Position numbers and translations under genes: made by a program. From the NCBI GenBank assembly GCA_947085505.1, contig CAMTWI010000004.1, positions 1,800 through 65,799 on the forward strand: a stretch of DNA of 64,000 nucleotides, given 5' to 3'. This stretch comes from an uncultured bacterium. GTDB lineage: Bacteria > Patescibacteriota > Minisyncoccia > Phycocordibacterales > Phycocordibacteraceae. How positions within the stretch are numbered: the stretch's first letter is position 1; the number at the start of each line of letters is the position of its first letter. The notes below the pieces were generated by a model. It was not told the DNA's origin. It did not search any database and saw nothing but the letters and a program-made list of their open reading frames with translations. Below are positions 1 through 64,000 of the stretch, one piece after another.

Positions 1-17
1 AGGGGCTTTCGTTCCCG

Positions 18-1157
18 ATGATGTCTTCGTGGGCACAGCCGAGTCAGACTCCTGGTTCAGGCACCTACGCTCTTGATGCAGGAAACAACTATCAAGCCAT
101 GACTGCTGAGATGGCAGAAGGATCGTCCTACAGCACGAATGAGGATGTGAGCGGGGAGAATGTGGACGCCACCTGTACTGAGGGTGGTGCGCCGTACGCT
201 CTTATAGGCTACACGACCGGCAACACGTACGAAGAAGCAGCGGCTGGAACACCGAGCCCTACGGCACCAGCGTTCACCAACTTAACGCAGGATAAGTTCG
301 TAATTGTATGGAATGACGACTGTTCGATTCCTAACGAGCCAGAAATGGTACACGTAACCATCCTCAAGTACGTTGATGGTGAGCCTGCAACAGCATCGTC
401 CACACAGAGCACGGGCTTCGACATGGTTTCGTCCTCAACGAATCCAGAGGGAGCACCAGCGGGTGGTGGCTCATACGAGCTCAATCCTGGAAACGATTAC
501 ATGGCTATGACTAATCCTATGGAAGAGGGTTCGTCATACACAACCTACGAGGTTGTTGATGACGAGACCGTAGCGATGAGTTGTACTGAAGATGGTGCGC
601 CGTACGCGTTCCAGGGCTACACATCGGGTTCTTCAATTGAAGAGGCTGAGAATGGAACAATGGCGACAACATCGTCCATTACACTTCAGAACATACAGGA
701 AGATACGTTCATCATTGTATGGAATGAGACTTGTGATGGAGAGGCAGTCCCTGGAGAAGGTGAGCTCACGGTTGATTCAGTGAACGCACTCGACACTGAC
801 GGACAAGCAACGGGCAACTATGCGGATGGGTGGTCATACCGCTTTAACCTAACGGTACCAACCGATGAGCAGAATGTAGCGTTCCGTTTCGCTAATTGGA
901 TGAGCGGTAACGACATGCTTCCGGTAGCAAACAACATGCGCATCTCGTCTGAACAGGCGGATAACAATGGCGCAACGGTAAGCATAACGGCTGCTAACGT
1001 ATATTCTGCAGACCTCCGCATGGTTGAGGATCTTAACCCCCTCCTTCCAGGTCTTCAGGTAGCAGTATTGGTCGAAGTGCGCATCCCGTCCGGCACGAAT
1101 AACGGTTCGTACATCACGAGCTATGGTATCCGTAGCACTCCGGTCGTGGCACAGTAA
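18..1157 (+). CDS. Surface/secreted repeat protein, probably 5'-truncated by the window edge
   Basis: 379-codon ORF; the frame stays open back to nt 3 and the annotated Met has no signal peptide. Two tandem ~125-aa repeats (YALDAGNNYQAMT..FVIVWNDDCS and YELNPGNDYMAMT..FIIVWNETCD). Lies directly upstream of a sortase substrate and the sortase. Confidence 0.6.
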   Translation: MMSSWAQPSQTPGSGTYALDAGNNYQAMTAEMAEGSSYSTNEDVSGENVDATCTEGGAPYALIGYTTGNTYEEAAAGTPSPTAPAFTNLTQDKFVIVWNDDCSIPNEPEMVHVTILKYVDGEPATASSTQSTGFDMVSSSTNPEGAPAGGGSYELNPGNDYMAMTNPMEEGSSYTTYEVVDDETVAMSCTEDGAPYAFQGYTSGSSIEEAENGTMATTSSITLQNIQEDTFIIVWNETCDGEAVPGEGELTVDSVNALDTDGQATGNYADGWSYRFNLTVPTDEQNVAFRFANWMSGNDMLPVANNMRISSEQADNNGATVSITAANVYSADLRMVEDLNPLLPGLQVAVLVEVRIPSGTNNGSYITSYGIRSTPVVAQ

Positions 1158-1169
1158 CCGACTGACACT

Positions 1170-1682
1170 ATGGAAAAACTCTTAAAAATGGTTCCCCTTG
1201 GAGCGCTCTCCTTCCTCTTTGTTGGGAGCACTGCGGCGGCACAGTCTGAAATAACTGGAACCCTTACAGGGTCTGGAGAAACGACTGACACTACTGATAG
1301 TGGAGACGGCACACTTGGGGGCACTGTGACTGACGACTCTGATGGGACGCTTGGGGGCACGGTTTCTGGAGGGGGCTCAAGCGGCACCCTTGGAGGAACG
1401 GTCTCCGACGGCAGCACCCTCGGCGGTACTGTTTCTGGAGGAAGCTCTGGAGGCGGAGGAGGCAGTAGTGGTGGCGGCGGGGGAGGCTCTTCTAACAACA
1501 ATCAAGGAGAGGTTCTCGGCGCTAGCGACGACAACACGGGCGGTAGTGTGCTCGGCGACTCTACCGGATTCCCGAATACGGGACTTGGTGGAGAGGGTTT
1601 GACGCTCATGTTCGCACTTATTGCAGCAGCAATGATTGCCAGTATCGGCATCTATCTCGCATCGCGTCGCGCAGTACGCTAA
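1170..1682 (+). CDS. Gly/Ser/Thr-rich cell-surface protein with C-terminal sortase sorting signal
   Basis: Signal peptide (LSFLFVGSTAAAQS). Low-complexity TLGGTVS/GGGSS repeats. C-terminus is FPNTG, then a hydrophobic stretch (LTLMFALIAAAMIASIGIYLA), then the basic tail SRRAVR, i.e. an LPXTG-type tripartite signal. Confidence 0.8.
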   Translation: MEKLLKMVPLGALSFLFVGSTAAAQSEITGTLTGSGETTDTTDSGDGTLGGTVTDDSDGTLGGTVSGGGSSGTLGGTVSDGSTLGGTVSGGSSGGGGGSSGGGGGGSSNNNQGEVLGASDDNTGGSVLGDSTGFPNTGLGGEGLTLMFALIAAAMIASIGIYLASRRAVR

Positions 1683-1743
1683 GCGTCTTTGGACGTTCGC
1701 AAGGCAGCGGGATTCGTTCCGCTGTTCTTGCGATACCTACACC

Positions 1744-2307
1744 ATGACTCGATACTCCCTACTCATTCTCATTGGCCTGGCCACTCTAATCGCACTTGCT
1801 GCGGGAATGTACTATCTCAACGCGCCCATCAGTACTGAACCAAGTCAGAAAGTTGTTCTTACGCCAGACACCCCGGCTCGTCTCATGATTCCAGTACTTG
1901 ATGTTGATGCATCGGTTGAATCTGTCGGACGCACGCGAGCGGGAAATATGGGAAGCCCCACATCATCAACGGGTATTGCGTGGTTTAAAGAGGGCGCGAG
2001 ACCTGGCGAGCGCGGGAGTGCCGTTGTTGCAGGACACTTGGATAATGCACTCGGTCGTTCAGGAGTCTTCAAGAACCTCGAGAAGCTTCAAGCTGGTGAC
2101 GAGGTGCTCGTTGAAACCGTCTCTGGTGAGACTTTGCGCTTTAGAGTAGTTGAGATGGTGATCTATCCGCACAACGCAGCTCCTGACGATCTCTTCACTC
2201 GTGCTGACGGCAGTTTACTTAATCTCATCACCTGCACAGGTGAATGGCTCCAGGAAGAGAAGACGTATGACGGTCGGCTGGTTGTGTACACGGAGTTAGT
2301 ACCGTAA
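1744..2307 (+). CDS. Sortase (transpeptidase)
   Basis: ORF 1636..2307 with the start moved to ATG 1744, which gives an N-terminal TM anchor (LLILIGLATLIALAAGMYY). Conserved His (VVAGHLD), catalytic Cys in LNLITCTG (TLxTC type) and a downstream Arg (YDGRLVVY). Confidence 0.8.
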   Translation: MTRYSLLILIGLATLIALAAGMYYLNAPISTEPSQKVVLTPDTPARLMIPVLDVDASVESVGRTRAGNMGSPTSSTGIAWFKEGARPGERGSAVVAGHLDNALGRSGVFKNLEKLQAGDEVLVETVSGETLRFRVVEMVIYPHNAAPDDLFTRADGSLLNLITCTGEWLQEEKTYDGRLVVYTELVP

Positions 2308-2339
2308 GTGGGTACGGCTGGAATGTTTTTGCAGTTGGT

Positions 2340-2409
2340 GACCCCACGTTAGTGAGAATTGGAATCAGTTAGTATCTGAACTCAATACTTGGCTGGTGTA
2401 TGGACGGTC
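2340..2409 (-). repeat. Pseudo-tRNA-Glu-3'-end direct repeat, distal copy
   Basis: Plus strand reads GACCCCACGTTAGTGAGAATTGGAATCAG... The first ~29 nt are near-identical to 3083-3110. Read on the minus strand it is ATTCCAATTCTCACTAACGTGGGGTCAC, resembling the tRNA-Glu 3' end TTCGATTCCCCGTGGGATCAC. Confidence 0.6.
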
Positions 2410-2423
2410 TCTAGATAAAGAAG

Positions 2424-2456
2424 TAGCCCCGCAACCAAGTTAATGGCGGCGGGGCT
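2424..2456 (-). terminator. Intrinsic terminator of the 162-aa high-GC gene
   Basis: Minus strand: AGCCCCGC..loop..GCGGGGCT followed by ACTTCTTTATC, just after the stop at 2480. Confidence 0.55.
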
Positions 2457-2479
2457 CCCGTGACTAAATCGGGTTGAGT

Positions 2480-2968
2480 CTAGTTGGCTACAGCCGAGGC
2501 TTCGCGATCCAGCTCATGCTGAAAGCGATTCCAGTTGCGGTCGATGGTGATTTCGCCCGTACGAACGCGGTCATAAATCTCCTTGACCGTGCGAATACTG
2601 CCGCCGCTGATTGAGATGTTCTGGTGACGGACCGCAATCGCGGGGCCATCGCCGAAGCCGCCCTGGGTGTCGTTGTAGGTCTCGACACGCAGTGTGGCCC
2701 CTTTGTGCCTGTAGAGGCCATCCTTGCGGAAGCCCTCATGGATTTTCCCTTCGTAGGTCACGCGCTTGATGTGCTCGCGAGCCACGGTCGGAAGCACTGC
2801 CGAGGGATCCATGATGTCGGCGTAGATGGGAACGAAGTTTTCGCCACTCACCCGGTCGGTATCGACATCAGGTCCGTCGGTGCCGAGTTGGCTGCGCGAC
2901 TTTCCTTCGGTGGTGACGAGGGCGCTCGAGGTGGTGGTTTTCAACCAAATCCTTGCACTCATTTTCAA
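2480..2968 (-). CDS. Hypothetical protein (high-GC ORFan cassette)
   Basis: 162-aa ORF, visibly more GC-rich than its flanks. Has its own promoter, an SD (GGAAGGA) and a terminator. No motif recognised. Confidence 0.55.
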   Translation of the reverse strand: MKMSARIWLKTTTSSALVTTEGKSRSQLGTDGPDVDTDRVSGENFVPIYADIMDPSAVLPTVAREHIKRVTYEGKIHEGFRKDGLYRHKGATLRVETYNDTQGGFGDGPAIAVRHQNISISGGSIRTVKEIYDRVRTGEITIDRNWNRFQHELDREASAVAN

Positions 2969-3047
2969 AGTCCTTCCATGTTTCCGCCCTTTGGTTTTCT
3001 CCCGTAATCGCTTTTAACGAATATCGGCCCATCAGTACGGTATTTAA

Positions 3048-3076
3048 ACCGTACCATATAGTATATAAATAGTCAA
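3048..3076 (-). promoter_or_regulatory. Sigma70-like promoter of the 162-aa gene
   Basis: Minus strand: TTGACT-N17-TACGGT, about 80 nt upstream of the ATG at 2968. Confidence 0.5.
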
Positions 3077-3082
3077 GAGTGT

Positions 3083-3151
3083 GACCCACGTTAGCGAGAA
3101 TTGGAATGAGCCCGTGCAGGAGCTTAATACCTGGCTAACGTTTGAGGGGTC
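3083..3151 (-). repeat. Pseudo-tRNA-Glu-3'-end direct repeat, proximal copy
   Basis: Plus strand: GACCCACGTTAGCGAGAATTGGAATGAG...GCTAACGT..GGGGTC. Minus strand: ATTCCAATTCTCGCTAACGTGGGTCACA, compared with the tRNA-Glu 3' end plus flank TTCGATTCCCCGTGGGATCACA. Confidence 0.6.
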
Positions 3152-3164
3152 CCCTTGGAGAAGA

Positions 3165-3530
3165 CTAACCTTTAGCCATTTCTGCTTCTATCTTGGAAAC
3201 CAGATCAGATGAGTCTGTGTACTCAATGAGCTTTCCTTTGATGAATTTGAGTGCAGAAGAAGGGGTTGTGCCAGTCTTATATACGAAGAATGTCGGAATG
3301 CCCGCTGCTTGTACCAAGCCTATTTCTATACCCGCACCCGTGGAAGGGTATGAGACTTCAGCGATCATAAGGTCTGTATCCGGGATCTGAGAATTCGTCT
3401 CAATCTCTAGATTCTCCTCGTCATGAGGAAAGATAATGGTGTGTTCCGTTGCGAGCGCTGATTGCTTTAGAGGCTCGTACAGCTCGGTCTGGTAATCGTA
3501 ATTGCTGGAATGGGCAACAAGGATTTTCAT
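3165..3530 (-). CDS. Nucleoside 2-deoxyribosyltransferase-like (YtoQ-like) protein
   Basis: 121 aa. MKILVAHSS.. and DLMIAEVSYPSTGAGIEIGLVQAAGIPTFFVY fit the E..PS.G.G.E.G pattern of this fold (recalled, not searched). Confidence 0.5.
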   Translation of the reverse strand: MKILVAHSSNYDYQTELYEPLKQSALATEHTIIFPHDEENLEIETNSQIPDTDLMIAEVSYPSTGAGIEIGLVQAAGIPTFFVYKTGTTPSSALKFIKGKLIEYTDSSDLVSKIEAEMAKG

Positions 3531-3605
3531 AGCGATATTGTATCAGGTTCCAATGACTAATTGGGTACCGTCATGACGTGGCTTAAAATAAGCACAAAAA
3601 CATTG

Positions 3606-3677
3606 TGATCCCACGGGGAATCGAACCCCGATTTCCTGCGTGAAAGGCGGGCGTCCTAACCGTTAGACGATGGGACC
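3606..3677 (-). tRNA. tRNA-Glu (UUC)
   Basis: Minus strand: GGTCCCATCGTCTAACGGTTAGGACGCCCGCCTTTCACGCAGGAAATCGGGGTTCGATTCCCCGTGGGATCA. Cloverleaf folds by hand; anticodon loop is CTTTCAC. Confidence 0.9.
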
Positions 3678-3763
3678 TTTCTTGTAGCACTTTGCTACGG
3701 AAGGCACTGTACCACTTTTCTAGCGAGCTTCAAACGTTGTAATGCCTTATACTCCGTGAATAT

Positions 3764-4726
3764 ATGGGACTTATCATATCGCTTGCCTTACTTTTCATTG
3801 GGCTCCTCATCTTAATACTCGGGGCCGATTGGCTCGTGAAGGGGGCATCCTCTATAGCGCGAAGGTATGGAATCTCGCCCCTTGTTATAGGTCTTACGGT
3901 AGTGGCGTTCGGGACTTCAATGCCGGAACTTTCCGTGAATATCTACGCGGCACTTTCTGGTGCCACGGGACTTGCGGTAGGGAACGTCGTTGGTTCGAAT
4001 ATCGCAAACATCCTGCTCGTACTCGGTGCGTCGGCTATTATCTGCAGTTTGTCGGTAAAGTCGAGTACGGTGAGGTGGGAGATACCACTCGCGCTCCTTG
4101 CGAGCGTGCTTGTGCTTGTGGTGGGTAGTGACCGGCTTCTCGACGGTGCGGTTATCGACGTTATTACACGGACTGATGGCATCGTGTTGCTCGGATTGTT
4201 TGCGATATTTATGTTTTATATCATCGCGCTCGTTAAAAGCGACTCGAGTGCAATTGAGATTGATGATAGTGAAGCGCTCCCGAGAAGGCGCGCGGTGCTC
4301 TACACCGTTGTCGGACTTGTCGGACTTGTTGCGGGCGGGCGACTACTCGTAGATCAAGCGGTATCGTTCGCGACACTGGCCGGACTCTCCGAAGCTGTTG
4401 TCGGACTTACGGTAGTTGCGATTGGTACCTCGCTTCCTGAACTCGCAACCTCTGTAGTCGCCGCGTGGCGTAAACAAGTAGATATTGCCGTTGGCAACGT
4501 TATTGGCTCAAACATTTTCAACGTCTTCCTTGTACTTGGCGTAAGCTCGGTCATCGCGCCTTTGCCGGTACGTGATGGGTTCGTGGTCGATGCGCTCGTG
4601 ATGATTGCTGCGACACTCTTTTTATTTGTTGCGCTTTTCCTTGGCAAGCGCGGGCACATCGATCGATGGCAAGGAATACTATTTGTGCTTCTGTATTTTG
4701 CATACGTGACGTATTTGCTCCTCTAA
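3764..4726 (+). CDS. Ca2+/cation antiporter (CaCA, YrbG-like)
   Basis: 320 aa, about 10 TM segments. Two alpha-repeat motifs, GTSMPELSV and GTSLPELAT, each followed by GN(V)(V/I)GSNI. Confidence 0.85.
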   Translation: MGLIISLALLFIGLLILILGADWLVKGASSIARRYGISPLVIGLTVVAFGTSMPELSVNIYAALSGATGLAVGNVVGSNIANILLVLGASAIICSLSVKSSTVRWEIPLALLASVLVLVVGSDRLLDGAVIDVITRTDGIVLLGLFAIFMFYIIALVKSDSSAIEIDDSEALPRRRAVLYTVVGLVGLVAGGRLLVDQAVSFATLAGLSEAVVGLTVVAIGTSLPELATSVVAAWRKQVDIAVGNVIGSNIFNVFLVLGVSSVIAPLPVRDGFVVDALVMIAATLFLFVALFLGKRGHIDRWQGILFVLLYFAYVTYLLL

Positions 4727-4781
4727 GCCGACCCTTATCATTTACTGCTTCTCTTGATAGGATGCAGGGGTTCCAACACAG

Positions 4782-4869
4782 GGAGAGGTGCGTGAGTGGT
4801 TGAAACGACCGGTTTCGAAAACCGGCATACCGAAAGGTATCGGGAGTTCGAATCTCCCCCTCTCCGCCA
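4782..4869 (+). tRNA. tRNA-Ser (CGA), CCA encoded
   Basis: GGAGAGG...CCGGT TTCGAAA ACCGG, long variable arm, GGAGTTCGAATCTCC CCTCTCC G CCA. Confidence 0.9.
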
Positions 4870-4910
4870 AAGAAAAAGGGCGCTCGCTTTCGCGGGCGCC
4901 CTTAGAAGGT

Positions 4911-6080
4911 CTAGTACAACGTTGGCTTGTTGCGATCCTTCAAGAATGCAGCAATGGTTTCCGGGGCTGAGAGCCCCGGGTACGCCACTGATCCATTCAC
5001 GAACATTCGCATCGGCACGCCTGCTCGCTCGAGCATCTCAAAGCCCGCACGACCAGTTGGGTTCAGGTTGTCCGTTATGAATCGAAGGCTCTCCCCAACA
5101 TGCCGTAGTCCGAAACGAGAATCATTACGATCGAGATACGGCGCAAGTGGGGAATCACCCACAAGCAGGAAGGTAGCGCGTAGTGCACGCCCGGCGTAGC
5201 ACCCAGCCCGAAGGTCAGGAACTTGGTCACCAGCGATGAGGAGATCCTCGATCATCTCTCCACGGGAGAGAATTGCGAGTGTCTCGTCCACCATTTCTTC
5301 CTTCGATGCATACCGCGGCATGAGATAGAACTGAAACTTTTCGATAGTTTCATCGCTCTCGTCCACAATCCGCAAGTTTTGGTGAATGTTTCCAAACTCC
5401 TCAACGAGCGAATTATTGTTCTCAACCGTAATACCGGAGAGGTTTGCAATCTGTTGCAAACCAAGTAGGGCTGTTTGGATATCGTTCTTAACGCGATCTT
5501 TGATTGCCCGATTCTGGAACTGGAACTGAATGCGATACTCAAGAGGCATCACGTCCGTTCTCGCTGCCCGGTAGTTCTCTTCGAACTCGATGGGCGCGAG
5601 ATAGTCCCGGTAGTCTTCCAGGAGTGGATTACGAATGAGTCGTATGAAGTTGAGCGCATGCGCGCGCCAATTAATGCCAAGCCGTCGCTTGTATGAGCGA
5701 CGTTCTCGGTACCACTCCTCAGGCTGTAGGAAATAACAGCCGGTTCCCATACTCATGATCGCTTTCGGATCCGTGAACGGCACACGACATGCAATCGTTT
5801 CCGGCTTCAGGTAGTATCGTCTTCCCGGCGTTCCCCCAAGGAGTGGGCGAGGCCGGCTGAAGCCGTTATGAACTGATGTTGTGTGGTATTCGTTCGACAT
5901 TAGCATTTCCGCGGTTTGCGCTGAGGCAACCGTGAATGTGCCGTTTGCGTCGACGTAATCACGCACGAATTGGGCGGCGGCAAGCGCTTCAGGCGCTGCC
6001 GTGCCATCCTTCATGGCCTCGGTCATTAAGGTGCCGTCGACATCAAAGACGCCAACATACCCCAAGCTCGGCGTCTCCAT
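4911..6080 (-). CDS. HAD-superfamily hydrolase-like protein with large cap insertion
   Basis: 389 aa. N-terminal FDVDGTL (HAD motif I) and C-terminal LLIAGDQVPD (motif IV-like). Substrate unknown. Confidence 0.5.
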   Translation of the reverse strand: METPSLGYVGVFDVDGTLMTEAMKDGTAAPEALAAAQFVRDYVDANGTFTVASAQTAEMLMSNEYHTTSVHNGFSRPRPLLGGTPGRRYYLKPETIACRVPFTDPKAIMSMGTGCYFLQPEEWYRERRSYKRRLGINWRAHALNFIRLIRNPLLEDYRDYLAPIEFEENYRAARTDVMPLEYRIQFQFQNRAIKDRVKNDIQTALLGLQQIANLSGITVENNNSLVEEFGNIHQNLRIVDESDETIEKFQFYLMPRYASKEEMVDETLAILSRGEMIEDLLIAGDQVPDLRAGCYAGRALRATFLLVGDSPLAPYLDRNDSRFGLRHVGESLRFITDNLNPTGRAGFEMLERAGVPMRMFVNGSVAYPGLSAPETIAAFLKDRNKPTLY

Positions 6081-6181
6081 TGATATTTCCCCCTATGTAA
6101 ATGAACAGAGCTCATCCGACTGTATATGAACTGTTCTGAAGACTTCATGAAGTCTCACAGAGAGCCTAGATACGATATACT

Positions 6182-7396
6182 GTGCCAATCATGCCAATGT
6201 CTCTCCCAAAGCCGAAAGAGTGTGCTGAGTGTGGAGACGGAGCAATCTTTCACAAGGTTACGTATATAAGTATCGTCGTGGACGAGATAATGGCGCCCTT
6301 CTCCCAACCAAATCCCTTTCTTCGGGGATTTGTACGACTGGTGTATGGCATTGAACGCAAAGTTACACCAAAGATACTGAAGGGTCTTATGCGGCTTAGG
6401 TGGGCAAGGAACGTATCGGAACCGGATAACGATACGCAGTTGCTTGCGCTTATGCTCTGGAACGAAGCAAAGGAACGAGGTATTGAAGTCGCTGAATTTC
6501 GCCTGTTTGGATTGCCGCGCAACATATTCGTTGCTACGTATCCAGACGGGCTTGAGATAGCGTACGAAGGCATCCCCATGCCTGGGAACTCTGATCTTGA
6601 GCGTGTGCCATGGATGGACAACAAGGCGGTTCTCAAACAGAAGTTCCGGAAGCTCGGACTCCCGGTTGCAAAGGGAGGTGCCGTATCAAACCTCAAAGAC
6701 GCGAAGAAGCTCTTCGCGACACTCACACCACCTGTTATTGCAAAACCGTTCTCTGGATCTGCATCCCGCCATACGGTGCTTCACATAACGAACGAGAAGG
6801 AACTCGAACGAGGATTCAACGTTGCGAAGGAAATCGCACCGAAGGTTGTTATAGAAGAAGAGTTAGTTGGCGCCGTATATCGCGCAACGGTTGTGGATGG
6901 GAAGTTTGCTGCGGCACTCCGCAGGGATCAGCCGCATGTTGTGGGCAATGGCGTCAGCACTATAGCCGAGCTCGTTGCAGATGCGAATAAGCACCCGGGA
7001 CGCCAAGGACCCTATTTCCATCACATGAAGCTCGACAATTTTGCAAAGGAAGAACTCGCGTGGCAGGGACTTACATTTGAGAGCATCCTTCCAGAAGGCG
7101 CGCGTGCAACGCTGCATCAGAAGATTAATTGGAGTGTCGGAGGAACAACCTGTGATGTTACGGACGAGACGCACCCGGACAACATCGCGCTCTTTGAGGA
7201 GGTAGCGAGAGTGCTCAACACCAAGATGGTGGGTCTCGACTTCATAATCGGCGACATGAACAAGTCCTGGAAGGAGCAAGAGCGATGCGGCATCCTTGAG
7301 TGCAACAGTATGCCGTTCTTCGATAACCATCATCTGCCGTTTGAAGGGAAGCCAAGGAACGTTGCGAGTCTCATTTGGGACATGAATAGGGGGTAG
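6182..7396 (+). CDS. ATP-grasp ligase related to the cyanophycin-synthetase ATP-grasp domain
   Basis: 404 aa; GTG at 6182, first ATG at 6191. The C-terminal GILECNSMPFFDNHHLPFEGKPRNVASLIWDM resembles the CphA EVNAAPG..H..PSEG.PRNV motif (recalled). Confidence 0.65.
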   Translation: MPIMPMSLPKPKECAECGDGAIFHKVTYISIVVDEIMAPFSQPNPFLRGFVRLVYGIERKVTPKILKGLMRLRWARNVSEPDNDTQLLALMLWNEAKERGIEVAEFRLFGLPRNIFVATYPDGLEIAYEGIPMPGNSDLERVPWMDNKAVLKQKFRKLGLPVAKGGAVSNLKDAKKLFATLTPPVIAKPFSGSASRHTVLHITNEKELERGFNVAKEIAPKVVIEEELVGAVYRATVVDGKFAAALRRDQPHVVGNGVSTIAELVADANKHPGRQGPYFHHMKLDNFAKEELAWQGLTFESILPEGARATLHQKINWSVGGTTCDVTDETHPDNIALFEEVARVLNTKMVGLDFIIGDMNKSWKEQERCGILECNSMPFFDNHHLPFEGKPRNVASLIWDMNRG

Positions 7397-7451
7397 GAAT
7401 TCATTTCCTTTTAACCCCTGCCTCTGTTAAACTTCATATATAGGTCGAATT

Positions 7452-7482
7452 GCCAGCCAATATCTTGGATGGCTTTGTTTTT
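7452..7482 (+). terminator. Intrinsic terminator after the ATP-grasp gene
   Basis: GCCAGCCAA-TATC-TTGGATGGC followed by TTTGTTTTT. Confidence 0.6.
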
Positions 7483-7523
7483 GGGCCTTTTAGGTCCTTA
7501 CAGGGTCGTTCACACAAAACAAC

Positions 7524-7652
7524 ATGACTGATGACACACAGATGGACCCTATGGTCGGTGGCGAGGAGGAGGTAGCTCCTGTCGCACCAGCTGAGGGCAT
7601 GGAGGAGGCACCTGCAGAGGCTGCTCCGGCTGGCGAGGAGGAGGCTGCATAA
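7524..7652 (+). CDS. Possible 42-aa acidic small protein
   Basis: Below the ORF-track cutoff. Sequence MTDDTQMDPMVGGEEEVAPVAPAEGMEEAPAEAAPAGEEEAA; GC-rich; contains the internal DNA repeat GGCGAGGAGGAGG twice; followed by a strong T6 terminator. No clear SD or promoter. Confidence 0.25.
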   Translation: MTDDTQMDPMVGGEEEVAPVAPAEGMEEAPAEAAPAGEEEAA

Positions 7653-7665
7653 GCCCCCTTTAGCT

Positions 7666-7706
7666 AAAGAAAGAACCGCATCTAAGGATGCGGTTCTTTC
7701 TTTTTT
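7666..7706. terminator. Bidirectional intrinsic terminator (small acidic ORF / trxB)
   Basis: GAAAGAACCGCATC-TAAG-GATGCGGTTCTTTC followed by TTTTTT on plus, with an A-tract on the other side. Abuts the trxB stop. Confidence 0.75.
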
Positions 7707-8631
7707 AGGAGTGCTTCATGAGCCACTGATAGATGTCTTCAAGTGCTTTCACGGCGTCTCCGGCCGCGATGTTGTTCTGGTGATAGAGTTCGTCGGTGCA
7801 GTCTCCGGCAGCCCACACACTATCCACGGATGTGTGCTGATTTCGGGGATCTGTTATAACGCGTCCAACCGCATCAAGATCAACGAGGTCTTTCGCATAA
7901 TCCGTGTTCGGTATAACCCCAACCTCAACAAAGACGCCCGTAACCGGAAGCTCGGTAACGACTCCTGTTGTTCGGTCCTTAACGGTGAGTCCCGAAACAA
8001 ACTTGTCGCCAAGCACCTCTACAGGTTCCGCGTTGAGTACCGCTTTCATGTTCGGGTGTGCGAGCACCTTTTCAACCGTTATCGCATCACCCTTAAAGGA
8101 TGCATGGCGATGGATGAGTGTCACAGACTTCGCGTATGCAAGAAGTTGGGCTGCGGTCTCAAGGCCGGCATTCCCGCCCCCCACAACGGCAACGTCTTGT
8201 CCTGAGAACATGGGGCCGTCACACGATGCGCAGTAGGTAACACCCATATTCTCGAACTTCTCAGCGCCCGGTACGAGAAGTTTCTTTCGGCCGGCACCAG
8301 AGGCCAAAAGAACAGAGCGGCTAGTATAGGTCTTGCCGTCGCGTGTAGTAGCCGTAAACCCTCCCTCAGCCTTCGAGAGGCTCTCCACACGATCTCCTTC
8401 CACTATCTCGAGTACATCCTGCTTGTAGGCCTCAAGGTGCTCCTTGAAGGATTTCTTAAGATCATCTCCACTAATATTTACGGTACCAATCCAGTTCTGG
8501 ATTCCTTCTGAGACGGTAGACTGTCCGCCAATCTCTTCTGCGATAAGTACTGTCTTGAGGCGCTTGCGAGCGGCGTACACGCCGGCAGCGACGCCCGCCG
8601 GTCCGCCGCCAATGATGATGAGGTCTTTCAT
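7705..8631 (-). CDS. trxB: Thioredoxin-disulfide reductase
   Basis: 308 aa. IIGGGPAGVAAGVYA FAD fold, redox CASCDG, second GGGNAG dinucleotide fold. Confidence 0.9.
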   Translation of the reverse strand: MKDLIIIGGGPAGVAAGVYAARKRLKTVLIAEEIGGQSTVSEGIQNWIGTVNISGDDLKKSFKEHLEAYKQDVLEIVEGDRVESLSKAEGGFTATTRDGKTYTSRSVLLASGAGRKKLLVPGAEKFENMGVTYCASCDGPMFSGQDVAVVGGGNAGLETAAQLLAYAKSVTLIHRHASFKGDAITVEKVLAHPNMKAVLNAEPVEVLGDKFVSGLTVKDRTTGVVTELPVTGVFVEVGVIPNTDYAKDLVDLDAVGRVITDPRNQHTSVDSVWAAGDCTDELYHQNNIAAGDAVKALEDIYQWLMKHS

Positions 8632-8637
8632 AGAAGG

Positions 8638-8646
8638 AGTATAGCA
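8638..8646 (-). promoter_or_regulatory. Extended -10 (TGCTATACT) immediately upstream of trxB
   Basis: Minus strand: TGCTATACT ends 6 nt before the ATG, implying a leaderless or very short-leader mRNA. No SD. Confidence 0.35.
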
Positions 8647-8679
8647 AAATCCCCTGGAGCTAGCTCCAGGGGATTTTGC
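8644..8679 (-). terminator. Intrinsic terminator after ftsZ
   Basis: GCAAAATCCCCTGGAGC-TA-GCTCCAGGGGATTTTGC perfect hairpin flanked by A/T runs. Confidence 0.7.
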
Positions 8680-8688
8680 TCATCTCAT

Positions 8689-9972
8689 CTACTTCTTGTG
8701 CCTACGGAGGAAGGAGGGGATAGCGCCCCATGCTTCATCTTCGTCCTCGGTAGCGTTCTGTTGTGCGGAAGGCGGGGTGACGGTCTTTGTGACCGCTTCC
8801 TCACGCCGTTGCGGCTGGGCAGTTACGAGAGGCTCCTCGCGACGTTTCTCAACCTTTGGCTCTTCAACAACAGGCTCAGGGAGTGGTGCAGGTGCTGGCT
8901 CCTCGCGGCGTCCTATCTCGTTGTAGATCTTTCCACGGGTCTCCTCTTGTTCATCAGGCTGCATTGCAAAGAGGGAACGCTCGATACCGCCCTGGCTGCC
9001 GTCTCCATTGTCGCCCTCAGGGAAACCGGTTGCGATAACAATGATGCGGATTTGGCCCTTCTTAAGCTTCTCGTCGCGCATAATACCGAAGATAACTTTG
9101 GCGGTTGGATCAACAGAATCTGAGACAACCTTCGCCGCCTCCTGAACCTCGAGGATACCGAGATCGTCTGCACCAGCGACAACGAAGAGGACACCCTTCG
9201 CGCCCGTGATAGAGACGTCGAGGAGTGGGGAATTAACCGCTTGAGCGGCTGCGTCTTGTGCACGCCTGTCGCCATCTGCAATACCAATGCCCATGAGTGC
9301 GGGACCCGCGCCCTCCATGATGGCCTTGATGTCGTTGAAGTCGGTGTTGATCTCTCCTGGGGTAGTGATGATGTCAGAGACACCCTCAACGGCCTGGCGG
9401 AGAATCTCGTCGGCCATAGCGAATGCAGACTTCGCGCTGGTCTGTGCCTCAACAATAGAGAGGAGCTTGTCGTTAGGGATAACGATAAACGCATCCACTT
9501 CTTTCTTGAGCTCCATGAGACCTCGCTCAGCGAGCTCCTTGCGGTGCATGCCCTCGAACATGAATGGGCGAGTAACAACTGCGACGGTGAGTGCACCGAT
9601 TTCCTTTGCGATCCTCGCTACAACTGGTGCTGCACCGGTGCCAGTGCCGCCACCCATACCGCAGGTGATGAAGACCATATCCGAGCCCTGGAGTGCTTCC
9701 TGGATCTCCTGACGAGTCTCTTCAGCAGCACGCTTGCCGAGTTCCGGGTTCATACCGGTACCGAGCCCACGGGTTAGGTTCTTCCCGATGTGAATCTTCC
9801 GCTTCGCGAGGGAGCGGTGAAGATCCTGTGCGTCTGAGTTAACGGCAATGAATTCAACACCCTTCACCTTGGAATTAACCATGTGATTCACGGCATTGCA
9901 GCCGGAGCCGCCGACTCCCACGACACGTATCCTGGCGAACGTCTCGACTTCTGGTTCTACTCGCTTTGACAT
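8689..9972 (-). CDS. ftsZ: Cell division GTPase FtsZ
   Basis: 427 aa. GVGGSGCNAV and the tubulin signature GGGTGTGAAPV. Acidic/proline-rich linker and conserved C-terminal IPSFLRR peptide. Confidence 0.95.
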   Translation of the reverse strand: MSKRVEPEVETFARIRVVGVGGSGCNAVNHMVNSKVKGVEFIAVNSDAQDLHRSLAKRKIHIGKNLTRGLGTGMNPELGKRAAEETRQEIQEALQGSDMVFITCGMGGGTGTGAAPVVARIAKEIGALTVAVVTRPFMFEGMHRKELAERGLMELKKEVDAFIVIPNDKLLSIVEAQTSAKSAFAMADEILRQAVEGVSDIITTPGEINTDFNDIKAIMEGAGPALMGIGIADGDRRAQDAAAQAVNSPLLDVSITGAKGVLFVVAGADDLGILEVQEAAKVVSDSVDPTAKVIFGIMRDEKLKKGQIRIIVIATGFPEGDNGDGSQGGIERSLFAMQPDEQEETRGKIYNEIGRREEPAPAPLPEPVVEEPKVEKRREEPLVTAQPQRREEAVTKTVTPPSAQQNATEDEDEAWGAIPSFLRRHKK

Positions 9973-10010
9973 ATGGAGCTGTTAAATGGTCCCCTAATAA
10001 GTTCTGCCTC

Positions 10011-10019
10011 ATCATACCA
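10011..10019 (-). promoter_or_regulatory. Extended -10 (TGGTATGAT) upstream of ftsZ
   Basis: Minus strand: TGGTATGAT about 40 nt upstream of the ftsZ ATG. Only a weak -35. Confidence 0.35.
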
Positions 10020-10419
10020 GGCAAATCGAGCATGCAAATACTGACAAAAATCGGAAACGTGCTGTAAAAACAGGACCATTTTGGATACAAATCGGGACCA
10101 ACGCTGAGGTCGGTCCCGAAAAAGAGGTGGAGTGAGCAGGTTTAGGCTTGGATGGAGCTACCTCTAATTACGTGAGTTAGCTTTACCACCCGCTTTTCTT
10201 CGAACGCAGTCCTTGAAAAAGGTGAGCGACTACTTTTCTAGCATCTTCACAGTTGTTCAGTTATACCGCCAACATGACAGCTTTCCTGTTCTACGGTCCC
10301 GTACGTTTCCGGCAACGCGGTAGAAGAAGACACCGGCCTATTTCCTCCTTAGGAAATCTCGTTTGATGTATTCCTGCACACTGCACACATCGCGAGTATA
10401 CAGAGTGGACCTCGCTTGT

Positions 10420-11595
10420 CTACGGAAGGAACTGTTTCAAAAACTTCTGCACCGACGTTGCGAATTCTCCCATTGCAAACCCACTTTTCTTCTTCGGTGT
10501 CTCCGTGTCACCCGTAAGGCCCCAGAGTGCGAGTCCGTACGCAACGGCCCAGGTAGCATCCTTCACCTTCGTGTCGCTTGAAACCTTAAGGTCTGCGATA
10601 CGAGATGGGAGATTAAGCGTGCCCTTTGCAATGTCACTAATAGAGCCTTGTCCTGAGGCTCCTCCAGAGATAATAATGCCGGCAGGAAGATTGCCGCGAC
10701 GTCCAAGTACTTTTAGGTGCTTATCGATGAGTTCAAACATCGCGCGGAAACGAGCCGTAACAATCTCGTCCACTTTCTTGCGCGGATACATAGCGCCGCC
10801 GAGGCGTCCGAGCTTCAAGCGTTCCGCGTCTTCAAGAGAAACCTTAAATCCAAGTGCAAGATCGTCGGTTATATTAGTTGACCCGATAGGGAATACTTTT
10901 ACAGAAATAGGGAGTCCTTCGTCGTACACAACGATAGACACGGTTTCAGCACCAATGTTGGCGAGCACGCAGCCTTTCATCTTCTGGTCCTTGGTGAGGG
11001 TGACGTAGGAGCCAGCTAGTGGGGACGCCATCCGATCAACAACCTCGATGTTTGCACTTTCGGTGGTAGCAGTCAGGACTTCGGCATGCTGCGTGAGGCA
11101 TGTAACGAAAAGATAATCCGCGGTGAGGCGAGTTCCTTTGAGGCCGATGGGCTCGCCGAGTGACTTTGCTCCGTCCACTCGAAACTCAACCGGAATCTCG
11201 TGGAGAATAGTGCGATTCAGGAAGCTTGGCCTTGCAGCCTCGCGTGCGGTTTCAAGTACCTTCTCAAGATCGAGGTCTGTAATCTCCTGATCAGCACGAG
11301 AGATGATTGTCTCGCCCGTAGCTCGAACCTCGTCTAAAGAGACTCCACCAATGGCGAGGAAGCCGCGGCGTATAGGGACGCGAGCAACCTGTTCAGCCTG
11401 AGCGCGTGCCTGGCGCACGCTCTCTGCGGCATCCTCAGCGTCCACCACATACCCGTGTCGCATACCGCGGCTCTCTGCTATACCCGTCCCGATGATATGG
11501 AGCTCAGGTCCCGTCTCCGTCTGCACCTCTTCAACCACCACGACTTTCGTCTGGTGCGTGCCGATGTCGATGCCGGTAGCGATTCGTCGGGACAT
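10420..11595 (-). CDS. ftsA: Cell division protein FtsA
   Basis: 391 aa, actin-like ATPase. GIDIGTHQTKVVV phosphate-1 and IISGGASGQGSI phosphate-2/adenosine motifs. Adjacent to ftsZ. Confidence 0.9.
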   Translation of the reverse strand: MSRRIATGIDIGTHQTKVVVVEEVQTETGPELHIIGTGIAESRGMRHGYVVDAEDAAESVRQARAQAEQVARVPIRRGFLAIGGVSLDEVRATGETIISRADQEITDLDLEKVLETAREAARPSFLNRTILHEIPVEFRVDGAKSLGEPIGLKGTRLTADYLFVTCLTQHAEVLTATTESANIEVVDRMASPLAGSYVTLTKDQKMKGCVLANIGAETVSIVVYDEGLPISVKVFPIGSTNITDDLALGFKVSLEDAERLKLGRLGGAMYPRKKVDEIVTARFRAMFELIDKHLKVLGRRGNLPAGIIISGGASGQGSISDIAKGTLNLPSRIADLKVSSDTKVKDATWAVAYGLALWGLTGDTETPKKKSGFAMGEFATSVQKFLKQFLP

Positions 11596-12014
11596 TAAGA
11601 AGAGCGTTTTTTAGACTGACTAGTAAACCGCTTGAGGAGCAAGCGTTCCTTACGCTCCATTGTAGCCCCGTGACGCTCTCCCTTCAAATGAAGGCATCCG
11701 TGGATAAAGAGAAACCCAACGAATTGCGTGTACGTCATGTCGTAGTCGGGTGCCTGTTTCTTCGCTACCGGAAGACAAATAACAATCTCTCCGGACTTCG
11801 TGCCTGATTCGTACGAGAGTACGTTTGGCACGTAGTCCTTTCCGCGCAACCTGATGTTCATGGACCGTGCGCGGGTGGAGCCGGCAAACACCAAAGACAT
11901 ATCCCAACCGGGTAAGGTTGCTGCGAGCGCCTCTTGGTATGGAAACTTCGGGACAGGGGACTTTGTGAAGTTGCGGGTGTCGAGCGTTGTGGGCATGTCT
12001 ATAGGATATAGCAA
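11595..12014 (-). CDS. ybeY: rRNA maturation endoribonuclease YbeY
   Basis: FIHGCLHLKGERHG matches the H-G-x-L-H-L-x-G-x-x-H zinc motif. The true start may be internal. Confidence 0.85.
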   Translation of the reverse strand: MLYPIDMPTTLDTRNFTKSPVPKFPYQEALAATLPGWDMSLVFAGSTRARSMNIRLRGKDYVPNVLSYESGTKSGEIVICLPVAKKQAPDYDMTYTQFVGFLFIHGCLHLKGERHGATMERKERLLLKRFTSQSKKRSS

Positions 12015-12039
12015 AAAGCGCCCGAAGGCGCTTGTTGTT

Positions 12040-12300
12040 CTACTTGCGGCCGCGGGTCTTTCGAGCGGCTGGATCGATCTTGCCGAGCTTCACCTGCTCG
12101 TTGTATTCCGCAATGCGCTCTCCTCGAATCATGGCGCGAGCGTGATCTACGTTCTTGGACTTCTGGCGAACGAAGTAACGGCGCTTTCGAAGCATACGAA
12201 CGAGACCGAGGCCCTGGCCACGGCGGGAGAAACGGCGGATAAGAGAAGCTGCGCTCTCGTTCTTAGCGCGGCGGACCTCTACGCGTACGGCGTTTTGCAT
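12040..12300 (-). CDS. rpsU: 30S ribosomal protein S21
   Basis: 86 aa, very basic. V.V..NES...LIRRFSRR...RKRRYF.R.SK pattern typical of S21. Confidence 0.7.
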   Translation of the reverse strand: MQNAVRVEVRRAKNESAASLIRRFSRRGQGLGLVRMLRKRRYFVRQKSKNVDHARAMIRGERIAEYNEQVKLGKIDPAARKTRGRK

Positions 12301-12358
12301 ACCAGAAACATAGCATACTGAGGTATTTCCTGTCTAGGATGGGTGCCTAAACGTCCTT

Positions 12359-13516
12359 TTATGCAACAACCTTCAACCGCTCAATGAGTGACGTAAGTGG
12401 AATAAACGTCTCCGTGTGGGTAGAGCGCTCTCTTAGGATTACGTTCCCTTCAAGTGCCTCCTTGCGTCCCATGATGAGGAGATATTGCGGGTTATGAGTC
12501 TCTGCGAGACGCATCTGCTCAGACAAGGACGCGATGCCCATAGCCTGCGTCATCGGGATGCGTGCACGGCGGAGATCGTCAGCCATCTTCATGCTCTCGA
12601 GCTTTGCTTCGTCTCCGATGTGCACGAATACGAAACGAGGCGCCGCACGCTCCTTAACGGGTGCAATTGGCTCGCGATTTGTTGTATTGATACGAATAAC
12701 AGCACCAATTGAATGCACGGCGGACTTGAAGAATGGACGAGCGAGCTCGTTATAGCGAGAACCCCAGGCACTTACGTTCCCGTTCCCGTTGGGTATCGAA
12801 AGATCGAAACACGTCTCTGCCCATGACGAGCCATGCGAAAGAAGATCGGGCGCGAGCTCGTACGGAGTGTCGGTTGTCTCCAGGTACTCAAGCACGCACT
12901 CAAAGTGCTTGCGACTCGCTTCGGAGAGATGATCGGTTGGAGACGGAAGATGTTCAGAATCTTCTTTCGAGCGTGCGAGCATTTGGGCAGCCTCGAGAAT
13001 GTCGCCATCCTTGGCGCAGTTCACACACTCCTCGGGAAGCACCGGTCCGTGCTTGCGGAAGAATTGGGTTAGTTCGCGTGCAAAGCGGCTACGGGTCTCC
13101 TTGTCTCCCATGCTGTTCAACTTCAGATGAGGATCAGACTTCGTAAGGTCCTGCATGAGGGCACGCACGGCGCGGATAAGCACTGCGTCGCCAATGGCGT
13201 GCTCAACACCAAGTACATGGAACTGGATGACGATCTGCTTTGGTGCGGGGCGGCCAGCAGCAGCGTTTGAGTGCCAGAAGAAAAGCGGCTGAAGAGCAGA
13301 CGGCGTAATCCCCGAATCACGTACCTGCTTCAAAAGCGCTACAACTTCTTTTGCGGCAGGATCGAGCGTATCGAGCGCGTAGCCGTCCGGGTACGGAGCC
13401 TTCACATTCTGGCCGCGGCGGGCATGTGTAAGGGTTGAGAGTGGTGCAAAACCGTAGTAGTTGCCAATCGCGTGCGCACGCTTGAGAACATCGGAAGGAA
13501 GAAGCGTGGTTGGCAT
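12359..13516 (-). CDS. Histidyl-tRNA-synthetase paralog (HisZ-like) with degenerate catalytic motif 2
   Basis: 385 aa. QFHVLGVEHAIGDAVLI resembles the HisRS F.Q.G.E..G...DAE segment, but the preceding RYERPQ is replaced by HSNAAAGRPAP. The C-terminal anticodon-binding-like domain (PRFVFVHIGDEA..YLLIMG) is retained. Confidence 0.55.
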   Translation of the reverse strand: MPTTLLPSDVLKRAHAIGNYYGFAPLSTLTHARRGQNVKAPYPDGYALDTLDPAAKEVVALLKQVRDSGITPSALQPLFFWHSNAAAGRPAPKQIVIQFHVLGVEHAIGDAVLIRAVRALMQDLTKSDPHLKLNSMGDKETRSRFARELTQFFRKHGPVLPEECVNCAKDGDILEAAQMLARSKEDSEHLPSPTDHLSEASRKHFECVLEYLETTDTPYELAPDLLSHGSSWAETCFDLSIPNGNGNVSAWGSRYNELARPFFKSAVHSIGAVIRINTTNREPIAPVKERAAPRFVFVHIGDEAKLESMKMADDLRRARIPMTQAMGIASLSEQMRLAETHNPQYLLIMGRKEALEGNVILRERSTHTETFIPLTSLIERLKVVA

Positions 13517-13522
13517 AGTTGT

Positions 13523-14074
13523 TTATTGAACTTCAGTTACAGCACCTGGTAACACCCCTATAGAACTAAACGGTAAGAGCCGTACGTATGCGCGTCCCAT
13601 GACGTCCCTCTCGGGAAGTGCGCCCCACGTACGCGAGTCGGAGCTCTTTGGTCGGTTGTCACCCATAACGAAGTATTCTCCAGTACCGAGGGAGCGATCG
13701 AGTGTGTACGTAGCGTCTTCAGAGACGACATAGGACTCATCAAGTTCAATTCTGGTGCCATCAGTCTTCGTTACGAAAGTCTTTCCTTGCTCGATGTGTA
13801 CTGTTTCGCCTGGAAGACCAATAAGGCGCTTTATATAAAAGACAGTTTCGTCATTTGGATACCGGAATACCACAACATCGCCGCGCTTAGGCTCGCTCAG
13901 GCGATACGAAAGCTGATCAACGATTAAATAATCGCCACTATCAAAGGTTGGATACATACTTTCGCCTTCAACAACGAATGGTTGCGCGACAAAAAGGCGG
14001 ATGGGGACGACGATGACGACAGCAAGGACAACGAAAGTGATGATCTCACGAAACGCGGTCCCAAGAACGTTCAT
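13523..14074 (-). CDS. lepB: Signal peptidase I
   Basis: 183 aa. N-terminal TM, catalytic GESMYPTF, RGDVVVF, YIKRLIGLPGE, GDNRPKSSDSRTWG. Confidence 0.9.
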   Translation of the reverse strand: MNVLGTAFREIITFVVLAVVIVVPIRLFVAQPFVVEGESMYPTFDSGDYLIVDQLSYRLSEPKRGDVVVFRYPNDETVFYIKRLIGLPGETVHIEQGKTFVTKTDGTRIELDESYVVSEDATYTLDRSLGTGEYFVMGDNRPKSSDSRTWGALPERDVMGRAYVRLLPFSSIGVLPGAVTEVQ

Positions 14075-14201
14075 GGGGGCATTGTATTCCTATGAAATCT
14101 CACGTCAACTTTTTGCACAAATGGTTCGTCCTTGCTGCATACATCGCAAGATGCTATAGCATCTGCAGATTCACCTCCTTACGGAAAGGATACTAAGTTC
14201 C

Positions 14202-14585
14202 ATGTGCGATACCTGTGAGACACTCATCTGCGTGCTATTCGACAATCTCGTGCGCGACTACTTCCGTGATTTTCCTGAACCGCAGGAAGCTGCTCGAGCG
14301 TACCGACCGACCTACATGCGGCTCGATGTGCGCAACGCAGCAGAATCTGCTGCAACTAAGACTGGCTTCAAGGCCATGGTTGAGGCGGCGGCCGGCATCG
14401 AGTATGATCCCGGCGAATTCCTCGCGGTGCTCGCCGAGAAGTCCGGATTCAAGGACCACGTCCTCAATTGGGCCCGCGGCATTATCCCGAACGGTCTCGC
14501 GAGAAAGGTCATCCTGACCTGTGCGGAGAACATCATCCGCGAGCGTGGCGCCCAGCCGACCCTGAGTCTGCAATTAGCCGCGTAG
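14202..14585 (+). CDS. Hypothetical protein (high-GC ORFan cassette)
   Basis: 127-aa ORF, GC-rich relative to its neighbours. Upstream TTGCTG-N17-TATAGC (with TG extension) and SD GGAAAGGA; followed by a 12-bp perfect hairpin. Confidence 0.5.
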   Translation: MCDTCETLICVLFDNLVRDYFRDFPEPQEAARAYRPTYMRLDVRNAAESAATKTGFKAMVEAAAGIEYDPGEFLAVLAEKSGFKDHVLNWARGIIPNGLARKVILTCAENIIRERGAQPTLSLQLAA

Positions 14586-14604
14586 CGTATCTTTCACGGC
14601 CTTT

Positions 14605-14635
14605 TATGCCGCGGCACTCACCCTGCCGCGGCATA
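14605..14635 (+). terminator. Hairpin terminator after the 127-aa gene
   Basis: TATGCCGCGGCA-CTCACCC-TGCCGCGGCATA (12-bp perfect stem), then GCTCTTTCCC. Confidence 0.55.
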
Positions 14636-14662
14636 GCTCTTTCCCTGGTACAATTCAATGTA

Positions 14663-15262
14663 ATGGCACACGTTATCATCGGTCTCGGGAATCCTGGCGG
14701 GGAATATGCGAACACCCGACACAATGCTGGAAGGATGACAGCAGAATTATTTGCACACCAGGAAAGACTCTCTGAGTTCAAACTAAAGAAGACCGCACAA
14801 GCGCTCCTCTCGGAAGGTGTGGTAGATGGAATTAAGGTGCAGGTTGTACTTCCAGAGGTCTATATGAACCTCTCAGGCAAGAGCGCTCTCGCGCTTGTGA
14901 AGTCGAAGCCCGCCGCAAAAAAGCTCCTCGTTATTCGCGATGATCTCGATCTGCCGCTTGGTGTCATTAAGATGACGACATACGGGCGAGGTGCGGGCGG
15001 ACACAAAGGTGCTGAAAGCATCATGCGTGCACTTAAGACCAAAGACTTCGCACAAATGAAGATTGGTATTGCAGGACAGACTCCCAAGGGAAAACTCAAG
15101 AAAGTGTCAGGCGAGGAGAAGGTAATTAACCACGTCATCGGGAAGTTCAAGCCTACAGAAGAGGCGCTTCTTAAGAAGACGCTGAAGAAGGCCGCTGAAG
15201 CCGCTCATCTTTTTGTTACGGACGGCATCGACAAGGCGATGCTCTACGCGAACACCCGTTGA
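14663..15262 (+). CDS. pth: Peptidyl-tRNA hydrolase
   Basis: Start moved to ATG 14663 (MAHVIIGLGNPGGEYANTRHNAG). The upstream part of ORF 14468.. overlaps the preceding cassette and its hairpin. Confidence 0.9.
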   Translation: MAHVIIGLGNPGGEYANTRHNAGRMTAELFAHQERLSEFKLKKTAQALLSEGVVDGIKVQVVLPEVYMNLSGKSALALVKSKPAAKKLLVIRDDLDLPLGVIKMTTYGRGAGGHKGAESIMRALKTKDFAQMKIGIAGQTPKGKLKKVSGEEKVINHVIGKFKPTEEALLKKTLKKAAEAAHLFVTDGIDKAMLYANTR

Positions 15263-15282
15263 TTGCTCTAAGCGGCAATTAG

Positions 15283-15933
15283 TTGCATACTCCGGCCAGG
15301 ACTGTTCCAAATGCTTGGGGGATACACGTGACCAGCAACAAACGAAAGAAGAAGGTCCCGGCAGGACCTTGTAAGGTTAAAAGCCTAAAGTCGCTTCGAG
15401 CCTTGTTGAAGCGCCACGGCGTGAACTATGCAGACTGGGGTGTAGGATACACGAAAACCCCGCAAGAACTGATGAAGGAGGTTAGGCTCGGCGAGTCTTT
15501 GCTTCTCATCAAGCGCGGTATGCTGCGACGTCAAGCACGGCACTCGCAGGCGAGTATCACCTGCATGGTCGACGGCATCTTGTACGAACTCGTTGAAGAC
15601 CGTCAGGTATTCGCGAATGGTACGGTCCGCCGTAGAGAGGGCGGCCGAAGCGTAAGCGAGAAGATCCAGTCTGGTGAGTCACCTAAGGCAGCGATGATAC
15701 GAGGGATCCACGAGGAACTCGGTCTTGTTGATTACACCGGCGAAGGACTTGTGCGAGAAATCCGCCGCCCGCGCAGACGCAGTAACGATTCTGCCGAATC
15801 CTATCCCGGACTTGCGGTTGACCACATCGAGTTCCAGTTCTCGTGGGCCATGCCGCTCAAGTACTTTTGTGCTGATGGCTATGTTGAAGTGAAGAGACGG
15901 AAGTCTACCTATTTCGTTTGGAAGGTAGCGTAA
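15283..15933 (+). CDS. Nudix-like hypothetical protein
   Basis: 216-codon ORF (TTG at 15283; GTG at 15328 with GGGGGA upstream is an alternative start). GESPKAAMIRGIHEELGL is a degenerate Nudix box. Confidence 0.5.
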   Translation: MHTPARTVPNAWGIHVTSNKRKKKVPAGPCKVKSLKSLRALLKRHGVNYADWGVGYTKTPQELMKEVRLGESLLLIKRGMLRRQARHSQASITCMVDGILYELVEDRQVFANGTVRRREGGRSVSEKIQSGESPKAAMIRGIHEELGLVDYTGEGLVREIRRPRRRSNDSAESYPGLAVDHIEFQFSWAMPLKYFCADGYVEVKRRKSTYFVWKVA

Positions 15934-15956
15934 ACTCAATCGTGCATACAAACGAA

Positions 15957-15984
15957 AACGCCCGGAACGAAAGTTCCGGGCGTT
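15957..15984. terminator. Bidirectional terminator between convergent genes
   Basis: AACGCCCGGAAC-GAAA-GTTCCGGGCGTT followed by GTCTGTTTG. Confidence 0.7.
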
Positions 15985-15997
15985 GTCTGTTTGCTTG

Positions 15998-17146
15998 TTA
16001 CTTCTTCGCTCCCTTCTTCGCTCCTTCGTAGGAGAGTGTCATGCGCTGATCCTTTGGCTCAAAGAGGGTAATGGAGAATGGGTAGGTCTTGCCGAGCTCG
16101 AGAGACTCGCGAAGCTCCACAGGGGAGGCGAACTCTGAGATGTGGACGAGACCTGCAACACCTTCCTCGATGGAGGCGAGAGCTCCGTGCTTGTTGTACT
16201 TGATGATGACACCGGATACTTCCATACCCTTTTGGTAACGGTCACTCGCGGTCTTCCATGGGTTTTCCATGAGAGCCTTTACAGAAAGGGAAACCTTGCC
16301 GTCCTTCACCTCGATAACCTTTACGGATACCTTGTCGCCAACCTTAAAGAGAGTGCGTGGATCTTCAACGAGACCCCAGTCGAGCTCAGAGATGTGCACG
16401 AGACCCTCGAGACCCTGCTCGAGCTTCACGAACACACCGAAGTCAACGGCTCCCGTAACCTCGCCCTCAACAACGTCGCCAACCTGGTACTTGTCGATGA
16501 GCGATGCCTTCTCATTCTCTTCGTCGCCTGCGCGCTCAGAGAAGATAAGCTTGCCCTCCTTCGCGTCCGCTGTAATGATGCGGACCGAAAGCATCTGGCC
16601 GGTAAGCTTCTGAAGCTCGCCGAAGATCTTGTCCTTGTCGCCCTCAGGAACGCGCGGGTAGTGTTCCTTGGTGAGCTGGGAAGCCGGAAGGAATCCCTGG
16701 ATGCCCTGCCACGAGAGAATGAGGCCGCCCTTGTTCGCCTCGTCGACGGTAAGGGTGTAGACGGTCTGTCCTGCGATAGCGAGTTCAGCCTCGCTCCAGA
16801 TAGCGGCCTGGCGAGCCTCCTTAAGAGAGAGCTCGATGTAGCCATCAAGTCCCGCTGCGTCAACAACCTTTGCGGAGATTGTATCGCCAGGGTTCGCTTT
16901 GCGGAGAACGTCTGCGGCGTTTAGGTACTCGCGGCCGTAGATGATACCGGTACCAAACGGAGGAAGGTCTACATAGAGACGTCCGCGGACGAGCTCGATG
17001 ATAGTTCCTTCGATAAGGTCGCCAGCACGTGGCGGGGTAGCAATACCGTCAAGCATCCCCTCCATGGGGTGTCCTGGCTCTACAGTAACGGTCGAGACAA
17101 CTGGGGGAGCTTTGCGCTCCTCAGTTGCCTGAGTTTCTTCAGGCAT
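15998..17146 (-). CDS. rpsA: 30S ribosomal protein S1
   Basis: 382 aa with four S1 (OB-fold) repeats, e.g. GDVVEGEVTGAVDFGVFVKL..GLVHISEL and GMEVSGVIIKYNKHGALASI..GLVHISEF. Confidence 0.9.
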   Translation of the reverse strand: MPEETQATEERKAPPVVSTVTVEPGHPMEGMLDGIATPPRAGDLIEGTIIELVRGRLYVDLPPFGTGIIYGREYLNAADVLRKANPGDTISAKVVDAAGLDGYIELSLKEARQAAIWSEAELAIAGQTVYTLTVDEANKGGLILSWQGIQGFLPASQLTKEHYPRVPEGDKDKIFGELQKLTGQMLSVRIITADAKEGKLIFSERAGDEENEKASLIDKYQVGDVVEGEVTGAVDFGVFVKLEQGLEGLVHISELDWGLVEDPRTLFKVGDKVSVKVIEVKDGKVSLSVKALMENPWKTASDRYQKGMEVSGVIIKYNKHGALASIEEGVAGLVHISEFASPVELRESLELGKTYPFSITLFEPKDQRMTLSYEGAKKGAKK

Positions 17147-17263
17147 GATTAGAATACGAGGCGCTCATATGTGACGGGTACTAGCTGCCTTTCGGTATGC
17201 CAGGGATAGCCCGCTCACGGCTTGTATACGCGCTCGCGATAGGGAAAAGCTATCATATATATA

Positions 17264-17299
17264 GGTAAAAAAGAAGCCCCCGCGTATTAGGCGGGGGCT
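17264..17299 (-). terminator. Intrinsic terminator at the left edge of the high-GC island
   Basis: Minus strand: GCCCCCGC-CTAATAC-GCGGGGGC followed by TTCTTTTTT. Confidence 0.7.
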
Positions 17300-17433
17300 G
17301 CTGATTATGACCCTTGCGGGTACGAGCCCTGGTGTTACTTCAGCCTTTGACTGAAGCTCGTCAGGGTGTCACGTCGGTCACCTCCATCGTAGCCATTGCG
17401 GGTTGCAGGCGTGCGCTCGGCGCCGCCCAGGGA

Positions 17434-17559
17434 TCAGGCCGCGGTGTTGATGCCGGCGGCGATGGTCGGCGGCGAGGCGGCCGGGGCGATCAGGATCATG
17501 GCGGCCATCAGGCCGGCGGAAAACTCAGAAGCAAGGGACTTGTTCGGCGGTCGCTGCAT
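17434..17559 (-). CDS. 41-aa hydrophobic/Pro-Ala-rich small ORF
   Basis: Not in the ORF track. Sequence MQRPPNKSLASEFSAGLMAAMILIAPAASPPTIAAGINTAA. SD GAGGAG lies 8 nt upstream. Has its own TTGACA promoter and a downstream terminator. Very GC-rich. Confidence 0.4.
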   Translation of the reverse strand: MQRPPNKSLASEFSAGLMAAMILIAPAASPPTIAAGINTAA

Positions 17560-17596
17560 TGGTGTTTCTCCTCTTGATGCAGGCTTGAACAGATGT

Positions 17597-17624
17597 AAGT
17601 TAACACACCCCAAAATATTGTCAA
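17597..17624 (-). promoter_or_regulatory. Sigma70-like promoter of the 41-aa ORF
   Basis: Minus strand: TATTGACA-N16-TAACTT. Confidence 0.5.
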
Positions 17625-17640
17625 TACTCTGTGGATATGT

Positions 17641-17681
17641 CGTAATAAAAGGAAAAGGCTCGGACCGAGTGGGTCCGAGCC
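17641..17681 (-). terminator. Intrinsic terminator after the 349-aa gene
   Basis: Minus strand: GGCTCGGACC-loop-GGTCCGAGCC followed by TTTTCCTTTTATT. Confidence 0.7.
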
Positions 17682-17707
17682 TGCCTCCTAAGAGGACTTA
17701 AAGGTTC

Positions 17708-18757
17708 TTACTTCTTCTTGTTCGACTTGCCTTTGAGGGACATGTCGGCCGAGGAACCCCGACGGGCCTGACGTTCGGCCTGGTCACGCTGCGAGCGCGC
17801 GGCCAGTTTGGCTTTGCGTGCAGGCGGCGGGCCTTTGGATCGAGTCGCCGACACCGTCGGCAGCGGGGTGCTCGTCACTTCGTTGACCGTCCCGCGCTTG
17901 GCGCAGGTGATCTTGAAGCGCAGGGCGTAGTCCGGCCGGTGCTGCAGTGCGTCGAGGACGTGCTGCTGCACACCTCGGCCCAGCAGGCCGCGATCACCGT
18001 CGTCCTCGAGCAGCTTGTAGGCCGCTTCGAAGACCGCGGGCGAACGCTTGCCGCCCACAGCCAGCACGGCGACGAGCTCGTGGTAGAGCTTGTCTTCCGC
18101 GCGGGTGCGCTGATCACCCTTCAGCTCCTCGCGCAGGCGCGCTTGGGACTGACGGATGTACAGGATGCGGATGTCAGCCACATCCTCGGTGCTGAGGTTC
18201 TTGATCTCGAGCGTGCCGTCGGTGTTGGCCAGCTTGCGGACGTTGCCGTCCGCGTACAGGATGTCGATGGACTCGCCGTCGGTGAGGCCGATCAGCATCT
18301 CGTCCTGGTAATTGGAGCTGGTCACGACGCTGCCGTCGGTGACGATCTTCGAGGAGAATGCCTCCTTGAACGTCGTACCCTTCGTGCGGGCGAACTTGGT
18401 GTCCACGTGCACGAGAACGGAATCGTCGGCCTTCATGCGCTGCCGGAGCAGCGGAAGCTGTCCGTCCTTGCCGGCCCAGCGGATGCTGGCGGCCCGGACG
18501 ATGTGGGCTTCGTTGATCGCGCACGGCTGGTGCGAATCAACCATGATGTAGCGTTTGCCGATGAACAGCGGCGGCTGGGTCTGCATCGAGGAATTGACGT
18601 TCAGGAGGAGACCCTCCTCGAGAACGCCTTCCAGGAAGCGGAAGCAGTTGGTGGCCGGCTGGACGATGCCCAGCTGCGGCGCCTTCAGACCCCGAAGGGA
18701 CTGGGCCGGGTGGGCAGCGACGAAGTCGATGTGGTCCTGGGTGTTTTCGGCGGACAT
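17708..18757 (-). CDS. Hypothetical 349-aa protein with basic C-terminal tail (high-GC island)
   Basis: Long ORF with a GC-rich third-position style unlike its neighbours. The C-terminus is lysine/arginine-rich (ARKAKLAARSQRDQAERQARR..KGKSNKKK). No recognisable domain. Confidence 0.6.
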   Translation of the reverse strand: MSAENTQDHIDFVAAHPAQSLRGLKAPQLGIVQPATNCFRFLEGVLEEGLLLNVNSSMQTQPPLFIGKRYIMVDSHQPCAINEAHIVRAASIRWAGKDGQLPLLRQRMKADDSVLVHVDTKFARTKGTTFKEAFSSKIVTDGSVVTSSNYQDEMLIGLTDGESIDILYADGNVRKLANTDGTLEIKNLSTEDVADIRILYIRQSQARLREELKGDQRTRAEDKLYHELVAVLAVGGKRSPAVFEAAYKLLEDDGDRGLLGRGVQQHVLDALQHRPDYALRFKITCAKRGTVNEVTSTPLPTVSATRSKGPPPARKAKLAARSQRDQAERQARRGSSADMSLKGKSNKKK

Positions 18758-18813
18758 GAGCAGTCCCTTTCAAGAATCTGAAGGATGCAAAAGCGCATAC
18801 CTTATCCTCTTTA

Positions 18814-18842
18814 ATACTATCATATACTATACATATTGTCAA
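18814..18842 (-). promoter_or_regulatory. Consensus sigma70 promoter of the 349-aa gene
   Basis: Minus strand: TATTGACA-N17-TAGTAT. A T8 tract (plus 18852-18859) sits in UP-element position. Confidence 0.6.
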
Positions 18843-18892
18843 TAGTATGGTAAAAAAAAGACCCACCCCAAAAGGGCAGGCGAGAAGGGAAA

Positions 18893-18955
18893 GAGCTGAC
18901 CCAATCTGGTGTCGGCAACCCGGAAGAACCGGCAGGAACCCAGATGGGTCAGCTC
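18893..18955. repeat. Long imperfect inverted repeat in the island's non-coding arm
   Basis: GAGCTGACCCAATCTGG ... CCAGATGGGTCAGCTC (16 bp, one bulge) enclosing CCGGAAGAACCGG. Confidence 0.6.
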
Positions 18956-19082
18956 TCCGCGCAGCGGCCAACGCGCGCTATAAGAGCCGTATCACTCAAG
19001 CCTCTATTGCGACGCGTATGGCCTGTGCACAGTCCTGACCTCCCTACCTACTCCCCTACAATTGCGGTATAATGAAGGGAAC

Positions 19083-19724
19083 ATGGTCATCACCCACCAC
19101 GGCGGGCAGTGCTTCAAGATCACCCAAGGCGACCTCACGATCGTCTTCGATCCTATATCCAAAGGAGGCTCGCTGCCTGCGGTTCGTTTTGGTGCGGATC
19201 TCGCACTCGTAACCCGAAAGCACACCGACATGAACGGAACCGATGAGGTCTCCTTCGGCGGTAAGGAACCATTTGTTATCGACGGGCCGGGCGAGTACGA
19301 ACATTCAGGTGTCAGGGTCCAGGGCTTCCTCACAAAAAGTCAGTACCAGCCAGTGAAGGGAGCTTTGGACGCAATTAATACCGTCTATGCTATTACCGTT
19401 GACGGCATGACCCTCGTACACCTCGGCGCGCTCTCAGACCCGATGCTTTCTCATGACGCGCGGGAAGCTATCGACGAGATCGATGTCCTCTTTGTGCCAG
19501 TGGGTGGCGCGGGTGTGCTTTCACCTGCTGAAGCCTCGAAGCTTGCAGTTACCCTGCAGCCGAAGATCATCATCCCAATGCACTGGTCGGGGATGGGCGA
19601 GGCAAAGTCCCTTGAGGCCTTCCTTGGAGACGACAGCAAGGACGTTGAGAAGGTAGACAAGCTTACCCTTAAGAAGAAGGATGCTGCAGAGAAAGACGGT
19701 GCTATCATCGTGATAACCCCCTAA
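19083..19724 (+). CDS. MBL-fold metal-dependent hydrolase (UPF0173-like)
   Basis: Start moved to ATG 19083 (MVITHHGGQCFKI) because TATAAT at 19067-19072 lies inside the longer ORF. LALVTRKHTDMNG and VPVGG motifs. Confidence 0.75.
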   Translation: MVITHHGGQCFKITQGDLTIVFDPISKGGSLPAVRFGADLALVTRKHTDMNGTDEVSFGGKEPFVIDGPGEYEHSGVRVQGFLTKSQYQPVKGALDAINTVYAITVDGMTLVHLGALSDPMLSHDAREAIDEIDVLFVPVGGAGVLSPAEASKLAVTLQPKIIIPMHWSGMGEAKSLEAFLGDDSKDVEKVDKLTLKKKDAAEKDGAIIVITP

Positions 19725-19728
19725 CCCT

Positions 19729-20109
19729 ATGGCTACCGAACGCATCATCGATCACATCGACCGCCTCCGGGAGAAGCCGGAGCATGTGCGGCATCGCATT
19801 GCAGTTTTAACTGCCGCCGGCATCACGGGAATCGTTGCGGTTACCTGGATGGGAGCACTCGCGAGTTCAGGGACGCTTGCGCTTAAAACTGGAGCGACTC
19901 CAGAGAATGGATCTGGTACCGGGGAGGTAACGAAGGCTATCTCGGAATCAACATCTGCGTTCTCCAATCTCATGGGTGCTGCAGGGGCAGCATTCAATGC
20001 AACAAGTACTGAAGCAGCACTTCAGATAATCGAGACCCGAACCTCGTCCACGCTTGATGCAAAAGTAGGGCCTGCAAACGCGACGAATAAGACCGTTATT
20101 CCTTTTTAG
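19729..20109 (+). CDS. Hypothetical single-pass membrane protein
   Basis: 126 aa. TM helix VLTAAGITGIVAVTWMGALA. Translationally adjacent to its neighbours. Confidence 0.5.
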   Translation: MATERIIDHIDRLREKPEHVRHRIAVLTAAGITGIVAVTWMGALASSGTLALKTGATPENGSGTGEVTKAISESTSAFSNLMGAAGAAFNATSTEAALQIIETRTSSTLDAKVGPANATNKTVIPF

Positions 20110-20112
20110 TAC

Positions 20113-22596
20113 ATGGCAAAGAAAGCAGTTGTTCCAGAGGAGCCGATTGTACCGCGTATAAACGTGGTTGATCAGTCTATTGTCGGCGAAATGCGTGCGT
20201 CGTACCTCGACTACGCGATGTCCGTGATAACGAGTCGTGCTCTTCCTGACGTCCGCGACGGATTGAAGCCGGTACATCGCCGAATCCTCTACGCGATGCG
20301 CATGACGGGACTTACGCCGTCCGCTAAGTTCCGCAAGTCAGCAACGGTGGTGGGAGAGGTGCTCGGTTCATACCACCCGCACGGCGACAGTTCGGTATAC
20401 GACGCGATGGTGAAGCTCGCGCAAGACTTTGCAACGCGCTACCCGCTCGTGCAGGGCCAGGGTAACTTCGGTTCGATAGACGGGGATCCGGCCGCTGCCT
20501 ACCGCTATACCGAAGCAAAGATGTCGCGTCTTGCGGACGAGATGCTCAAGGATCTTGAGAAGGAGACTATTGAGTGGTCTCCGAACTTTGATGGCTCAAA
20601 GCAGGAACCATCGGTGCTTCCGGCTGCCGTTCCGAATCTTCTTTTGAACGGTACGCTCGGTATTGCCGTTGGTATGGCAACGAACATCCCGCCGCATAAC
20701 CTGCGCGAGGTAGTTGCGGCAACCACACACCTTATTGATGACCCTGACGCAACCATCGACGATCTCCTTACCCATGTAAAGGGACCTGACTTCCCTTTGG
20801 GTGCTGTTGCGTTTAATCAGGCTGACATCAAGCACGCCTATACCACCGGCCGCGGTGGTGTGGTCGTACGCGGGGAAGCCGATATTGTTGAGGAGAAGAA
20901 GGGTACGTCAATCATCATCACCTCAATTCCCTACCGCGTGAACAAGGCGGATCTCATTACCCGCATTGCAGACCTCGTTCGGGACAAGAAGCTCGAGGGC
21001 GTGAAGGACCTGAGGGACGAATCCACAACCGACATCCGCATCAATGTGGAGTTGAAGGGCAGTGCGCACCCACAGGCAGTGTTGAATAATCTCTATAAGT
21101 ACACGGAGCTCGAGTCGACGTTCCATTACAACATGCTCGCGCTCGTTGATGGGGTTCCCGAGACTCTTTCCCTAAAGGGCATGCTTGAGAGCTTCATCAG
21201 CCACCGCAAGGAGGTAGTGAAGCGTCGCACTGAATTTGAGCTTAAGAAGGCACAGGAGCGTGAGCACATCTTGCTCGGTCTTTCAAAAGCGCTCGACCAT
21301 ATTGACGAGGTTATCGCCACCATCAAGAAGGCGAAGGATGTGCCAGATGCGTCTGTGCAGCTTCAGAAGAAGTTTGGCTTCTCTATTATCCAAGCGGCTG
21401 CCATTCTCGACATGCGCCTCCAGAAGCTTGCAGGCCTTGAGCGCAAAAAGATTGAGGACGAACTCAAAGAAGTACAGGATCTTATAAAGCGCCTCCAGAA
21501 GATTCTTTCCTCAGCAAAGAATATTCTTGCGGTTGTCCGCGAGGAGTTACAGGTAATCTCTGAGAAGTACGGAGACGATCGCCGTACAAAGATTGTGAAG
21601 GGGGGTGTGAAAAATATTTCTATAGAAGACCTCGTTGCAGACGAGGAATCCGTACTCGTGCTTACCCAAGGCGGCTACGTAAAGCGTACAAATCCTGAGG
21701 AGTTCAAGCTCCAAAAGCGTGGTGGCGTTGGTGTTATCGACATGTCCACAAAAGAAGAAGACGTCGTAACGCATTTCCTCGCAACAACGGCGCACTCCGA
21801 CCTCCTCTTCTTTACGGATTTTGGCAAGGCGTACCAGCTCAAGATGTACGAGCTTCCAGAAGGAAAGCGCGCAACCAAGGGCAAGAGCATCATGAATTTC
21901 TTACAGCTTTCCGCTGAAGAGAAGGTAACGAGCGTGCTTGCGATGCCAAAGATTGAGAAAGGAAGCGGGGCACGTGACGCGCTTTCCGTGTTCCTTGTAA
22001 CCGAGTGCGGCACTATTAAGAAGGTAGAGGCGAAGTCGTTTGCGGACGTGCGCCGTTCCGGCATCATCGCTATTGCCCTTAAGGGCGGCGACAAGCTCGT
22101 CTCTGCACACCTTGCAGCCCCCGGAGACTCTGTATCGATTGTGACAGCCGAAGGTCAGTCCATTCGTTTCGATGAGAGTGAGACTCGCGCTATGGGACGC
22201 ACCGCAGCCGGGGTGCGCGGTATGACGGTTAAGAAGGGAGACCGCATTGTCTCAGCTGAGGTGGTGCCAGCAGAAGCCGGCAACAACGCCTCGCTCCTGG
22301 TTATCATGGACAAGGGATACGGAAAGAAGACTTCCCTTTCAGAGTACAAGATTCAGGGACGTGGAGGGTCTGGTATCAAGACCGCCGACGTAACCGCAAA
22401 GACCGGAAAGATCATCGGCGCCAAGGTGCTTATTGGGGACGAAGCAAAGGACGAAGAGCTCGTGGTTATCTCGAAGAAGGGTCAGGTTATCCGTTGCTCG
22501 GCAGGAGAGATCTCAACACTCTCCCGTGCAACGCAGGGCGTGCGTATTATGAAGATGCGCGAAGGGGATTCGATCGCATCGATGGTAGCTCTCTAA
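20113..22596 (+). CDS. gyrA: DNA gyrase subunit A
   Basis: 827 aa. [28 protein letters not shown] and the [14 protein letters not shown] region with catalytic Tyr context [12 protein letters not shown]-terminal beta-pinwheel repeats. Confidence 0.95.
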
Positions 22597-22609
22597 CACA
22601 AACTTATCT

Positions 22610-22996
22610 ATGAACATGGAACGTCCGGGAGATATCGGACCGAACGCGCTGAGGAGCGTACCGAACGAGGGAAGGAAGCTGGATGCGGATCCGTACCGCA
22701 AGCTCACCCTCGGCGAAGCGCTCACCAATGCGCTCACGCCTGAAGAGTCTGCACAGTACCAAGCCGTACTGTTCGCGCGGTCCCTCGCGGACCTACGTGC
22801 TGCTATGGACGCATTCAACGAGGTGAGTACACCTAAGAAGGCGTCGCAACTTAACATGTCGCTTGCGGACATGATCATCGACGACGAGCCGCTCTCGCTT
22901 GATGTTCATGACCTACCGAGCGATGTGCGTGTCGTGGTGCGCCGCGGGATGGATGGTAAGACCTCGATGCATTTCGTAGATGTGCCTGCCGCCTAG
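22610..22996 (+). CDS. Hypothetical protein
   Basis: 128-aa ORF downstream of gyrA. No motif recognised. Confidence 0.45.
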   Translation: MNMERPGDIGPNALRSVPNEGRKLDADPYRKLTLGEALTNALTPEESAQYQAVLFARSLADLRAAMDAFNEVSTPKKASQLNMSLADMIIDDEPLSLDVHDLPSDVRVVVRRGMDGKTSMHFVDVPAA

Positions 22997-23047
22997 TGCG
23001 TGTTGATTGCGAGCCGCTTTATGCGGCTCGCTTGCTATACTCTTTAT

Positions 23048-23578
23048 ATGAATTTCAGTAATCCGCAGAGCAATGTGCTCCAGCTTGGCCTGCGTGAAGG
23101 CATGAAGGTAGCGGACCTGGGAGCAGGTTCCGGACACTATGCAGCTGCGGCTGCTGCAATCGTTGGGCCTGAGGGTCGCGTATATGCAGTAGACATTCAG
23201 GAGGATGTTCTGAAGCACGTGAAGGACCATGCGGAGAGCAAGGGTCTCCGGAACGTGGAGACTCTCTGGGGAAACTTCGAGAAGCTTGGAGGGACTAAGT
23301 TAAGAGATGCTTCGGTTGATGCGGTTATTCTTTCAAACACTCTCTTTCAGCTTGAGCATCGTGAAGGAGCTGTTGCTGAAATGAAGCGCATTTTGAAAAG
23401 TGGTGGGCGACTCCTTGTTGTTGACTGGGCAGGTGCCTATGGAGGTATGGGACCACTTCCGCATCATGTTGTCTCAGAGCATGTCGCAGAAGAGCTCTTC
23501 ATCGGTGCAGGTTTTCACAAGGTGAAGGATTTCCGTGCTGGGCCTCATCATTACTCCATAGTCTTTACTGCGCCGTAA
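23048..23578 (+). CDS. Class I SAM-dependent methyltransferase
   Basis: Start moved to ATG 23048. Motif I VADLGAGSGHYA; post-I/II YAVDIQ; GGRLLVVDW. Confidence 0.75.
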   Translation: MNFSNPQSNVLQLGLREGMKVADLGAGSGHYAAAAAAIVGPEGRVYAVDIQEDVLKHVKDHAESKGLRNVETLWGNFEKLGGTKLRDASVDAVILSNTLFQLEHREGAVAEMKRILKSGGRLLVVDWAGAYGGMGPLPHHVVSEHVAEELFIGAGFHKVKDFRAGPHHYSIVFTAP

Positions 23579-23579
23579 T

Positions 23580-24884
23580 ATGGCTAACTTGAAACCGTTC
23601 CAGGTGATTATTATGGGAATCTTCGGATTCATCGCGCTTGCGGGCCTGTTTCTGTTTGCAAACTTCCAAGGCTTTTCAAGCGGGGTACCCAAAGTTGGTA
23701 CCGTATTTATATGGGGTACGCTTCCCGCGGACTCAATGAACGCAGCCCTCATGGCATTCAAGGAGTCACATCAGGAGTATGGGAAGGTTACCTACACAGA
23801 GCGACCCCAGGAGACATTTGATGCAGATGTTGCAGAAGCGATTGCGTCAGGACGAGGTCCAGATCTCCTTATCCTCACCCAGGAAGATCTTCTTGCAGCA
23901 CAAGCGAAGCTTTCTCCAATCCCCTCGTCTTCAATCTCTGAACGTGATTTTAGGGATACCTATCTCCCGATACATGAGATCTTCTTGATTCAGGGAGGAA
24001 CCTACGCCATCCCATTTCTTGTTGATCCGCTTGTCCTTTATTACAACCGGCCAATTCTCGCCTCTTCAGGTGCGGCACAGCCGCCTTCAACCTGGGAGGC
24101 GGTCTCCGGGCTCGCAGCAACCGTGAATAGGCAGACCGATGCGCAAACCGTAACAAGAAGCCTCATTGCACTTGGTACGTATGAGAACATTGAGAATGCC
24201 CGCGCGATTCTATCGCTTTTGTTCCTTCAGGCGGGATACGACATAAGCGAACGAACCGCTACAGGAGCACGCTCAGACCTCTCAGACGCGCTTAACAATG
24301 TGTTTGGTATGGCACCGGCCGAGAGCGCCCTTAACTTTTACACGGAGTTCTCAAATCCAGGGAAAACGGTGTATTCATGGAATCGTTCTCTTCCCAATAG
24401 CCGACAGGCATTCATAGCCGGAGATCTAGCGCTCTATCTAGGCTATGCATCAGAGCGCAGACAACTTGCCACTGCTAATCCAAACCTCGACTTTGATATG
24501 AGTGCCGCGCCAATGCCTGGTACGAATACGACACGCACAACGTATGGCCGTGCGTATGGGTTCGCGATACCTAGAGCAACTCAGAATGGTGAAGGAGCCC
24601 TGAGGGTAGCACTCACGCTTTCTGAACGTAATTCAGTACCGATATTCGCGAGAGCATTGGGCATGGCACCTGCGCATCGTGGTGCCCTTGCTCCTTTGGC
24701 GGGCGATCTCTTTGAGCCGGTCTATTACCCGGAGGCGCTTGTTGCACGGGCCTGGCTCTCCCCAGCACCACGCGAGACTGATCGCATCTTTGCTACCATG
24801 ATTAATAACGTGCTCTCTGGAAGGGAAGGCATTAGTAGTGCCATAACAACCGCCAGCCAGTCCCTCAACGCAGCATTCAAGTAA
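23580..24884 (+). CDS. Membrane-anchored extracellular solute-binding-like protein
   Basis: 434 aa. N-terminal TM (IIMGIFGFIALAGLFLFA). DLLILTQEDLL, IPFLVDPLVLYYNRPIL and WEAV resemble family-1 ABC substrate-binding proteins. No permease or ATPase gene is adjacent. Confidence 0.6.
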   Translation: MANLKPFQVIIMGIFGFIALAGLFLFANFQGFSSGVPKVGTVFIWGTLPADSMNAALMAFKESHQEYGKVTYTERPQETFDADVAEAIASGRGPDLLILTQEDLLAAQAKLSPIPSSSISERDFRDTYLPIHEIFLIQGGTYAIPFLVDPLVLYYNRPILASSGAAQPPSTWEAVSGLAATVNRQTDAQTVTRSLIALGTYENIENARAILSLLFLQAGYDISERTATGARSDLSDALNNVFGMAPAESALNFYTEFSNPGKTVYSWNRSLPNSRQAFIAGDLALYLGYASERRQLATANPNLDFDMSAAPMPGTNTTRTTYGRAYGFAIPRATQNGEGALRVALTLSERNSVPIFARALGMAPAHRGALAPLAGDLFEPVYYPEALVARAWLSPAPRETDRIFATMINNVLSGREGISSAITTASQSLNAAFK

Positions 24885-24886
24885 CC

Positions 24887-25285
24887 ATGACCTCTATGAA
24901 GAAAAGTCTCTGGATTGGTATCGGTGCCTTACTAGCACTTGTTCAGCCGCTATCGGTTGCTGCCCAGCCCACACCTCCCAACACACCTCCTCCAACTACT
25001 GGATCATGTGGTAGTAGTGGGGGGCTTACCAATCCGTTGAATGGGGTCTGTTCACTCTCTGACTTCCTAAAAGCGATTCTCGCGGGTGTCGTCCAGATTG
25101 GTACGATTATTCTCATTATGATGCTCGTGTATGTCGGCTTCTTGTTCGTTGCCGCACGCGGGAACGCAGAGAAGCTTCAAAGCGCGAAGAGCGCCCTTGT
25201 ATGGACCGTTATCGGTGGGCTTATCCTTCTCGGTGCTACTTCTATACAGCTTGTGATCGAGGGAACGGTTAACTCACTCCGTTAG
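24887..25285 (+). CDS. TrbC/VirB2-like (pilin-like) small membrane protein, divergent member
   Basis: 132 aa. Signal peptide (..LVQPLSVAAQP), Pro/Thr linker, two TM helices separated by ARGNAEKLQSAKS. Confidence 0.55.
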   Translation: MTSMKKSLWIGIGALLALVQPLSVAAQPTPPNTPPPTTGSCGSSGGLTNPLNGVCSLSDFLKAILAGVVQIGTIILIMMLVYVGFLFVAARGNAEKLQSAKSALVWTVIGGLILLGATSIQLVIEGTVNSLR

Positions 25286-25286
25286 T

Positions 25287-25586
25287 ATGAAAAAAATTCT
25301 TCTTGCGATTGCCGCGTTTGCCTTTGTGCCAGTCTCTGCACACGCAGCGAGCCTCAAGGAGTTAACGCAGGATATCGTTGAGTTGGTAAACACTTCAGTA
25401 GTGCCTCTCTTCTATGCGCTTGCATTTCTCTTATTCATATACGGCATGGTCCGATTCTTTTTCTTCGGGGGAGAAGAGAATCGTGCGAAGGGTAAGACCT
25501 TTATGCTCTGGGGAATCATTGGATTCGTGGTTATGTTTTCAGTTTGGGGCATTGTCAGGCTCCTTATGACCGCGCTTCCTGGTTAG
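25287..25586 (+). CDS. TrbC/VirB2-like small membrane protein (paralog 2)
   Basis: 99 aa. Signal peptide, VPLFYALAFLLFIYGMVRFFFFGGEENRAKGKTFMLWGIIGFVVMFSVWGIV. Confidence 0.6.
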   Translation: MKKILLAIAAFAFVPVSAHAASLKELTQDIVELVNTSVVPLFYALAFLLFIYGMVRFFFFGGEENRAKGKTFMLWGIIGFVVMFSVWGIVRLLMTALPG

Positions 25587-25632
25587 TGTATAAACCCTTG
25601 TTCTGCCCTCGTATCCTGTTACGCTTTATACT

Positions 25633-26040
25633 ATGAAAACATTTGTCACAGCACTCCTTATAGGTCTCTTTTCAGTTGCTACTACCGTATCCGCTCAGGT
25701 TGTGCCCGCCACCTCAGCACGAGGCAATATCGGTGGCAATACACTGGGAGCATATCTCGCTAGCATCGTTGATTTCATCAATGTCTATCTTGTACCCTTC
25801 CTTTTCGCAATAGCCTTCTTCGTCTTCATCTGGGGTATCTTCAACTATTTCATTGCAGGAGGAGCCAACGAAGAGCAGCGAGACAAAGGAAAGCAGCTCG
25901 TTATGTGGGGGATTATCGGATTCGTGGTTATGGTCTCTCTCTGGGGTCTTGTGAACCTAATTACCAATACCCTTAATTTTGGGGAAAGCGGAAACGCACC
26001 AAAGATACCACAATTCGATCCTCCTAGGTCAGGCTCCTAA
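25633..26040 (+). CDS. TrbC/VirB2-like small membrane protein (paralog 3)
   Basis: 135 aa. VPFLFAIAFFVFIWGIFNYFIAGGANEEQRDKGKQLVMWGIIGFVVMVSLWGLVN. Confidence 0.6.
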   Translation: MKTFVTALLIGLFSVATTVSAQVVPATSARGNIGGNTLGAYLASIVDFINVYLVPFLFAIAFFVFIWGIFNYFIAGGANEEQRDKGKQLVMWGIIGFVVMVSLWGLVNLITNTLNFGESGNAPKIPQFDPPRSGS

Positions 26041-26150
26041 CCCAAGGGCTGTTTCGCGTTTTCCACACGGAATTCCTAGCTCTATTGACCTCCCCCCATT
26101 ACCGACTATCCTATAGGTATACGCCATCGCGTTACCCGTAATCAAACATT

Positions 26151-26513
26151 ATGAAGAAACTAGGTTATCTCAGTGCCGCATTTGCGCTTTCGTTCCCGCT
26201 CTTCGCTTTCGCGCAGGTGAACGCAACGAACGTACAGAACCTTGGCCAGGGCATCATTGGTCTTATTAACAACGTTGCAGTGCCTCTTCTATTCGCGGTC
26301 GCATTCATCGTCTTCATCTGGGGTATCTTCACGTACTTCATATCAGGCGGTCACGACGAGGAGAAGCGTGAGACCGGAAAGAGTCTTATGCTCTGGGGAA
26401 TCATTGGATTCTTCATCATGGTTTCGGTATGGGGTCTTGTGAACATCCTTCGCGGAACATTCAACTTCGACAACCGCATCGATTACGGACAGCCGCTTCC
26501 GCCGAGCCGCTAA
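26151..26513 (+). CDS. TrbC/VirB2-like small membrane protein (paralog 4)
   Basis: 120 aa. VPLLFAVAFIVFIWGIFTYFISGGHDEEKRETGKSLMLWGIIGFFIMVSVWGLVN. Confidence 0.6.
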   Translation: MKKLGYLSAAFALSFPLFAFAQVNATNVQNLGQGIIGLINNVAVPLLFAVAFIVFIWGIFTYFISGGHDEEKRETGKSLMLWGIIGFFIMVSVWGLVNILRGTFNFDNRIDYGQPLPPSR

Positions 26514-26570
26514 ACGCTCTCTCCACACAAAAGCCCGCGCGCAAGCGCGGGCTTTTGCTATGATGAGTAT

Positions 26571-26819
26571 ATGAGCCCCTTCCAAACATTCGTCGGGAAA
26601 GTACAGGAGAATATTCTCACACCGATCATCACGCTCCTTTCGCTCGCTGCGTTCCTTTTGTTCCTCTGGGGCATTGTGGAGTTCATTGCTGGCGCTGAAG
26701 ACGAAGAAAAGCGTAAGAGCGGACAGCAACATATGATCTGGGGAATCATTGGTCTGGTTATTATCTTTGGCGCGAACGCCATTGTCTCTCTCATTAAAGC
26801 AACAGTTGGTGCACCATAG
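26571..26819 (+). CDS. TrbC/VirB2-like small membrane protein (paralog 5, no signal peptide)
   Basis: 82 aa. LSLAAFLLFLWGIVEFIAGAEDEEKRKSGQQHMIWGIIGLVIIFGANAIV. Confidence 0.55.
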   Translation: MSPFQTFVGKVQENILTPIITLLSLAAFLLFLWGIVEFIAGAEDEEKRKSGQQHMIWGIIGLVIIFGANAIVSLIKATVGAP

Positions 26820-26890
26820 GGAAGTATATGTATAGAAAAAAGCCGGTCCCGGAGGACCGACTTTTTGGTGCGTCAGAGACGCAAGATGCT

Positions 26891-27658
26891 TTACACAGGT
26901 GGCGAGAATATGAAGGCATACTCGAGCTTGATAGGCTCGTTCCCTTTTGACTGGGGACGACAGGCATTCACAGCCTGATCGCCACTGGTCTCGAGAGGAA
27001 GTTCAGTGTTGCGGGTGCGCGTCGTGCACCAGACATTGAACCGTGCACCGTCAAAGGTTGCTGCCGTACATTCAGGATCCTGCTTTTTATCGCAGAACCT
27101 GAGGTAGTGGCAGTCGGGGATGGGAATCATCGCCGACTTTGCGTCCCTGCGTGGCGGGGCTGTAACGCTCCGCCATTCTACCGGCACTGGCGTGCAGACA
27201 GCGGCAACGGGCGTTGCCCGAGCTGCAGTCTGTTCGATGTGTCGGTTGAAGCGCTCCACATGCGAGAGGCCAGGCTTTTGCCCGAACCCCATGCCCACCA
27301 GAAGCCACCACACGAATGTACCGACAATTACAGCCGCGCCGATTGCGAGAGACCAGTTTAGGATGGTCTTCCATAATGGCGACGAGCGGTGATCGTCGTG
27401 ATGCCCGTGACCTCCGCCGTGTGATGGGTGGGGATCAGGGGTATGCGTCACAGGTCCAGGCACATGAGGCTCAGGAGCTTTCTTCGGCTCCTTATGCCCT
27501 TTCTTACTGTGTTCGGTACGCGGCTTGAGCATGTTCAGGACCCCGAAGAGTATGAAGATGATCAAGAGAATTCCGAGCACAAGAAGCACGTACGTCCCCA
27601 GCAACCAGTTAAGGCCGCCCAGAACGGTAGAGAAGATTACATCGAAGAACTTTTCCAA
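26891..27658 (-). CDS. Membrane protein with His-rich linker and Cys-containing C-terminal domain
   Basis: 255 aa. Two TM helices flank HPSHGGGHGHHDDH. Downstream partner of the SPFH gene. Confidence 0.5.
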   Translation of the reverse strand: MEKFFDVIFSTVLGGLNWLLGTYVLLVLGILLIIFILFGVLNMLKPRTEHSKKGHKEPKKAPEPHVPGPVTHTPDPHPSHGGGHGHHDDHRSSPLWKTILNWSLAIGAAVIVGTFVWWLLVGMGFGQKPGLSHVERFNRHIEQTAARATPVAAVCTPVPVEWRSVTAPPRRDAKSAMIPIPDCHYLRFCDKKQDPECTAATFDGARFNVWCTTRTRNTELPLETSGDQAVNACRPQSKGNEPIKLEYAFIFSPPV

Positions 27659-27667
27659 TGTGACCCC

Positions 27668-28861
27668 CTACTTCGCCAGTTTGTCGATGATTTTCGCGAC
27701 TGACGGCATATCAACCGCAATCACCTTGCCGGCTCCGGGCGACTTGAGTGCGTCGTTTCGGAGCTGGATTTCTGCCATTTCCGGATGCTCAGCGAGCTCC
27801 TTAAGCAACATTGCTGTTGCTTCTGCAGTTGCTTTACCGATGTCACGAATGCCATCAGCCTTTGCACCGTTGACGTTGCGCAGCGCCGTTGCTTCCGCTT
27901 CGGACGCTGTTACTGCCATGGTTGCCTCTTGATCAGCCTGGTAGGCAGCGATACTGAGCTTCTCGTTCTCGATGGCGTGCTGGCCAGTGAGGACGATTTT
28001 CTCGAGGTTGGCAGAGTAGACGGTTATGCCGATGGTACCCTTTGTACCTTGGGCGCCTTCCGGACTTTCGTCCGGAAGGCGATCAGTTAGATCACGCATC
28101 CGCTTCGAGAAGTCCTCGCTGTCGCCGTGTTCGGACTCATCTGTCTCGGAACGCAGCTCGTCATACGTGAACGTACCGATGAAACTCCGTGCCTGCCGAT
28201 CGATGTAAGACTCCAACTGGACAAGCCAGTCGTCAGAATCGATAAGCGCTTTCTTCGGATTCGTCATACGGACGACAGTGACGAATTCAGCCCGCACCGT
28301 CAGGTTGTCGGCGGTCTTGGCCTCCTTCAGCACCATCACATAGGCGAAGTCGTTGGCCTTGAAGATCTTTGTGTCTGCTCTGCGTGACTTGATGGCGAGG
28401 TCACCGTCCCCCTCTTCCTGGCGCTGATACTCGTTCCACGAGAACTCGTAGGAGCGAATCTCGCGCATCTTCGGAAGCCCGACCCAATACAGGCCGAATT
28501 CCCGCAGTAGCCAGGGACGGTTGTCGTAGTGGTTTGCCGGGTACTCCGTATGCTTCGGCAAGAATTTCTTGGGAAACCAAGGCTTGCAAAGGTAGGATAC
28601 GCCTGCCTCATTATCCAGAATTTCCCACCGTGGTTTGTCTTTATCGAACCACGGCTTCGAAGGGTCGTTGAGGTGATGATCCTCGAACGACATGATGATA
28701 CGGTGGAATGAGCTACCTTTGTTGATGATTTTTCCCGTGCCCTCTTCGACTTTCGTGAAGATGTGGTCTCGGTCTGCCCATCCGCTAAACACGAACGGGG
28801 AGAGGATGGCTGTACCCGCGAGAAGCGCGGTGACAAAGCCAGCAGCGATAACATTGAACAT
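27668..28861 (-). CDS. SPFH/band-7 (flotillin/stomatin-like) membrane protein
   Basis: 397 aa. N-terminal TM. TADNLTVRAEFVTVVRMTNPKKAL..IDRQARSFIGTFTYDELRS fits the SPFH pattern. Ala-rich coiled C-terminus. Upstream minus-strand TTGACT-N18-TATACT. Confidence 0.65.
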   Translation of the reverse strand: MFNVIAAGFVTALLAGTAILSPFVFSGWADRDHIFTKVEEGTGKIINKGSSFHRIIMSFEDHHLNDPSKPWFDKDKPRWEILDNEAGVSYLCKPWFPKKFLPKHTEYPANHYDNRPWLLREFGLYWVGLPKMREIRSYEFSWNEYQRQEEGDGDLAIKSRRADTKIFKANDFAYVMVLKEAKTADNLTVRAEFVTVVRMTNPKKALIDSDDWLVQLESYIDRQARSFIGTFTYDELRSETDESEHGDSEDFSKRMRDLTDRLPDESPEGAQGTKGTIGITVYSANLEKIVLTGQHAIENEKLSIAAYQADQEATMAVTASEAEATALRNVNGAKADGIRDIGKATAEATAMLLKELAEHPEMAEIQLRNDALKSPGAGKVIAVDMPSVAKIIDKLAK

Positions 28862-28978
28862 TTTAATACCCTCGTATTCGTGTTGATGTGTTTCAGCACC
28901 TTGCTCTCAAGGAGCTGGTTTTCTAGGAATAGTATACCACTAAAATTGACAAAAAGTCAAGTAGTAGCTTGGTTGTTG

Positions 28979-29059
28979 TGCTGGAGAGAGGACTCGAACC
29001 TCCACCCCCGAAGGGACCTGCTCCTAAGGCAGGCGTGTCTACCATTTCACCACTCCAGC
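28979..29059 (-). tRNA. tRNA-Leu (UAG)
   Basis: Minus strand: GCTGGAGTGGTGAAATGGTAGACACGCCTGCCTTAGGAGCAGG + variable arm + GGAGGTTCGAGTCCTCTCTCCAGCA. Confidence 0.85.
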
Positions 29060-29123
29060 GTCCCTCTATCCTACCAGGAATAGGAAAGGGCGGGAATCCT
29101 TAGATACCCGCCCTTTCCCCATG

Positions 29124-29196
29124 TGCACCTGCCTGGGCTCGAACCAGGGACCATCTCCTTAAGAGGGAGTTGCTCTACCAACTGAGCTACAGGTGC
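29124..29196 (-). tRNA. tRNA-Lys (CUU)
   Basis: Minus strand: GCACCTGTAGCTCAGTTGGTAGAGCAACTCCCTCTTAAGGAGATGGTCCCTGGTTCGAGCCCAGGCAGGTGCA. Anticodon loop CTCTTAA. Confidence 0.85.
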
Positions 29197-29248
29197 AAGC
29201 AATACCGAAGTACTCCTAGATACTAATAGATATGCCTCTCTAATTCAA

Positions 29249-30388
29249 CTACACAACCGTTCGGTACAGATGAGTAGGGATATGCGCGAGTATCACGTAG
29301 GGCGTGGTGCTCGCCAGACGAGCCATAGAGAGGACAGAGTTTGTGTCTTCAGGATTCCGGCTTATAAGCGTAACTAGGTCTCCGCGCTTAACCTCTGTAT
29401 CGGTTACATCGATTGAAACCATATTCATCGACACACGCCCGACTATAGGACAGGCAATCTCGTTTACCTGAAGACTGCCAGTGTTCGAGAGATTGCGATC
29501 TATACCCTCGTAGTAGCCGGCAGGGACGGTTGCGATACGCGAAGGACGCGTAGCACGATATGTCGCGTTATACCCAACCGTGTCGCCTTCAGGGATGGTT
29601 CGAATTGATGTAACGAACGAGTGCATAGAGAGCACAGGCTTTAACTGAAGGGTGTCTCCTGGAGCGGTATTGTATCCGTATAGACCCATACCAATACGCA
29701 GGACATTCATAGGATGATTTACACTCGTTCGTACACCTTTTGTTGCGGCGGCATGCGTGTACTCAATCGAAGGGAATGCAGCTTTGACGGTCTCAAGTAG
29801 GGAATCCCAGAGGGAGAGTTGTGTATCCGTAAACGTGGCGTCGATATTGTCAGCGTCGGCCAAGTGCGTGGCAACACCTACAACTGAGATGCGGGGATTT
29901 CCCTTGATCAACTTTACTGCTTCATTAAGTCCTTCTGGAAGGAGACCCTGCCGATGCATGCCGGTATCGAGTTTCAGGTGCAGACGTACAGAAGTACGGG
30001 CCTCCTTCGCCACAGACCGAAGCTGCTCAATATCAACGATTGCGAAGTCTGTATTGGGTAATTTGCTTAAGACTATGGCCTCAGGCCGCACATAGCCCAT
30101 AACGACGATCCTGGAGCGTATTCCAGCCTTCCGGAGCATGTCTGCCTCATAAAGGGAATCAACCATAAAGAAGGCAATGTCTTCCTTGTCGAGGAGTTCT
30201 GCGATAACAACGAGTCCGTGCCCATAGGCGTTACTCTTGAGGACCGGAGCAATTGCTTGATCCGGGTACGCTTCTTTATATGTGCGGAAGTTATGTAAAA
30301 GGTTCTCTTTGGAGATTGCTACTGTTATGAGCGGCTCATGACGTCGTAGTAACCGGCGGAGCCTTCTCGCTACAGGACGGATATTCAT
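29249..30388 (-). CDS. alr: Alanine racemase
   Basis: Start moved to ATG 30388 (MNIRPV..) because the longer ORF runs into tRNA-Leu. PLP lysine context VLKSNAYGHG; C-terminal GRVSMNM. Confidence 0.9.
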   Translation of the reverse strand: MNIRPVARRLRRLLRRHEPLITVAISKENLLHNFRTYKEAYPDQAIAPVLKSNAYGHGLVVIAELLDKEDIAFFMVDSLYEADMLRKAGIRSRIVVMGYVRPEAIVLSKLPNTDFAIVDIEQLRSVAKEARTSVRLHLKLDTGMHRQGLLPEGLNEAVKLIKGNPRISVVGVATHLADADNIDATFTDTQLSLWDSLLETVKAAFPSIEYTHAAATKGVRTSVNHPMNVLRIGMGLYGYNTAPGDTLQLKPVLSMHSFVTSIRTIPEGDTVGYNATYRATRPSRIATVPAGYYEGIDRNLSNTGSLQVNEIACPIVGRVSMNMVSIDVTDTEVKRGDLVTLISRNPEDTNSVLSMARLASTTPYVILAHIPTHLYRTVV

Positions 30389-30390
30389 AG

Positions 30391-30475
30391 TACCGGGGGC
30401 GGGACTTGAACCCGCACGGCATTGCTGCCAAAGGTGTTTAAGACCTTCGTGTATAACCAATTCCACCACCCCGGC
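30391..30475 (-). tRNA. tRNA-Leu (UAA)
   Basis: Minus strand: GCCGGGGTGGTGGAATTGGTTATACACGAAGGTCTTAAACACCTT + long variable arm + GCGGGTTCAAGTCCCGCCCCCGGTA. Confidence 0.85.
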
Positions 30476-30965
30476 TTCTGTAACGAATGTTACTTCCTCT
30501 GTGCGTAGGTTTCAAACTGTGACAATTTGGACAAAGAATCCTCAAGTTCTCAAGTCTGTTATCCCTATTGTCTCCATTGATATGATCAAGCTCAATGGGT
30601 ACACGTCCATCAACACTCTTTTGGGCCCAACCACATTCTTCACATTGAGGTTTCTTAAGACCAGATGAAAATAGTCTTCTTTTTAAGTTTATGCGTGATG
30701 TGGACGTATTCTCTACAAGTAGCTCTTCCAATGAGTACACAGGCTCCTTTGGTATCTGCATGCCCTTACACCACGCCTTACCCTTAAAGTGAGTAATATC
30801 TATATCGTACTTATCAATATAGAGATAACACTGACTATAATTTCCACCCGCAGGAACAAGCCCAAGAGTCTGAATTAATCCTCGAATACTGCTTGAGGAA
30901 TTAACCGCTTTTCTTAGATTTCCTTCTTCCCAACGTTGAGGAATATGCTTGGCCACTACTGCCAA
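30438..30965 (-). CDS. Free-standing HNH homing-type endonuclease
   Basis: 175 aa, lower GC. CEECGW..ELDHINGDNRDNRLENLRILCPNCH is the HNH/zinc motif. The ORF fills the tRNA-Cys/tRNA-Leu spacer and its last 12 codons read into tRNA-Leu. Confidence 0.8.
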   Translation of the reverse strand: MAVVAKHIPQRWEEGNLRKAVNSSSSIRGLIQTLGLVPAGGNYSQCYLYIDKYDIDITHFKGKAWCKGMQIPKEPVYSLEELLVENTSTSRINLKRRLFSSGLKKPQCEECGWAQKSVDGRVPIELDHINGDNRDNRLENLRILCPNCHSLKPTHRGSNIRYRSRGGGIGYTRRS

Positions 30966-30979
30966 TTATAGCTCTATCT

Positions 30980-31054
30980 TGGAGGCCCAGACGGAAATCG
31001 CATCCGTGCATAGCGGGTTTGCAATCCGCCGTGTTTCTACTTCACCACTGGGCC
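30980..31054 (-). tRNA. tRNA-Cys (GCA), CCA encoded
   Basis: Minus strand: GGCCCAGTGGTGAAGTAGAAACACGGCGGATTGCAAACCCGCTATGCACGGATGCGATTTCCGTCTGGGCCTCCA. Unusual T-loop TGCGATT and an A-C pair closing the anticodon stem. Confidence 0.7.
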
Positions 31055-31088
31055 GTACCGCAATACTAGCGCGATGGAGGCGCTTACG

Positions 31089-31442
31089 CTACGCAGCGTC
31101 TTCTTCCTTCTCGGGGACTATGAGACCCCGAGTAGCGTCTTCAAATGCCTGGCGAGCACGTTCGCCCTTATCAATTTCAAACCAAATGAAGGGAAGGCGA
31201 GCGAAACGGGTAGTCTTCTTGAGCTCATTGCGGAAGAGATCCTTGTGCCGCATTAAGAAATCAATAGCATTTCCTTCCTGGGCCTCAGGATAGACGCTCA
31301 CATAAATGGTTGCGTTCTTGCGGTCCTTTGAGAATGTCGCGCGCATTGGCGTAATAAGGGTACCGCGACCCGCCTCACGAGCGATGTAGCGTCCGATGTT
31401 CTCTAGGAGTATTGAAACTGCTCGTTCGTCGCGTGCGCTCAT
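31089..31442 (-). CDS. rbfA: Ribosome-binding factor A
   Basis: 117 aa immediately downstream of infB. KNATIYVSVYP..FLMRHKDLFRNELKK..LPFIWFEID pattern. Confidence 0.8.
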   Translation of the reverse strand: MSARDERAVSILLENIGRYIAREAGRGTLITPMRATFSKDRKNATIYVSVYPEAQEGNAIDFLMRHKDLFRNELKKTTRFARLPFIWFEIDKGERARQAFEDATRGLIVPEKEEDAA

Positions 31443-31443
31443 A

Positions 31444-32928
31444 CTATTTTGTTTCAGTCATGCGGAAGGCAATAAGAGTGTCTCCCGCAACGGTCTCGTA
31501 CTTGCTCTCAATTTGAAGGCCGAACTCGCCCTCGACCTTGATTTCGTTTACGTCAGCACGAGCAACCTGGAGGTTCGTGAGCTTTGCGTTTCCGATGTGG
31601 AGTCCACGACGATCTATCTTCACCTGGTCGCCAACCGTAAGAACGCCTGAATTCCAGCGCGCACCGAGTACCTGCTTAACGCCGGCAGTGCTGAATGCTT
31701 TGAGGACCTTGGCTTCGCCGAGGATCTGTTCAACGGTAATGCGTGGTGCGCGTTCAGTAACGAGCTCCTCGATACGCTCCTTCAAGTTGTAAATAATTGA
31801 GAACGTATCGATAGAAACGTGCATCCGCTCTGCGGAGTCACGTGCTGCGGAGTCCGTACCAACGTTGAAGGCGATGACATAGCCGTTACCGGCTGCTGCT
31901 GCCTTTACGTCGTTCTCAGAGACTGCACCGATGCCCTCCATAACGATCTTGATGGTCACGCGGTCGTGCTCGATCTTGGCGAGCTCGTGCTTAATTGCGA
32001 GGATGCTGCCCGTTACGTCGGCCTTAAGGATGAGCGGAAGGAGTATCTTTCCATCCGCTTCGCCGCGTTCCTGGGTGTGTGCGGGGTTGGCCTCAACGCC
32101 CATAAGTGCGAGTTTCTCTGCCTCCTTCTTGTTTGCGGTTGAGGAGAATGGCGTGCCTGCTGGGGGAAGACTGGTCCAGCCGCTAATACGAATAGGCTGA
32201 GACGGAAGTGCCTCTTTGATTCGTGCGCCGGTGAAGTCCTCAATAAAGCGGACTGGGGCGAGGGCGGCACCTGCGATTGCAAACGAACCAACCGGGAGTG
32301 TGCCGTTCTTCATAATGAGCGTCGCAGAAAGGCCGCGCTTCGGGTCCTGCGAGGACTCAAGCACGAAGCCCTCAGCCGGAGCGTCCGGGTCTGCGGTGAG
32401 TTCTGCGAGGTCTGCAGTGAGGAGTACGAGATCAAGAAGCTCTGGAACTCCGTCACCAGACTTCGACGAGACACCAGTGAAAGGAATAGAACCGCCAAGG
32501 CCTTCAAGATAGATACCGTTCTCAAGTGCCGAGATGCGCGCCTTTTCGATATCAGCTCCTGCCTTATCAATCTTTGTAAACGCAACAATGAATGGAATGT
32601 TCGCCTCAGTGATCGCCTCAAATGCCTCTAGTGTCTGTGGCTTCACGCCTTCTTCAGCGGCAATAACGAGAATAGCTATATCGGCAGCAGCGGCGCCGCG
32701 AGCCCGAAGTGCACGAAAGGCTTCGTGCCCTGGTGTGTCGAGGAAGGTGATTCGACGGCTCGTACCTTCGTGTTCGTGCTCAGCCTCGTATGCTGATACG
32801 TGCTGCGTAATACCACCCGCTTCGCCAGCGGTTACGTTTGCCTTACGGATGTAGTCCAGCAAGGAGGACTTGCCGTGATCAATGTGTCCCATGACGGCCA
32901 CGATCGGTGGTCGGGTGCTCGATGCCAT
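31444..32928 (-). CDS. infB: Translation initiation factor IF-2 (short form)
   Basis: 494 aa. VAVMGHIDHGKSSLLD G1, DTPGHEAF G3, TKIDK G4. Begins directly at the G domain. Confidence 0.9.
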   Translation of the reverse strand: MASSTRPPIVAVMGHIDHGKSSLLDYIRKANVTAGEAGGITQHVSAYEAEHEHEGTSRRITFLDTPGHEAFRALRARGAAAADIAILVIAAEEGVKPQTLEAFEAITEANIPFIVAFTKIDKAGADIEKARISALENGIYLEGLGGSIPFTGVSSKSGDGVPELLDLVLLTADLAELTADPDAPAEGFVLESSQDPKRGLSATLIMKNGTLPVGSFAIAGAALAPVRFIEDFTGARIKEALPSQPIRISGWTSLPPAGTPFSSTANKKEAEKLALMGVEANPAHTQERGEADGKILLPLILKADVTGSILAIKHELAKIEHDRVTIKIVMEGIGAVSENDVKAAAAGNGYVIAFNVGTDSAARDSAERMHVSIDTFSIIYNLKERIEELVTERAPRITVEQILGEAKVLKAFSTAGVKQVLGARWNSGVLTVGDQVKIDRRGLHIGNAKLTNLQVARADVNEIKVEGEFGLQIESKYETVAGDTLIAFRMTETK

Positions 32929-33008
32929 AATGGTCCTGATTATCTCATAAAATAAGGCTTTTACAACTCCACACCCATTTCCATGGTGGATGGGCGTACA
33001 ATACGCTC

Positions 33009-34175
33009 ATGAAGAAGAAACGAGTCTATCTGGATTGGGCCGCCGCCGCACCGGTATTGCCAAAGGCGTATCGTGCGTTCTCGAAGACACTTTCAGTCTT
33101 TGGGAATCCTTCTTCGCCTCATAAAGAAGGTCGCGAGGCACACGTGCTCCTCACTGATGCGCGTGTGCGCATTGCACGTCTTGCTGGCGTGAAGCAGGAC
33201 GCAGTGATTTTTACCGGAGGTGCGACAGAGGCAAATGCAATCGCTATTCTCGGTCAGGTGCGAGCAGTTAGAAAAAATATGAAGGACGTACATGTCCTCT
33301 ACCTCCCGAGCGCGCATGCGTCCACACGAGGAGCAATAATGGAACTAGAAAAGGAAGGCGTTCAGATTGAGCCACTAGTTGTTACAGGGGGATCGATTGA
33401 TTTGGTTGCACTAAAGCGTCAAATTCGTCCCGAGACCGGACTTGTTGCACTCGAAGTGGTGTGTGGGGAGACAGGAACGCGATTTGATACGCGCGGCGTG
33501 CGACAGGTACTCGACCTTGCTCAAAAGGAAGGCGGACCAAGAATCCGTATGCATGCAGACGCGAGTCAGCTGCCACTCGTTGAATCATTTGAATTAACCC
33601 GCATTGCGTCCGATACACTCGCACTCGATGCGCAAAAGGTGGGCGGTGTTCGCGGTATCGGTGTCTTGCTCGCCCCGCGTCAGGTTTCTATTGAACCTTT
33701 AATCCTTGGAGGAGGACAGGAGCGGGGACTACGCCCGGGCACCGAGTCTGCAGGACTTGCGAGTGCGTTTGCCATTGCGCTCGAAGAAGCTCATGATACT
33801 CATGTATCCTTTGCACTAAAGGCAAACCTTCTAAGAAGTCGGCTAATAGAGCGTCTCCATGTAACTATTCCTTCCCTAGAGATTAATGGCGGAAAAAACA
33901 CCGTGCCACATATACTCAATGTCTCACTTCTCGGTCGCGACACAGATTACGTCGCGGCACTTCTTGATGAAGCAGGCTTTGCGGTATCAACGCGAAGTGC
34001 GTGCGCTACAGACGACGAAGGTTCGGTCGCTGTACTCGCGTATACGGAGGATTCTAGGAGAGCCTCTTCAACGCTTCGCATTTCGTGGGGACCAACCACT
34101 ACGGAGCAGGAGCTTAACCGTTTCTCAGATACCCTTATCCACGCAGTTCGATTCGTAGACACGAACACGGTATAA
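33009..34175 (+). CDS. Cysteine desulfurase (class V aminotransferase)
   Basis: 388 aa. TGGATEANA, HADASQ, PLP-lysine context LDAQKVGGVRGIGVLL, catalytic-loop STRSACA. Confidence 0.85.
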   Translation: MKKKRVYLDWAAAAPVLPKAYRAFSKTLSVFGNPSSPHKEGREAHVLLTDARVRIARLAGVKQDAVIFTGGATEANAIAILGQVRAVRKNMKDVHVLYLPSAHASTRGAIMELEKEGVQIEPLVVTGGSIDLVALKRQIRPETGLVALEVVCGETGTRFDTRGVRQVLDLAQKEGGPRIRMHADASQLPLVESFELTRIASDTLALDAQKVGGVRGIGVLLAPRQVSIEPLILGGGQERGLRPGTESAGLASAFAIALEEAHDTHVSFALKANLLRSRLIERLHVTIPSLEINGGKNTVPHILNVSLLGRDTDYVAALLDEAGFAVSTRSACATDDEGSVAVLAYTEDSRRASSTLRISWGPTTTEQELNRFSDTLIHAVRFVDTNTV

Positions 34176-34184
34176 TTTCTCTAT

Positions 34185-34937
34185 ATGGATATCGAAGACC
34201 TCAACAAAACACAGCTGCTTCTTCTCACGATTCTCGTTAACTTCGTGATTGCTATTGCAACCGCCGTTATGACGGTGTCCTTGCTTGACCAAGCGCCCCC
34301 AACCGTTACCCAGACAGTGAACCGCATCGTTGAGCGTACGGTTGAGACTGCAGCCCAGACCCCACTCCCTACAATCCCCGGCATCGCTGCGCCTCCAAAG
34401 GAGACTATTGTAATACGTGACGAGGACCTTCTTTCGGCTGCTATTCGTGCTGACGCTGGAAGGCGCGTGATGATTCATAAGGGAGCCACGACAACACCGG
34501 TACTTGCTATTGGTACGTATCTTCCAGACAAGCGTGCGGTGGTAACCGCTACAGGCGCTGCGCTTCCTAAAGAGGCCACAATTGTGTTTGCAAACGGCGC
34601 GATAGCTGAGGCGTCGCTCTCGCGTGCTGGTGCAACACTCACCATCTTCGGATTCTCGGATACAGCGACATTGCCAGCTGCCACAACACCAGACCTTGTT
34701 ATGGCGGCGAGTCTCAAGCAGGGGCAGACTCTTGTATCGCTTACGCGCGAGCTTGCGGCGGTTTCAGGCATTGTTTCGATTATTGACGACGTGGGTATCC
34801 GGGCAAATGTTACCGGTGTTCCGCCAGGCGCTGCCGCTGTGAACATTTCGGGCGACATCATCGGTATCGCAACAGCAATTCCGGGCGTGTTTGCGCCTGC
34901 TGATCGCATCAACACACTTCTCTCAGAGGCACCGTAA
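34185..34937 (+). CDS. Membrane-anchored protein with degenerate trypsin/HtrA-like C-terminal region
   Basis: 250 aa. N-terminal TM. PGAAAVNISGDIIGIATA resembles G-N-S-G-G-P-L-V-N..G.VIGINTA but lacks the Ser. Confidence 0.45.
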   Translation: MDIEDLNKTQLLLLTILVNFVIAIATAVMTVSLLDQAPPTVTQTVNRIVERTVETAAQTPLPTIPGIAAPPKETIVIRDEDLLSAAIRADAGRRVMIHKGATTTPVLAIGTYLPDKRAVVTATGAALPKEATIVFANGAIAEASLSRAGATLTIFGFSDTATLPAATTPDLVMAASLKQGQTLVSLTRELAAVSGIVSIIDDVGIRANVTGVPPGAAAVNISGDIIGIATAIPGVFAPADRINTLLSEAP

Positions 34938-34982
34938 CAAGACGCTTCCCGGTACGTCATTATTAGTGTAAAACTCTATCCC

Positions 34983-37667
34983 ATGCCCCCATTCAAGAAC
35001 TTCACCGCAAAGGCTAAGGAAGCTATTAGAAAAGCGCACGAGCTTGCTATTGAGCGTGGACAGAACCACGTAAGCTCCTTGCACCTCCTAACAGCCCTCA
35101 TACATCAGGAGGAGAGTCTCGTATTCTCGGTCCTCGACCGGATGGACGTCGATACCATGATGTTTGCCGACACGCTTCTTGAGACGCTCGAGATCCCGGA
35201 GACGTCGTCGACTCTGTCGCCGTCCTACAATCTCTACCTCACGCCAGACCTCGCGCAGGCTCTTGAGGCGGTTGATAAGGTAGCAGCGCGCATGGGGGAT
35301 GCGTTTGTGGGTACCGAGCACCTGTTCGTAACGGTCCTTGAGCACCCGGGCCCCGCTGCAGAAATACTCTCGCGGTTCCGCATCGATTCCGATATGGTGC
35401 TGCAGCTTTTGAAGGATTTGAAGTCTGCCAAAGACGGGGAAGTGAAGGAACCGAAGAAGTTTCGCGCACTCGCAAAATACACCCGCAATCTCACAAAGAT
35501 GGCGGCAGAGAATGCACTCGATCCTGTTATTGGCCGCGACCAGGAGATTGGACGTGTGGTCCAGATTCTCTCGCGTCGCACCAAGAACAACCCGGTTTTG
35601 ATTGGCGAGCCAGGAACAGGAAAGACCACAATCGCCGAAGGACTTGCAACACGCATTGCAGCAGGTGACGTGCCGGAGTCTCTTAAGGGCAAAGAGCTAC
35701 TTTCCTTGGATCTCGGGCTCATGATTGCTGGCACTAAGTACCGCGGCGAGTTCGAGGAGCGTATGAAGGCGGTTATGAAAGAGGTTGAGAAGTCTGACGG
35801 AAAGGTCATTCTCTTTGTGGACGAGCTTCATACCATTGTTGGTGCTGGTGCTGCTGAAGGTGCGCTTGATGCGTCAAACATGCTGAAGCCAGCGCTCTCG
35901 CGTGGCGAGATCCGCATGATTGGTGCAACAACCATAAAGGAGTACCAACAGCACATCGAGAAGGATGGTGCGCTTACGCGTCGTTTTCAGCCAGTGTATG
36001 TCGAGGAACCATCAATTGAAGACGCAACGGCAATTCTTCGTGGACTGCGCGACAAGTACGAGCTTTTCCATGGTGTCCGCATCACAGACGGCGCGGTTGT
36101 GTCAGCCGTTGAGCTCTCAAGCCGCTACATAACGGATCGCTACCTTCCGGACAAGGCAGTTGATCTTATAGACGAAGCTGCGTCAGGTCTTCGTATTGCG
36201 CTTGAGAACAAGCCGCCAGCACTCGAGGAGACAGATCGCAAGATTCGCAGACTCGAGATTGAGCGCGAAGCGCTTAAGAAGGACGAGGAAGGAGACCATG
36301 CAAAAGATATGAAGGCACGTCTTTCCACTATTGATACGGAAATCGCTGATCTTCGCGAGAAGACCGCAGAACTCGAACTTAAGTGGAAGAATGAGAAGGA
36401 GGTTCTCGAATCAATTCGCACCCTTAAGACTGAACTCGACAAAGCACGCGTTGAGGCGGATAACGCAGAAGCTATGGCAGACCTTGGTACTGCCGCAGAG
36501 ATTCGCTACGGACGCATACCGGCTTTGCAGAAGGAGCTTGATACAAAGACAAAGCGCTTGAAGACGCTCCAGAAGTCGCGTCGCATTCTCCATGAGGAAG
36601 TTACTGAGGCAGAGATCGCGGGAGTTGTTGCACGCTGGACCGGTATTCCGGTTGCGAAGATGCTCGAAGAGGAAGCAGCGAAGCTTGCACGCATGGAAGA
36701 GGCGCTTACGGGTGCTGTTATCGGCCAGGATAGTGCAGTAAAGATAATCACGAATGCTGTGAAGCGCTCTCGTGTGGGTATTAGTGATCCGAATCGTCCG
36801 ATTGGCTCGTTCCTATTCCTTGGCCCTACTGGCGTGGGAAAGACAGAACTCTCACGACGTCTTGCGGAGTTTATGTTCAACGATAAGGAGTCCTTGGTCC
36901 GTGTTGATATGTCCGAGTTTATGGAGAAGCACTCCATTGCAAAGCTTATCGGTGCGCCTCCAGGCTACGTAGGGTACGAGGAAGCAGGATCACTCACGGA
37001 GCGCATCCGCCACCGTCCGTATGCGGTTATTCTCTTCGATGAGATCGAGAAGGCACATAGCGAGGTATTCAACATACTTCTTCAAGTTCTTGATTCCGGA
37101 CACCTCACTGATGGCAAGGGAAGAAAGGTGAACTTCAAGAACACCATCATTGTCCTCACCTCAAACATTGGTGCCGAGTTTATGGACCGCGCCGCAAATA
37201 TCGGGTTTGCACCTGGAGACGGATCAGCATCAGCTGAGGCCGCACAGATGAAAGAGAAGGTCATGGGAGCGCTTAAGGAACACTTCCGTCCAGAATTCCT
37301 CAATCGTCTTGATGACATTGTTATGTTTGAGTCGCTCTCAAAGGAAGCGCTCATGGATATCGTTGAGGTGCAGGTAGCAGAGATTGTGGAGCGCCTTTCT
37401 AATAAGCGCATCACGCTTACTGTTACTCCTGAGGTACGTGCTTGGCTCGCAGAGAAGGGATATAACCCACAGTACGGCGCCCGTCCTTTGAGACGTGCCG
37501 TTCAGGACCACATCCTCACCCCTGTGGCCACGCTTATGGTTGGTCAGGGAGTTATGGAGGGTGGGACCGTTAATGTAAGCCTTAAGAACGGAGAGCCTCA
37601 CTTCGAGGTTAAGAAGATGCCAGGGCGCGCTAAGGCCAGGACGAAGGCCGTTGCGCAGGCGAGCTAG
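34983..37667 (+). CDS. clpB: Chaperone disaggregase ClpB
   Basis: 894 aa. Clp N domain, two Walker A motifs (GEPGTGKT and GPTGVGKT), long coiled-coil middle domain, GARPLRR sensor. Confidence 0.95.
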
Positions 37668-37689
37668 GGCTGGTATAGTCCTCCTATCT

Positions 37690-37842
37690 ATGTCACAGGA
37701 TCGTCTAATTCTACTGCGCTCTGCTTCCGGGCACGTTCGCCGTACTCGTAAGAACAAGAAGAAGGTTGAGCGTAAGATTGAGCTTAAGAAGTTTGATCCA
37801 AACACTCGCACGCGCGAAATCTACAAGGAGGTTAAGAAATAA
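37690..37842 (+). CDS. rpmG: 50S ribosomal protein L33
   Basis: Start moved to ATG 37690. 50 aa: MSQDRLILLRSASGHVRRTRKNKKKVERKIELKKFDPNTRTREIYKEVKK (non-zinc form). Confidence 0.8.
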   Translation: MSQDRLILLRSASGHVRRTRKNKKKVERKIELKKFDPNTRTREIYKEVKK

Positions 37843-37845
37843 GAG

Positions 37846-37870
37846 AAAGCCGCCCGAAAGGGCGGTTTCT
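37846..37870 (+). terminator. Intrinsic terminator after rpmG
   Basis: AAAGCCGCCC-GAAA-GGGCGGTTTCTCGTTT. Confidence 0.75.
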
Positions 37871-37896
37871 CGTTTACGTATTGAAATGTCTCCTGG

Positions 37897-37977
37897 GGAA
37901 ATGGAAAAACCGTCCGGAGACGGTTTTTCCAGTACGTTCGTGAACTCTTTGGCCGAAACCTCGGAAATCACGAACGT
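37897..37977 (-). ncRNA. Candidate ~80-nt small RNA
   Basis: Minus strand. Starts ~7 nt after a TTGACA-N17-TAGAGT promoter. Has a 10-bp perfect stem ACGTTCGTGA..TCACGAACGT enclosing the CCGAGGTTTCGG hairpin, then the terminator hairpin GGAAAAACCGTC-TCCG-GACGGTTTTTCC + ATTT. No start codon. Confidence 0.45.
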
Positions 37978-37983
37978 TTGATC

Positions 37984-38012
37984 ACTCTATCCTAAGCGAT
38001 TTTTGCTGTCAA
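37984..38012 (-). promoter_or_regulatory. Consensus sigma70 promoter driving the candidate sRNA
   Basis: Minus strand: TATTGACA-N17-TAGAGT. Confidence 0.55.
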
Positions 38013-38040
38013 TACCCAAAAAGCAGGTTGGGGATAGCGG

Positions 38041-38067
38041 GCGGGCCCTGTGGGACGAGATTCGAAA
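38041..38067 (-). repeat. Pseudo-tRNA-3'-end element at the distal edge of the tRNA-Trp island
   Basis: Minus strand: TTTCGAATCTCGTCCCACAGGGCCCGC. T-loop-like TTCGAAT plus AGGGCCCGC, compared with the tRNA-Trp end TTCGATT..AGGCCCGC. 19/27 ungapped identity to the tRNA-Gln-locus repeat GTTCCAACATCGTCCCAGATTGCCAGC. Confidence 0.55.
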
Positions 38068-38090
38068 TATAATTCAGTTATAATAATGCA

Positions 38091-38993
38091 GTGAACACCA
38101 CTCTCATTCTCGAGGAGCTCTACTCAAAGGAGGAGATCGAAACTGCTTTCGATACTAATTTTGGTCCGCGCATAAAGGGTATTACTCAGCGACGTTCTTC
38201 AGATAATGAGCCATATATACTCATATTTGCTTCCGCTCGCGGCTCAATAGTGTACGGGGATAGGGTTGAGGGTAGGATTTTCTATTACAAGGGTGAGGGA
38301 TCAGACGGTGACCAGAAGCTTACAACCGCAAATAAGGCACTGATAAATTCAAATCTAAACAAGACACCCATCTTTGGTTTTCGTCAGCATGAGATTGGTG
38401 GCAAATACCAGTATCTTGGATTGGTATCGGTCCTTGAGTGGACCTATGCAGATTTCAATGGCAGAAAGGTGTATGAATTTAAATTCGAACAGGAGGGCTT
38501 AGAGAATCCTCTGCAAAGTACTAAAGAGTGGAATGAAATAAAGAACCAAAGTGAGCTTCCGGACCCATCCCTCACGGGAACGGGTGAAGTAGCTGTATCT
38601 ACTGTATCTAGCATAAAACGAAATGCAGCCTTTCCATTAAAGATTAAGGAGCAGTATCAGAATCGATGTGCTGTGTGTAGAAAATCACGGTGTACGGCTG
38701 CTGGGTACCCAGAGGTTCAGTCCGCCCATATATACCCAAAGGAGAAGAATGGAGCAGATGACTTAAGAAATGGCATAGCTCTATGCAGGCTTCATCACTG
38801 GGCTTTTGACGAGGGGCTGCTGGCTATTTCTGATGATTTAACTCTACTCGTTAACAATGCCATTACAAAGGATGAAGACTACGAAGAAATTAGCAAGTAC
38901 GCCGGAGTAGCTATCCTGCCTCCTCTGGACAAACGATATACACCGTTGCCACTTTTTCTGACAGAGCATAGAAAGCTACATGGGTTTGAGTAG
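38091..38993 (+). CDS. SRA(YDG)-like domain fused to HNH nuclease; putative modification-dependent (type IV) restriction enzyme
   Basis: 300 aa, GTG start. N-terminal YILIFASARG..FYYKGEGSDGDQKLTTANKALINS parallels the SRA motif Y.L...GGY....F.YTG.GG...DQKLT..N.AL. C-terminal CAVCRK..AHIYPK..NGIALCRLHHWAFD is HNH. Confidence 0.75.
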   Translation: MNTTLILEELYSKEEIETAFDTNFGPRIKGITQRRSSDNEPYILIFASARGSIVYGDRVEGRIFYYKGEGSDGDQKLTTANKALINSNLNKTPIFGFRQHEIGGKYQYLGLVSVLEWTYADFNGRKVYEFKFEQEGLENPLQSTKEWNEIKNQSELPDPSLTGTGEVAVSTVSSIKRNAAFPLKIKEQYQNRCAVCRKSRCTAAGYPEVQSAHIYPKEKNGADDLRNGIALCRLHHWAFDEGLLAISDDLTLLVNNAITKDEDYEEISKYAGVAILPPLDKRYTPLPLFLTEHRKLHGFE

Positions 38994-39083
38994 GTGTTGA
39001 TGAGTGCGAGTGCCCCCTAGGACAAGATTCAGCTTGCTTTAGAAGGGTATTGTGCCCCCAGGTACGAGTAGTATGATTCCTTC

Positions 39084-40088
39084 ATGAAGCTAAACTACGA
39101 AATAACGCCTGAGAATCTCAAGATTCTGGAAATCAAGCAAGTACTGCTGGATAAAGAGAAATTCGGTGCTCTTACGTTTGATCGGGCTTATTTACCTCTG
39201 CATGAGCTCAGGAAGATGTTTGTAGAGTTTCAAGAGCTCGACTACGCTTCTAAACTGGCTCCTGACGAAGTGCAAGAAGTGGAAAACTACAAGAATCAAC
39301 TTCTTGACTATGTTCGCCGAGTTCACTCAATAGATCCTACTACTGATCCTACTTTTAATACGAATGTTCGTGAGAATTTAGAAAATGAAATAATAAGTTT
39401 TTGTCAGCGAGTGAGTAAGGTTTTGAGAAACAACCTTGTCTATCTTAGACAGGAGCTTGCTCTTAGGAATCAGGACCAGCAAAGCTTAGCTGAAGAACAA
39501 AAAGCTACTGTGCAAGCGAGGAAGCAGGCAGAAGAAACGTTAAGTCAACTACAAGCAAAGCTTGAGGAACTAACTAGTAGAGAGCAGCAGCTCGAAAACA
39601 AATCAGGCGAGTTTGGTGCGAAGGCTCTCGGAATTCATTTTGGTACCGAGACAGATAACTATTCGGATGTAGCTAATAAGTGGTTTGTTGCCTCAATCGT
39701 TGCCTATCTTTTTCTTGTTTTCATCGTAATTGGTATAGGAATCTATTACAGTTTTTTCCATGGCGGCGGCTGGGAAACTCTTACGTGGCAGGAGGGAACC
39801 GCAAAGCTCTTTCTCTTTGCGGCTCTATGGTACGGATTAACCTTCATTACACGAAACTACAATGTAAATTCACATCTTGCTGCTGTAAATCGGCATCGTG
39901 CAGCAGTCGCTAAAACTCTCGAAGATTTCCTTGCTTCAAGTCCATCTGCTACTGGTGAAATGTTGAAGAATGGTACAGAAGCCATGTTTCGGCATGTAGC
40001 GATCGGTTTCATAACGAAAGCCGAAAAGGATTCTGGAAACCCTCTTCTTGAAGTCGTGAATAAGGTGGTGAATCCAAAAGGGGAATAA
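39084..40088 (+). CDS. Coiled-coil protein with C-terminal double-TM domain (unknown function)
   Basis: 334 aa. Heptad-rich QQSLAEEQKATVQARKQAEETLSQLQAKLEELTSREQQLE, then WFVASIVAYLFLVFIVIGIGIYY and LFLFAALWYGLTFI helices. Confidence 0.55.
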   Translation: MKLNYEITPENLKILEIKQVLLDKEKFGALTFDRAYLPLHELRKMFVEFQELDYASKLAPDEVQEVENYKNQLLDYVRRVHSIDPTTDPTFNTNVRENLENEIISFCQRVSKVLRNNLVYLRQELALRNQDQQSLAEEQKATVQARKQAEETLSQLQAKLEELTSREQQLENKSGEFGAKALGIHFGTETDNYSDVANKWFVASIVAYLFLVFIVIGIGIYYSFFHGGGWETLTWQEGTAKLFLFAALWYGLTFITRNYNVNSHLAAVNRHRAAVAKTLEDFLASSPSATGEMLKNGTEAMFRHVAIGFITKAEKDSGNPLLEVVNKVVNPKGE

Positions 40089-40203
40089 AATCAAAGGATA
40101 CGGTTGATTTCAAAATGATTCAGACCGTATGGAATGAGATAAAATTAGGTTACGGCTCCACACATCGTTTAAAATTTTAGGTAAACCAACTTTTCAATCA
40201 TCT

Positions 40204-40770
40204 TTAGGACAAAGAGTCTTTGGGGGTTGCAAGTTTTATATAGTCTAGCAATCGGTACTGATCTATAAGTTCAATCGGCTTGTCTTCAGCAAACTTTCTA
40301 GCTTCAAGAGTGAATCCTGCAGTAGTGATGAAATAGGCTTGCCCGTTTGCTAGGCGACCTGCTATAGCCCCGTAGAAATCTCTAATAGCTGACACCGGCA
40401 CCTGTCGAGTGATGTATCTCTTGCACTGAATATAGTTTGTAACACCGTTTTTCGTGGCAATCACATCAATCCCACCGTCGTAAGATTTTCCGACCGCTTC
40501 AGCCTGATACCCAAGTTGTATAAAAAGCTCAGCAATATAATCCTCGAACTCTTTAGGACTCATGCCCCGTATCCACTGGATAAGATCTCTATCAGATCTC
40601 CATTGCGCACCAGCCTTGAACTGCCGCTTGTTCCTCCATGAGCGATAGAGATCAGGTAAAACGACTTCGACCAGTACCCGAAGAACAAGCATTCCGAACA
40701 CGAAGACAATAAGCCATCCGAACACGGGTGAAAGCATTTCCACAATAGGATTGCTCGGAAAGATATCCAT
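40204..40770 (-). CDS. Membrane-anchored Mrr-like restriction endonuclease
   Basis: 188 aa. N-terminal TM (FGWLIVFVFGMLVLRVLV). FEDYIAELFIQLGY..DGGIDVIA...IQCKRY..V..IRDFYGA..FITTAGFT matches the Mrr_cat D-(Q/E)xK core (recalled). Confidence 0.8.
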   Translation of the reverse strand: MDIFPSNPIVEMLSPVFGWLIVFVFGMLVLRVLVEVVLPDLYRSWRNKRQFKAGAQWRSDRDLIQWIRGMSPKEFEDYIAELFIQLGYQAEAVGKSYDGGIDVIATKNGVTNYIQCKRYITRQVPVSAIRDFYGAIAGRLANGQAYFITTAGFTLEARKFAEDKPIELIDQYRLLDYIKLATPKDSLS

Positions 40771-40773
40771 TTC

Positions 40774-40974
40774 TTAAATACTATCACTCGGGCGTGCCTG
40801 CGTTTGAGGCTCTTCGGATAAGGCATCATAGAGCCTGGCCAAAGATCCTAAGAAAAGCTGAGCCTCGCCGGGAGAAACTTCAAGGTCGTAACTATTCTGG
40901 AAATAAGTGATCAGCCTTGTTTCCAAGCTTTTAGAAAACTTAAAATCAGAAGAGACGCTCTCTACAGTCCTCAT
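40774..40974 (-). CDS. Small hypothetical protein, paralog of 42340..42537
   Basis: Start moved to ATG 40974 (66 aa). LETRLITYFQNSYDLEVSPGEAQLFLGSLARLYDAL aligns with ELTNRTIAYYLGRGESISPETAQEYLRDMSSLYGSF. Confidence 0.4.
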   Translation of the reverse strand: MRTVESVSSDFKFSKSLETRLITYFQNSYDLEVSPGEAQLFLGSLARLYDALSEEPQTQARPSDSI

Positions 40975-41311
40975 ATACAAAAGTCTTTTGAGCCTCTGAA
41001 CTACACTTTGACCACTTGATATAATCCCCGTCAAAAGTGCCACAAGTACTCTGCGTGTGTGTTCCCATGGCAATACCCATTTCAGTAAGGCAGTCTCCGT
41101 ATGCTTTCATTTTAGTGTCCTGCGCTTTCATGGCTCTAATATTTGCTTCCTTCTGCGCGGCTTGCTGTTCAGGAGTTGGATTCGCACGCTGTACGGCCTG
41201 CTGGTGTACCTGAACGTCTTTCTGAGGCAGATAATAGCCGTAGTAATAACCAACAGAAATACCTCCTATTATCACGGCTAGGAGTGCAATCGGATCGAGG
41301 AAATTCTTCAT
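40946..41311 (-). CDS. Hypothetical membrane-anchored protein
   Basis: 121 aa. N-terminal TM (IALLAVIIGGISVGYYYGYY). Gln/Ala-rich linker and a Cys-containing C-terminus. Confidence 0.45.
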   Translation of the reverse strand: MKNFLDPIALLAVIIGGISVGYYYGYYLPQKDVQVHQQAVQRANPTPEQQAAQKEANIRAMKAQDTKMKAYGDCLTEMGIAMGTHTQSTCGTFDGDYIKWSKCSSEAQKTFVYEDCRERLF

Positions 41312-41340
41312 GGTCAGTAGGGGGACTGACCTCCCCTCAG

Positions 41341-41562
41341 TTATTTGAGGAAATAAGAAATATCTTTCTTGTAGATCTTGGCAAAGCGCTGAAGTTCTAT
41401 GACATCAACACGTTGTTGTCCCGACTCTACATTTGAGATATGCGACTGAGGCCTGTCGAGTTTCTTGGCAACTTCAGTCTGGGTCAGTCCTGCATCAAGG
41501 CGAGCCTTTCTAAGACGCTCGACAAAAACGGCATATTCCTTGGTATGAACTGACTTCTTCAT
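41341..41562 (-). CDS. XRE-family helix-turn-helix regulator
   Basis: 73 aa. RLRKARLDAGLTQTEVAKKLDRPQSHISNVESGQQRVDVIEL is a canonical HTH_3. Confidence 0.85.
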   Translation of the reverse strand: MKKSVHTKEYAVFVERLRKARLDAGLTQTEVAKKLDRPQSHISNVESGQQRVDVIELQRFAKIYKKDISYFLK

Positions 41563-41589
41563 ACACTAGAGCGTGTATCCAAGAAGTCA

Positions 41590-41608
41590 ATATCCAAATT
41601 ATGGATAT
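41590..41608. promoter_or_regulatory. Candidate operator palindrome in the divergent XRE intergenic region
   Basis: ATATCCA-AATTA-TGGATAT, a perfect 7-bp inverted repeat between divergent genes. Confidence 0.5.
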
Positions 41609-41653
41609 CGGTGGCAATTCGTAAAACAAGCGCTTTAGGTATATTCTTCGGCC

Positions 41654-42295
41654 ATGAGTCCAGAGGTAAGAAAGACCCTAGAGATTGTTTGTGCCGCAAT
41701 GCCTACTCGGCGTCAAGACGAGGAGTCTGATTTTTATTCGGTTCTCCTTACAGAGAAAGATTTTAAAAGGCAGGATCTAAGTATTGATGCTGGAGTCGCT
41801 GCGCTTAAGCATCTGGCTAGTACTGGTTCTGCTTTTGTCGAGGTTGGAAACATTTATGAAGCATCAATTGAAAACTTCGATGACCCTACGTTGGATGGGG
41901 AGCATTGTGTCGACATTTATGTTCACTCCTCTGTTCACCTAGAGCTGTTTGGAGGGTCTTCCATACCTGAGACAAAACCTACTTTTAGCTTTAGTGAAAA
42001 TATTCTAAAAGTAAATAGTCAGGACATATTATTTGGATCAATTGATGCAAAGGAAAAGGGAGCATATATATTGCAGTACATATTCGAGCATGATCTATCA
42101 GAACCTTCTGATTACAATGAAATACATGATCGTTTCTTTTTCGATGATCCAAGTTCTGGTTTTGGGAAAAGATTATACGAGGCATGCCGGATCATACGGC
42201 AAAGAGTTTTTGATATTTCCGGTGTGCGGGACTTTCTAATTTTTAACTCAAGCGACAAGGGCTCTGTAAGGATTAATCCTAAATATCTACCGTAG
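41654..42295 (+). CDS. Hypothetical protein (element-borne)
   Basis: 213-aa ORF divergent from the XRE gene. No motif recognised. Confidence 0.5.
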   Translation: MSPEVRKTLEIVCAAMPTRRQDEESDFYSVLLTEKDFKRQDLSIDAGVAALKHLASTGSAFVEVGNIYEASIENFDDPTLDGEHCVDIYVHSSVHLELFGGSSIPETKPTFSFSENILKVNSQDILFGSIDAKEKGAYILQYIFEHDLSEPSDYNEIHDRFFFDDPSSGFGKRLYEACRIIRQRVFDISGVRDFLIFNSSDKGSVRINPKYLP

Positions 42296-42339
42296 CTATA
42301 CGGTAGGATACCGTACGCCAAATTTTCTAAGCTCCCTTA

Positions 42340-42537
42340 GTGGAGCCTTTTTCATTTAGCCCAGAACTCACAAACCGCACTATTGCCTATTACTTGGGTC
42401 GTGGTGAATCCATATCTCCTGAAACAGCCCAGGAGTATTTAAGGGATATGTCGAGCCTCTACGGGTCGTTTATGGCGTTTGCGGACGTGCAGGAGGGGAA
42501 GGCGGCAGCGGCTTCAGCCGCGCCGTCGCACCCCTGA
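42340..42537 (+). CDS. Small hypothetical protein, paralog of 40774..40974
   Basis: 65 aa. Shared pattern L..R.I.Y(F/Y)......(V/I)SP(G/E).AQ.(F/Y)L...(A/S).LY. Confidence 0.4.
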   Translation: MEPFSFSPELTNRTIAYYLGRGESISPETAQEYLRDMSSLYGSFMAFADVQEGKAAAASAAPSHP

Positions 42538-42577
42538 CTTGATAAATAGCACATACAAGACACATACGAGATGAATC

Positions 42578-43351
42578 ATGGGATACACAAAAATTATTCA
42601 GTCAGGAGATCTAATCGAAAAATATGAGTACGAAAAACCTCCGCCCGAGCGTGTGCCTCGAAAGGTTAAGCCGGGGCGTATCGCTCCGTGGTCCGATCAA
42701 CTTACCGAAGAAAGGAGAGCAGATTGCATACACAAGAGACGAATATCAAGCATTAATCGTTGCCGCCAGTCGTTTTTCCGTCTCGTACGAGCGAATCTAC
42801 ACGCGGGCGCTCCCATCCTGCTCACACTCACAATGCTGGATATCGTGGACCTCAGAACTGCATACGCTTGCTACCACGAATTCGGACAAAGGCTGCGTCG
42901 AATTATCGGAAAGAATACTTCTTGGATTGCTGTGCCGGAGTTTCAGAAAAGGGATGCCGTACATTTCCATGTTCTGATCTGGAATCTACCCCATGAATAC
43001 ATTGAAACCGAACCAGACACCCGTCGAATTCAGAATCTCTGGAGAGCCGGTTATGTTGATCTTGTTCAGACAGACGGTTCGCCTAAGCTTGCTACCTACC
43101 TCGCAAAGTACATGTCCAAAGCGATGCAGGACCCTCGGCTCCTGGGACAAAAAGCGTATAGTGCTAGTCGGAATATATTGCGCCCGGTGTCGTTCAACAC
43201 TCAAACGTCGGTTAACACTGCTTGTGAGGTCTGGGGCATAACTGACGAGACAAAGCCAGAGTATGATCGGGAATTCGACACAAAGTGGATGGGGAAATGT
43301 CGCTATACTTCCTATTCTATCCAAAATATAGATAATGCTAAGGACGCATGA
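42578..43351 (+). CDS. HUH-type rolling-circle replication initiator (Rep)
   Basis: 257 aa. AVHFHVLIWN is the HUH motif and ATYLAKYMSK the Y-x-x-K-Y catalytic Tyr motif, as in small ssDNA phage/plasmid Reps. Confidence 0.7.
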   Translation: MGYTKIIQSGDLIEKYEYEKPPPERVPRKVKPGRIAPWSDQLTEERRADCIHKRRISSINRCRQSFFRLVRANLHAGAPILLTLTMLDIVDLRTAYACYHEFGQRLRRIIGKNTSWIAVPEFQKRDAVHFHVLIWNLPHEYIETEPDTRRIQNLWRAGYVDLVQTDGSPKLATYLAKYMSKAMQDPRLLGQKAYSASRNILRPVSFNTQTSVNTACEVWGITDETKPEYDREFDTKWMGKCRYTSYSIQNIDNAKDA

Positions 43352-44811
43352 AATACATTCTCTACTGTCGAAAATCTACGGATAACGAAGATAAGCAAGT
43401 CCTCTCACTCGATTCCCAGAAGATCGAGCTAGAACGTCTTGCTGAGCGTGAAGGTATAGAGATTGTTGCGACACTTACTGAAAGCCGGTCTGCAAAGGAG
43501 CCGGGTCGTCCCGTCTTCAATGAACTTATGCACCGAATCGCATCCGGTGAGGCCGATGCGGTTCTCTGTTGGAAAATAGATCGCCTTACTCGAAATCCTG
43601 TAGACGGTGGACAAATCCAATGGCTTCTCCAAAAAGGTTTGATCAAATCTATTCGGACCTTTGAACGAAGCTACAGCCCTTCTGACAATGTGCTGCTCAT
43701 GAGTATTGAACAGGCAATGGCTACTCAGTACCTTCGGGATCTGTCTGAGAATGTTAAACGCGGGAATAGAACCAAATTGGAACGAGGAGAGTGGCCAAGC
43801 TACGCACCTTTTGGCTACAAGAATGACAGGGTAAACAAAACTATTCTCGTAGATGAGAATCGCGCTCCTTATATTCGTCGGGCGTTTGAGCTATATGCAA
43901 CAGGTGGGTATGGCCTGAACCAAGTGGTAGAGATTCTTTATAGTGAGGGTTTCAGATCAAAGACTGGAGGCAAGGTTTTTAAGAACCAGATACATCATTT
44001 CCTAAATAGCCGTTTTTATATTGGCCTTATGGAAAGACAGGGAAAACTCTACCAGGGGAAGCATGAACCTCTTGTTTCTCAAGCTACGTTTGATCGAGTT
44101 CAAGAAGTGCTGCACGGAAGACTTCGTCCTTGCATGAAAAAGCATTTCTATTCTGCGCGCGGGTTCCTTAAATGCGAACTCTGCGGATGCATGATCACTG
44201 CTACTACCGCTAAGGGCCGGAAGTATTACTACTGCACAAATGGTAAGGGAAATTGCGGGGCCCACAAGAAATACCTAACTGAGGAAAAAACAGATCTTCT
44301 TGTCTCAAAACTCTTTTCCGAACTGGATATGGATGAGGAATTCATATTGCTCTGCGCGCAAGCCTTTCGAGAGGAGCACGGAAGTACCTCAACATATGAG
44401 GATCTACGTCCTGCAACTATCCAAAAGGAACTGGACGCTCTCGCTCTCAAAGAATCTCGCCTTACCGATTCCATGGCCTCTGGGGTCCTCAAAATGGAGC
44501 TGTACGAAGAGAAAATGCGTGAGATCGAGAATGGACGAACAGAACTCAAATCCCAGCTAAAAAGTATCGAAAATGAGAAGGGGGCCAATGCTACTTTCGA
44601 ACAGGTTCTAGATGTGTTTCTAGAAAGCAGTAGAGCCGCCAAACGATATTTGGAGGTTGATGAACAGGAAAAACGAAAGATGCTCGAAAAACTACTTTCG
44701 AACGCCTCTATCCTTGGAGAAGAAACGGCTTACTTTAAGTTTAAAAGTCCTTATCAGGCACTAGCTCTAGCACCTAAAAACAGGGATTTTCAAATGATGC
44801 GGGCCTACTAG
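43348..44811 (+). CDS. Large serine recombinase
   Basis: 487 aa. N-terminal resolvase catalytic domain (ILYCRKSTDNEDKQVLSLDSQ..CWKIDRLTRN), recombinase domain, Cys zinc-ribbon (CELCGC..YYYCTNGKGNC), C-terminal coiled coil. The 3' end overlaps tRNA-Trp. Confidence 0.9.
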   Translation: MKYILYCRKSTDNEDKQVLSLDSQKIELERLAEREGIEIVATLTESRSAKEPGRPVFNELMHRIASGEADAVLCWKIDRLTRNPVDGGQIQWLLQKGLIKSIRTFERSYSPSDNVLLMSIEQAMATQYLRDLSENVKRGNRTKLERGEWPSYAPFGYKNDRVNKTILVDENRAPYIRRAFELYATGGYGLNQVVEILYSEGFRSKTGGKVFKNQIHHFLNSRFYIGLMERQGKLYQGKHEPLVSQATFDRVQEVLHGRLRPCMKKHFYSARGFLKCELCGCMITATTAKGRKYYYCTNGKGNCGAHKKYLTEEKTDLLVSKLFSELDMDEEFILLCAQAFREEHGSTSTYEDLRPATIQKELDALALKESRLTDSMASGVLKMELYEEKMREIENGRTELKSQLKSIENEKGANATFEQVLDVFLESSRAAKRYLEVDEQEKRKMLEKLLSNASILGEETAYFKFKSPYQALALAPKNRDFQMMRAY

Positions 44812-44870
44812 GAATCGAACCTAGGACGTCGGTTTTGGAGACCGAAGTTATACCATTTAACTATAGACCC
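44800..44870 (-). tRNA. tRNA-Trp (CCA)
   Basis: Minus strand: GGGTCTATAGTTAAATGGTATAACTTCGGTCTCCAAAACCGACGTCCTAGGTTCGATTCCTAGTAGGCCCG. Anticodon loop CTCCAAA. Confidence 0.9.
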
Positions 44871-44948
44871 GGTATTGCCCACGATACCAGATACAGGGGT
44901 AGTGGAAAAGAACCCGTAATTAGAGCGTGCGCGGGATACAATCACTCT

Positions 44949-45983
44949 ATGAAAAGGCTCCTAGCCCCGCTCCTCCTTTTGTTCGTGCTCTTCATACCGT
45001 TTGCTGTGAGTGCACAATCGAATCTCCCACTCTTTGATCCGGACTGGCAGCTCGTGCCGGATGCACACAAGATTGATCCAGAGAACTGTCCTGAAGGGTA
45101 TCCTCTTGGATTTGCAGGAGTGTTGCAGCTCATACAAAACGGCATGAACGCGGCGATATCATTCGGCGTTATTATTTTTGTTTTGATTATCGCGGGCGCT
45201 GGTATCCTCTGGATTCTTACCCCAACGAATCCCGAGAATCATTCACAAGCAAAGAAGATTCTCACGAATGCGGTTATTGGTCTCCTGATTATTCTTTCAG
45301 CGTGGCTTATCGTTGATTTCGTTATGAAGCTTCTCTACAACCCTAACGCTCGTAATTTCGGTCCCTGGAATCAAATTCTTACCGGAGGAGACCTCTGCAT
45401 TAAGCCGATGGAGAATCTTCAACCTCTGTTTAGTGGGAATATTTTCTCAGTTCCAGGACGAGGAACTGGTGCCGATAGTGGAGGACCCGCAAGTCTCGGT
45501 AGTGGGTCTTGTTCTCCAACACTCATAAGCAATGCAGCATACATGGGAGGATACCCTCTTACGCAAGCTCAGGCGAATACGTTTTCCTGTCTGGCACAAG
45601 CAGAAAGCTCTTGCGGCACCAATATTTCAGGAGCCAAGACAGTTGATGGAAGACCAACAACTGCACACGGCATGTTCCAGATCGTCATGGGGTATAACGA
45701 CAAGTGTCATAATTTGAATGTTACGGTGTGTTCTTCAGCTGCAAGGAATGCTGGCTGGCGAGGATCAGGGGATTTAAATTGCTCGCAGGCATTTTCAGGA
45801 GGTAGAGTTAAGCAGGGTCAGGAAGAGCTTGCGCGAGTCTGTAGAGCAGCAGCAGCGAATATTGTTTGTAATGTCTCAGCTGCCGCATGCCTTCTTAAGG
45901 AGCGGCCTGATTTCGGCGACTGGACATCGGACCCCCGAAGTACGAGACAGAAAGCATGCATTGCTACCTTTTCTGGCCAATAA
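44949..45983 (+). CDS. Pilin-like (TrbC/VirB2-like) module fused to a lytic-transglycosylase-like domain
   Basis: Start moved to ATG 44949 (signal peptide MKRLLAPLLLLFVLFIPFAVSAQS). Two TM helices with ..ILTNAVIGLLIILSAWLIVDFVMKLLYN. C-terminal CLAQAESSCG...AHGMFQI resembles the SLT E-S...G(L/M)(M/F)Q(I/V) motifs. Confidence 0.6.
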   Translation: MKRLLAPLLLLFVLFIPFAVSAQSNLPLFDPDWQLVPDAHKIDPENCPEGYPLGFAGVLQLIQNGMNAAISFGVIIFVLIIAGAGILWILTPTNPENHSQAKKILTNAVIGLLIILSAWLIVDFVMKLLYNPNARNFGPWNQILTGGDLCIKPMENLQPLFSGNIFSVPGRGTGADSGGPASLGSGSCSPTLISNAAYMGGYPLTQAQANTFSCLAQAESSCGTNISGAKTVDGRPTTAHGMFQIVMGYNDKCHNLNVTVCSSAARNAGWRGSGDLNCSQAFSGGRVKQGQEELARVCRAAAANIVCNVSAAACLLKERPDFGDWTSDPRSTRQKACIATFSGQ

Positions 45984-45986
45984 TAT

Positions 45987-46562
45987 ATGAATATGAACTG
46001 GAAAATAATTCTTGCCTCTATTTTTCTCATACTCGGTCTTGCAACCATACTTATTACTGCATTCTTAATGCTAGATACTTCACCAAGGCAGTCTATCGAA
46101 GAGTCCCCTCAGGTTCTGTTTCCAACGAGCGGGGTGTTCGAGGCTACGGATTCTACAGGGAGACTTACACTAACGGGTGAAAGTGGTGAACCCATAACTG
46201 TAAAAGATTTTATTCGTAACGGTGAGACCGTTACTGACACTGTGAATCCTGGATCTTTCGTACTTGCTGGAAGTGTTGGTTATTGCTTGGAGGACGGATC
46301 ATGTCCTGAGGGTGCAAACACCGATAATTTCTCCATTACCTACAATAACGAGATTCAATCGTTCAATATTGTTCTACTTGCAGAGCCTCTTAGAAGATCC
46401 AGGGAGGCATCTGAGCGCTTTCTCATTGAAAGGCTCGGTCTTTCACAAGAGGATCTATGCAGACTGAACTACAATCTAGGAGTTCCTTATTTCGTAAATG
46501 AGCAATTCGCTGGTCAGAACCTACGGTTTAGTTTCTGCAAGGATGCTATCGTTCTACCATAG
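45987..46562 (+). CDS. Hypothetical membrane-anchored protein
   Basis: 191 aa. N-terminal TM (ILASIFLILGLATILITAFLML). Lies between the two pilin-hydrolase fusions. Confidence 0.5.
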   Translation: MNMNWKIILASIFLILGLATILITAFLMLDTSPRQSIEESPQVLFPTSGVFEATDSTGRLTLTGESGEPITVKDFIRNGETVTDTVNPGSFVLAGSVGYCLEDGSCPEGANTDNFSITYNNEIQSFNIVLLAEPLRRSREASERFLIERLGLSQEDLCRLNYNLGVPYFVNEQFAGQNLRFSFCKDAIVLP

Positions 46563-46566
46563 GTAT

Positions 46567-47481
46567 ATGAAAAGAATATTTTTACTCGTTCTAGGATTCT
46601 CCCTACTTCTACCCCTTTCTGTAGAAGCGCAGTTCGGTCCCATAGTGCCTGAAGTGTGCCGCACGTGCGCGTGTGGATTTGGTGGAGTGCTTGCTATTGT
46701 GCAAAATGTCGTCAATTTCATGATCGGTATAGCGATTATTTTCGCCACTATCATCATGGTATGGGCAGGAGGTCTCTACATACTTTCTGCAGCTAATCCT
46801 GAAAGCCGTAGTACGGCAAACAAAATGCTCATCAATGCGGTTATAGGTCTTCTGATTGTTCTGTCTGCGTGGCTAATTGTCGACTTTGTTATGAAGACGC
46901 TTTATAACAACGGCAGCGAATTCGGTCCATGGAACTCCATCCTGCTTGGTGGTTCAGGAGACAGCTGTGTAGTGGCGAAGCCAACGACACCACTTTTTAG
47001 TGGAAATATCCTTGCTGTGCCTGGAATGGGAACGGGGAGTGAAAACACAGGAGCGAGCGGTACTGTGGAGCTTGCTGGGGGCTGTACGGGTACGGGTACA
47101 AATTCAACGTGCTCTCGTTTGCCAAGTAATGTTGTATGTGAGGCGAGAGGCTGTTATGCAGATGCAGGGTTGGCAGCAGCGCTGGGTAATATCCGCAGCA
47201 GTGTAGGATGGGCTGTTACAGAAGGGTACCCAAAATCTCGATCCCATCGTGCAGCATGTCACTCAAATGGAACATGTGTTGATGTAGGTCTTCGTCCTAG
47301 AAATTACACCATAGAAAATATTATTGCATTTGACACTGCAGCTAAGGCAGCTGGTTTACGACCCGTTTACGAGGAGAAAGAGGACAGAGATTTCGTCGAA
47401 CAACTCAAGAGAAGAGGGGTGAATGCAATTTTCTTAGGCGATCACATTAGTGCTGATCACTTCTCTGTCTACGCTAATTAA
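46567..47481 (+). CDS. Pilin-like module fused to a putative zinc D,D-peptidase (M15/hedgehog-fold-like) domain
   Basis: Start moved to ATG 46567. N-terminal ~130 aa are paralogous to 44949.. (MLINAVIGLLIVLSAWLIVDFVMKTLYN, GPWNSILLGG, PLFSGNI). C-terminal SRSHRAACHSNGTCVDVG ... ADHFSV resembles H-x-x-G-x-x-x-D ... H zinc ligands. Confidence 0.55.
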   Translation: MKRIFLLVLGFSLLLPLSVEAQFGPIVPEVCRTCACGFGGVLAIVQNVVNFMIGIAIIFATIIMVWAGGLYILSAANPESRSTANKMLINAVIGLLIVLSAWLIVDFVMKTLYNNGSEFGPWNSILLGGSGDSCVVAKPTTPLFSGNILAVPGMGTGSENTGASGTVELAGGCTGTGTNSTCSRLPSNVVCEARGCYADAGLAAALGNIRSSVGWAVTEGYPKSRSHRAACHSNGTCVDVGLRPRNYTIENIIAFDTAAKAAGLRPVYEEKEDRDFVEQLKRRGVNAIFLGDHISADHFSVYAN

Positions 47482-48323
47482 TAGTGTTCTTGTCTCAATT
47501 TGCGTAACCACCCTTTTTGGTGTCTGGCGTAATGCCAAACCTTTGTCGAAAGAGAATCAAGAAGCGTGTCCTCACTTCGTTCGTTACGAAGGAATTCTCC
47601 AACGATTTTGTATTCAAGACCGAGCTCGTTGAGGCGCTCGTCTCTCACGTATTCACGTACGCGTTGTACCTCTTCAATGAGACCGTTCTCGAGCGCCCTT
47701 GAAAGACGTGTCCTGATGCGGGATCGAAGTTCGTCTCGCTCTGGGTTGAGAATTACCCACTCAACAGGGAACCGGGCTTCAGTTGCATCGCGTTCAGGTA
47801 CCTTGCCGTGCGTTTCAATTATTTCAAGTGCTCTAACAAGCCTTCGTTTGTTTAAAGGATCAATGCGCTCTGCACGGCGCGGATCCTTAGCGCGTATCTC
47901 TTCCATAAGAGAATCAGTACTGCGCTTTTCAAGTTCTTTTCGAAGATCTGCATTTGGTTCGGTTTCTTCAGGTAGACCATACAGAAGTGCATCAAAGTAG
48001 AAATGGGTGCCACCAGCCAGAATAGGGCGTTTGCCGCGACCGCGGATCTCTTCGATAAGTCGTTCCGCGTCCTTCACAAAGTCTCCAGCACTATAGGTTT
48101 CTTTTGGATCCCGGATGTCGATAAGATGGTGCGGGATGCCATCCATCTCCTCTTTAGAGGTCTTCTCCGTGCCAATATCGAGCATTCGGTATACCTGTCG
48201 GGAGTCGACAGAGATAACTTCGCCGTTAAATTCTTTTGCGAGTGCTACGGCACGCGCAGACTTGCCCGAGGCAGTTGGGCCGGCAACACACAGTATGGGG
48301 GAAGGGTCATCCACGTGGCTCAC
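47478..48323 (-). CDS. miaA: tRNA dimethylallyltransferase
   Basis: 281 aa. VAGPTASGKSARAVALA P-loop, SVDSRQVYRMLDIGTEK, GGTHFYFDALL. Confidence 0.9.
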   Translation of the reverse strand: MSHVDDPSPILCVAGPTASGKSARAVALAKEFNGEVISVDSRQVYRMLDIGTEKTSKEEMDGIPHHLIDIRDPKETYSAGDFVKDAERLIEEIRGRGKRPILAGGTHFYFDALLYGLPEETEPNADLRKELEKRSTDSLMEEIRAKDPRRAERIDPLNKRRLVRALEIIETHGKVPERDATEARFPVEWVILNPERDELRSRIRTRLSRALENGLIEEVQRVREYVRDERLNELGLEYKIVGEFLRNERSEDTLLDSLSTKVWHYARHQKGWLRKLRQEHY

Positions 48324-48367
48324 TGTGGCCAGAATGGTATCATGCCTCTACGTAACGAAACAGCACC

Positions 48368-49030
48368 ATGAACAAGGAACAAAAGAGCAACTATTGCGGC
48401 GAGTGTGGAGATTTCCATGATCCGTTCAATGAATATCGGTCGAGCGTCCGGGTGGGCGAGACGGTGCCTGACTACGAGTTTGAGACCTTCTACAAGGGAG
48501 ATGTGAAGTCCATGAAGTTCTCAGACTTCCGTGGCAAGTGGCTTGTCGTGATGTTTTATCCGGCAGACTTTACCTTCGTGTGCCCGACAGAGCTTGAGGA
48601 GATGGCGCTCTACTATCCAAAACTTCAAGCGATAAACGCTGACGTAGTATCATTCTCGACCGACACTGTCTTCGTGCATAAAGCATGGCACGACACCTCT
48701 GAGGCAATCAAGAAGATAACGTTCCCTATGGGTGCAGATCCGACGGGCAAGATTGCCGACGCGTTCGGTGTTCTTATTGAGGGTGGGGATCTTCCGTTTG
48801 TTCCAGACGAGGGCCTGGCACTCCGTGGTACGTTCATCATCGATCAGACCGGTACCCTCCGTGCTATGGAAGTGAACGACAACAGTATCGGACGTGCAGC
48901 AAAGGAGACATTTCGTAAGCTTCAAGCTGCGCAGTTTGTCGAAAGCAATGCAGGCCAGGTGTGTCCTGCGTCTTGGGAGCCGGGAGACGATACGTTAGAG
49001 CCAGGGATGGATTTGGTTGGAAAGATCTAA
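48368..49030 (+). CDS. 2-Cys peroxiredoxin (AhpC/Prx1 type)
   Basis: 220 aa. FYPADFTFVCPTELE peroxidatic Cys and a resolving Cys in GQVCPASW. Short Cys-containing N-terminal extension. Confidence 0.9.
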   Translation: MNKEQKSNYCGECGDFHDPFNEYRSSVRVGETVPDYEFETFYKGDVKSMKFSDFRGKWLVVMFYPADFTFVCPTELEEMALYYPKLQAINADVVSFSTDTVFVHKAWHDTSEAIKKITFPMGADPTGKIADAFGVLIEGGDLPFVPDEGLALRGTFIIDQTGTLRAMEVNDNSIGRAAKETFRKLQAAQFVESNAGQVCPASWEPGDDTLEPGMDLVGKI

Positions 49031-49035
49031 GCGAA

Positions 49036-49070
49036 AAAAATCGCCCGGACTAAGTGTCCGGGCGATTTTT
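49036..49070. terminator. Bidirectional intrinsic terminator
   Basis: AAAAATCGCCCGGAC-TAAGT-GTCCGGGCGATTTTT. Confidence 0.8.
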
Positions 49071-49076
49071 CATGTG

Positions 49077-49158
49077 TGCCGGGGGAGGGACTCGAACCCT
49101 CGACCTTTGCAGGAGCGGGTTTTGAATCCGCCGCGTATACCAACTCCGCCACCCCGGC
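49077..49158 (-). tRNA. tRNA-Leu (CAA)
   Basis: Minus strand: GCCGGGGTGGCGGAGTTGGTATACGCGGCGGATTCAAAACCCGC + variable arm + CGAGGGTTCGAGTCCCTCCCCCGGCA. Confidence 0.85.
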
Positions 49159-49302
49159 ATGCCGGAGCATCTAGGGGCGTACCCTCCAGATGCCCGAACG
49201 AAAGCTCCGTAGAGCAGGGTGTACCAACGTATCGGTACGAAGAGTATCGTACTTCACAGCTTGCGGTCCTGCAAAGTGAATGGGCGATGATACAATGCAC
49301 TT

Positions 49303-50310
49303 ATGTTTGGGAATAAGACACCAGAAGCGGAATCATTCGCGCAGCCTACGAAGTACGACTCCGTGTACTGGGTGGAGGTGAGTCGTATCGAGCCGAACCC
49401 ATACCAGCCTCGTATCGAGTTTGATGAGGAGCGCTTGAAGGCACTTGCTGAATCAATTCGGCAGTACGGCGTGCTCCAACCGCTTGTGGTGACGCGTAAC
49501 GAGGTTGAGAAGGCTAGTGGCGGCCTCCAGGCCTCCTACCAGCTTATTGCAGGAGAACGACGTCTCCGTGCCTCGAAGCTTATTGGGCTTCGTGAGGTAC
49601 CAGTCGTCATTCGTGCGGGTGAGCAGTCTGACAAGATGAAGCTCGAGCTCGCTATCATCGAGAATCTCCAGCGCGAAGATCTGAACGCTATAGATCGTGC
49701 AAAGGCGCTTGCGCAACTTGCTGAAACATTCGCGATCTCGCACTCAGAGATTGGAGCAAAGATCGGACGCTCTCGCGAGTATGTTTCGAACTCCATTCGT
49801 CTCCTCATGCTTCCCGAAGCTATTCAGATGGCGGTTGTTGGAAAGGAATTGTCCGAAGGACATGCTCGAGCGCTCTTGATGCTTAACGACAAGCCAGAAG
49901 AGCGAGATACACTCTTTAAGGAGATTGTTCTTAAAAAGACGTCAGTGCGTATGGTAGAGCAGATGGCACGACGTCTTGCACAGGATAAGATTCGTAAGCA
50001 CGACAAGACGCCAGAAATGATGGCGCTCGAGAAGTCGTTGACCGAGACGCTCGGCACCCGTGTGCTAATCGAGAGCCGTCCGCAAGGAGGACGCCTTCTC
50101 ATTGAATTCTTCTCGCCGGAGGACCTCTCACATATCGCCGCAATCCTTGCGACACAGGAAGAGGTTGTTATGCAGGAAGCAGATCAGCCTGCAGCAGATG
50201 CAGGAGAGCCAGAGATAGTTGTGAACACCACACAGCTCCCGCCGCTCGAGGCTCCCAAAGCGCCTGTGGTAGAGGAGGACCTCTACTCAGTCCGCAACTT
50301 TACAGTCTAG
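49303..50310 (+). CDS. parB: Chromosome partitioning protein ParB/Spo0J
   Basis: 335 aa. NPYQPRIEFDEERLKALAESIRQYGVLQPLVV, GERRLRA box, HTH region. No parA adjacent in this window. Confidence 0.9.
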   Translation: MFGNKTPEAESFAQPTKYDSVYWVEVSRIEPNPYQPRIEFDEERLKALAESIRQYGVLQPLVVTRNEVEKASGGLQASYQLIAGERRLRASKLIGLREVPVVIRAGEQSDKMKLELAIIENLQREDLNAIDRAKALAQLAETFAISHSEIGAKIGRSREYVSNSIRLLMLPEAIQMAVVGKELSEGHARALLMLNDKPEERDTLFKEIVLKKTSVRMVEQMARRLAQDKIRKHDKTPEMMALEKSLTETLGTRVLIESRPQGGRLLIEFFSPEDLSHIAAILATQEEVVMQEADQPAADAGEPEIVVNTTQLPPLEAPKAPVVEEDLYSVRNFTV

Positions 50311-51903
50311 CTACTTAGATTTCTTCCCACGCTTCTCTTTCTTTGGTTTCGCGCTCTCTGCGTGAGGACGCCCACGGTCACTAGCGTCGAGCGTTGCGCG
50401 AATATGACGCCGTGCCATGCTGGTGCGTGCGTAATCCATCCACTTCGCTGTTGGATGCGCAGATTTTGATTTGAGAATTTCAATGATGTCTCCGTTCCTG
50501 AGCTTTGTATCAAAAGAGACGAGCTTTCCGTTTACCTTCGCTCCCTGCATGTGGTCTCCGAGATCGCTGTGAATGGCATACGCAAAATCAATCGGTGTTG
50601 ATTCGGTTGGAAGATCGATAACGTCTCCTACAGGAGTGAAGACAAAAATGCGGTGCGAGAAGAAATCGCTCTTAAGTCCCTCGACAAATTCATCCGACTC
50701 GACTTCCGCATGCGCTTCCTTAAGATCTGTAAGCCAGCGCGGTATGTCTCCTGCTGCTAGTGCCGCCTTTTGATTCGCGGCAACAGGACGTTTCAGGTTA
50801 AGAAGTGCAGGAACAAGGTCCTTGATCCAAGGAAAGGAAAGTCGCTGGAATGCATTTTTGTTTGCTCCCTTCGCAAGCGACTTGTATGACATGTGCGAGG
50901 CGATCCCAAATTGTGCTCGCTGGTGCATGTCCTTGGTGCGCACTTGCATCTCAACGATACCCGCGTCACCCGTTACAACGGTGGTATGGAGAGACTGGTA
51001 GCCGTTTGGCTTTGGAAAGGATATGTAGTCCTTGAACTCGCCTGGAAGCGGCTTCCAGAGGGCGTGTATAACCCCGAGCACGGCATAACAGTCGTCAACG
51101 GTAGGGACGAGTACACGCAGCGCAGCTATGTCGTGGATACGGGTGATATCGTCACCCTTACGCTTCAGCTTCTGGTGTAAGCTCCACAGTCCTTTTGTGC
51201 GGATAGACGTTGAGAAATCCTTTACTTCCTTTCGCGCAAGCGCGTGACGAAGGTCCTTTTGTACGCGTGCAAGTCCCACCTCCGTCTCTTTGCTCTTGAG
51301 TTTGCGCACCTCAACGGCATGCTGGTACGCGTCAGGATCAATAGCAGGAAATGCAAGGTCCTCAAGTTCTTTCTTAAGAGAACCCATACCAAGACGGTCT
51401 GCAATTGGCGCGAATATCTCCAACGTCTCAAGCGCGATACGTTTCCTTTTCTCCTCGGGCACATGCTCGAGTGTTGTCATGTTGTGATAGCGGTCCGCGA
51501 GCTTGATGATGAGCACGCGTACGTCAGCAGACGTCGCAACAAGGAGTCGTCTCAGTGATTCTGCGTGGCGCTCGCCGCCTTGATACTTGTGTTGGCCAAG
51601 TTTCGTTACGCCTTCCACCAGAAAAAGAACCTCGGCACCCAGTTCCTTTTCAACCTCCTCGGCGGTTATGTCGACATCCTCAATTGCGTCATGAAGAAGA
51701 GCTGCTGCAACGGTTGGGGCGTCCATACCGAGTTCTGCAAGGTGTTTCGCAACGGCCGCGGGATGTATGAAAAAGGGCTCGCCTGAATAGCGGGTATGGT
51801 CCTTGTGAGCGTTCTGGCCAAATGCGTACGCTTTCTCGATAAGCGCCTCGTCCTCGGGGGTGAGGACGCTCATCTGGGCGAGTATTTCCTTAACAGTAGT
51901 CAC
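50311..51903 (-). CDS. rel: Bifunctional (p)ppGpp synthetase/hydrolase (RelA/SpoT homolog)
   Basis: 530 aa. HD hydrolase domain (HPAAVA..LLHDAIEDV), synthetase domain (YQSLHTTV), TGS-like C-terminal part. Short form lacking a long regulatory tail. Confidence 0.9.
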   Translation of the reverse strand: MTTVKEILAQMSVLTPEDEALIEKAYAFGQNAHKDHTRYSGEPFFIHPAAVAKHLAELGMDAPTVAAALLHDAIEDVDITAEEVEKELGAEVLFLVEGVTKLGQHKYQGGERHAESLRRLLVATSADVRVLIIKLADRYHNMTTLEHVPEEKRKRIALETLEIFAPIADRLGMGSLKKELEDLAFPAIDPDAYQHAVEVRKLKSKETEVGLARVQKDLRHALARKEVKDFSTSIRTKGLWSLHQKLKRKGDDITRIHDIAALRVLVPTVDDCYAVLGVIHALWKPLPGEFKDYISFPKPNGYQSLHTTVVTGDAGIVEMQVRTKDMHQRAQFGIASHMSYKSLAKGANKNAFQRLSFPWIKDLVPALLNLKRPVAANQKAALAAGDIPRWLTDLKEAHAEVESDEFVEGLKSDFFSHRIFVFTPVGDVIDLPTESTPIDFAYAIHSDLGDHMQGAKVNGKLVSFDTKLRNGDIIEILKSKSAHPTAKWMDYARTSMARRHIRATLDASDRGRPHAESAKPKKEKRGKKSK

Positions 51904-51939
51904 CGCATAAGGATACTGCCGTAACGAGGATGCAGCAAA

Positions 51940-54339
51940 CTATTTCAAATACTCAGCTGCTTCAAGTGGTGTAAGGGCATCGGCGTCCTGACTCTCCGGC
52001 AAGTAGATGCGACGAAGTCCTTTCTTCAAGAAGAGACCAGCTTTTGATTTGTAGAGCACGAGTGCCTTACCGGTTTTCGGATGTTTCCCGATCTCGCGTA
52101 CGATCTCGACGCCCTTGGGTGGACGCTTTGGTTCAGCAAGGACTTCTACCGCACGATCGAGCGTAACAGTATATGGGTCGTCTGCACCCTTGAGTGAACG
52201 GAACTCGCCGTCATGTCCCACATACGGACCAAACCTACCAACGTTCGCAATGATAGACTTTCCAGTTCCTGGATGATTGCCAAGCTCACGTGGAAGGGAA
52301 AGAAAATGAAGCGCATCAGCGAGCGTAACGGATGCGAGATCTGTTCCTGGCGGGATACTTGCACGTTTCAATGCTTTCTTTGGTCGTCCGCGCACTTTCT
52401 TGGGCTTGCCAGCCTTCGTAAGTTCAACAGGTGCCTCAACCTCAGGGAGCTCCATCTCAACGTATGGTCCGTAGCGTCCAGTCTTCACAAATATGGGAGC
52501 GCCGGTAACGGGATCCGTTCCAATCGGCTCGTCACCCTTGAGCTCCAATCCATCTTCCTGTCGTGCGCCTTCGCACTCAGGGTAGCGCGTACAGCTCATA
52601 AACACGCCTCCACGGCCGAGCTTGAACTCCATTGAGGCGCCGCACGTAGGACACGGGAAATCCTCAGATACAGGACCAAGCGAAGTTGCTTTCGGAAGCT
52701 TGTCTTTTGATGCAACCGCTTTTGAGAACGGTCCGTAGAACTCAGTGAGAGTTGTCTCATACCCACGTTCTCCTCGTGCGATCTCGTCGAGCTCATCCTC
52801 CATTTCGGCAGTAAAGGAGTCCGAGATGTATTCTGCGAAATGCTCTTCGAGCCATCCAGAGACAACCATACCGGTTGCGGTTGGGGTGAGGGTGCGTCCG
52901 GTCTTCTCGACGTAGCCACGATCTTGAATCGTTTTCATGATGCTCGCGTATGTAGACGGCCTGCCGATACCGCGCTTCTCAAGCTCCTTAACGAGCCCCG
53001 CTTCGGTGTAGCGGTTTGGCGGCTCAGTTTGCTTCTCGAGAGACCCGAGAGAGATAAGCGTAAGAGGCTCTCCTTCGTTAAGTTTAGGTAGCTCTACGTC
53101 TTCCCCGCGTGCGCGTGTGTCGCAGGCAAGCCATCCAGGGAACACGACACGTGACCCGTTTCCGGAGAAGAGCGGTATATCCGCATCTGCTTTTGCCTTA
53201 ACGCTCGTGCGCAACATCTGCGCTGGTTTCATTTGGCTTGCGAGCGCACGAGTGCGGATGAGTGCGTAGAGATTCTGTTCGTCTCCCGTTGCGCCTGCGG
53301 TTGCACGAGTCGGATCGGTTGGACGCACCGCTTCGTGTGCCTCCTGCGCATTCTTGCTCTTGGTCTTATACTCATGTCTCTCGGCATAGTCCTTGCCGAA
53401 TTCTTTCTCAACGGTCTCCAGAAGAACCGTCATTGCATCCTTTGATAGATTCACCGAGTCCGTACGCATGTACGTGATATGTCCAGCTTCGTAGAGCTTC
53501 TGTGCGGCACGCATGGTGCGGCTTGGCGAGAGACCAAGGCGTGTTGAACCTGCCTGCTGCAGTGTGGACGTCGTAAACGGGGGGCGTGGCTGGCGTTCTT
53601 CAGCACGTTCCTTCACTTCCGCAACAGTCCACGATGCAGTACGGCCGAGCGTCACAATACGCTCTGCTTCCTCTGCAGTCTTCGGTTCCTCAACGCAACT
53701 AGCGGGGAACTCGGCCTTTGCTTGTTTTGTGTCTGCTTTGAAGACGGCATCAAGAGTGAAATAGGTTTCAGGAATGAATGCCTGGATTTCACGTTCACGC
53801 TCAGCAAGGATGCGAAGTGCTGGAGACTGTACGCGGCCCGCAGACAGTCCGTACCGCACTTTCTTCCATATGAGACCTGAAAGGTCGTAGCCAACGAGGC
53901 GGTCAAGCACACGACGTGCTTCCTGGGCGCGACGTAGATGCTCATCGATTGCCCGCGGGTGGAGAAGGGCTTCTTCAACCGCAGCCTTGGTTATCTCATG
54001 GAAGACAACGCGCTGCGGCTTCTTTAGGCCCACCGCTTCCTTCACGTGCCAAGCAATAGCCTCGCCTTCGCGGTCCGGGTCAGTTGCAAGGAACACCTCG
54101 TCCGCTCGAGCGGCCGCTTTCTGTATCTTTTCGATAACCTCACGCTTGTCCGGAGAGATGACGTAGCGCGGAACAAACCCGTCTTCGATGTCCACGGCAT
54201 CCTTATTGCTCTTTGGAAGGTCGCGAACGTGACCCACGGACGCAAGCACCTCGTAGTCTTTTCCGAGGTACTGCTGGATGGTGCGCGCCTTGGCTGGCGA
54301 CTCAACGATAAGAAGTCTCTTAGTCATAGGTATACCCAC
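51940..54339 (-). CDS. topA: DNA topoisomerase I
   Basis: 799 aa. TOPRIM LLIVESPAKA, active-site region HITYMRTDS, C-terminal zinc ribbon (CPTCG..CTRYPEC) and repeated basic domains. The start may be ATG 54327. Confidence 0.95.
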   Translation of the reverse strand: MGIPMTKRLLIVESPAKARTIQQYLGKDYEVLASVGHVRDLPKSNKDAVDIEDGFVPRYVISPDKREVIEKIQKAAARADEVFLATDPDREGEAIAWHVKEAVGLKKPQRVVFHEITKAAVEEALLHPRAIDEHLRRAQEARRVLDRLVGYDLSGLIWKKVRYGLSAGRVQSPALRILAEREREIQAFIPETYFTLDAVFKADTKQAKAEFPASCVEEPKTAEEAERIVTLGRTASWTVAEVKERAEERQPRPPFTTSTLQQAGSTRLGLSPSRTMRAAQKLYEAGHITYMRTDSVNLSKDAMTVLLETVEKEFGKDYAERHEYKTKSKNAQEAHEAVRPTDPTRATAGATGDEQNLYALIRTRALASQMKPAQMLRTSVKAKADADIPLFSGNGSRVVFPGWLACDTRARGEDVELPKLNEGEPLTLISLGSLEKQTEPPNRYTEAGLVKELEKRGIGRPSTYASIMKTIQDRGYVEKTGRTLTPTATGMVVSGWLEEHFAEYISDSFTAEMEDELDEIARGERGYETTLTEFYGPFSKAVASKDKLPKATSLGPVSEDFPCPTCGASMEFKLGRGGVFMSCTRYPECEGARQEDGLELKGDEPIGTDPVTGAPIFVKTGRYGPYVEMELPEVEAPVELTKAGKPKKVRGRPKKALKRASIPPGTDLASVTLADALHFLSLPRELGNHPGTGKSIIANVGRFGPYVGHDGEFRSLKGADDPYTVTLDRAVEVLAEPKRPPKGVEIVREIGKHPKTGKALVLYKSKAGLFLKKGLRRIYLPESQDADALTPLEAAEYLK

Positions 54340-54388
54340 ACATACCGCGCATACCTATATATGGTCAAGCACGGGATATGCGCGAGGA

Positions 54389-55063
54389 TTATGAAAAGGG
54401 TTCGAAACCGAGCGTCTCAAGGATATCTTCAGAGCTTGTTATGAGCTCTGCACCAAGTCGAATGAACATATGTGGTCCCTCGCTATGTGGGTCACCAATG
54501 CGATGCGGTACGCACATGAGGTCGCGACTATATTCGCTCGCAAGGCGGGCGGTTATGAGCGTTCCTGAGCGCTCACCTGCTTCAATAACCAACACGGCGT
54601 CAGCCATCCCAACCATAATGCGGTTCCGTGAAGGGAAGTACTGGGGCCGTGCGGTGGTATCCGGTTCATGCTCAGAGAGAAGTGCACCGCCGGCAAGAAG
54701 GATCTCCTTTGCGAGTCCGAGATTGGTTTGTGGCGCTATAGCCTTGTCGCTGAGTCCTGACCCAGGAACAGCGATGGTATGAAGTCCTACGGAAAGTGCT
54801 GCCCGGTGCGCGCAGGCATCGGTACCAAGAGCGAGACCTGAGATGATGGATATCGGATAATCAGAAAGTCCTTGGATAAGTTTTTCGCATGTTGCTTCTC
54901 CATAGGGAGTGAGCGCGCGCGAGCCGACTACTACGAGCTTTTTCACGTCCGTGGCAGGAAGAGTCCCACGTATCCACAACGCAGAGGGCGGTTGTGGTAT
55001 CTCATTAAGAGCGCCGATACCTTCAGCTGAGTATGCACTCTTCACTATAGTGCGTATGTCCAT
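54389..55063 (-). CDS. dprA: DNA processing protein DprA (short form)
   Basis: Start moved to ATG 55063 because the longer ORF covers an upstream terminator. SGLALGTDACAHRAAL, FPSRNRIMVGMADAVLVIEAGERSGTLITA. Confidence 0.8.
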   Translation of the reverse strand: MDIRTIVKSAYSAEGIGALNEIPQPPSALWIRGTLPATDVKKLVVVGSRALTPYGEATCEKLIQGLSDYPISIISGLALGTDACAHRAALSVGLHTIAVPGSGLSDKAIAPQTNLGLAKEILLAGGALLSEHEPDTTARPQYFPSRNRIMVGMADAVLVIEAGERSGTLITARLASEYSRDLMCVPHRIGDPHSEGPHMFIRLGAELITSSEDILETLGFEPFS

Positions 55064-55134
55064 ATATATAAGTATGCGGCATACAGACACCGGAAAAGGG
55101 GCGTATCGGTATAACCGACACGCCCCCTTTTTGA

Positions 55135-55305
55135 TCACTTCCCGTCGCGCGGAAAGACGCTGCGTCCAGCGGATCGTCGCTGATGATCAATAATCCTGGC
55201 TTGCTCTTCAGGCGATAGCGCCTTGAATCTTGCAGCCCCCTGTTGGACGACCAGGTCGAACTCGTGATCCTGGTTCTGCGAAAGCATCATTCTCTTGGTT
55301 GCCAT
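55135..55305 (-). CDS. Possible 56-aa small protein
   Basis: Not in the ORF track. Sequence MATKRMMLSQNQDHEFDLVVQQGAARFKALSPEEQARIIDHQRRSAGRSVFPRDGK. SD GGAGAGGAAGG upstream. Followed by the hairpin GGGGCGT..ACGCCCC + TTTT (55095-55131). Confidence 0.3.
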   Translation of the reverse strand: MATKRMMLSQNQDHEFDLVVQQGAARFKALSPEEQARIIDHQRRSAGRSVFPRDGK

Positions 55306-55391
55306 TCACTATCCTTCCTCTCCCAACGTCTACCACAAAGATACCATGCGGTCCCTTTTCGGTAGAGGGATCCTGCCGTATAGTGCAAGGA

Positions 55392-56660
55392 ATGCTCGAT
55401 ATCCATTTCATCCGGGAGAATGCGGACGTGATTAAGATGGGCGCCGCTAAAAAGCATATTGCTATTGATATTGATCGTCTCCTTGTAGTAGACGATGAGC
55501 GCAAGTCGCTCCGCCAGCAGCTCGACGCTAAGCGCGCGGAGCAAAATCTTGCGAGTCGTACCATAGCGCTTTCAAGTGGCAATGAGAAAGAAAAACTCCT
55601 TGAGGCGATGCGTTTTGTAAAGGAGGGAATGCAGGAACTTGATGAGAAGCACAAAGCGGTCATGGAAGAATGGCAAAAGCTCATGCTTATGGTGCCAAAC
55701 ATTCCGGACATGACGGTACCCGAAGGCGAGAGCGATGCAGATAACCAGGAAGTTAAGAAGTGGGGTCAGCCAAAGGAATTTTCGTTCACACCAAAGGACC
55801 ATGTCGAGCTCATGACGAAGGCGGGCATGGCAGACTTTGAGCGCGGTACTAAGGTCGCGGGATTCCGCGGGTACTTCCTAAAGGGAGATGGCGTGCTTTT
55901 GAGTAACGCCATTTGGCAGCTCGCGCTGAAGCACTTTGCAGCGAAAGGTCTTGAGCCGATGATTGTGCCCTCTTTGGTTCGTCGCGAAGCATTTATGGGA
56001 ACAGGGTATTTGCCGCAGGGCGAGGAGGATCTCTACAAGACTCAAGACGGCGAGTATCTGGCGGGTACTGCTGAGGTTGCAACCATGGGGTACTACATGG
56101 ACGAGACCCTCGACAAGAGCGTGCTTCCTGCAAAATTCCTTTCCTTCTCTCCGTGCTTTAGGCGTGAAGCAGGTGCGCACGGCAAGGATGTGCGTGGTCT
56201 TATTCGCGTGCATGAGTTTTATAAGTGGGAGCAGGTTGTTTTGTGCGAAGCGTCGCACGAAGAGTCCGTAAAAATGCACGAGTGGTTGAATCGTAATACC
56301 GAGGAGTTTATCGAGCTTCTCAATATTCCGTACCACACGGTGGTTAATTGTGGCGGAGATCTCGGTCTCGGTCAGGTAAAGAAGTACGACATAGAACTGT
56401 GGGTCCCGGGTGAAGGGAAGTATCGTGAGATTAGCTCTGCATCCTACTTCCATGATTTCCAGACGCGTCGTCTCAATATTCGCTACCGTGCAGAAGATGG
56501 CACCATGAAGTTCCCCCACTCATTGAACTCAACCGCAATTCCTACGCCGCGCATCCTTGTCTCCATCGTTGAGAACTATCAGCAAGAAGATGGCACGATT
56601 CGCGTTCCTGAAGTCCTCGTCCCGTATGTCGGCAAAGAAATCCTGGGACATAGCGCCTAG
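55392..56660 (+). CDS. serS: Seryl-tRNA synthetase
   Basis: Start moved to ATG 55392 (MLDIHFIRENAD). N-terminal coiled-coil arm. Class II motifs FRREAG..G..R.HEF and GGDLG...KYDIELW..REISS. Confidence 0.95.
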   Translation: MLDIHFIRENADVIKMGAAKKHIAIDIDRLLVVDDERKSLRQQLDAKRAEQNLASRTIALSSGNEKEKLLEAMRFVKEGMQELDEKHKAVMEEWQKLMLMVPNIPDMTVPEGESDADNQEVKKWGQPKEFSFTPKDHVELMTKAGMADFERGTKVAGFRGYFLKGDGVLLSNAIWQLALKHFAAKGLEPMIVPSLVRREAFMGTGYLPQGEEDLYKTQDGEYLAGTAEVATMGYYMDETLDKSVLPAKFLSFSPCFRREAGAHGKDVRGLIRVHEFYKWEQVVLCEASHEESVKMHEWLNRNTEEFIELLNIPYHTVVNCGGDLGLGQVKKYDIELWVPGEGKYREISSASYFHDFQTRRLNIRYRAEDGTMKFPHSLNSTAIPTPRILVSIVENYQQEDGTIRVPEVLVPYVGKEILGHSA

Positions 56661-57627
56661 AGCGCGCTCAAAACTAAGTGAACCTGCGAAGACATCCTCT
56701 TCGCGGTCAACTCGTTCTATGGACATGCAGCGCCCGCGTGTTAAGGCGCCGGCCGCGTCTGTTCCCGTATCCAAACGCAATGTAACGATCACACGAGGTA
56801 AGAAACCCCGTACAGAGTCGCGCGAGCCGCTTAAGAAGCGTCGCAAGAAGACGCAGAAAGCATTCTTCGTTGCGGTGGGTATTTTAATTCTTGCCCTTGT
56901 TGCTGCTTCGTTTTATGTCGCATGGCTTCCTGCGTTTCGTATTAGTAGCGTAACGGCGAAAGGCCCTCATGCCGAGGAGGCACAGCGTCTTGCGAAGCGC
57001 ACGCTCGAGGGCACACATGCGTTTGTGCTTCCACGCAACTCGCTATTCTTCATTCCAGAAAGCGACGTGCGTGCGCGTATCCTTGCGGAGTACCCAGATA
57101 TCGAAGCGGTATCTATCTCTGCAAACGGTTTGAACGAACTATCCATAACAACCTTGCCCCGAGCAGAAGCGTTCGTGTGGTGTGGTACGTCTCAAGACGT
57201 TAGTGACGGTCAGTGTTACAGCACAAATGCTGAAGGGTTTATTTTTGCGCAGGTGCCACTTGAGATTTCTTCCACCTCAGAAGCGCTCCGTGTTTATGCG
57301 GGCATAGAAGGTCAACAGGGTGAGACTCCCATTGCGGCCCACATTAGCTATGCCTCCCGCATTCCCGAAGCACTGCGGTTTATCAAAGCCATTCAGACGC
57401 TTGGCGCGAATGTGGTATCGGTATCCTTCCGTGCAGATGAGGCGGATATCTATACTCAAGCTGGAACCCGCATTACCTACGTCCTCGGACGGGAGCAAGA
57501 AGCAGCTGGTATCGCGGCGAGTGTATTCCCGCAGTTATCCTTGAATGATGGGTCGGTATCATATGTTGATCTTAGATTCTCCGGGAAAGCGTATTTTAAG
57601 AGAACGAACGAGGTACCGATCGAGTAA
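56626..57627 (+). CDS. FtsQ/DivIB-like cell division protein (POTRA)
   Basis: Basic N-terminus, TM helix (AFFVAVGILILALVAASFYVAWL), POTRA-like FRISSVTAKG... The start is uncertain (ATG 56626 or 56719) and overlaps the serS end. Confidence 0.6.
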   Translation: MSAKKSWDIAPRARSKLSEPAKTSSSRSTRSMDMQRPRVKAPAASVPVSKRNVTITRGKKPRTESREPLKKRRKKTQKAFFVAVGILILALVAASFYVAWLPAFRISSVTAKGPHAEEAQRLAKRTLEGTHAFVLPRNSLFFIPESDVRARILAEYPDIEAVSISANGLNELSITTLPRAEAFVWCGTSQDVSDGQCYSTNAEGFIFAQVPLEISSTSEALRVYAGIEGQQGETPIAAHISYASRIPEALRFIKAIQTLGANVVSVSFRADEADIYTQAGTRITYVLGREQEAAGIAASVFPQLSLNDGSVSYVDLRFSGKAYFKRTNEVPIE

Positions 57628-57666
57628 ATAAAAAACCGGCGCCGAGAGATTAATCTCATGCGCCGG

Positions 57667-58149
57667 TTAGGCCTTTTTGGCAAGGCCGGGAACCAGCCCG
57701 TGTTTCTGTATGAATCTTTGATGTAGAGGCAAAAAGTTTTTCATACGCCGGTATTCAGAGAATTTGAAGAAGCGAACTTGCTCCATCGGGTCTAGGGTAC
57801 GTAGCGTTGTGACGTCATAGTCCTGAAGCTCAATGACGAAATAGTAGAGCTCGTAGAAATGCTTCTGCTTTACGCGTTGTCCCTTCTGGTGCTTGAGCGT
57901 CGATCGAGAGATGTGGTCCTGCACTTTGAAGGCACCCGGAGGTAGTTTAATCCCTGTTTCCTCCCAGAGCTCGCGCGATGCGGTCTCTTCTATGGAAAGC
58001 TCGTACGGTTCCCGCTTTCCGCCGGGATTGTGCCACGGTCCCAAGGTTCCATCTTTTCTTCGCTTACGCACGGCAACAAGGCCACCTCCAATTCTCATGA
58101 AGATGGCGACTGACCAGTCGAACGGTTCGGTCATGACGCACTCCTTCAC
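57667..58149 (-). CDS. Nudix hydrolase
   Basis: 160 aa. GGKREPYELSIEETASRELWEETGI matches the Nudix box G-x5-E-x7-REUxEExGU. Confidence 0.8.
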   Translation of the reverse strand: MKECVMTEPFDWSVAIFMRIGGGLVAVRKRRKDGTLGPWHNPGGKREPYELSIEETASRELWEETGIKLPPGAFKVQDHISRSTLKHQKGQRVKQKHFYELYYFVIELQDYDVTTLRTLDPMEQVRFFKFSEYRRMKNFLPLHQRFIQKHGLVPGLAKKA

Positions 58150-58238
58150 TGTCCTGTCCCGAAGCGGAACATCTGGTGAAACTTTACTCCTGCCATTCTA
58201 TATTGTCGAATAAAGCCAGGAACGGTAGGATAGCGCGT

Positions 58239-59213
58239 ATGGAATCGTTCTGGACTGGGCTTGCGAAGCACTTTTTCGTACTCGCGCCTATGGCGGACGT
58301 AACCGACGCTGCCTACCGGAAGCTCATTGCAAGCAAGGGGAAGCCGCACGTTACCTGGACTGAGTTTGTCTCGGCAGATGGTTTGTATTACACCCGCGAG
58401 AAGAAGGGTATTCCAGACGACGAGAACCCGCTCATGCGAGATCTGAAGTTTACGGATGCAGAGCGTCCTATTGTTGCGCAGCTCTTTTCCTCGAACCCCG
58501 AGACCATGAGCTATGCGGCAAAGCTGTGCAAGGAGCTCGGCTTTGATGGTATCGACATAAATATGGGATGTCCTGACAAATCGATTGAAAAGCAGGGATG
58601 TGGCGCCGCAATGATAAAGAATCCGGAGAAGGCGCGAGAGATAATCGCTGCTGCGCGCGAAGCGGGACTTCCCGTTTCCGTGAAGACGCGTATCGGCTAC
58701 AACACAGAAAGTATCGACGAGTGGCTAGGGATGCTTCTTCAAGAGAATCTTCCGGCACTAACGGTGCACCTGCGAACGCGCAAGGAGATGTCGAACGTAC
58801 CAGCACACTGGGAGCTCATGCCGCGTGTTGTAGCGCTTCGCGATACAATCGCGCCTCAAACGCTTATTATCGGGAACGGCGACATTGTAGACCTTAAGGA
58901 TGCGGAAGAGAAAGTTCGTACTAGTGGTTGCGATGCAGCTATGATCGGGCGCGGCATATTTGGAAATCCCTGGGTATTTGCAGGGCGCTCAACTGATGAC
59001 ACTACCCCTAGAGAGCGTCTTGAAGCTCTCATTGAGTTTGCATATGCATTTGAAGCTATGCAGCCTGCGAAATCTTTTCATTTGGTGCGTAAACACGTAA
59101 AAGCGTTCGCAACAGGCTTTGAGGGCGCCGCTGAGCTCCGTGCGAAGCTTATGGAGACCAGTTCTGCCGCCGCTATGGAGGGGGTCCTGCGCGAGCACGG
59201 GCTCCTGGTATAA
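58239..59213 (+). CDS. dus: tRNA-dihydrouridine synthase
   Basis: Start moved to ATG 58239. LAPMADVTDAAYR, GFDGIDINMGCP (catalytic Cys), VKTRIG. Confidence 0.85.
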   Translation: MESFWTGLAKHFFVLAPMADVTDAAYRKLIASKGKPHVTWTEFVSADGLYYTREKKGIPDDENPLMRDLKFTDAERPIVAQLFSSNPETMSYAAKLCKELGFDGIDINMGCPDKSIEKQGCGAAMIKNPEKAREIIAAAREAGLPVSVKTRIGYNTESIDEWLGMLLQENLPALTVHLRTRKEMSNVPAHWELMPRVVALRDTIAPQTLIIGNGDIVDLKDAEEKVRTSGCDAAMIGRGIFGNPWVFAGRSTDDTTPRERLEALIEFAYAFEAMQPAKSFHLVRKHVKAFATGFEGAAELRAKLMETSSAAAMEGVLREHGLLV

Positions 59214-59221
59214 TTGGTGCC

Positions 59222-60253
59222 ATGGCACACCAGTCCCTCTATCGCGCATATCGTCCTTCTACATTCAAGGATGTTATAGGCCAGGACCAGATAGTGAGAC
59301 CGCTTGAGGATCAGATTAAAAGCGGAAAGGTAGGGCATGCATATCTCTTTGCGGGGTCCCGTGGACTCGGGAAGACCTCTATTGCACGCATATTCGCGCG
59401 AGCGCTCAAGACTGACGAGCGAGATATTGTTGAGCTCGATGCTGCGTCAAATAACGGTGTTGACGAGGTTCGTGCGTTGAATGAGAGCGTGCATACGCTT
59501 CCCTATAATTCAGAACGGAAGGTCTATATCCTCGACGAGGCCCATATGCTCTCAAAGAGCGCCTGGAATGCATTCCTAAAGACACTTGAAGAGCCTCCTC
59601 AACACGTGGTTATTATCCTTGCGACCACTGAACTTGAGAAAGTGCCTGAGACCGTCCGTTCTCGCTGCCAGGTATTTCAGTTTAAGAAGCCGTCGCGGTC
59701 TGGCCTTGCGAAGCTTGTGCTTAATGTTGGCAAGAAGGAGGGCTACTCGATTGAGCCTGCTGCTGCAGATCTTATTGGCATGCTTGGAGACGGCTCGTAT
59801 CGCGACGCGCTCTCGGTGCTTGAGAAGGTGCTCGCATCATCTACGGACAAGACACTTACTCGTGAAGACACAGAGAAGGCGACAGGCGCACCCCGTCATG
59901 CGCTTGTGCACAATCTGGTGTCGGCCCTTTCCGAAGGGAATCAATCAAATGCACTTGCAACCATTCGAACGGTCTCAGAGCAAGGAATCGATATGCCGTT
60001 GTATCTAGCGCTCGTACTTGAGTATGTGAGGCAGATACTTCTTCTTCGTCATGCACCGGAGCTTGTTAAAGAAATTCAGGAGGAACTCGGAGAGGATGCA
60101 TATACAGAAGCCTCGGATCTTGCGTCGGCAAAGGACTCACAATTGTCGCACGAGACACTCCGGACCTTTCTTGATGCAATGGGTCGTATGCGTTTCTCGC
60201 CAGTGCCCTCGCTACCTCTCGAGCTCGCTGTTCTTGAGCTCGCACGCTCATAA
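59222..60253 (+). CDS. dnaX: DNA polymerase III subunit gamma/tau (short form)
   Basis: 343 aa. FKDVIGQDQIV, HAYLFAGSRGLGKTSIARIFARAL, YILDEAHMLS, SRCQVFQF. Confidence 0.85.
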   Translation: MAHQSLYRAYRPSTFKDVIGQDQIVRPLEDQIKSGKVGHAYLFAGSRGLGKTSIARIFARALKTDERDIVELDAASNNGVDEVRALNESVHTLPYNSERKVYILDEAHMLSKSAWNAFLKTLEEPPQHVVIILATTELEKVPETVRSRCQVFQFKKPSRSGLAKLVLNVGKKEGYSIEPAAADLIGMLGDGSYRDALSVLEKVLASSTDKTLTREDTEKATGAPRHALVHNLVSALSEGNQSNALATIRTVSEQGIDMPLYLALVLEYVRQILLLRHAPELVKEIQEELGEDAYTEASDLASAKDSQLSHETLRTFLDAMGRMRFSPVPSLPLELAVLELARS

Positions 60254-61170
60254 TGCTGAAATACCTAAAACCATTCTTTACCTATCTTGTGCCAGTTTTC
60301 GCGGTTGCGCTTCTAGCGTACGTTGCGCTTGGGACGAACGGTCTTTCTTTATTCAATCCTTTCTATAAGCCATGCGCAGAACCGCTTGGGTACGCAATTG
60401 ATGGTTATGACGAGCGCTTCGGTATCTCTCAGGAAGAATTTGCCGCCGCCGTTGCAGAAGCAGCAGCACTTTGGAACGACGCAGCTGGAATACAGGTACT
60501 CGCTCTAAGCGCTGAACCATCTATCTTTGTGGGTATGCTCTATGACGAGCGGCAGAGAGCGGTTGAGCTTGGCGAAACTATAGGCGGAGAGCAAGGAGCC
60601 TATAATTCCTTAAAGATGGAAGTAGAAAGACTGAATGACGAGTTCGTTACACTCCGTAGGTCTCATGAAGCAAAAGCCACTTCGTTTGAGCGAGACGTTC
60701 GCAAATATGAAGAAGAGGTTCAGATGTGGAATGCAAAGGGAGGTGCACCACCAGCAGCGTATGAAGAGCTTGAGGCAAAGAAGCGAGAGCTTGAGCGCCG
60801 GAAAAAGACGCTTGATGCTGGGGTAGCAACACTCAACAGTCTTATTGCGGCGATTCAAGAGCGGGTAACGCAGCTCAATGTACTTGCTGATCAAACCAAC
60901 GAAAAGGTGAATACGTATAACAAAACCCTTGGCCATGATTTTGATCAAGGAAATTATGTTGAAGATGAGGCGGGGAGGCGCATTACGATCTTTACGTTTG
61001 AAGATCGTATGGAGTTGAAGCGTGTGCTTGCGCATGAGTTCGGGCATGCGCTTGGTATTGGGCATCTTGAGGACCCGGGTGCCATTATGTATTCCTACAA
61101 TATCGGGAATGAACTTGTCTTAACCGCAGAAGATGTCGCGGCACTTAAAGAAGTCTGCGAGATTGAGTAG
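60253..61170 (+). CDS. Membrane-anchored metzincin-type zinc metalloprotease with coiled-coil insert
   Basis: 305 aa. N-terminal TM. HEFGHALGIGH..DPGAIMY is HExxHxxGxxH plus a Met-turn. Central heptad-rich segment. Confidence 0.7.
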   Translation: MLKYLKPFFTYLVPVFAVALLAYVALGTNGLSLFNPFYKPCAEPLGYAIDGYDERFGISQEEFAAAVAEAAALWNDAAGIQVLALSAEPSIFVGMLYDERQRAVELGETIGGEQGAYNSLKMEVERLNDEFVTLRRSHEAKATSFERDVRKYEEEVQMWNAKGGAPPAAYEELEAKKRELERRKKTLDAGVATLNSLIAAIQERVTQLNVLADQTNEKVNTYNKTLGHDFDQGNYVEDEAGRRITIFTFEDRMELKRVLAHEFGHALGIGHLEDPGAIMYSYNIGNELVLTAEDVAALKEVCEIE

Positions 61171-61215
61171 CTTGCGAGAGAAGTGATTTGCAGGCAGGAT
61201 TAACGGTGTGCGCAT

Positions 61216-61286
61216 TGGGAGATCGTCTAATGGTAGGACAGCGGCCTTTGAAGCCGTGAATCTAGGTTCGATCCCTAGTCTCCCAG
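61216..61286 (+). tRNA. tRNA-Gln (UUG)
   Basis: TGGGAGATCGTCTAATGGTAGGACAGCGGCCTTTGAAGCCGTGAATCTAGGTTCGATCCCTAGTCTCCCAG. Anticodon loop CTTTGAA. Confidence 0.9.
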
Positions 61287-61307
61287 CAATCTTGATACAA
61301 TTTCCTT

Positions 61308-61580
61308 ATGGCAACCGTAACTAAGAAGATTGATTCTGAATGGTTTGAGATGATTCTCTCAGGGAAGAAGAAATTTGAGCTGCGCCTCGCAGACTTTGAG
61401 TTTGCTGAAGGCGATACACTTCGCCTTGAGGAATGGAGTGGCGAAGGAGCTAGTCGTGCACCAACAGGAAGGTTTGTTGAAAAGGTCGCTACCTATGTTC
61501 GCAAGCCTGATCTAAAAGGTTGGCTAGAACAGCAGCCTGAACTAATGGAGAAATCATTCTACGTGATTCAGTTTGATTAA
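61308..61580 (+). CDS. ASCH/DUF3850-like (PUA-fold) small protein
   Basis: 90 aa. WFEMILSGKKKFELRLADFEFAEGDTLRLEEW fits the DUF3850 pattern (F..I.SG.K.FE.R..D..F..GD.L.L.E), recalled. Confidence 0.65.
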   Translation: MATVTKKIDSEWFEMILSGKKKFELRLADFEFAEGDTLRLEEWSGEGASRAPTGRFVEKVATYVRKPDLKGWLEQQPELMEKSFYVIQFD

Positions 61581-61604
61581 CGTTACTAGCTTAGACAAAG
61601 CAAA

Positions 61605-61630
61605 GGGCCGGCTCTCTGAAGAGCCGGCCC
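61605..61630. terminator. Bidirectional terminator between convergent genes
   Basis: GGGCCGGCTC-TCTGAA-GAGCCGGCCC. Confidence 0.7.
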
Positions 61631-61636
61631 CTGCGC

Positions 61637-61969
61637 TTATGCGCTTGCCATCACTTTCGGCACCCGGGCGGCGAGTTCGTCGCCAGACATATCAAGTTCT
61701 TCGGCGAGCTTCAGAACGTTGACGAGCATTTTGGTCGTAGCGACCTTGAGGGCCTCTTCGTCCATTTGCCCGCCATGGTCTGCAGCTTCAGCTTCGGCTG
61801 CGATCTTTCCGACTGACTTCATCATGTGAAGCGCACTGTGCCGGACAGCAAAAAGCAGTTTCTGCTCGTCCGAAAGTCGATCGTAGCCCGGGTAGTGTTC
61901 TTCGGTAAAAGTGTAGCGTTCCCCAATGAAGGCCATTAGGGAAGAAAGGTCTGCTGTTGGTGCGCTCAT
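61637..61969 (-). CDS. MazG-like all-alpha NTP pyrophosphohydrolase-like protein
   Basis: 110 aa, GC-rich. HSALHMMKSVGKIAAEAEAADHGG...KMLVNVLKLAEELDMS resembles the MazG-like helix pair (recalled). SD GGAGGG. Confidence 0.5.
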   Translation of the reverse strand: MSAPTADLSSLMAFIGERYTFTEEHYPGYDRLSDEQKLLFAVRHSALHMMKSVGKIAAEAEAADHGGQMDEEALKVATTKMLVNVLKLAEELDMSGDELAARVPKVMASA

Positions 61970-62017
61970 TACGCCCTCCGTTGTTTCTAGACAGAACGTA
62001 GCATATGTTGCAAAAAG

Positions 62018-62046
62018 GTTCCAACATCGTCCCAGATTGCCAGCAA
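62018..62046 (+). repeat. 29-nt pseudo-tRNA-Gln-3'-end repeat, copy 1
   Basis: GTTCCAACATCGTCCCAGATTGCCAGCAA, preceded by CAAAAAG. TATAGA hexamer lies 34 nt from the repeat start. Confidence 0.8.
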
Positions 62047-62057
62047 TAAAGTATAGA

Positions 62058-62318
62058 AAAATCCCCCAGAGCTACTTGCGCGCGGCTCATGGGGGAGTTG
62101 TTGGCTCTATAAAGAGTTTTTGTTCGCTGCTTCTGACACACATGCCTGCATGTCTGAGGGGCGGGGTATGATTTACTTTTATCTCCAGCTGTACCACATA
62201 GGCTGGCTAGTGGACTTGCTCTCCCTTTTTTGGAAGAGATATCCTGCGGTCCATCCCTGACCGTGTTCTTTTATCTGAGATTAACATACTTTAATTAATC
62301 TATACTGTCAATAGCATA
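62058..62318 (+). pseudogene. Non-coding module resembling a skeletonised 23S rRNA domain I segment
   Basis: No credible ORF. Colinear short blocks match recalled E. coli 23S: UCCCCCAG.AGC..GGGGAG; ACACA..AUGC..CAUG.CUG.G; GAG.GGGCGGG; AUAUCCUG; GGUCCAUCC; CUGACCGUG. Confidence 0.35.
62283..62311 (-). promoter_or_regulatory. Sigma70-like promoter pointing leftward (antisense to the module, toward the MazG-like gene)
   Basis: Minus strand: TATTGACA-N17-TATGTT. Confidence 0.4.
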
Positions 62319-62347
62319 GTTCCAACATCGTCCCAGACTGCCAGCAA
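62319..62347 (+). repeat. 29-nt pseudo-tRNA-Gln-3'-end repeat, copy 2
   Basis: GTTCCAACATCGTCCCAGACTGCCAGCAA. TGCTATACT (extended -10) begins 32 nt from the repeat start. ATG of the next gene is at 62376. Confidence 0.8.
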
Positions 62348-62375
62348 TACTGCTATACTCTTTTTGTAAACACAT

Positions 62376-62798
62376 ATGAAATGGTTCGAGACAAAGGAGA
62401 TAAGAAAAGTAGAGACTTTGTCCGAGAGGCAAGCAGCTTTTCTTCGTGAGCCTTCCATAGCTATCTTTGGTCCGTTCAACGTACTATTTAGGGGACATTT
62501 TGATTTCCTATTAACCGGTTTAGCGATTTACATTGCTCTTGGGTTTGTGCTTACGTCTCTTTTTTCTGTACCGATCGAGAGCCCGCTACTGCTGTTAGCT
62601 TCCTACGTGCCTTATGTAGTATTGGCGTACTTTGGAGTTAGACATGGTCGCAGGCTGTCCTGGAACCGCAGAGAGTGGAAGGACTTTAAGGAATTCCAGG
62701 AATCCGAGGGTGTGTGGGTGTTCTGGGGGTGGATAGGCTTAGGAGCACTGCTGCTATGGCTTGCTGTCGATACGTATACTTATATCCAGACGCTCTAG
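62376..62798 (+). CDS. Hypothetical multi-pass membrane protein
   Basis: 140 aa. Three predicted TM helices (LLTGLAIYIALGFVLTSLF, LLLLASYVPYVVLAYFGV, VFWGWIGLGALLLWLAV). Confidence 0.5.
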   Translation: MKWFETKEIRKVETLSERQAAFLREPSIAIFGPFNVLFRGHFDFLLTGLAIYIALGFVLTSLFSVPIESPLLLLASYVPYVVLAYFGVRHGRRLSWNRREWKDFKEFQESEGVWVFWGWIGLGALLLWLAVDTYTYIQTL

Positions 62799-62840
62799 GG
62801 ATATTTTAAGGCTACAAGTGCCAAGGTTCGTGTATTCTTA

Positions 62841-62868
62841 TTGACTTTTTCTAGAAACAGAGTATTGT
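62841..62868 (+). promoter_or_regulatory. Sigma70-like promoter of the high-GC lipoprotein gene
   Basis: TATTGACT-N16-TATTGT, then SD AAAGGAG 8 nt before ATG 62911. Confidence 0.5.
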
Positions 62869-62910
62869 ATCCAACAACTGACACACCGTCAGAAGCAAAG
62901 GAGTTCCTTG

Positions 62911-63360
62911 ATGCGTGCATTACTCGTTACGATTCTTGTGTTGAGCGCGTGCGCCATCCACGGCCCCACAAACGCACAAACGCTTTCGGCAACCCCGATC
63001 GAGCCCCGCGGCCAATCGCACTACCAACAGCACGAGTGCCGCGTGAGCCACGGCTATGCCGTGTGCTACGGCATCAGATATCGGATTATCGAGCGAAGAC
63101 CGGACGGACTCGTCCTTCAGCGGGACCGTTCGCCCGGATACGAGTCAGCCTTTCGACCCAGTCGACCCTACGAGCCGCCTCGTTATGATCCCCAGCATCG
63201 CGCTTTCGGGTCGGACCTCTGCAACGGCAGGCCCTGCCGGGGTCCAGACAGGAGCCCGAACTTCCAGGAGCGGCGCTTCTCCTCCGAAAGGGTCCGAGAA
63301 TGTGGCCGCCTCTCTTCGGAAGAGCTGATGCGGCGACAGAGACGCAACGATTGTCCCTAA
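62911..63360 (+). CDS. Putative secreted lipoprotein, Arg/Pro-rich (high-GC ORFan)
   Basis: ATG at 62911 (the track starts at TTG 62908). Signal peptide with lipobox-like LVLSAC. GC-rich. Followed by a strong terminator. Confidence 0.55.
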   Translation: MRALLVTILVLSACAIHGPTNAQTLSATPIEPRGQSHYQQHECRVSHGYAVCYGIRYRIIERRPDGLVLQRDRSPGYESAFRPSRPYEPPRYDPQHRAFGSDLCNGRPCRGPDRSPNFQERRFSSERVRECGRLSSEELMRRQRRNDCP

Positions 63361-63380
63361 GAGGACAAAACGAAAAGAAG

Positions 63381-63411
63381 GGCGGTCCGGGTTACCTGGA
63401 CCGCCTTTTTT
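63381..63411 (+). terminator. Intrinsic terminator after the lipoprotein gene
   Basis: GGCGGTCC-GGGTTACCT-GGACCGCC followed by TTTTTT. Confidence 0.8.
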
Positions 63412-63454
63412 CCTACGCTATCTAAAAGCTACACTTTGCTTCAATTCGCAAAAG

Positions 63455-63483
63455 GTTCCAACATCGTCCCATACACCCAGCAA
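63455..63483 (+). repeat. 29-nt pseudo-tRNA-Gln-3'-end repeat, copy 3 (variant)
   Basis: GTTCCAACATCGTCCCATACACCCAGCAA, preceded by GCAAAAG. TAAAAT hexamer lies 34 nt from the repeat start. Confidence 0.8.
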
Positions 63484-63495
63484 TGTTCTAAAATC

Positions 63496-63850
63496 TAGCT
63501 CGCACAGCAGAGCAGATTGATACTTTAGAACTATGCATCTGAAAGGCTAGACAAAAAGAAGGTCAGTGCTACGCTACTTATGGATCGGAAATGTCTCCCA
63601 CAGAGAGTACAGGCTCGCTTGGAGGCAGAAAGGGACGAACCCTAACCGACAGCTAAGGTCCTTAAGTTGGTGCTAATAGTGTTTTTCAGAAGCCCCATGC
63701 GGGCCCATGGATGAACGCAAAAACCGAGGGGTTAAGCACACCACCGAAGCTTCGGAGACAAGACCAATCCTGTTAATGGTCAACAAACTGTCTGGTACGA
63801 TCCAACCGAAAAAGCCCGTCGCAGCAATGCGGCGGGCTACTTCTTTATAT
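63496..63850 (+). ncRNA. ~345-nt 23S rRNA domain II-like RNA (mimic or decayed fragment) with its own terminator
   Basis: No ORF. GAAAGGGACGAACCCUAACCGACAGCUAAGGUCC and GGGGUUAAGCACACCACCGAAGCUUCGG match the recalled E. coli 23S H41-region strands. The segment corresponding to H43-H44 is missing. Ends in GCCCGTCGC-AGCAAT-GCGGCGGGC + TACTTCTTT. Confidence 0.5.
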
Positions 63851-63858
63851 ACAAAAAA

Positions 63859-63887
63859 GTTCCAACATCGTCCCAGACAGCCAGCAA
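63859..63887 (+). repeat. 29-nt pseudo-tRNA-Gln-3'-end repeat, copy 4
   Basis: GTTCCAACATCGTCCCAGACAGCCAGCAA, preceded by ACAAAAAA. TAGCAC hexamer lies 34 nt from the repeat start. Confidence 0.8.
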
Positions 63888-63924
63888 ACTCGTAGCACGT
63901 CTCCGCGTTCGCGCGGTTGGATAT

Positions 63925-63952
63925 TTGTCATTCACATTTTCTATGATATAAT
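63925..63952 (+). promoter_or_regulatory. Sigma70-like promoter of the gene starting at 63979
   Basis: TTGTCA-N16-TATAAT. Confidence 0.55.
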
Positions 63953-63978
63953 CATTCCACTATCCCTAGATCCCTTTC

Positions 63979-64000
63979 ATGAACGATTTTAAGAAAAGCA
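63979..64000 (+). CDS. 5' end of an unidentified gene (MNDFKKS..), truncated by the window
   Basis: ATG 27 nt downstream of a TATAAT box. Only 7 codons are visible. Confidence 0.35.

Follow-up and report, generated by a model that had tools for sequence, protein, structure and literature searches.

Repeats that mimic a respaced tRNA-Glu 3′ end bracket single-gene cassettes in Patescibacteria and are probably half-sites left by integrating elements

The genomes of Patescibacteria are very small, and few mobile elements have been recognised in them. In the window analysed here, i.e., a stretch of 64,000 nucleotides from an uncultured member of this group, a tRNA-Glu(UUC) gene (3605-3677, minus strand; ARAGORN and Rfam) is followed by two cassettes and two direct repeats, and the question that arises is what these repeats are and how they came to lie behind a tRNA gene. 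A preliminary description had proposed that they resemble the 3′ end of tRNA-Glu with a 5-nt insertion. Both the repeats and the resemblance proved to be real. Positions 2343-2409 and 3085-3151 are direct repeats with 72% identity over 67 nt, and the window contains exactly two copies of a 20-nt core (ACGTTAGYGAGAATTGGAAT), whereas none was expected from shuffled sequences. A profile search lengthened both repeats to about 95 nt, i.e., repeat A at 2338-2433 (plus strand; nhmmer E-value 2e-23) and repeat B at 3080-3178 (plus strand; nhmmer E-value 4e-20). Read in the tRNA sense, the repeats end in ..GATTCCAATTCTCRCTAACGTGGG(G)TCAC and the tRNA ends in GGTTCGATTCCCCGTGGG(A/G)TCAC, and the difference is a 5-nt insertion; measured from TTC[GC]A to TCA, the span amounts to 20 in tRNA-Glu, 25 in repeat B and 26 in repeat A. 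Comparison of the tRNA 3′ end with the repeats delimited the imitated region as the last ~25 nt of tRNA-Glu (GGTTCGATTCCCCGTGGGATCAC, minus strand), a putative attB-type half-site; the candidate P (attP-type) half-sites are at 2338-2368 in repeat A, the outermost, attR-like copy, and at 3081-3110 in repeat B, the latter read on the minus strand.

The left end of the first cassette, between the tRNA and the cassette gene (3531-3604, minus strand; read directly), contains the segment GGTACC..TAGTC.TTGGAACC (the 'F' element), which is common to the region downstream of tRNA-Glu in relatives. Its cargo is a 121-aa ORF (3165-3530, minus strand), described earlier as deoxyribosyltransferase-like; it does match the nucleoside 2-deoxyribosyltransferase family (Pfam PF05014, E-value 3.7e-4), but at 21 bits it falls below the Pfam threshold of 28.8. 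No such NDT-like gene was found between tRNA-Glu and the first repeat in loci L037, L042 and L045. The second cassette had been presented as a high-GC unit with its own promoter, an ORFan and a terminator, and this portrait was retained in part. Its GC content is raised, but modestly (0.60-0.63 against ~0.52 for the window). The promoter, TTGACT-N17-(TGG)TACGGT (3049-3077, minus strand), starts 3 nt past the core of repeat B and is conserved as TTGAC(A/T)-N17-TA(ATG/GCA)T in the homologous loci L004 and L006; a generic promoter scan made no call on it. It precedes a conserved 5′ leader with a hairpin (2963-3048, minus strand; alignment and consensus fold of three loci), which reads ACCGTAC..ACTGATGG..GGGCGGAAAC..GGAGGA in that alignment, and the gene of a 160-aa protein (2480-2962, or to 2968, minus strand). 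Six homologues at 42-47% identity mean that the protein is no strict ORFan; neither it nor its homologues matched a Pfam family, and the protein itself matched no PHROG family. An IS200/IS605 reading, considered for its similar ORF size, was abandoned for want of a HUH motif in the 160-aa ORF (by eye) and of a match in Pfam. Between the gene and repeat A lies a terminator-like hairpin (2425-2456, no strand being assigned; an inverted repeat with 13-nt arms), which is present as described but was not flagged by a simple terminator scan. This hairpin and repeat A together show 83% identity (BLAST) to the right end of another cassette, found in L043. In L004, a weak Gln-type-like repeat (E-value 0.015) upstream of a 165-aa homologue is suggestive only.

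The pattern is widespread in Patescibacteria. The repeat family comprises 17 DNA copies in 12 loci of this group, and wherever the fetched DNA holds a tRNA-Glu the repeat is always downstream of the tRNA and in its orientation; the tRNA-Glu, with a UUC or a CUC anticodon, precedes the repeat by 0.4-5.6 kb and in the same sense in the window, L037, L039, L041, L042, L043 and L052. Arrays of one to three single-gene cassettes exist, with three copies of the repeat in L039 and two each in L043, L050 and L055, and the cassettes of the window, L037, L039, L043, L045 and L050 carry one cargo gene only, without integrase or replication genes. A first genome-wide pattern scan had given 27 matches, about the chance estimate, with one true homologue (L026). 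The proposal that the repeats delimit an inserted cassette was supported and strengthened: relatives have different cassettes, and homology stops exactly at the repeat core. From 3687 to 3082 the window and L041 share 83% identity across the tRNA, the NDT-like gene and the repeat; homology stops at 3082, beyond which the window has the gene of the 160-aa protein and L041 a DUF1653 gene. Similarly, L042 and L050 share 94% identity as far as the core, after which L050 has an extra cassette and a second repeat. Large serine recombinases exchange strands at a central dinucleotide between sites of ~40-50 bp that have imperfect inverted symmetry. Here, the breaks would place the crossover at or beside GGTCAC, and GTCA-N5-TGAC symmetry was observed at several junctions. 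Decayed copies were also found: repeat A is frame-shifted, the L042 copy has a 2-nt deletion, and L039c and L046b keep the core only.

The same architecture had been suspected at other tRNAs, and it was found at tRNA-Gln and tRNA-Trp in the window as well as at tRNA-Glu in many other Patescibacteria. For Glu, the span from the T-loop motif to the core end is 20 in all seven tRNAs and 25 in 15 of the 17 repeats. Downstream of tRNA-Gln (61216-61287), a sister array detected by repeat search (62011-63887, plus strand) has four repeats, GGTTCCAACATCGTCCCAGAnnGCCAGCAA, that bracket cassettes and again show the +5 span (25 in the tRNA against 30 in the repeats, with the same base as count origin). 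At tRNA-Trp (44799-44870, minus strand) the flanking unit is a 6.8-kb low-GC element, and its distal end carries a pseudo-tRNA-Trp 3′ end (TTCGAATCTCGTCCCACAGGGCCCGC; 38036-38075, minus strand) with the T-loop motif 5 bp further out, i.e., a span of 26 against 21 in the tRNA; this copy was missed by a mismatch search and was located by reading the boundary of the low-GC region. The element has a Rep gene, and its other end is formed by the gene of a large serine recombinase (LSR; 43348-44811, plus strand; Pfam Resolvase, Recombinase and Zn_ribbon_recom; PHROG 95 integrase, 1.4e-80), the last codons of which run antisense into the 3′ end of tRNA-Trp. In the sites of serine integrases, the distal motif of the zinc-ribbon domain (ZD) lies nearer the centre in attB than it does in attP, by 5 bp (PMC3783163). 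When this rule was tested here, a shared motif shifted by 5 bp was found at the three tRNAs, and the 5-nt insertion is diagnostic, in that it equals the ZD shift between attB and attP half-sites (PMC3783163). We consider it probable that the repeats are attP-derived half-sites with their adjoining arms, left by elements that integrated into the 3′ end of tRNA-Glu, most likely by means of an LSR.

The half-site accounts for only part of each repeat. The remaining ~65 nt evolves as coding DNA antisense to the tRNA, unlike an RNA helix. In repeat B this tail-coding segment is a 43-codon ORF, (V/M)THVSENWNEPVQELNTWLTFEG.. (3081-3212, plus strand; by translation). In a codon test restricted to the part of the repeat outside the stretch used for the database search, 308 of the differing codon pairs were synonymous and 331 non-synonymous in frame 0, whereas each of the other forward frames gave 36-57 synonymous pairs and ~560 non-synonymous ones; frame 0 contained no stops (11 copies of 26 codons). 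The synonymous excess and the open frame across diverged copies are the pattern of protein-coding DNA on the plus strand. The peptide family consists of ~100 protein clusters, nearly all of 29-120 aa, and the first codon is always GTG, ATG or TTG. Repeat A has one additional C (GGGG), owing to which its core equals the 3′ end of tRNA-Glu in relatives and the GTG codon no longer shares a frame with the tail-coding segment. In L053, the tail is fused in frame to the C-terminal remnant of a serine integrase (PHROG 95, E-value 1.8e-8), and five more sequences (P0038, P0047, P0052, P0055 and P0057) have mutually similar in-frame upstream extensions with a constant 11-residue spacer. In L053 and in these five sequences an ORF crosses the att core in frame; no intact example was found. 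A kinship of the five extensions with LSR C-termini is a by-eye resemblance only, given that HHalign, PHROGs, BLASTP and Pfam yielded no significant match, which counts against the LSR reading, and a search for full-length relatives of the L053 remnant returned the remnant itself only. If the ends of the tRNA-Trp element were joined at the core, the recombinase ORF would continue as ..RA-LWDEIRNIIQL*, remaining open for 12 codons. Because of the coding-like evolution and the in-frame fusion in L053, the tail segment may be read as a part of the integrase that was stranded by integration.

The coding signature would also suit a different reading, which we regard as unlikely: the repeats would be paralogous copies of a free-standing small gene of ~30 aa (MTQVGQNWNQLVxELxxWxxFGRxLE), encoding a regulator or a factor of the recombination-directionality type that travels with the cassettes. 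Translation would then start from the GTG, ATG or TTG at the core, and the tRNA likeness would reflect an overlapping recombination site only. The strong coding signature in a frame without stops, the size of the family and the constancy of the first codon all fit this proposal, as does the position of the ORF, 90-120 nt upstream of a same-strand gene in L042, L050 and L052. In addition, several copies have -10-like boxes 4-12 nt upstream; such a box just upstream of the GTG would suit a stand-alone leaderless gene, and to that extent speaks against an LSR origin. However, there is no Shine-Dalgarno sequence, and the constancy of the start codon is weak evidence because the variable base is the first one after the tRNA discriminator, where three of the four bases give a start codon. 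Furthermore, repeat A and the L042 copy are frame-shifted, the ORF of L053 runs in frame from the serine-integrase remnant, and the other five run from a conserved upstream extension.

Which enzyme acted at the Glu sites bears on a second alternative, namely that the repeats are ordinary scars (attR) of tyrosine-integrase islands, in which case the spacing would be a coincidence and the tRNA-Trp serine recombinase would have nothing to do with the Glu sites. We regard this as distinctly improbable, although several observations fit it. Tyrosine integrases are used by most known tRNA-targeting islands (PMC4383910), and tycheposons, which mostly carry tyrosine recombinases, accrete in tandem at tRNAs with partial copies (10.1101/2020.12.28.424599). 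An LSR gene was found beside the att site of the tRNA-Trp element, but for the Glu type only the truncated L053 remnant was, and the fetched loci contained no LSR besides these two; no recombinase of any kind adjoined the Glu arrays examined. No intact LSR with a Glu-type tail was detected among 1.84 billion representative proteins, a set whose clustering at 50% identity could hide one, and scans of viral contigs by DNA pattern, by peptide profile and by the window LSR gave no match. The lack of an intact enzyme and of a neighbouring recombinase counts against the LSR reading. Tyrosine-integrase att sites, however, share a continuous identical core with the tRNA, not two motifs respaced by exactly 5 bp at three tRNAs, and the outermost repeats, e.g., in L043, L052 and L039, lack the 3′ end of the local tRNA. 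Moreover, no tyrosine recombinase was found in the 40 window ORFs scanned or among the neighbouring genes of L042, L050 and L052.

The preliminary description had also suggested a structured RNA. In this reading, which is very improbable, the repeats would encode a small plus-strand RNA with an outer helix (GACCC/GGGTC), an inner helix (ACGUUAGC/GCUAACGU) and a variable hairpin. These helices do form in copy B, for which a good fold was obtained (-27.4 kcal/mol, z = -2.8); the substitutions of copy A retain G-U pairs on the plus strand only, and two pairs of the central hairpin are changed on both sides. But the helices are not kept in homologues: of the 12 copies, 11 lack one pair of the outer helix and 7 lack one of the inner helix, and several pairs are broken in most copies. 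Over the 12 copies, 76.4% of the cells were paired against 74.8% in shuffles, a level reached by 32 of 500 shuffles, and the covariation score was equalled in 40 of 500. Folding of copy A was no better than that of its shuffles (z = -0.58), and Rfam gave no match at the repeats, either at the gathering threshold or at E-values up to 10. Finally, the substitutions track codon positions, so that the G-U wobble changes, once taken as a pairing signal, are mostly third-position changes in the plus-strand reading frame. The repeats are not an RNA gene. As for local tandem duplication or chance similarity unlinked to recombination, the presence of just two copies in the window would suit it, but it is hardly tenable, as the family occurs in many unrelated contigs downstream of tRNA-Glu, shuffles gave no matches and the cargo between copies varies by locus.

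Returning to integration by an LSR, the following course of events would be compatible with the arrangement. The attB half-site would consist of the T-loop and the acceptor 3′ strand of the tRNA, and the P half-site of the element would have the same motifs, TTC(C/G)A and CGTGGGTCAC, 5 bp further apart; such a respacing is the means by which serine integrases tell attP from attB. [quoted passage not shown] Arrays of the form tRNA-[promoter-gene-terminator-P site]n could then arise from repeated events or from a subsequent loss of the integrase gene. In the window, cassette 1, with the NDT-like gene, would end in repeat B, and cassette 2, with the 160-aa gene, in repeat A, which adjoins the chromosome. 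The small cassettes would presumably move in trans. The attP would be located inside the 3′ end of the integrase gene, and the ORF of the free element would therefore run through the core into a tail of ~30 codons; on integration, the piece that encodes the tail would be left behind at the distal junction. As canonical serine integrases recombine attP with attB only (PMC3783163), internal P sites in tandem arrays call for a further assumption. L045 shows a duplication of the sequence downstream of the tRNA that extends past the core (31/31 nt), which is not predicted by simple conservative recombination and counts against an LSR.

A bolder extension, which we put forward tentatively and think doubtful, is that Patescibacteria have an integron-like serine-integrase system, in which promoter-bearing single-gene cassettes with tRNA-mimic attP ends would be captured successively behind tRNAs by integrases acting in trans. 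The integrase gene would span attP, and integration would swap a C-terminal tail of ~12-30 residues, a possible switch of activity or directionality. Retargeting would need a change of the core-proximal motif only, because the T-loop motif is common to all tRNAs. A tRNA-anchored cassette mechanism would explain the exchange of accessory genes in Patescibacteria, where the genes carried by the cassettes studied here are mostly of unknown function. The +5-bp relation between a tRNA and its mimic could serve as a sequence-only signature for attB/attP pairs of serine integrases, which may be of use in annotating islands and in mining new integrases with defined targets. If the tail is indeed exchanged on integration, this would amount to an integration-dependent control of a serine integrase, of which no report was found in the literature searched.

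The closest known counterparts are the att sites of LSRs such as Listeria A118/LI, Bxb1 and phiC31 (PMC3783163). There, as here, the sites are short, the partners share a distal and a core-proximal motif, and the ZD motif is shifted by 5 bp, as at the three tRNAs; an LSR gene abuts one junction at tRNA-Trp. Our sites differ from them in that a tRNA gene provides attB with its T-loop and acceptor end, that just one half-site is confidently readable, that the integrase ORF appears to contain attP within its 3′ end, and that arrays contain internal P sites, which is unexpected under strict attP × attB directionality. The islands of Prochlorococcus, with their tycheposons, also lie beside tRNAs, where partial tRNA copies between elements have been interpreted as successive integrations that push older ones outward; they include degenerate remnants, and their recombinases are of the tyrosine or large serine types (10.1101/2020.12.28.424599). 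In both systems the element lies between a tRNA and a partial copy of its 3′ end, located downstream and oriented alike. Elements that target tRNAs have an integrase of their own and usually replication genes, whereas the units described here measure 0.45-0.75 kb, consist of one gene with its own promoter and terminator, and lack any module for integration or replication; their 'partial tRNA' is a respaced mimic and not a copy, and the hosts are Patescibacteria. The likeness to integrons consists in arrays of mostly single genes, mostly of unknown function, each followed by a recombination element of ~60-100 nt, and in a cassette content that varies between relatives; here, however, there is no IntI among the ORFs and neighbouring genes scanned, the cassettes have their own promoters and a tRNA gene is the anchor. 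An identity of the repeats with attC was rejected, since the motif order is GTTAGY..GCTRRY (GTTAGC..GCTAAC) and not RYYYAAC..GTTRRRY, the pairing is not kept in 12 copies, and IntI is missing. In the accretion of CIMEs and ICEs, cis-mobilisable units that lack an integrase and are bounded by att sites pile up in tandem at one site, as the cassettes do behind tRNA-Glu, but those units are larger, their sites belong to tyrosine recombinases and no conserved coding tail is present in the att arm. Finally, an attP within a gene is known from the partitioned integrase of SSV1 and from the integration-dependent immunity of mycobacteriophages such as BPs, where the encoded protein is altered or split on integration, a fragment of the gene being left at one of the junctions. 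Tyrosine integrases are at work in those systems, whereas in the Patescibacteria the fusion is documented on the truncated L053 remnant only, and the ORF affected would be the C-terminal tail of a serine integrase.

Reading downstream of tRNA-Glu(UUC) (3605-3677, minus strand), the first item is a 121-aa ORF (3165-3530, minus) with a weak likeness to nucleoside 2-deoxyribosyltransferases (NDT; PF05014, 21 bits, under the Pfam cut-off of 28.8). It is followed on the minus strand by repeat B (3080-3178), a cassette unit made up, in this order, of a promoter, a conserved leader, a 160-aa ORF (2480-2962, minus) and a hairpin (2425-2456), then by repeat A (2338-2433) and the 3′ end of a convergent sortase gene; the repeat limits were set by a profile built later. 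The repeats are 72% identical across 67 nt, and their 20-nt core, the end that resembles a tRNA 3′ end, occurs twice in the window and never in shuffles. The preliminary description had called the cassette GC-rich and its protein an ORFan; its GC content (0.60-0.63) does exceed the window mean (~0.52), if only moderately, and the protein is no strict ORFan, with six homologues at 42-47% identity. No Pfam family was found for this cargo nor for ten cargo proteins of other loci, the exceptions being the NDT-like and DUF1653 cargos. The top-GC stretch of the window (0.63) lies elsewhere, at 17600-18700, and covers a 349-aa ORF (17708-18757, minus) that also gave no Pfam match. The promoter, TTGAC(A/T)-N17-TGGTAnnnT, and an ~85-nt leader are common to the 160-aa gene and two homologue loci. 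Across the three sequences compared (window, 2963-3077; L004, 9890-10000; L006, 595-709) the extended -10 promoter is kept, the leader reads ACCGTAC..ACTGATGG..GGGCGGAAAC and its hairpin shows some compensatory change; the leader of this gene family could be a cis-regulatory RNA.

Comparison with relatives, which the preliminary description had proposed as a check, placed the presence or absence of cassettes exactly at the repeats, the homology breaking at the core. From the tRNA across the NDT-like gene as far as the final core base of repeat B (3082 / L041 808), the window matches locus L041 at 83% identity; past that base a DUF1653 gene follows in L041 and the 160-aa cassette in the window. 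Between loci L042 and L050 identity is 94% for 1.9 kb, as far as the end of the core; beyond it L050 has an extra 116-aa cassette with a second repeat, after which its synteny with L042 returns. Taken together, the hairpin and repeat A match, at 83% identity, the right end of a 76-aa cassette that is unrelated and belongs to the other of the two tRNA-Glu loci, in L043. Many cassettes start with (A/T)nTTGAC 2-6 nt from the core. In several genomes tRNA-Glu is immediately followed by a conserved ~60-nt segment (hairpin plus CGTACAGAGGTACCAnAnTAGTnGTTGGAACC); copies are at 3531-3604 in the window, 286-350 in L041, 1001-940 and 327-290 (minus) in L045 and 3930-3995 in L026, the last behind a degenerate core that has no tRNA in its vicinity. 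A cargo gene common to L037 and L045 is inserted directly behind the tRNA core in one and behind a ~60-nt downstream segment in the other. In L045 the conserved segment flanking the tRNA is duplicated past the repeat core, an outcome not expected from simple conservative recombination.

Scanning genomes and metagenomes for the repeat pattern, together with a protein search, yielded true repeat homologues in 12 loci, each of them either patescibacterial or on an unassigned contig. tRNA scans located tRNA-Glu (UUC or CUC) in the window and six other loci (L037, L039, L041, L042, L043 and L052); in all of these the repeat lies 3′ of the tRNA, at 0.4-5.6 kb, and its tRNA-like strand is the one that carries the tRNA. 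Two chromosomal contexts were observed, tRNA-Ser/tRNA-Glu(UUC), as in the window, and murF-tRNA-Glu(CUC) (L039, L043 and L052). L039 has three copies spaced by ~0.75 kb, each preceded by one gene in tRNA sense, and L043, L050 and L055 have two. L026, from a marine Patescibacteria MAG, contains a GC-rich island (2200-5150; 0.57-0.63 versus ~0.40-0.47 in the flanks) with two self-contained transcription units, abutting one lone repeat copy.

The repeat end reads, in tRNA sense, ..(G/A)TTCCAATTCTCACTAACGTGGGTCAC, and the tRNA-Glu end ..GGTTCGATTCCCCGTGGGGTCAC. The span from TTC[GC]A to TCA is 20 bp in 7/7 tRNAs versus 25 in 15/17 repeat copies (26 in repeat A); counted from the same starting base, it is 25 versus 30 in a tRNA-Gln array (62011-63887), and for tRNA-Trp 21 versus 26 at the site 38036-38075. 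The attP and attB sites of serine integrases both contain the zinc-ribbon-domain motif, which lies 5 bp nearer the centre in attB (Rutherford et al., PMC3783163). By this rule the repeats resemble half-sites of the attP type, for which the tRNA T-loop and acceptor strand would be the attB partner. Consistent with this reading, the final codons of a large serine recombinase gene (43348-44811; Resolvase, Recombinase and Zn_ribbon_recom domains; PHROG 95, 1.4e-80) run antisense into tRNA-Trp. This gene lies at one end, and the re-spaced pseudo-tRNA-Trp site at the other, of a low-GC 6.8-kb element (38036-44870), integrated at tRNA-Trp, that also encodes an HNH/SRA protein, an Mrr-type nuclease and a Rep protein (PF23343/RepSA-like). 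Two T4SS-pilin-like paralogues (44835-47481) lie just past tRNA-Trp.

The tRNA-Gln region (61216-63887) has four ~36-50-nt mimics of the tRNA 3′ end downstream (62011, 62312, 63448 and 63852), with the +5 spacing and an antisense reading of (L)LAVWDDVGTFL... They bracket cassettes, one with a GC-rich 150-aa ORF (62908-63360) and a terminator; no ORF is obvious in the intervals 62047-62311 and 63484-63851. In L004 a weak Gln-type-like match (9854-9899; nhmmer E 0.015), directly followed by TTGAC, stands ahead of the cassette gene's 165-aa homologue, which hints that the same cargo may travel with different att types. A separate repetition, four tandem paralogous ~93-nt segments (25473-26795; 65-76% identical, ~350-490 nt apart), apparently lies within a run of small paralogous membrane-protein genes.

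The locus is not an RNA gene: the RNA helices first proposed for the repeats are not maintained, with pairing at 76.4% versus 74.8% in shuffles and several pairs broken in most copies. The remainder of the repeat is protein-coding. In one plus-strand frame, pairwise differences at codon positions 1, 2 and 3 number 268, 173 and 479. Of the codon pairs that differ in this frame, 308 are synonymous and 331 non-synonymous (36-57 and ~560 in the other forward frames), and no stop occurs in 11 copies. These statistics exclude the 21 nt on which the database scan relied, so the pattern is no ascertainment effect. Among 1.84 billion proteins, a profile search picked out 102 members of the family (consensus MTQVGQNWNQLVxELxxWxxFGRxLE), nearly all of 29-120 aa, the match being always the C-terminal end or the entire protein. 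A free-standing small gene is a live alternative for this coding segment.

The following observations led us to propose instead that attP sits in the 3′ end of the integrase ORF. In L053 the repeat segment continues in frame from a 171-aa remnant that matches serine integrases in their C-terminal part (positions 451-564 of the 651 in the PHROG 95 profile, E 1.8e-8). Five other sequences have mutually similar in-frame upstream extensions, with a constant 11-residue spacer before VTQV, although an integrase origin, which was sought, could not be shown for them. Finally, when the Trp distal site is joined to the integrase 3′ end at their common CGGGCC, the frame stays open (..RAY* becomes ..RALWDEIRNIIQL*), and the new tail resembles the Gln-type peptide. 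Under this proposal integration would strand a tail-coding piece at the distal junction, and the purifying-selection pattern among copies would be inherited from active elements. Decay of individual copies fits such stranding: repeat A has an extra C, through which its core also becomes identical to the tRNA end of relatives, the copy in L042 lacks 2 nt, and only the core is left in L039c and L046b. Neither the profile search nor the fetched loci yielded an intact integrase with a Glu-type tail, and no recombinase adjoins any Glu array examined. Since canonical serine integrases accept neither attL nor attR as a partner for attP (PMC3783163), the arrays call for explanation; for example, left ends might act as attB-type half-sites, multimers might integrate, or homologous exchange might occur between conserved arms.

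The locus is not an integron. It works like the tycheposon islands, in which a tRNA anchors an integration hotspot with accreted elements, and its sites follow the half-site rule of serine integrases. It differs from known systems in that the cassettes are very small, single-gene and promoter-bearing, and lack an integrase; in that the att site is a re-spaced tRNA mimic, not a tRNA copy; and in that the integrase ORF would overlap attP.

Follow-up and report, generated by a model that had tools for sequence, protein, structure and literature searches.

A compositionally deviant gene family, a candidate structured RNA and small-peptide genes in a variable spacer beside rpsA of Paceibacterota

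The spacer between a Lactamase_B_3 hydrolase gene and rpsA holds an island of three minus-strand transcription units (Table 1). The window, i.e. the whole stretch of DNA analysed, is 64 kb in length, and the neighbours of the island in it are the hydrolase, a 126-aa protein, gyrA, rpsA, a Nudix-like protein and Pth. Loci of relatives carry L numbers. The original prediction recognized two of the units, a 349-aa gene and a small-peptide gene (unit B); the third (unit A) is an RNA candidate of ~190 nt with its own terminator. Each of the three units ends in its own terminator, and promoters have been identified for the 349-aa gene and the peptide ORF only. The borders are as bare as was first described: there is no tRNA gene within 10 kb, there is no recombinase among the neighbouring genes, and the sole repeats are duplicated promoter and terminator modules. 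At the gathering score, Rfam finds only tRNAs in the whole window, and at E ≤ 10 the region 17150-19150 shows terminator-like noise only; the counterparts in relatives have zero Rfam matches. The two non-coding stretches were considered as tmRNA, RNase P, SRP or 6S RNA and these assignments were rejected, as ARAGORN and Rfam (gathering score and E ≤ 10) were both empty.

Table 1. Features of the island between the hydrolase gene and rpsA, and of the adjoining rpsA leader
Feature	Position	Strand	Basis or remarks
Lactamase_B_3 hydrolase gene and rpsA			divergently transcribed pair bracketing the island
Unit A, ~190-nt conserved structured RNA candidate	18852-19040	-	covariance model, covariation
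Unit A palindrome	about 19022-19031	-	
Unit A long-hairpin arms, perfect	18892-18903 and 18945-18956	-	
Unit A intrinsic terminator and T8 run	18881-18861	-	terminator scan
349-aa gene, promoter (TTGACA, 17-nt spacer, TAGTAT, TG before -10)	18814-18842	-	promoter scan
349-aa gene, 5′ UTR	18758-18807	-	GAAAGG Shine-Dalgarno; hairpin drawable near 5′ end
349-aa gene, CDS	17708-18757	-	349 aa, GC3 0.86
349-aa gene, intrinsic terminator	17656-17682	-	terminator scan; 11-bp stem, then T-rich tail
Unit B promoter module	17597-17645	-	read from sequence
Unit B 41-aa ORF	17434-17559	-	hypervariable small-protein family of the island
Unit B 3′ region, small-ORF stop to terminator	17300-17433	-	conserved, possibly structured
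Unit B intrinsic terminator	17266-17299	-	terminator scan
rpsA promoter and conserved structured 5′ leader	17147-17262	-	adjoins the island, not part of it

Unit A comprises a palindrome (CTGTGCACAG), a short GC hairpin, a long hairpin and an intrinsic terminator. A 16-bp inverted repeat had been described here; the repeat is present, its perfect arms are 12 nt long, and they lie inside a longer helix. A covariance model built from 8 relatives scores the window stretch at 184.6 bits and finds 12 loci in total, with or without the 349-aa gene. In unit A, 93% of cells are paired compared with 40–49% in slid controls, and double changes are found in 21 of the 34 pairs; the observed values were reached by 0 of 500 shuffles. 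Conserved G-U pairs, located at the base of the helix and within the terminator, can form on the minus strand only. Rfam has no match to unit A and no convincing promoter candidate was found for it, and it is presented as a candidate small structured RNA. The T8 run that was initially read as an UP-like tract of the next promoter is in fact the tail of the unit A terminator.

The promoter proposed for the 349-aa gene was recovered; it matches 10 of 12 and is kept in relatives. The arrangement TTCTTGAAAGG-N8-ATG upstream of the gene is kept in six relatives; in the window, a further ATG ahead of it, at 18798, is not in frame with the gene. The hairpin near the 5′ end of the leader can be drawn in each of six relatives with zero compensatory changes, and is not claimed. 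A terminator was expected after the ORF and is found there, preceded by a small conserved hairpin (CCTCTTAGGAGG). This terminator module is conserved in relatives, and it persists in L015 though the gene is replaced. A distant member of the gene family in another context (L095) is likewise bracketed by a consensus promoter and a terminator. Throughout the family, the gene comes with a near-consensus sigma-70 promoter, a Shine-Dalgarno sequence and a strong terminator. In the window, the exact TATTGACAAT motif is found at the promoters of the 349-aa gene and unit B only; thus the proposal that the promoters are host-style or native cannot be asserted. In relatives, the promoters move with their units. 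The companion proposal of a cassette that supplies the promoter fits, as promoters and terminators accompany the units in all the relatives.

Unit B has a module that consists of an upstream element (ATTACGACATATCCACAGAG), TTGACA (17624-17619), a 16-nt spacer and TAACTT (17602-17597) preceded by TGT, in agreement with the promoter first proposed. The module is kept in L001, L003, L005, L011, L015–L018, L020, L022 and others. The 41-aa ORF (MQRPPNKSLASEFSAGLMAAMILIAPAASPPTIAAGINTAA) has its ATG at 17559 with GAGGAG upstream, as would be expected of the Shine-Dalgarno sequence ascribed to it. In relatives, ORFs of 34–135 aa are found behind the unit B promoter, many with signal peptides, and these have PPGH[IV]G or C-terminal [AG]GH motifs in common. 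The 5′ end of the window ORF resembles L011 and the 3′ end resembles L001; judged by this resemblance, the ORF is a mosaic or a truncated copy. The 3′ region is almost identical in L001, whose adjacent 349-aa protein is 46% identical, and it is recognizable in L016, with variable hairpin insertions. The RNAalifold structure of this region is weak and tentative, with three distinct sequences only. The terminator GCCCCCGC..GCGGGGGC with its T-run was confirmed at 17299-17275, and in Rfam it yields only weak matches, to terminator-like parts of unrelated families.

The structured 5′ leader of rpsA lies outside the island. It was detected by nhmmer in 41 loci, compensatory CG<->UA changes occur in its consensus stem (24 sequences), and it matches no Rfam family.

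The 349-aa protein had been termed an ORFan, but its family comprises, at 50% identity, at least 131 clusters. The family has no profile match in Pfam, PHROG, NCBIfam or PADLOC, and PADLOC and PHROG are also empty for four distant members and for the ORF that replaces the gene in L015. Pattern scans of GTDB genomes and of viral contigs gave nothing that could be confirmed, a word-indexed protein search with a 58-sequence profile added zero annotated relatives, and a literature search on abundant unknown Patescibacteria proteins or CPR codon usage found nothing relevant. The AlphaFold model of the protein is confident (pLDDT 85.6). It predicts a disordered N-terminus, a beta-rich domain at ~35–187 and a five-helix bundle at 190–289, followed by a conserved basic helix at 312–332 and a Lys-rich tail. 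Neither model has fold neighbours in the PDB or BFVD at E ≤ 1e-3. Nearly invariant positions across 58 members are Gly, Val and Arg only. Conserved catalytic-type residues are absent and the basic C-terminal helix and tail are conserved, which makes an abundant, non-enzymatic protein with a structural or nucleic-acid-binding role the likeliest reading.

A resemblance to ribosomal protein bS21 was also considered. The C-terminal stretch (RFKITCAKRG ... KGPPPARKAKLAARSQRD) aligns to S21 chains, and the gene adjoins rpsA. However, the match to solved S21 chains is non-significant in a profile search (E = 1.7), Pfam S21 (Ribosomal_S21) misses eight isolated C-terminal tails even at E ≤ 10, and conservation of the first aligned motif (RFKITCAKRG) does not extend through the family. 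The idea of an N-terminal extension joined to a bS21 domain is thus unsupported.

The segment was originally described as strongly GC-rich over 1.8 kb. Its outlier composition stands, but its extent does not. The spacer has 59.8% GC versus 54.4% in the flanks, with 51.7% for the window overall, so the excess is moderate at the DNA level; most of it is in the 349-aa CDS, which has 64.6% GC (the peak of 300-nt windows is 0.687). GC1/GC2/GC3 values of this ORF are 0.65/0.43/0.86. The mean GC3 of 57 ORFs in the window is 0.54 (sd 0.095), which places the 349-aa ORF at a z of ~3.4, and no second sizeable ORF in the 64 kb shares its GC3-rich signature. The anomaly is genuine, yet nearly confined to the 349-aa gene.

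The codon usage of the gene is equally deviant. CTG provides 57% of its Leu codons versus a background of 5–9%. Against a housekeeping set of rpsA, ftsZ, gyrA, infB, clpB and prx (no ribosomal-protein or EF-Tu genes being counted in the window), CTG stands at 57% vs 4%, GCC at 57% vs 18%, CCG at 86% vs 34% and GTC at 48% vs 18%. NNC codons make up 79–100% in two-fold families and Ile, and GGG, GGA and CCC are avoided. The codon shift of the gene correlates with that of the window housekeeping set (r = 0.65); two-fold NNC usage agrees, but the four-fold choices (CTG, GCC, CCG, GTC) differ.

In its usage of CTG, GCC, CCG, GGC, CGC and ATC the gene is similar to typical high-GC bacteria and unlike all neighbours, and with respect to many relatives it is an accessory gene. 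Both observations are in keeping with the idea, put forward in the original prediction, of a recent transfer from an unrelated high-GC organism (a host or a partner) and a later capture of native promoters. This idea is now barely credible. Some of the relatives carry the gene, with its own promoter, in this very slot at 37–91% protein identity, and pairwise distances give the same grouping for gene and flanks, i.e. window, L011 and L006 vs L001 and L003. All homologues with a context that was read lie in Paceibacterota-type housekeeping neighbourhoods; among these contexts, none is a high-GC contig with matching neighbours. Viral contigs have no matches to the family, and mobility genes, tRNAs and border repeats are all absent from the locus. 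In addition, GC3 of the family is above that of its neighbours in 12 of 12 independent loci, with CTG and GCC also higher in most (CTG in nine of the nine loci tested). The 12 loci cover other contexts (L013, L014, L095), genomes of 43–63% GC and members at 20–25% identity. The GC excess is therefore most likely a property of the family and not the trace of a foreign donor.

Outside this slot, members of the family are found with argS-ileS-recO, dnaG-rpoD-uvrD or glycolysis genes, in settings that appear to be stable. These are of importance for a second explanation, GC-biased gene conversion in a recombination hotspot, whereby AT-to-GC changes would become fixed at silent sites of all island ORFs. 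The small island ORFs of relatives are also GC3-rich (0.82–0.92), the region is mosaic and variable in presence/absence, and G- and C-ending codons are enriched alike, all of which favour conversion. Nevertheless, it is improbable: the same excess is seen in the stable contexts, GGG and CCC are avoided and not enriched, and the replacement ORF of L015 is at background GC3 (0.78 vs 0.75–0.83). Synonymous divergence speaks against it as well, in that a conversion hotspot with divergent partners is not expected to lower dS. The dS of the 349-aa gene is 0.19 between the window and L011 and 0.28 between the window and L006, which is 3.5–6 times below that of the flanks; hydrolase, gyrA, pth and p126 show values of 0.94–1.24, and rpsA, whose product is a known abundant protein, is intermediate (0.38–0.49). 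The dN/dS of the gene is 0.26–0.62 vs 0.02–0.20 in the flanks, and at the protein level it is the fastest-evolving gene of the neighbourhood.

A strongly depressed dS together with a high dN/dS might also point to dual use of the sequence, i.e. an antisense gene or an embedded structured or regulatory RNA that would account for both the synonymous constraint and the GC-richness. In line with this, the codon-complement antisense frame is fully open in the window and in close relatives. No stops arise in it, as the CDS is devoid of TTA, CTA and TCA codons, and it stays open in synonymous shuffles; thus codon usage fully explains the open frame. The long opposite-strand ORFs were correctly judged spurious from the start, and a 280-aa plus-strand ORF was rejected as an antisense gene, being an artefact of composition. 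The antisense frame is broken in distant family members and interrupted in L007, L009 and L012–L014, Rfam has no match above noise within the CDS, and in the sense frame the codon positions follow the classic GC1 > GC2 << GC3 order and the fold is predicted with confidence. Dual use is very improbable.

The segment had been called an insertion, and this is borne out in a deep-time sense. The hydrolase-rpsA spacer varies from 114 to 3007 nt in about 85 Paceibacterota loci, and in about ten more distant Paceibacterota the two genes are just 114–200 nt apart. Across species, the spacer contains the structured RNA and, in addition, the 349-aa gene or a different ORF with a basic tail, together with one to three small genes for GH-motif peptides. 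The order hydrolase, 349-aa gene, small ORF and rpsA is found in L001, L003, L005/6, L007, L009, L010/11, L012, L026 and L045. A misassembly, raised earlier as a possible artefact, is excluded by several independent assemblies that show the same arrangement.

The closest GTDB representatives (L015–L019) lack the gene in this slot; they are as close as the carriers, which comprise L001, L003, L005–L011 and others. In L015 the slot is filled by an unrelated ORF and homology resumes directly past the stop codon; this 126/136-aa ORF is not a truncated copy of the gene (hhalign probability 0.6%). Between the window and L011, the promoter-gene-terminator block has 90–92% identity (92% for the gene), units A and B have 65% and 63%, and gyrA and hydrolase 84%, a mosaic that could also reflect recombination. 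Perhaps, then, cassettes are repeatedly exchanged among related Paceibacterota by homologous recombination at conserved module boundaries, and the composition and low dS would mark a recent arrival from GC-richer sister donors. The hypervariable spacer, the absences, the L015 replacement, the identity mosaic and the chimeric (L011-like and L001-like) 41-aa ORF all favour such an exchange, and sister genomes with a GC3 of about 0.8 do exist (L003, L015). However, the excess in GC3, CTG and GCC persists in GC-rich relatives when these are compared with their own neighbours; in L003 the gene has a GC3 of 0.89 vs 0.83 for neighbours, and CTG is at 0.53 vs 0.18. The same excess is found in distant members elsewhere, and therefore a GC-rich sister donor fails to explain the codon pattern. 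The common grouping of gene and flanks also counts against exchange, and an independent recent arrival at all 12 loci is unparsimonious. As an account of the anomaly, cassette exchange is rather unlikely.

The explanation that is preferred, and considered moderately probable, is that of a resident accessory island of a Paceibacterota (Kaiserbacteria-like) lineage, in which the 349-aa gene is probably highly expressed and under synonymous-site selection. The gene would be very highly expressed as a monocistronic unit, and selection on its synonymous sites would hold its codons in place, while the GC3 of the genome background drifted widely and the protein evolved fast. Several aspects count against this explanation. 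The codon dialect is no mere exaggeration of rpsA, ftsZ, gyrA, infB, clpB and prx usage. Highly expressed proteins usually evolve slowly, and the fast evolution of this protein is contrary to that norm. The gene is also patchy, missing at the slot in L015–L019, and its identity to L011 is mosaic.

A bolder version may be looked at as speculative and distinctly unlikely. The family might be Paceibacterota-wide and extremely abundant, with an unseen fold and a ‘private’ codon dialect (CTG, GCC, CCG, GTC, NNC) kept by selection at the mRNA level, with mRNA stability, the evasion of an AU-directed RNase and a dedicated control of translation as candidates. If true, this would be a natural example of gene-specific codon usage kept over deep divergence, with a new small structured RNA and hypervariable, secreted GH-motif peptides encoded alongside it in the island.

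It should be pointed out that composition-based detection of transfer is risky in Candidate Phyla Radiation genomes, where background GC3 shifts fast: gyrA has a GC3 of 0.62 in the window and 0.83 in a relative with a 97% identical gyrA protein. Here, a strong compositional outlier turns out to be resident in its lineage, with a deviant codon usage that holds steady across the family. The locus offers several leads, i.e. an unannotated family of at least 131 clusters with sequence signs of very high expression, the ~190-nt RNA, the rpsA leader and the small peptides. Should the 349-aa protein be abundant, it would make an obvious object of metaproteomic and structural studies in organisms not yet cultured alone.

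In the classical E. coli/Salmonella pattern, highly expressed genes are strongly biased in their codons and change slowly at synonymous sites. The 349-aa gene resembles such genes in its near-consensus promoter, Shine-Dalgarno sequence GAAAGG, own terminator and monocistronic arrangement, in its extreme preference for C-ending two-fold codons, and in a dS several-fold under that of its neighbours, with rpsA in between. It differs from them in four-fold choices (CTG, GCC, CCG, GTC) that are unlike those of window housekeeping genes, in a fast-evolving protein (dN/dS 0.26–0.62), and in that the gene is dispensable at the slot in close relatives.

The island shares with horizontally acquired islands a composition and codon outlier that lies between conserved housekeeping genes and is variable in presence/absence. 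In contrast to those islands, it lacks an integrase, a tRNA and flanking repeats, a donor lineage could not be found, the anomaly is family-wide (12 of 12 loci), and the distances are grouped like those of the flanks. There is also a likeness to phage morons: the units have their own intrinsic terminators (with a sigma-70-type promoter for the 349-aa gene and unit B) and deviant composition, and alternative genes can take the same slot, as in L015. However, the surroundings are core chromosomal genes and not a prophage, and the 349-aa gene has neither a PHROG match nor a relative on viral contigs. Lastly, as in hotspots of variation between core genes, a fixed pair, hydrolase and rpsA, brackets a spacer of variable length and content; but instead of mobile-element genes, this spacer holds small stand-alone units that reuse promoter and terminator modules.

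The compositional anomaly between the hydrolase gene (Lactamase_B_3) and rpsA resides in one gene. In 300-nt windows, 17700–18750 has 0.61–0.69 GC vs 0.50–0.58 on both sides; the whole window has 51.7% GC. The excess is concentrated in the open reading frame of the 349-aa protein (its family is termed fam349), which has 64.6% GC and GC1/GC2/GC3 values of 0.65/0.43/0.86. Mean GC3 over 57 ORFs of the window is 0.54 (sd 0.095), which places this ORF 3.4 sd away, and among sizeable ORFs of the 64 kb its composition signature is unique. The original observation of a GC-rich outlier holds up in substance. It had called the long ORFs on both strands spurious, and so they are: synonymous shuffles leave the antisense frame open, the codon-complement antisense frame is stop-free because fam349 uses no TTA, CTA or TCA, and this frame is broken in more distant homologues.

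On the minus strand, the order from hydrolase to rpsA is unit A (a structured RNA candidate), the fam349 gene, unit B (a small-peptide ORF with promoter module and terminator) and the rpsA leader. Of the architecture proposed earlier, the two units with both promoters and both terminators are confirmed in position, and unit A is added as a third. The supposed T8 UP-like tract belongs to a third terminator as its tail, and this terminator forms only on the minus strand because its stem has four G-U pairs. The exact TATTGACAAT motif does not occur in the window beyond the two island promoters, which makes them specific to the island rather than, as had been thought, demonstrably native. For the stand-alone unit near 62 kb, Rfam at E ≤ 1 gives only noise.

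Features of the island and of other parts of the window
Feature	Position	Strand	Description
Unit A	19040–18852	-	~190 nt, no ORF; CTGTGCACAG palindrome, short GC hairpin, long hairpin; ends in terminator
Unit A long hairpin, perfect arms	18892–18903, 18945–18956	-
Third terminator	18881–18861	-
fam349 promoter		-	TTGACA-17-TAGTAT, TG before
fam349 leader		-	50 nt, ends TTCTTGAAAGG-N8-ATG
fam349 gene	17708–18757	-	349 aa
fam349 3′ end		-	small hairpin, then 11-bp terminator
Unit B promoter module		-	conserved, 50 nt, ATTACGACATATCCACAGAG-TATTGACA-N16-TAACTT
Unit B ORF	17559–17434	-	41 aa, after Shine-Dalgarno sequence
Unit B 3′ region		-	~135 nt conserved non-coding, then GCCCCCGC/GCGGGGGC terminator
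rpsA promoter and 5′ leader	17147–17262	-	conserved, structured; leader of 115 nt
Hydrolase TATAAT box	19068–19073
Hydrolase ORF, listed start	19062	+	TTG
Hydrolase, probable conserved start	19083	+	ATG
Stand-alone unit	~62030–62313	-	TATTGACAGT promoter-like site, ~260 nt without ORF, GC hairpin and T-run
GC-poorer 10 kb	38000–48000		43–48% GC vs ~52% elsewhere in window; ORFs with GC3 0.34–0.48

Relatives that carry fam349 share the order gyrA, 126-aa gene and hydrolase on one side, divergent from fam349, a small ORF and rpsA on the other (loci L001, L003 and L005/6, with 46%, 53% and 81% identity to the window's fam349; further carriers are L007, L009 and L010/11, with 49%, 38% and 91%). 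Several independent assemblies have this arrangement, and a chimeric assembly is therefore ruled out. Among GTDB species representatives, a scan anchored on rpsA gave 80 Paceibacterota loci. All keep the gyrA-hydrolase/rpsA backbone, and the distance from the hydrolase start codon to that of rpsA varies between 114 and 3007 nt; about ten species, among the more distant ones, have just 114–200 nt. Only three of the 80 (L026, L045, L087) have a fam349 homologue in the spacer. The closest GTDB representative, L015, has a 98% identical rpsA and has unit A. Its fam349 slot is occupied by an unrelated ORF of 126/136 aa, Arg-rich and basic in its tail and preceded by a strong TTGACA promoter of its own (L015:3760–5000; hhalign gives a probability of 0.6% for a relationship to fam349). 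Right past the stop codon, homology to the window resumes: the CCTCTT.GGAGG hairpin with the terminator module comes first, and unit B next. The L016 and L017 spacers have units A and B only, and L018 and L022 have several small ORFs. Differing contents with common modules therefore define a lineage-specific, hypervariable island of stand-alone units with reusable promoters and terminators, where fam349 is an accessory occupant. Distant fam349 members are likewise stand-alone in other housekeeping neighbourhoods: beside ABC transporter and glycolysis genes (L013), in argS-ileS-recO (L014 and contig P0090) and in dnaG-rpoD-uvrD (L095, with a perfect TTGACA-17-TATAAT promoter and a strong terminator).

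In all 12 loci examined, fam349 GC3 is above that of its neighbours. In the nine loci tabulated for codons, CTG per Leu is 3–10 times and GCC per Ala 2–5 times higher than in neighbours. The trait persists across 20–25% identity, different contexts and host GC of 43–63%, and therefore does not bear the mark of a single recent donor. A recent foreign insertion, as first proposed, is not supported, given the family-wide GC3 excess across contexts and the same slot in relatives. The codon dialect matches other housekeeping genes of the window in part; the window has no ribosomal-protein or EF-Tu genes, and the organism's optimal codon set may differ. The two-fold-family NNC shift agrees (r = 0.65 overall), but four-fold choices in fam349 differ from those of the housekeeping set: 57% vs 4% for CTG (Leu), 57% vs 18% for GCC (Ala), 86% vs 34% for CCG (Pro) and 48% vs 18% for GTC (Val).

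GC3 of fam349 and neighbouring genes
Locus	fam349	Neighbours
Window	0.86	0.60
L001	0.83	0.69
L003	0.89	0.83
L005	0.84	0.64
L007	0.82	0.72
L009	0.82	0.54
L012	0.79	0.52
L013	0.57	0.37
L014	0.76	0.45
L026	0.81	0.53
L045	0.76	0.63
L095	0.69	0.43–0.56

Substitution rates between the window and two relatives
Pair	Gene	dS	dN/dS
Window-L011	fam349	0.19	0.26
Window-L011	hydrolase	0.98	0.044
Window-L011	gyrA	1.24	0.019
Window-L011	pth	0.95	0.064
Window-L011	126-aa gene	1.09	0.120
Window-L011	rpsA	0.49	0.036
Window-L006	fam349	0.28	0.41
Window-L006	hydrolase, 126-aa gene	~0.95	0.025–0.110

By dS, fam349 silent sites are 3.5–6 times more tightly held than those of its neighbours, and tighter even than those of rpsA, whereas the protein evolves several times faster (dN/dS 0.26–0.62 vs 0.02–0.20 in flanking genes). 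Base composition shifts rapidly within the clade, as indicated by flank dS of about 1 and by large GC3 differences among genomes (window, L015, L003, L011) with 92–98% identical gyrA and rpsA proteins; gyrA GC3 is 0.62 in the window and 0.83 in L015 despite 97% identical proteins. The simplest account is selection on synonymous sites, which would have stayed put as the genome background drifted. Recombination does reshape the island, as shown by the patchy presence of fam349, its replacement in L015, the window-L011 mosaic (92% identity in fam349, 65% in unit A, 63% in unit B and 84% in gyrA and hydrolase) and a chimeric 41-aa ORF. For the closest pair, these make cassette exchange from GC-richer sister lineages possible, but fam349 distances group like those of the flanks, and exchange leaves unexplained why fam349 is an outlier within GC-rich relatives and in other contexts. 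GC-biased gene conversion could also enrich GC, but is weakened by the avoidance of GGG and CCC in fam349, its low dS and the same kind of excess in members in stable contexts. With synonymous-site selection, the near-consensus promoter, Shine-Dalgarno sequence, terminator and monocistronic layout point to a gene predicted to be very highly expressed.

A covariance model of unit A, built from eight sequences, matches 12 loci, at all of which unit A lies directly upstream of the hydrolase start, with or without fam349. This position, seen in the window and in L001, L003, L005/6, L011, L015–L017, L021, L023 and L024, ties unit A to the hydrolase end of the spacer. The inverted repeat noted originally is real and forms its long hairpin. 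Pairing reaches 93% of cells vs 40–49% with partners slid, double changes occur in 21 of 34 pairs, and none of 500 shuffles attains these values. The terminator and the conserved G-U pairs point to the minus strand; no promoter was found for the unit. Such comparisons make unit A a good candidate as a new small RNA. Alternatively or additionally, the palindrome, ~50 nt upstream of the TATAAT box, may be an operator of the divergent hydrolase promoter. The probable ATG start of the hydrolase is just 9 nt past this invariant box, so that its transcript may have a very short leader or none.

Behind the conserved unit B promoter module, relatives encode peptides of 34–135 aa, many with signal peptides, and with common PPGH[IV]G or C-terminal [AG]GH motifs. 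Islands have one to three such stand-alone ORFs, rich in Gly, Asp, Ser and Ala; signal peptides are frequent, and PPGH[IV]G or C-terminal [AG]GH[IV]xP motifs are common to them (spacers include L009, L012, L015–L020, L022, L026, L033, L039, L041, L042, L053 and L094). They constitute an undescribed hypervariable small-protein family. The window's 41-aa ORF combines a signal-peptide half like that of L011 with a C-terminus like that of L001, has lost the His and may be degenerate. The unit B 3′ region is near-identical in L001, its structure being drawn from three sequences only. The rpsA leader, with core GCCGyGAGCGGGCU, a variable GNRA-capped hairpin and AGUACCCGyCrC, is found by nhmmer in 41 Paceibacterota loci, with CG<->UA compensatory changes in 24 sequences. 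It has no Rfam match and may be an S1 autoregulatory leader.

The 349-aa protein has no match in Pfam, PHROG, NCBIfam or PADLOC. It is not the ORFan it was taken for: a word-indexed search gives 10 close relatives (46–100% identity, one from a ‘Candidatus Paceibacterota’ MAG), and 1.84 billion cluster representatives, searched with a profile, give 131 clusters at E ≤ 1e-3, 28 of them at E ≤ 1e-30, most ~350 aa. The family is a widespread, uncharacterised one of Paceibacterota; its codon usage is specific to the gene, and the rate at its silent sites is tightly constrained. An AlphaFold model (58-sequence alignment, pLDDT 85.6) predicts a disordered N-terminus (residues 1–30), a beta-rich domain (~35–187), a five-helix bundle (190–289) and linker, a conserved basic helix (312–332, KGPPxxRRAKLAARxxRDRxxR) and a Gly/Ser/Lys tail. 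A likeness of the tail to ribosomal protein bS21 was rejected (E = 1.7, a failed direct Pfam test and a motif not conserved in the family). Across 58 members, near-invariance is limited to Gly, Val and Arg positions, which argues against an enzyme. With moderate confidence, the product is predicted to be an abundant non-enzymatic structural or nucleic-acid-binding protein. The rapid protein evolution of fam349 fits this poorly, being unusual in abundant cytoplasmic proteins.

Follow-up and report, generated by a model that had tools for sequence, protein, structure and literature searches.

A small integrated element combining a large serine recombinase with a rolling-circle Rep at tRNA-Trp

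Gene content and boundaries

The window, i.e., the whole stretch of 64,000 nucleotides analysed, to which all positions refer, contains the following features at and to the left of a tRNA-Trp gene (LSR, large serine recombinase).

38017-38040: 24-nt stretch missing from the empty site of a close relative (L003), whose alignment ends at 38016
38041-38066, + strand: attL, with the core GCGGGCC (38041-38047) and the element-side arm CTGTGGGACGAGATTCGAA
38091-38993, + strand: SRA-HNH nuclease, 300 aa, a putative ScoMcrA-like modification-dependent restriction enzyme (HNH_2, SAD_SRA)
39084-40088, + strand: 334-aa protein; by eye, its N-terminal part resembles a coiled coil and its C-terminal part has hydrophobic segments
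40204-40770, - strand: 188-aa restriction endonuclease of the Mrr type, hydrophobic at the N-terminus (Mrr_cat 8.7e-29)
40774-40974, - strand: second copy of the p65 family, 66 aa
40946-41311, - strand: 121-aa protein, likewise hydrophobic at the N-terminus, encoded downstream of the XRE gene
41341-41562, - strand: XRE-type repressor, 73 aa (HTH_3 4.5e-12; phrog_3 repressor 2.8e-11)
41590-41608: candidate operator ATATCCA-AATTA-TGGATAT, within the divergent promoter region that separates the XRE gene from the p213 operon
41654-42295, + strand: p213, a backbone gene with homologues upstream of Rep
42340-42537, + strand: p65, 65 aa, helix-loop-long-helix (family HMM; AF2 pLDDT 87.4)
42494-42543, + strand: candidate double-strand origin, a GC-rich hairpin (42494-42535) followed by ACTTGAT (42537-42543)
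42578-43351, + strand: HUH rolling-circle initiator Rep, 257 aa, with two tyrosines (PF23343; phrog_3419)
43348-44811, + strand: LSR, 487 aa (Resolvase, Recombinase and Zn_ribbon_recom domains)
44799-44805: attR core GCGGGCC within tRNA-Trp
44799-44870, - strand: tRNA-Trp(cca), the integration target (ARAGORN; Rfam 68.3 bits)

An empty tRNA-Trp site, the search for which the earlier note had suggested, is present in L003 (ClpB 97% identical to the host ClpB at the protein level). There, window position 38016 is joined directly to 44799, the junction being exact to 2 nt or less, and the same tRNA-Trp, with CCA encoded, abuts the left flank directly. The direct repeat GCGGGCC, which corresponds to the 3' acceptor end of tRNA-Trp, is short, with 7 bp only (38041-38047 and 44799-44805). 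An element at 38036-44870, as first described, thus exists, but its edges now lie at 38017 and 44798 according to the empty site, and its length according to the direct repeat is 6,758 bp. In two further relatives (L004 and L005), unrelated DNA is found at the insertion spot; the block is hence missing or different in the relatives compared, and not situated at the same place in all of them.

The attL core is the complement of the acceptor 3' end, and core and arm together match the left end of a related element with a different flank (L084) at 100% identity over 25 nt, while relics of the attL motif occur beside tRNA-Trp in nine syntenic relatives. What had been taken for a pseudo-tRNA end at the far edge is accordingly a real feature, but one consisting of a recombination core with its element-side arm. 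A simple insertion into a site like that of L003 leaves the 24 nt at 38017-38040 over; this stretch starts with ACCCAAAAA, 25 nt from the core, as do the 3' ends of the LSR genes in the family, and by this likeness may be what remains of the recombinase-side arm of a previous element.

Concerning base composition, the element (GC 0.445) is indeed lower in GC than the host flanks (0.52), but the two T4SS_pilin genes directly to the right of tRNA-Trp are low as well (0.468). These genes are also present in the empty-site relative L003 and therefore lie outside the element, the boundaries of which are not set by low GC alone. Just outside the left edge, a candidate promoter on the - strand (TTGACA-17-TAGAGT, 38012-37984) agrees with the consensus at 10 of 12 positions and is kept in three relatives, whereas the strongly promoted small-RNA candidate proposed there matched no known RNA family.

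Recombinase, Rep and the region upstream

The recombinase matches the Pfam profiles Resolvase (1.8e-20) and Recombinase (2.1e-15), is 0.1 bit short of the cutoff for Zn_ribbon_recom (25.2 versus 25.3 bits), and corresponds to the integrase family phrog_95 of PHROGs (1.4e-80); its relatives in the PDB are the A118 integrase, SprA of SPbeta and the TP901-1 integrase. Its last four codons and the stop fall inside tRNA-Trp on the opposite strand (overlap of 12-13 nt, in agreement with the 12 nt given earlier), and its start overlaps the rep stop by 4 nt (ATGA). Rep reaches 58 bits against PF23343 (REP_ORF2-G2P; cutoff 27.8) and matches phrog_3419, rolling-circle initiation (2.7e-20), while the RepSA profile remains sub-threshold (31.5 bits, cutoff 34). 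It carries the motifs HFH and YxxKY, the latter as the two-tyrosine motif YLAKYMSK. Its homologues number 440, and H129, H131, Y174, K177 and Y178 are invariant (28 homologues). The identification of both proteins in the earlier note, including the HUH/YxxKY type of Rep and the 4-nt overlap, therefore holds in profile searches.

The sequence GACTTG/ATA (the slash denoting the predicted nick) and the hairpin preceding it (DNA fold -18.7 kcal/mol, z=-2.6) are situated 41 nt upstream of rep. Of 91 distinct related loci, 76 have the motif ACTTG[AC]T upstream of Rep, compared to 4.4% of shuffles, and a stem of at least 10 bp precedes it in 41%, compared to 8% of controls. ACTTG/ATA and a preceding CCCC run are common to the phiX174 origin, CCCCCAACTTG/ATAT (annotated rep_origin 4306). 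Motif conservation and this resemblance suggest a candidate origin, with the nick predicted between G42541 and A42542 of the + strand.

The XRE repressor and its L083 counterpart are 89% identical; in L083, the candidate-operator region is conserved by 83% and a homologue of the 121-aa protein, for which neither Pfam nor PHROGs gave a family match, occupies the same position. The repressor with a perfect operator palindrome described previously is confirmed as to the repressor and the perfect 7-bp arms, but the arms are separated by a spacer of 5 nt. This inverted repeat, whose chance occurrence in its intergenic region is estimated at about 3%, overlaps two promoter-like sites for the XRE gene on the - strand (41625-41598 and 41617-41589). 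Homologues of p213 precede Rep in 10 LSR loci (7 distinct alignments, that of L084 being full-length) and occur, as the C-terminal domain, in the Zot contigs L107-L110. AF2 modelled p213 with low overall confidence (pLDDT 57.5), about residues 110-190 reaching 70-84, and Foldseek gave only weak matches to GntR-type DNA-binding domains (E of at least 0.5). The C-terminal domain is possibly of the winged helix-turn-helix type.

The two proteins of about 65 aa are paralogous, as had been proposed (BLASTP E=4e-5); both match one family HMM at about 1e-17 (4.9e-17 for the second copy, for which contig L196 has a 66-aa gene call), and no fold match was found for the AF2 model of p65. All 40 loci whose LSR is of the type found here have a member of this family immediately before Rep, compared to none of 13 with the other LSR type and none of 26 with Zot only. 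Given its co-occurrence with this LSR type, p65 is considered as a possible recombination directionality factor, or as an LSR accessory of another kind.

Among the cargo, the nuclease genes are substantiated by profile matches, i.e., HNH_2 (4.9e-11), SAD_SRA (1.8e-6, below the Pfam cutoff), a weak match to SRA_ScoMcrA and PADLOC HNH (5.9e-13) for the first, and, in addition to Mrr_cat, PADLOC mREase_IV (4.3e-14) and PDC-S02 (6e-15) for the second. Judged by their domains, both are type IV-like nucleases, predicted to be modification-dependent and with a putative anti-phage defence function. For the 334-aa protein, no family above threshold was obtained in Pfam, PHROGs or PADLOC, and no homologue in the other family loci. 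Two of the uncharacterized cargo proteins look membrane-associated by eye.

A widespread family and its phage-like relatives

The order p65-origin-Rep-LSR recurs in about 45 metagenomic loci, in which Rep is directly followed by the LSR; their architecture is Zot-less, their cargo differs, and Rep identity ranges from 38 to 76%. In 27 loci, representing about 17 distinct elements, the LSR stop codon falls within the 3' end of a tRNA on the opposite strand (tRNA-Trp, -Gln, -Asn, -Glu and -Tyr), and the 4-nt overlap of rep and LSR is kept in L083, L084, L085 and L092. In a second element, L089, a 20-nt repeat resembling tRNA-Asn is found 7.8 kb upstream of the tRNA. The family, of which no description was found in the literature, is thus widespread, and the dozens of Rep-LSR pairs beside tRNAs, together with the empty site and the profile searches, bear out the earlier view of a small integrated element with LSR and HUH Rep at tRNA-Trp. 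In 14 other members, the cargo comprises mostly restriction-modification and defence genes, some of which may belong to the host, as the boundaries are unmapped; Zot was found in none of these 14.

Rep and origin of this type are also found in circular contigs of 4.9-6.3 kb that encode Zot and look like genomes of filamentous phages, and in L104 and L105, Zot, Rep and LSR are situated together on the contig. Reps of Zot phages (L088 53%, L119 51%) are more similar to the window Rep than most LSR-linked Reps are (38-47%), and the two kinds are therefore interleaved.

Proposed life cycle and alternative explanations

We consider it highly probable that 38041-44805 represents a 6.76-kb integrative element, inserted at tRNA-Trp by its LSR, which is also a rolling-circle replicon. 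It resides in the chromosome of its host, a tiny bacterium of the Patescibacteria (Paceibacterota). Integration would start from a circular form, which the LSR would recombine with the 3' acceptor end of tRNA-Trp by a crossover within GCGGGCC. Since the attachment site of the element overlaps the end of the recombinase gene, the integrated gene extends 12 nt into the tRNA and ends at the TAG of the T-stem. The excised circle would be replicated by Rep, a two-tyrosine initiator of the phiX174 / inovirus gene-2 kind, which would nick the + strand at GACTTGATA (GACTTG/ATA), just past the GC-rich hairpin. The XRE repressor, divergent from the p213-p65-Rep-LSR operon and facing the 7-bp inverted repeat, probably silences this operon; p65 is the best candidate for the LSR directionality factor, and the remainder of the element is cargo, i.e., two restriction nucleases and uncharacterized proteins. 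While insertion, boundaries, domains, conserved module, origin motif and family are established, excision, episomal replication, the functions of repressor and p65 and a defensive role of the cargo are inferences.

The earlier suggestion that integrated copy and rolling-circle episome alternate is strengthened by the conserved phiX174-like origin and the circular relatives of 5-6 kb, but the circular 6.8-kb form sought did not turn up: the assemblies queried yielded neither an excised circle nor an attP junction nor a longer recombinase of the 'excised form'. The element contains no virion-assembly or transfer genes. Its movement between cells must therefore depend on something else, and the designation 'ssDNA phage-like' fits its ancestry and perhaps a helper, but not the element itself.

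Such dependence could consist in a satellite relationship to filamentous (Zot) phages of the same hosts, a helper with like Rep and origin packaging and exporting the ssDNA after excision and rolling-circle replication, comparable to CTXphi for RS1 and TLC. Rep and ACTTG[AC]T origin in common with the circular Zot-encoding genomes, the affinity of the window Rep to Zot-phage Reps, the p213 domain in Zot contigs, the composition of L104 and L105, and the presence of repressor, Rep and integrase with no morphogenesis gene argue for it. We nevertheless regard it as rather unlikely, since no packaging signal was identified in the element, a helper phage is neither known for the host nor present in the window, the nearest sampled Zot-phage Rep is just 53% identical, and the circular Zot genomes are without assigned hosts. 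This explanation would refine the transfer part of the proposed life cycle and does not conflict with it. Phage-type Rep, repressor and integrase in the absence of Zot and coat genes, as well as the abundant attachment-motif relics in the tRNA-Trp flank of relatives, might also be left by a decayed filamentous prophage, an immobile remnant with drifting genes after loss of the structural ones. This is improbable, however, as nine of nine backbone and cargo ORFs are intact, origin motif and attachment arms are conserved, and the Zot-less layout recurs with varied cargo in the loci described above, across their range of Rep identity, which therefore argues for a maintained lifestyle and not for random decay.

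It is very improbable that the element is an integrative mobilizable one, with Rep as relaxase, the origin as oriT and the strand exported by a type IV secretion system encoded elsewhere, possibly related to the adjacent pilin genes. HUH Rep-like proteins are relaxases in some IMEs and ICEs (PMC5704250; PMC7563843), and the two T4SS_pilin genes follow immediately on tRNA-Trp, but these are outside the element, a coupling protein or other transfer gene is absent in and beside it, and the Rep family otherwise occurs as replication protein in small circular Zot genomes. Ordinary host DNA of odd composition with a coincidental tRNA overlap, to which the low GC continuing into the pilin genes might point, is refuted by the exact empty site and by the same module beside other tRNAs in unrelated contexts, and we give it practically no weight.

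Comparison with known systems

The closest known systems are pSAM2-like AICEs and phiRSM phages. Equally to the present element, pSAM2-type AICEs are small, integrate at a tRNA 3' end by a site-specific recombinase (PMC3218068), possess a rolling-circle initiator with phiX174-like motifs and are expected to replicate after excision; mycobacterial AICEs even use a serine recombinase, with tRNA-Leu as target (PMC3218068). In contrast to them, the element lacks FtsK/SpoIIIE-type Tra, Pif, Kor and Spd genes, its Rep belongs to PF23343 (inovirus gene-2 type), rep and recombinase overlap by 4 nt, the attachment site lies over the recombinase stop codon, the host belongs to the Patescibacteria, and the cargo consists of restriction nucleases. 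With phiRSM1 and phiRSM3 of Ralstonia, the element shares a filamentous-type rolling-circle replicon, an own serine recombinase directed at a tRNA 3' end in reverse orientation, and a repressor gene; in the phages, this gene adjoins the integrase (PMC3816273). However, phiRSM possesses a small resolvase/invertase-type recombinase, a 13-bp core and a full set of morphogenesis genes (PMC3816273), whereas the element has a large serine recombinase, a 7-bp core and no Zot or coat genes.

Tycheposons, PICI-like islands and pipolins likewise combine an inward-facing integrase at a tRNA with a small replication module alongside, carry variable, often defence-related cargo, and reuse one tRNA hotspot; they mostly possess tyrosine recombinases and primase/helicase or PolB modules (bioRxiv 10.1101/2020.12.28.424599; PMC11551731), whereas the element has an HUH Rep and a phiX174-like origin. 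With the gene A protein and origin of phiX174, it has in common the two-tyrosine motif and an identical nick-site core, ACTTG/ATA after a C-run, but its origin is situated outside the rep gene, behind a hairpin. The likeness to the gene A protein is at motif level, and no microvirus Rep family came up for the element in the scans of Pfam and PHROGs.

RS1 and TLC, satellite filamentous prophages of Vibrio cholerae, depend on CTXphi and integrate at dif via the host XerCD recombinases. They possess a Rep of the type found in the complete filamentous phage, a repressor and an integration function, but no morphogenesis genes. The element exhibits the same combination of Rep, repressor and integration function, likewise with no morphogenesis genes; it differs from both in being without a known helper and in carrying putative defence cargo.

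The insertion at tRNA-Trp and its limits

The earlier note had described the low-GC block beside tRNA-Trp as an integrated element that combines a large serine recombinase (LSR) with an HUH rolling-circle initiator (Rep); the finding is real and this interpretation essentially right. With the neighbouring ClpB as query and one genome per species, 80 syntenic loci were obtained, all from metagenome-assembled genomes of Patescibacteria / Paceibacterota. In the closest of these relatives (L003; ClpB 97% in protein, DNA around 85%), the site is empty: window position 38016 is joined to 44799 with 2 nt in between, and a tRNA-Trp with encoded CCA abuts the left flank. At the same spot, one further relative (L004) carries an unrelated block of 4.1 kb and another (L005) around 1 kb. 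That the same gene block might lie at this place in all relatives, the objection which the earlier note had raised against its own reading, is therefore not the case. The block in L004 (8424-12567) contains a J-domain-like ORF and others, and that in L005 extends over 7069-8024. The tRNA-Trp of the window has no encoded CCA and ends with GC-ATC, not GCCA; its acceptor stem exhibits a compensatory change from C-G to T-A (44806, 44864) compared to L003 and L004.

Features of the element and of its attachment sites
38041-38047 and 44799-44805: core GCGGGCC, direct repeat
38091-38993: SRA plus HNH nuclease (HNH_2 4.9e-11; SAD_SRA 1.8e-6, below cutoff; PADLOC HNH)
40204-40770: Mrr-type nuclease (Mrr_cat 8.7e-29; PADLOC type IV restriction models)
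41341-41562: XRE regulator (HTH_3 4.5e-12)
42494-42535: hairpin of the putative origin (-18.7 kcal/mol as DNA, z=-2.6)
42537-42543: putative origin motif, after the hairpin
42578-43351: HUH Rep, 257 aa (PF23343 REP_ORF2-G2P 58 bits, cutoff 27.8; phrog_3419 rolling-circle DNA replication initiation 2.7e-20)
43348-44811: large serine recombinase, 487 aa (Resolvase 1.8e-20; Recombinase, PF07508, 2.1e-15; Zn_ribbon_recom, PF13408, borderline with 25.2 bits at a cutoff of 25.3; phrog_95 integrase 1.4e-80)
44799-44870, minus strand: tRNA-Trp(cca) (ARAGORN and Rfam agree)
Predicted attP junction (on the circle): ...GGGATTTTCAAATGAT-GCGGGCC-CTGTGGGACGAGATTCGAAATATAA..., core shared
Predicted attB junction (empty target): ...GGTTGGGGATAGCG-GCGGGCC-TACTAGGAATCGAACC..., core shared

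Concerning the limits of the element, no direct repeats above chance length were found between its edges. The actual direct repeat comprises 7 bp and was recognised only by means of a related element (L084; Rep 71% and recombinase 82% compared to the window), the left end of which, situated in a different flank, reads TA-GCGGGCCC-TGTGGGACGAGATTCGA and agrees with window 38041-38065 at all 25 nt (100%). This identifies GCGGGCC as the core, which is complementary to the 3' acceptor end of tRNA-Trp; the element measures 6,758 bp with one core counted. LSRs characteristically act on short attP and attB sites of little identity, with crossover at a central dinucleotide, and recombine in one direction only unless a directionality factor is present; here, identity is restricted to these 7 bp, and the element-side arm on the left is conserved for around 18 nt further. 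A rule of fixed half-site spacing, by which each attP arm would exceed its attB counterpart by 5 bp, was dropped, as the offsets fitted inconsistently. Nine other relatives contain the motif of core plus arm between rpmG and tRNA-Trp, one of them (L013) only about 420 nt from the tRNA (14459-14885) and another (L063) twice in tandem (5087 and 5925); the flank of tRNA-Trp has been repeatedly used by elements of this Rep-LSR family. With its unrelated blocks and relics of the attachment motif, the flank downstream of tRNA-Trp constitutes a hotspot of the clade.

Between the conserved host flank and the core, 24 nt (38017-38040) are found which are missing from L003. They start with ACCCAAAAA, the distance of which to the core matches that of the recombinase 3' ends in family members, and may represent a relic of an earlier insertion.

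The GC content amounts to 44.5% in the element and around 52% in the host flanks. The low GC noted earlier holds for the element itself, but its right edge is not marked by composition alone, since low GC extends to the pilin genes on the far side of the tRNA (46.8%). These genes and the low-GC stretch to the right of the tRNA were ruled out as parts of the element, being present in the empty-site relative. They comprise two paralogous T4SS_pilin (PF18895) genes (44949-45983 and around 46567-47481; GC 0.468) which share a 93-nt stretch at 78% identity and enclose a 191-aa ORF; an older island may be their origin. Beside tRNA-Leu(taa) and tRNA-Cys, at 30250-31000, there is another low-GC patch (0.41-0.45).

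Just outside the left edge lies a near-consensus promoter (TTGACA-17-TAGAGT, 37984-38012, minus strand), directing a transcript towards around 37850-37930. It is kept in L003, L004, and L005, and is followed by two hairpins, which also terminate rpmG from the other side. The small-RNA candidate is kept only in these three nearest relatives, too few for covariation, and in the region outside the left edge no Rfam family came near threshold. In the empty site, the -35 box is 2 nt from the CCA end of tRNA-Trp and roughly mirrors the T-arm of the tRNA, so that the -35 region may also serve as the arm of the attachment site on the host side.

Recombinase, Rep, and the putative origin of replication

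All ORFs listed in the earlier note are present, and its calls of Rep and recombinase hold up in profile searches against Pfam and PHROGs; sequence comparison likewise bears out that the two proteins of about 65 aa are paralogous. In the recombinase, the catalytic domain (PF00239) covers residues 4-149 with Ser10 within YCRKST, the zinc-ribbon cysteines (CxxC...CxxxxxxC) are present, and the phrog_95 alignment spans residues 1-458. Its relatives in the PDB are the A118 integrase (C-terminal domain), SPbeta SprA, and the TP901-1 integrase. With resolvase, Recombinase, and zinc-ribbon parts, the enzyme is, judged by its sequence, a member of the large serine recombinases. Its ORF extends 12-13 nt into tRNA-Trp, and the rep and recombinase genes overlap by 4 nt.

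Across 28 aligned Rep homologues, the HUH residues H129 and H131 (HFH 129-131) and the motif Y174-x-x-K177-Y178 are invariant. These catalytic motifs and a conserved putative nick site nearby agree with a two-tyrosine HUH initiator (superfamily I), while no relative of solved structure was found by sequence. Rep also corresponds to the gene-2 type of filamentous phages, as it matches PF23343 and homologous Reps exist in circular contigs encoding Zot, the pI-type morphogenesis ATPase of these phages.

For the origin, the 260 nt upstream of Rep were compared across the family and searched for a common 7-mer. The motif ACTTG[AC]T was found there in 76 of 91 distinct loci, as opposed to 4.4% of shuffled sequences (48/51 loci with recombinase, 14/24 with Zot only, 2/2 with both, and 12/14 with neither). 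It is usually situated around 41 nt before the start codon, after a GC-rich hairpin of locus-specific sequence; a stem of at least 10 pairs precedes it in 41%, versus 8% at random positions. The viral-strand origin of phiX174 is annotated at 4306 in NC_001422, within CCCCCAACTTG|ATATTAATAAC, to which CACCCCTGACTTG|ATAAATAGC is the counterpart in the window. From the conservation of the origin motif, its analogy to phiX174, and the two-tyrosine motif, rolling-circle replication is likely to start with a nick of the plus strand between G42541 and A42542.

The gene of the XRE regulator and its upstream region are conserved at 83-89% in a related locus (L083), and promoter-like sites for this gene share positions with an inverted repeat of 7 bp (41590-41608). 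Homologues of the backbone gene p213 (41654-42295, plus strand) are found in LSR loci, and its C-terminal part also in Zot contigs. Its structure model is of low confidence overall; residues 110-207 resemble a winged helix, with fold matches that are not significant. Searches of the indexed database for homologues of p213 and of p65, the 65-aa protein upstream of Rep (42340-42537), gave two matches each, and local HMMs on fetched loci were more productive.

Related loci and the 65-aa protein p65

The protein collection contained 440 Rep homologues, and around 110 loci were gathered by exact look-ups and by scans of viral and metagenome contigs, sorted locally. In about 45 of the 100-odd loci retrieved, Rep is immediately followed by a recombinase 44-82% identical to that of the window, and none of these carries Zot within 10 kb. 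In a further set, the recombinase following Rep is only 25-30% identical to that of the window; two members (L104, L105), which carry Zot too, have the look of filamentous phages that integrate. A Zot-like gene without a recombinase is found on thirteen contigs of 4.9-6.4 kb (L088, L097-L101, L117-L120, L123, L189, L191). Eleven of these are circular, as shown by terminal repeats, which measure 25 nt in L088 and 99-123 nt in the remainder. Among five Zot-like proteins tested, four pass the Pfam cutoff for Zot and all match PHROGs for M13 protein I; these circular contigs look like filamentous-phage genomes. Rep and origin of the element are akin to theirs.

In 27 loci (around 17 distinct elements), the recombinase gene runs into the 3' end of a tRNA gene on the opposite strand and has its stop codon 12-40 nt within it. 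The lineage of the window's recombinase targets tRNAs for Trp, Gln (two anticodons), Asn, and Tyr, and the distant type that for Glu. The first three share the T-arm TAGGAnTCGAACCTA; wherever the target is Trp, Gln-ctg, or Asn, the genes overlap by 12 nt, with a TAG stop complementary to the T-stem in TAGGAnTCGAACCTA. Serine-recombinase integration into tRNA genes has been called rare (PMC3218068); the targets of both lineages offer a natural attP/attB series for studying or re-using LSR target choice.

The cargo of these elements is variable. Within up to 7 kb upstream of Rep, a zone with unmapped element edges which may include host genes, DNA methylases and restriction enzymes are commonest in 14 other members, besides a Shedu domain and SMC/AAA_15 ATPases. 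In one element (L089), a recognisable tRNA-Asn-like repeat 7.8 kb upstream encloses copper-resistance genes. Contigs of this kind (L089-L094, from JGI and Logan; around 7.8 kb at tRNA-Asn) come from several samples, and their CsoR-like repressor, P-type ATPase, and DUF305 gene point to copper resistance as cargo instead of defence genes. Six loci (L085, L089, L131, L142, L144, L152) possess, just upstream of the p65-Rep operon, a minus-strand ORF of 320-360 aa, which is missing from the window element; these ORFs are alike in size, position, and orientation only, without a Pfam match in L085 and L089.

The order of p65, origin, Rep, and recombinase forms a conserved module. The p65 HMM detects a member directly upstream of Rep in 40 of 40 loci with the window's recombinase type, in none of 13 with the distant type, and in none of 26 Zot-only loci. 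Other serine integrases are known to work with small directionality factors. As p65 tracks one recombinase lineage, whereas Rep and origin do not, it is a good candidate for the directionality factor, or another accessory, of its recombinase type. It is modelled with confidence (pLDDT 87.4) as a helix-loop-long helix, a helix hairpin for which the fold search gave no specific match. p65 provides a testable candidate in a class of factors hard to predict from sequence.

Proposed mode of action and comparison with known systems

We propose that a circular form was integrated at the acceptor end of tRNA-Trp by the recombinase and that the p213-p65-Rep-LSR operon would be silenced by the repressor. 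Upon derepression, the recombinase, perhaps with p65, would excise the element, and Rep would replicate it from the origin. The attachment site of the circle would span the last recombinase codons, and the excised form is therefore predicted to encode a protein of 497 aa, ending with ...MMRALWDEIRNIIQL instead of ...MMRAY. Exact-protein look-ups of Rep, LSR, pilin, and p65 gave only integrated or internal contigs and no excised form, and that of ClpB no record; the 90% cluster of the LSR contains no longer variant, and core plus arm had no match in IMG/VR. The two nucleases might protect the host, and hence the element, from phages or foreign DNA with modified bases.

For transfer to new cells, one conceivable way is that of integrative mobilizable elements, which have their own relaxase and oriT and depend on a conjugative apparatus in the same cell. 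Rep might in principle be such a relaxase; a coupling protein is absent, and the adjacent pilin genes are those of the host. The most attractive idea is transfer by a helper filamentous phage, since Zot genomes and LSR elements are interleaved in their Rep identities. The element carries no match to Zot in Pfam or PHROGs, and an HMM built from the genes of the related circular genomes matched neither the window nor any locus of the same LSR type; in searches for a helper phage and a packaging signal, neither was found. Carried further, this idea would make the Zot-less p65-ori-Rep-LSR elements satellites of uncharacterised filamentous phages of Patescibacteria, which park in tRNA genes with restriction and defence cargo, are excised upon induction with p65 as directionality factor, replicate as rolling circles from a phiX174-like origin, and exit in the filament of the helper. 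We consider this full scenario rather improbable; if true, these would be the first filamentous-phage satellites acting as carriers of defence islands, and also a main path by which genes are exchanged in a phylum whose genomes are very small and whose known mobile elements are few.

RS1 and TLC satellites use the XerCD recombinases of their host. In this they differ from the module described here. Its content is alike: replication and regulation genes without morphogenesis genes, as fits an RS1-like satellite, which would be packaged by a helper. Tycheposons and pipolins are likewise carriers of cargo or defence genes at tRNA genes, with different recombination and replication enzymes.

The actinomycete integrative conjugative elements (AICEs) of the pSAM2 type also combine a rolling-circle Rep with an integrase at a tRNA 3' end, and a mycobacterial group of AICEs uses a serine recombinase at tRNA-Leu (PMC3218068). 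Their FtsK-type transfer gene is missing here, as no FtsK/SpoIIIE-type Tra domain was found by Pfam or PHROGs in any ORF of the element, and the Rep family differs (RepSA profile 31.5 at a cutoff of 34). The phiRSM phages equally possess a filamentous-phage replicon that uses a serine recombinase of its own to integrate, in reverse orientation, at a tRNA 3' end; however, their enzyme is of the small resolvase type and all virion genes are kept, neither of which applies here (PMC3816273). Roux et al. (PMC6813254) reported that inoviruses occur in CPR hosts and that their integration genes include serine recombinases. In a full-text literature search of incomplete coverage, nothing was found that links large serine recombinases with Patescibacteria or describes the p65-ori-Rep-LSR module.

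AICEs and filamentous phages of the integrating or satellite kind provide precedents for the ingredients and the general logic. The compact module with its phiX174-like origin and an attachment site over the recombinase stop codon appears to be undescribed, as do the Zot-less defence-carrying form and the host phylum. With the Rep-LSR family, the reduced genomes of Patescibacteria have a defined vehicle for genes of restriction-modification, defence, and metal resistance, and the Rep and origin in common connect small circular filamentous-phage-like genomes, integrating versions, and cargo derivatives devoid of virion genes.
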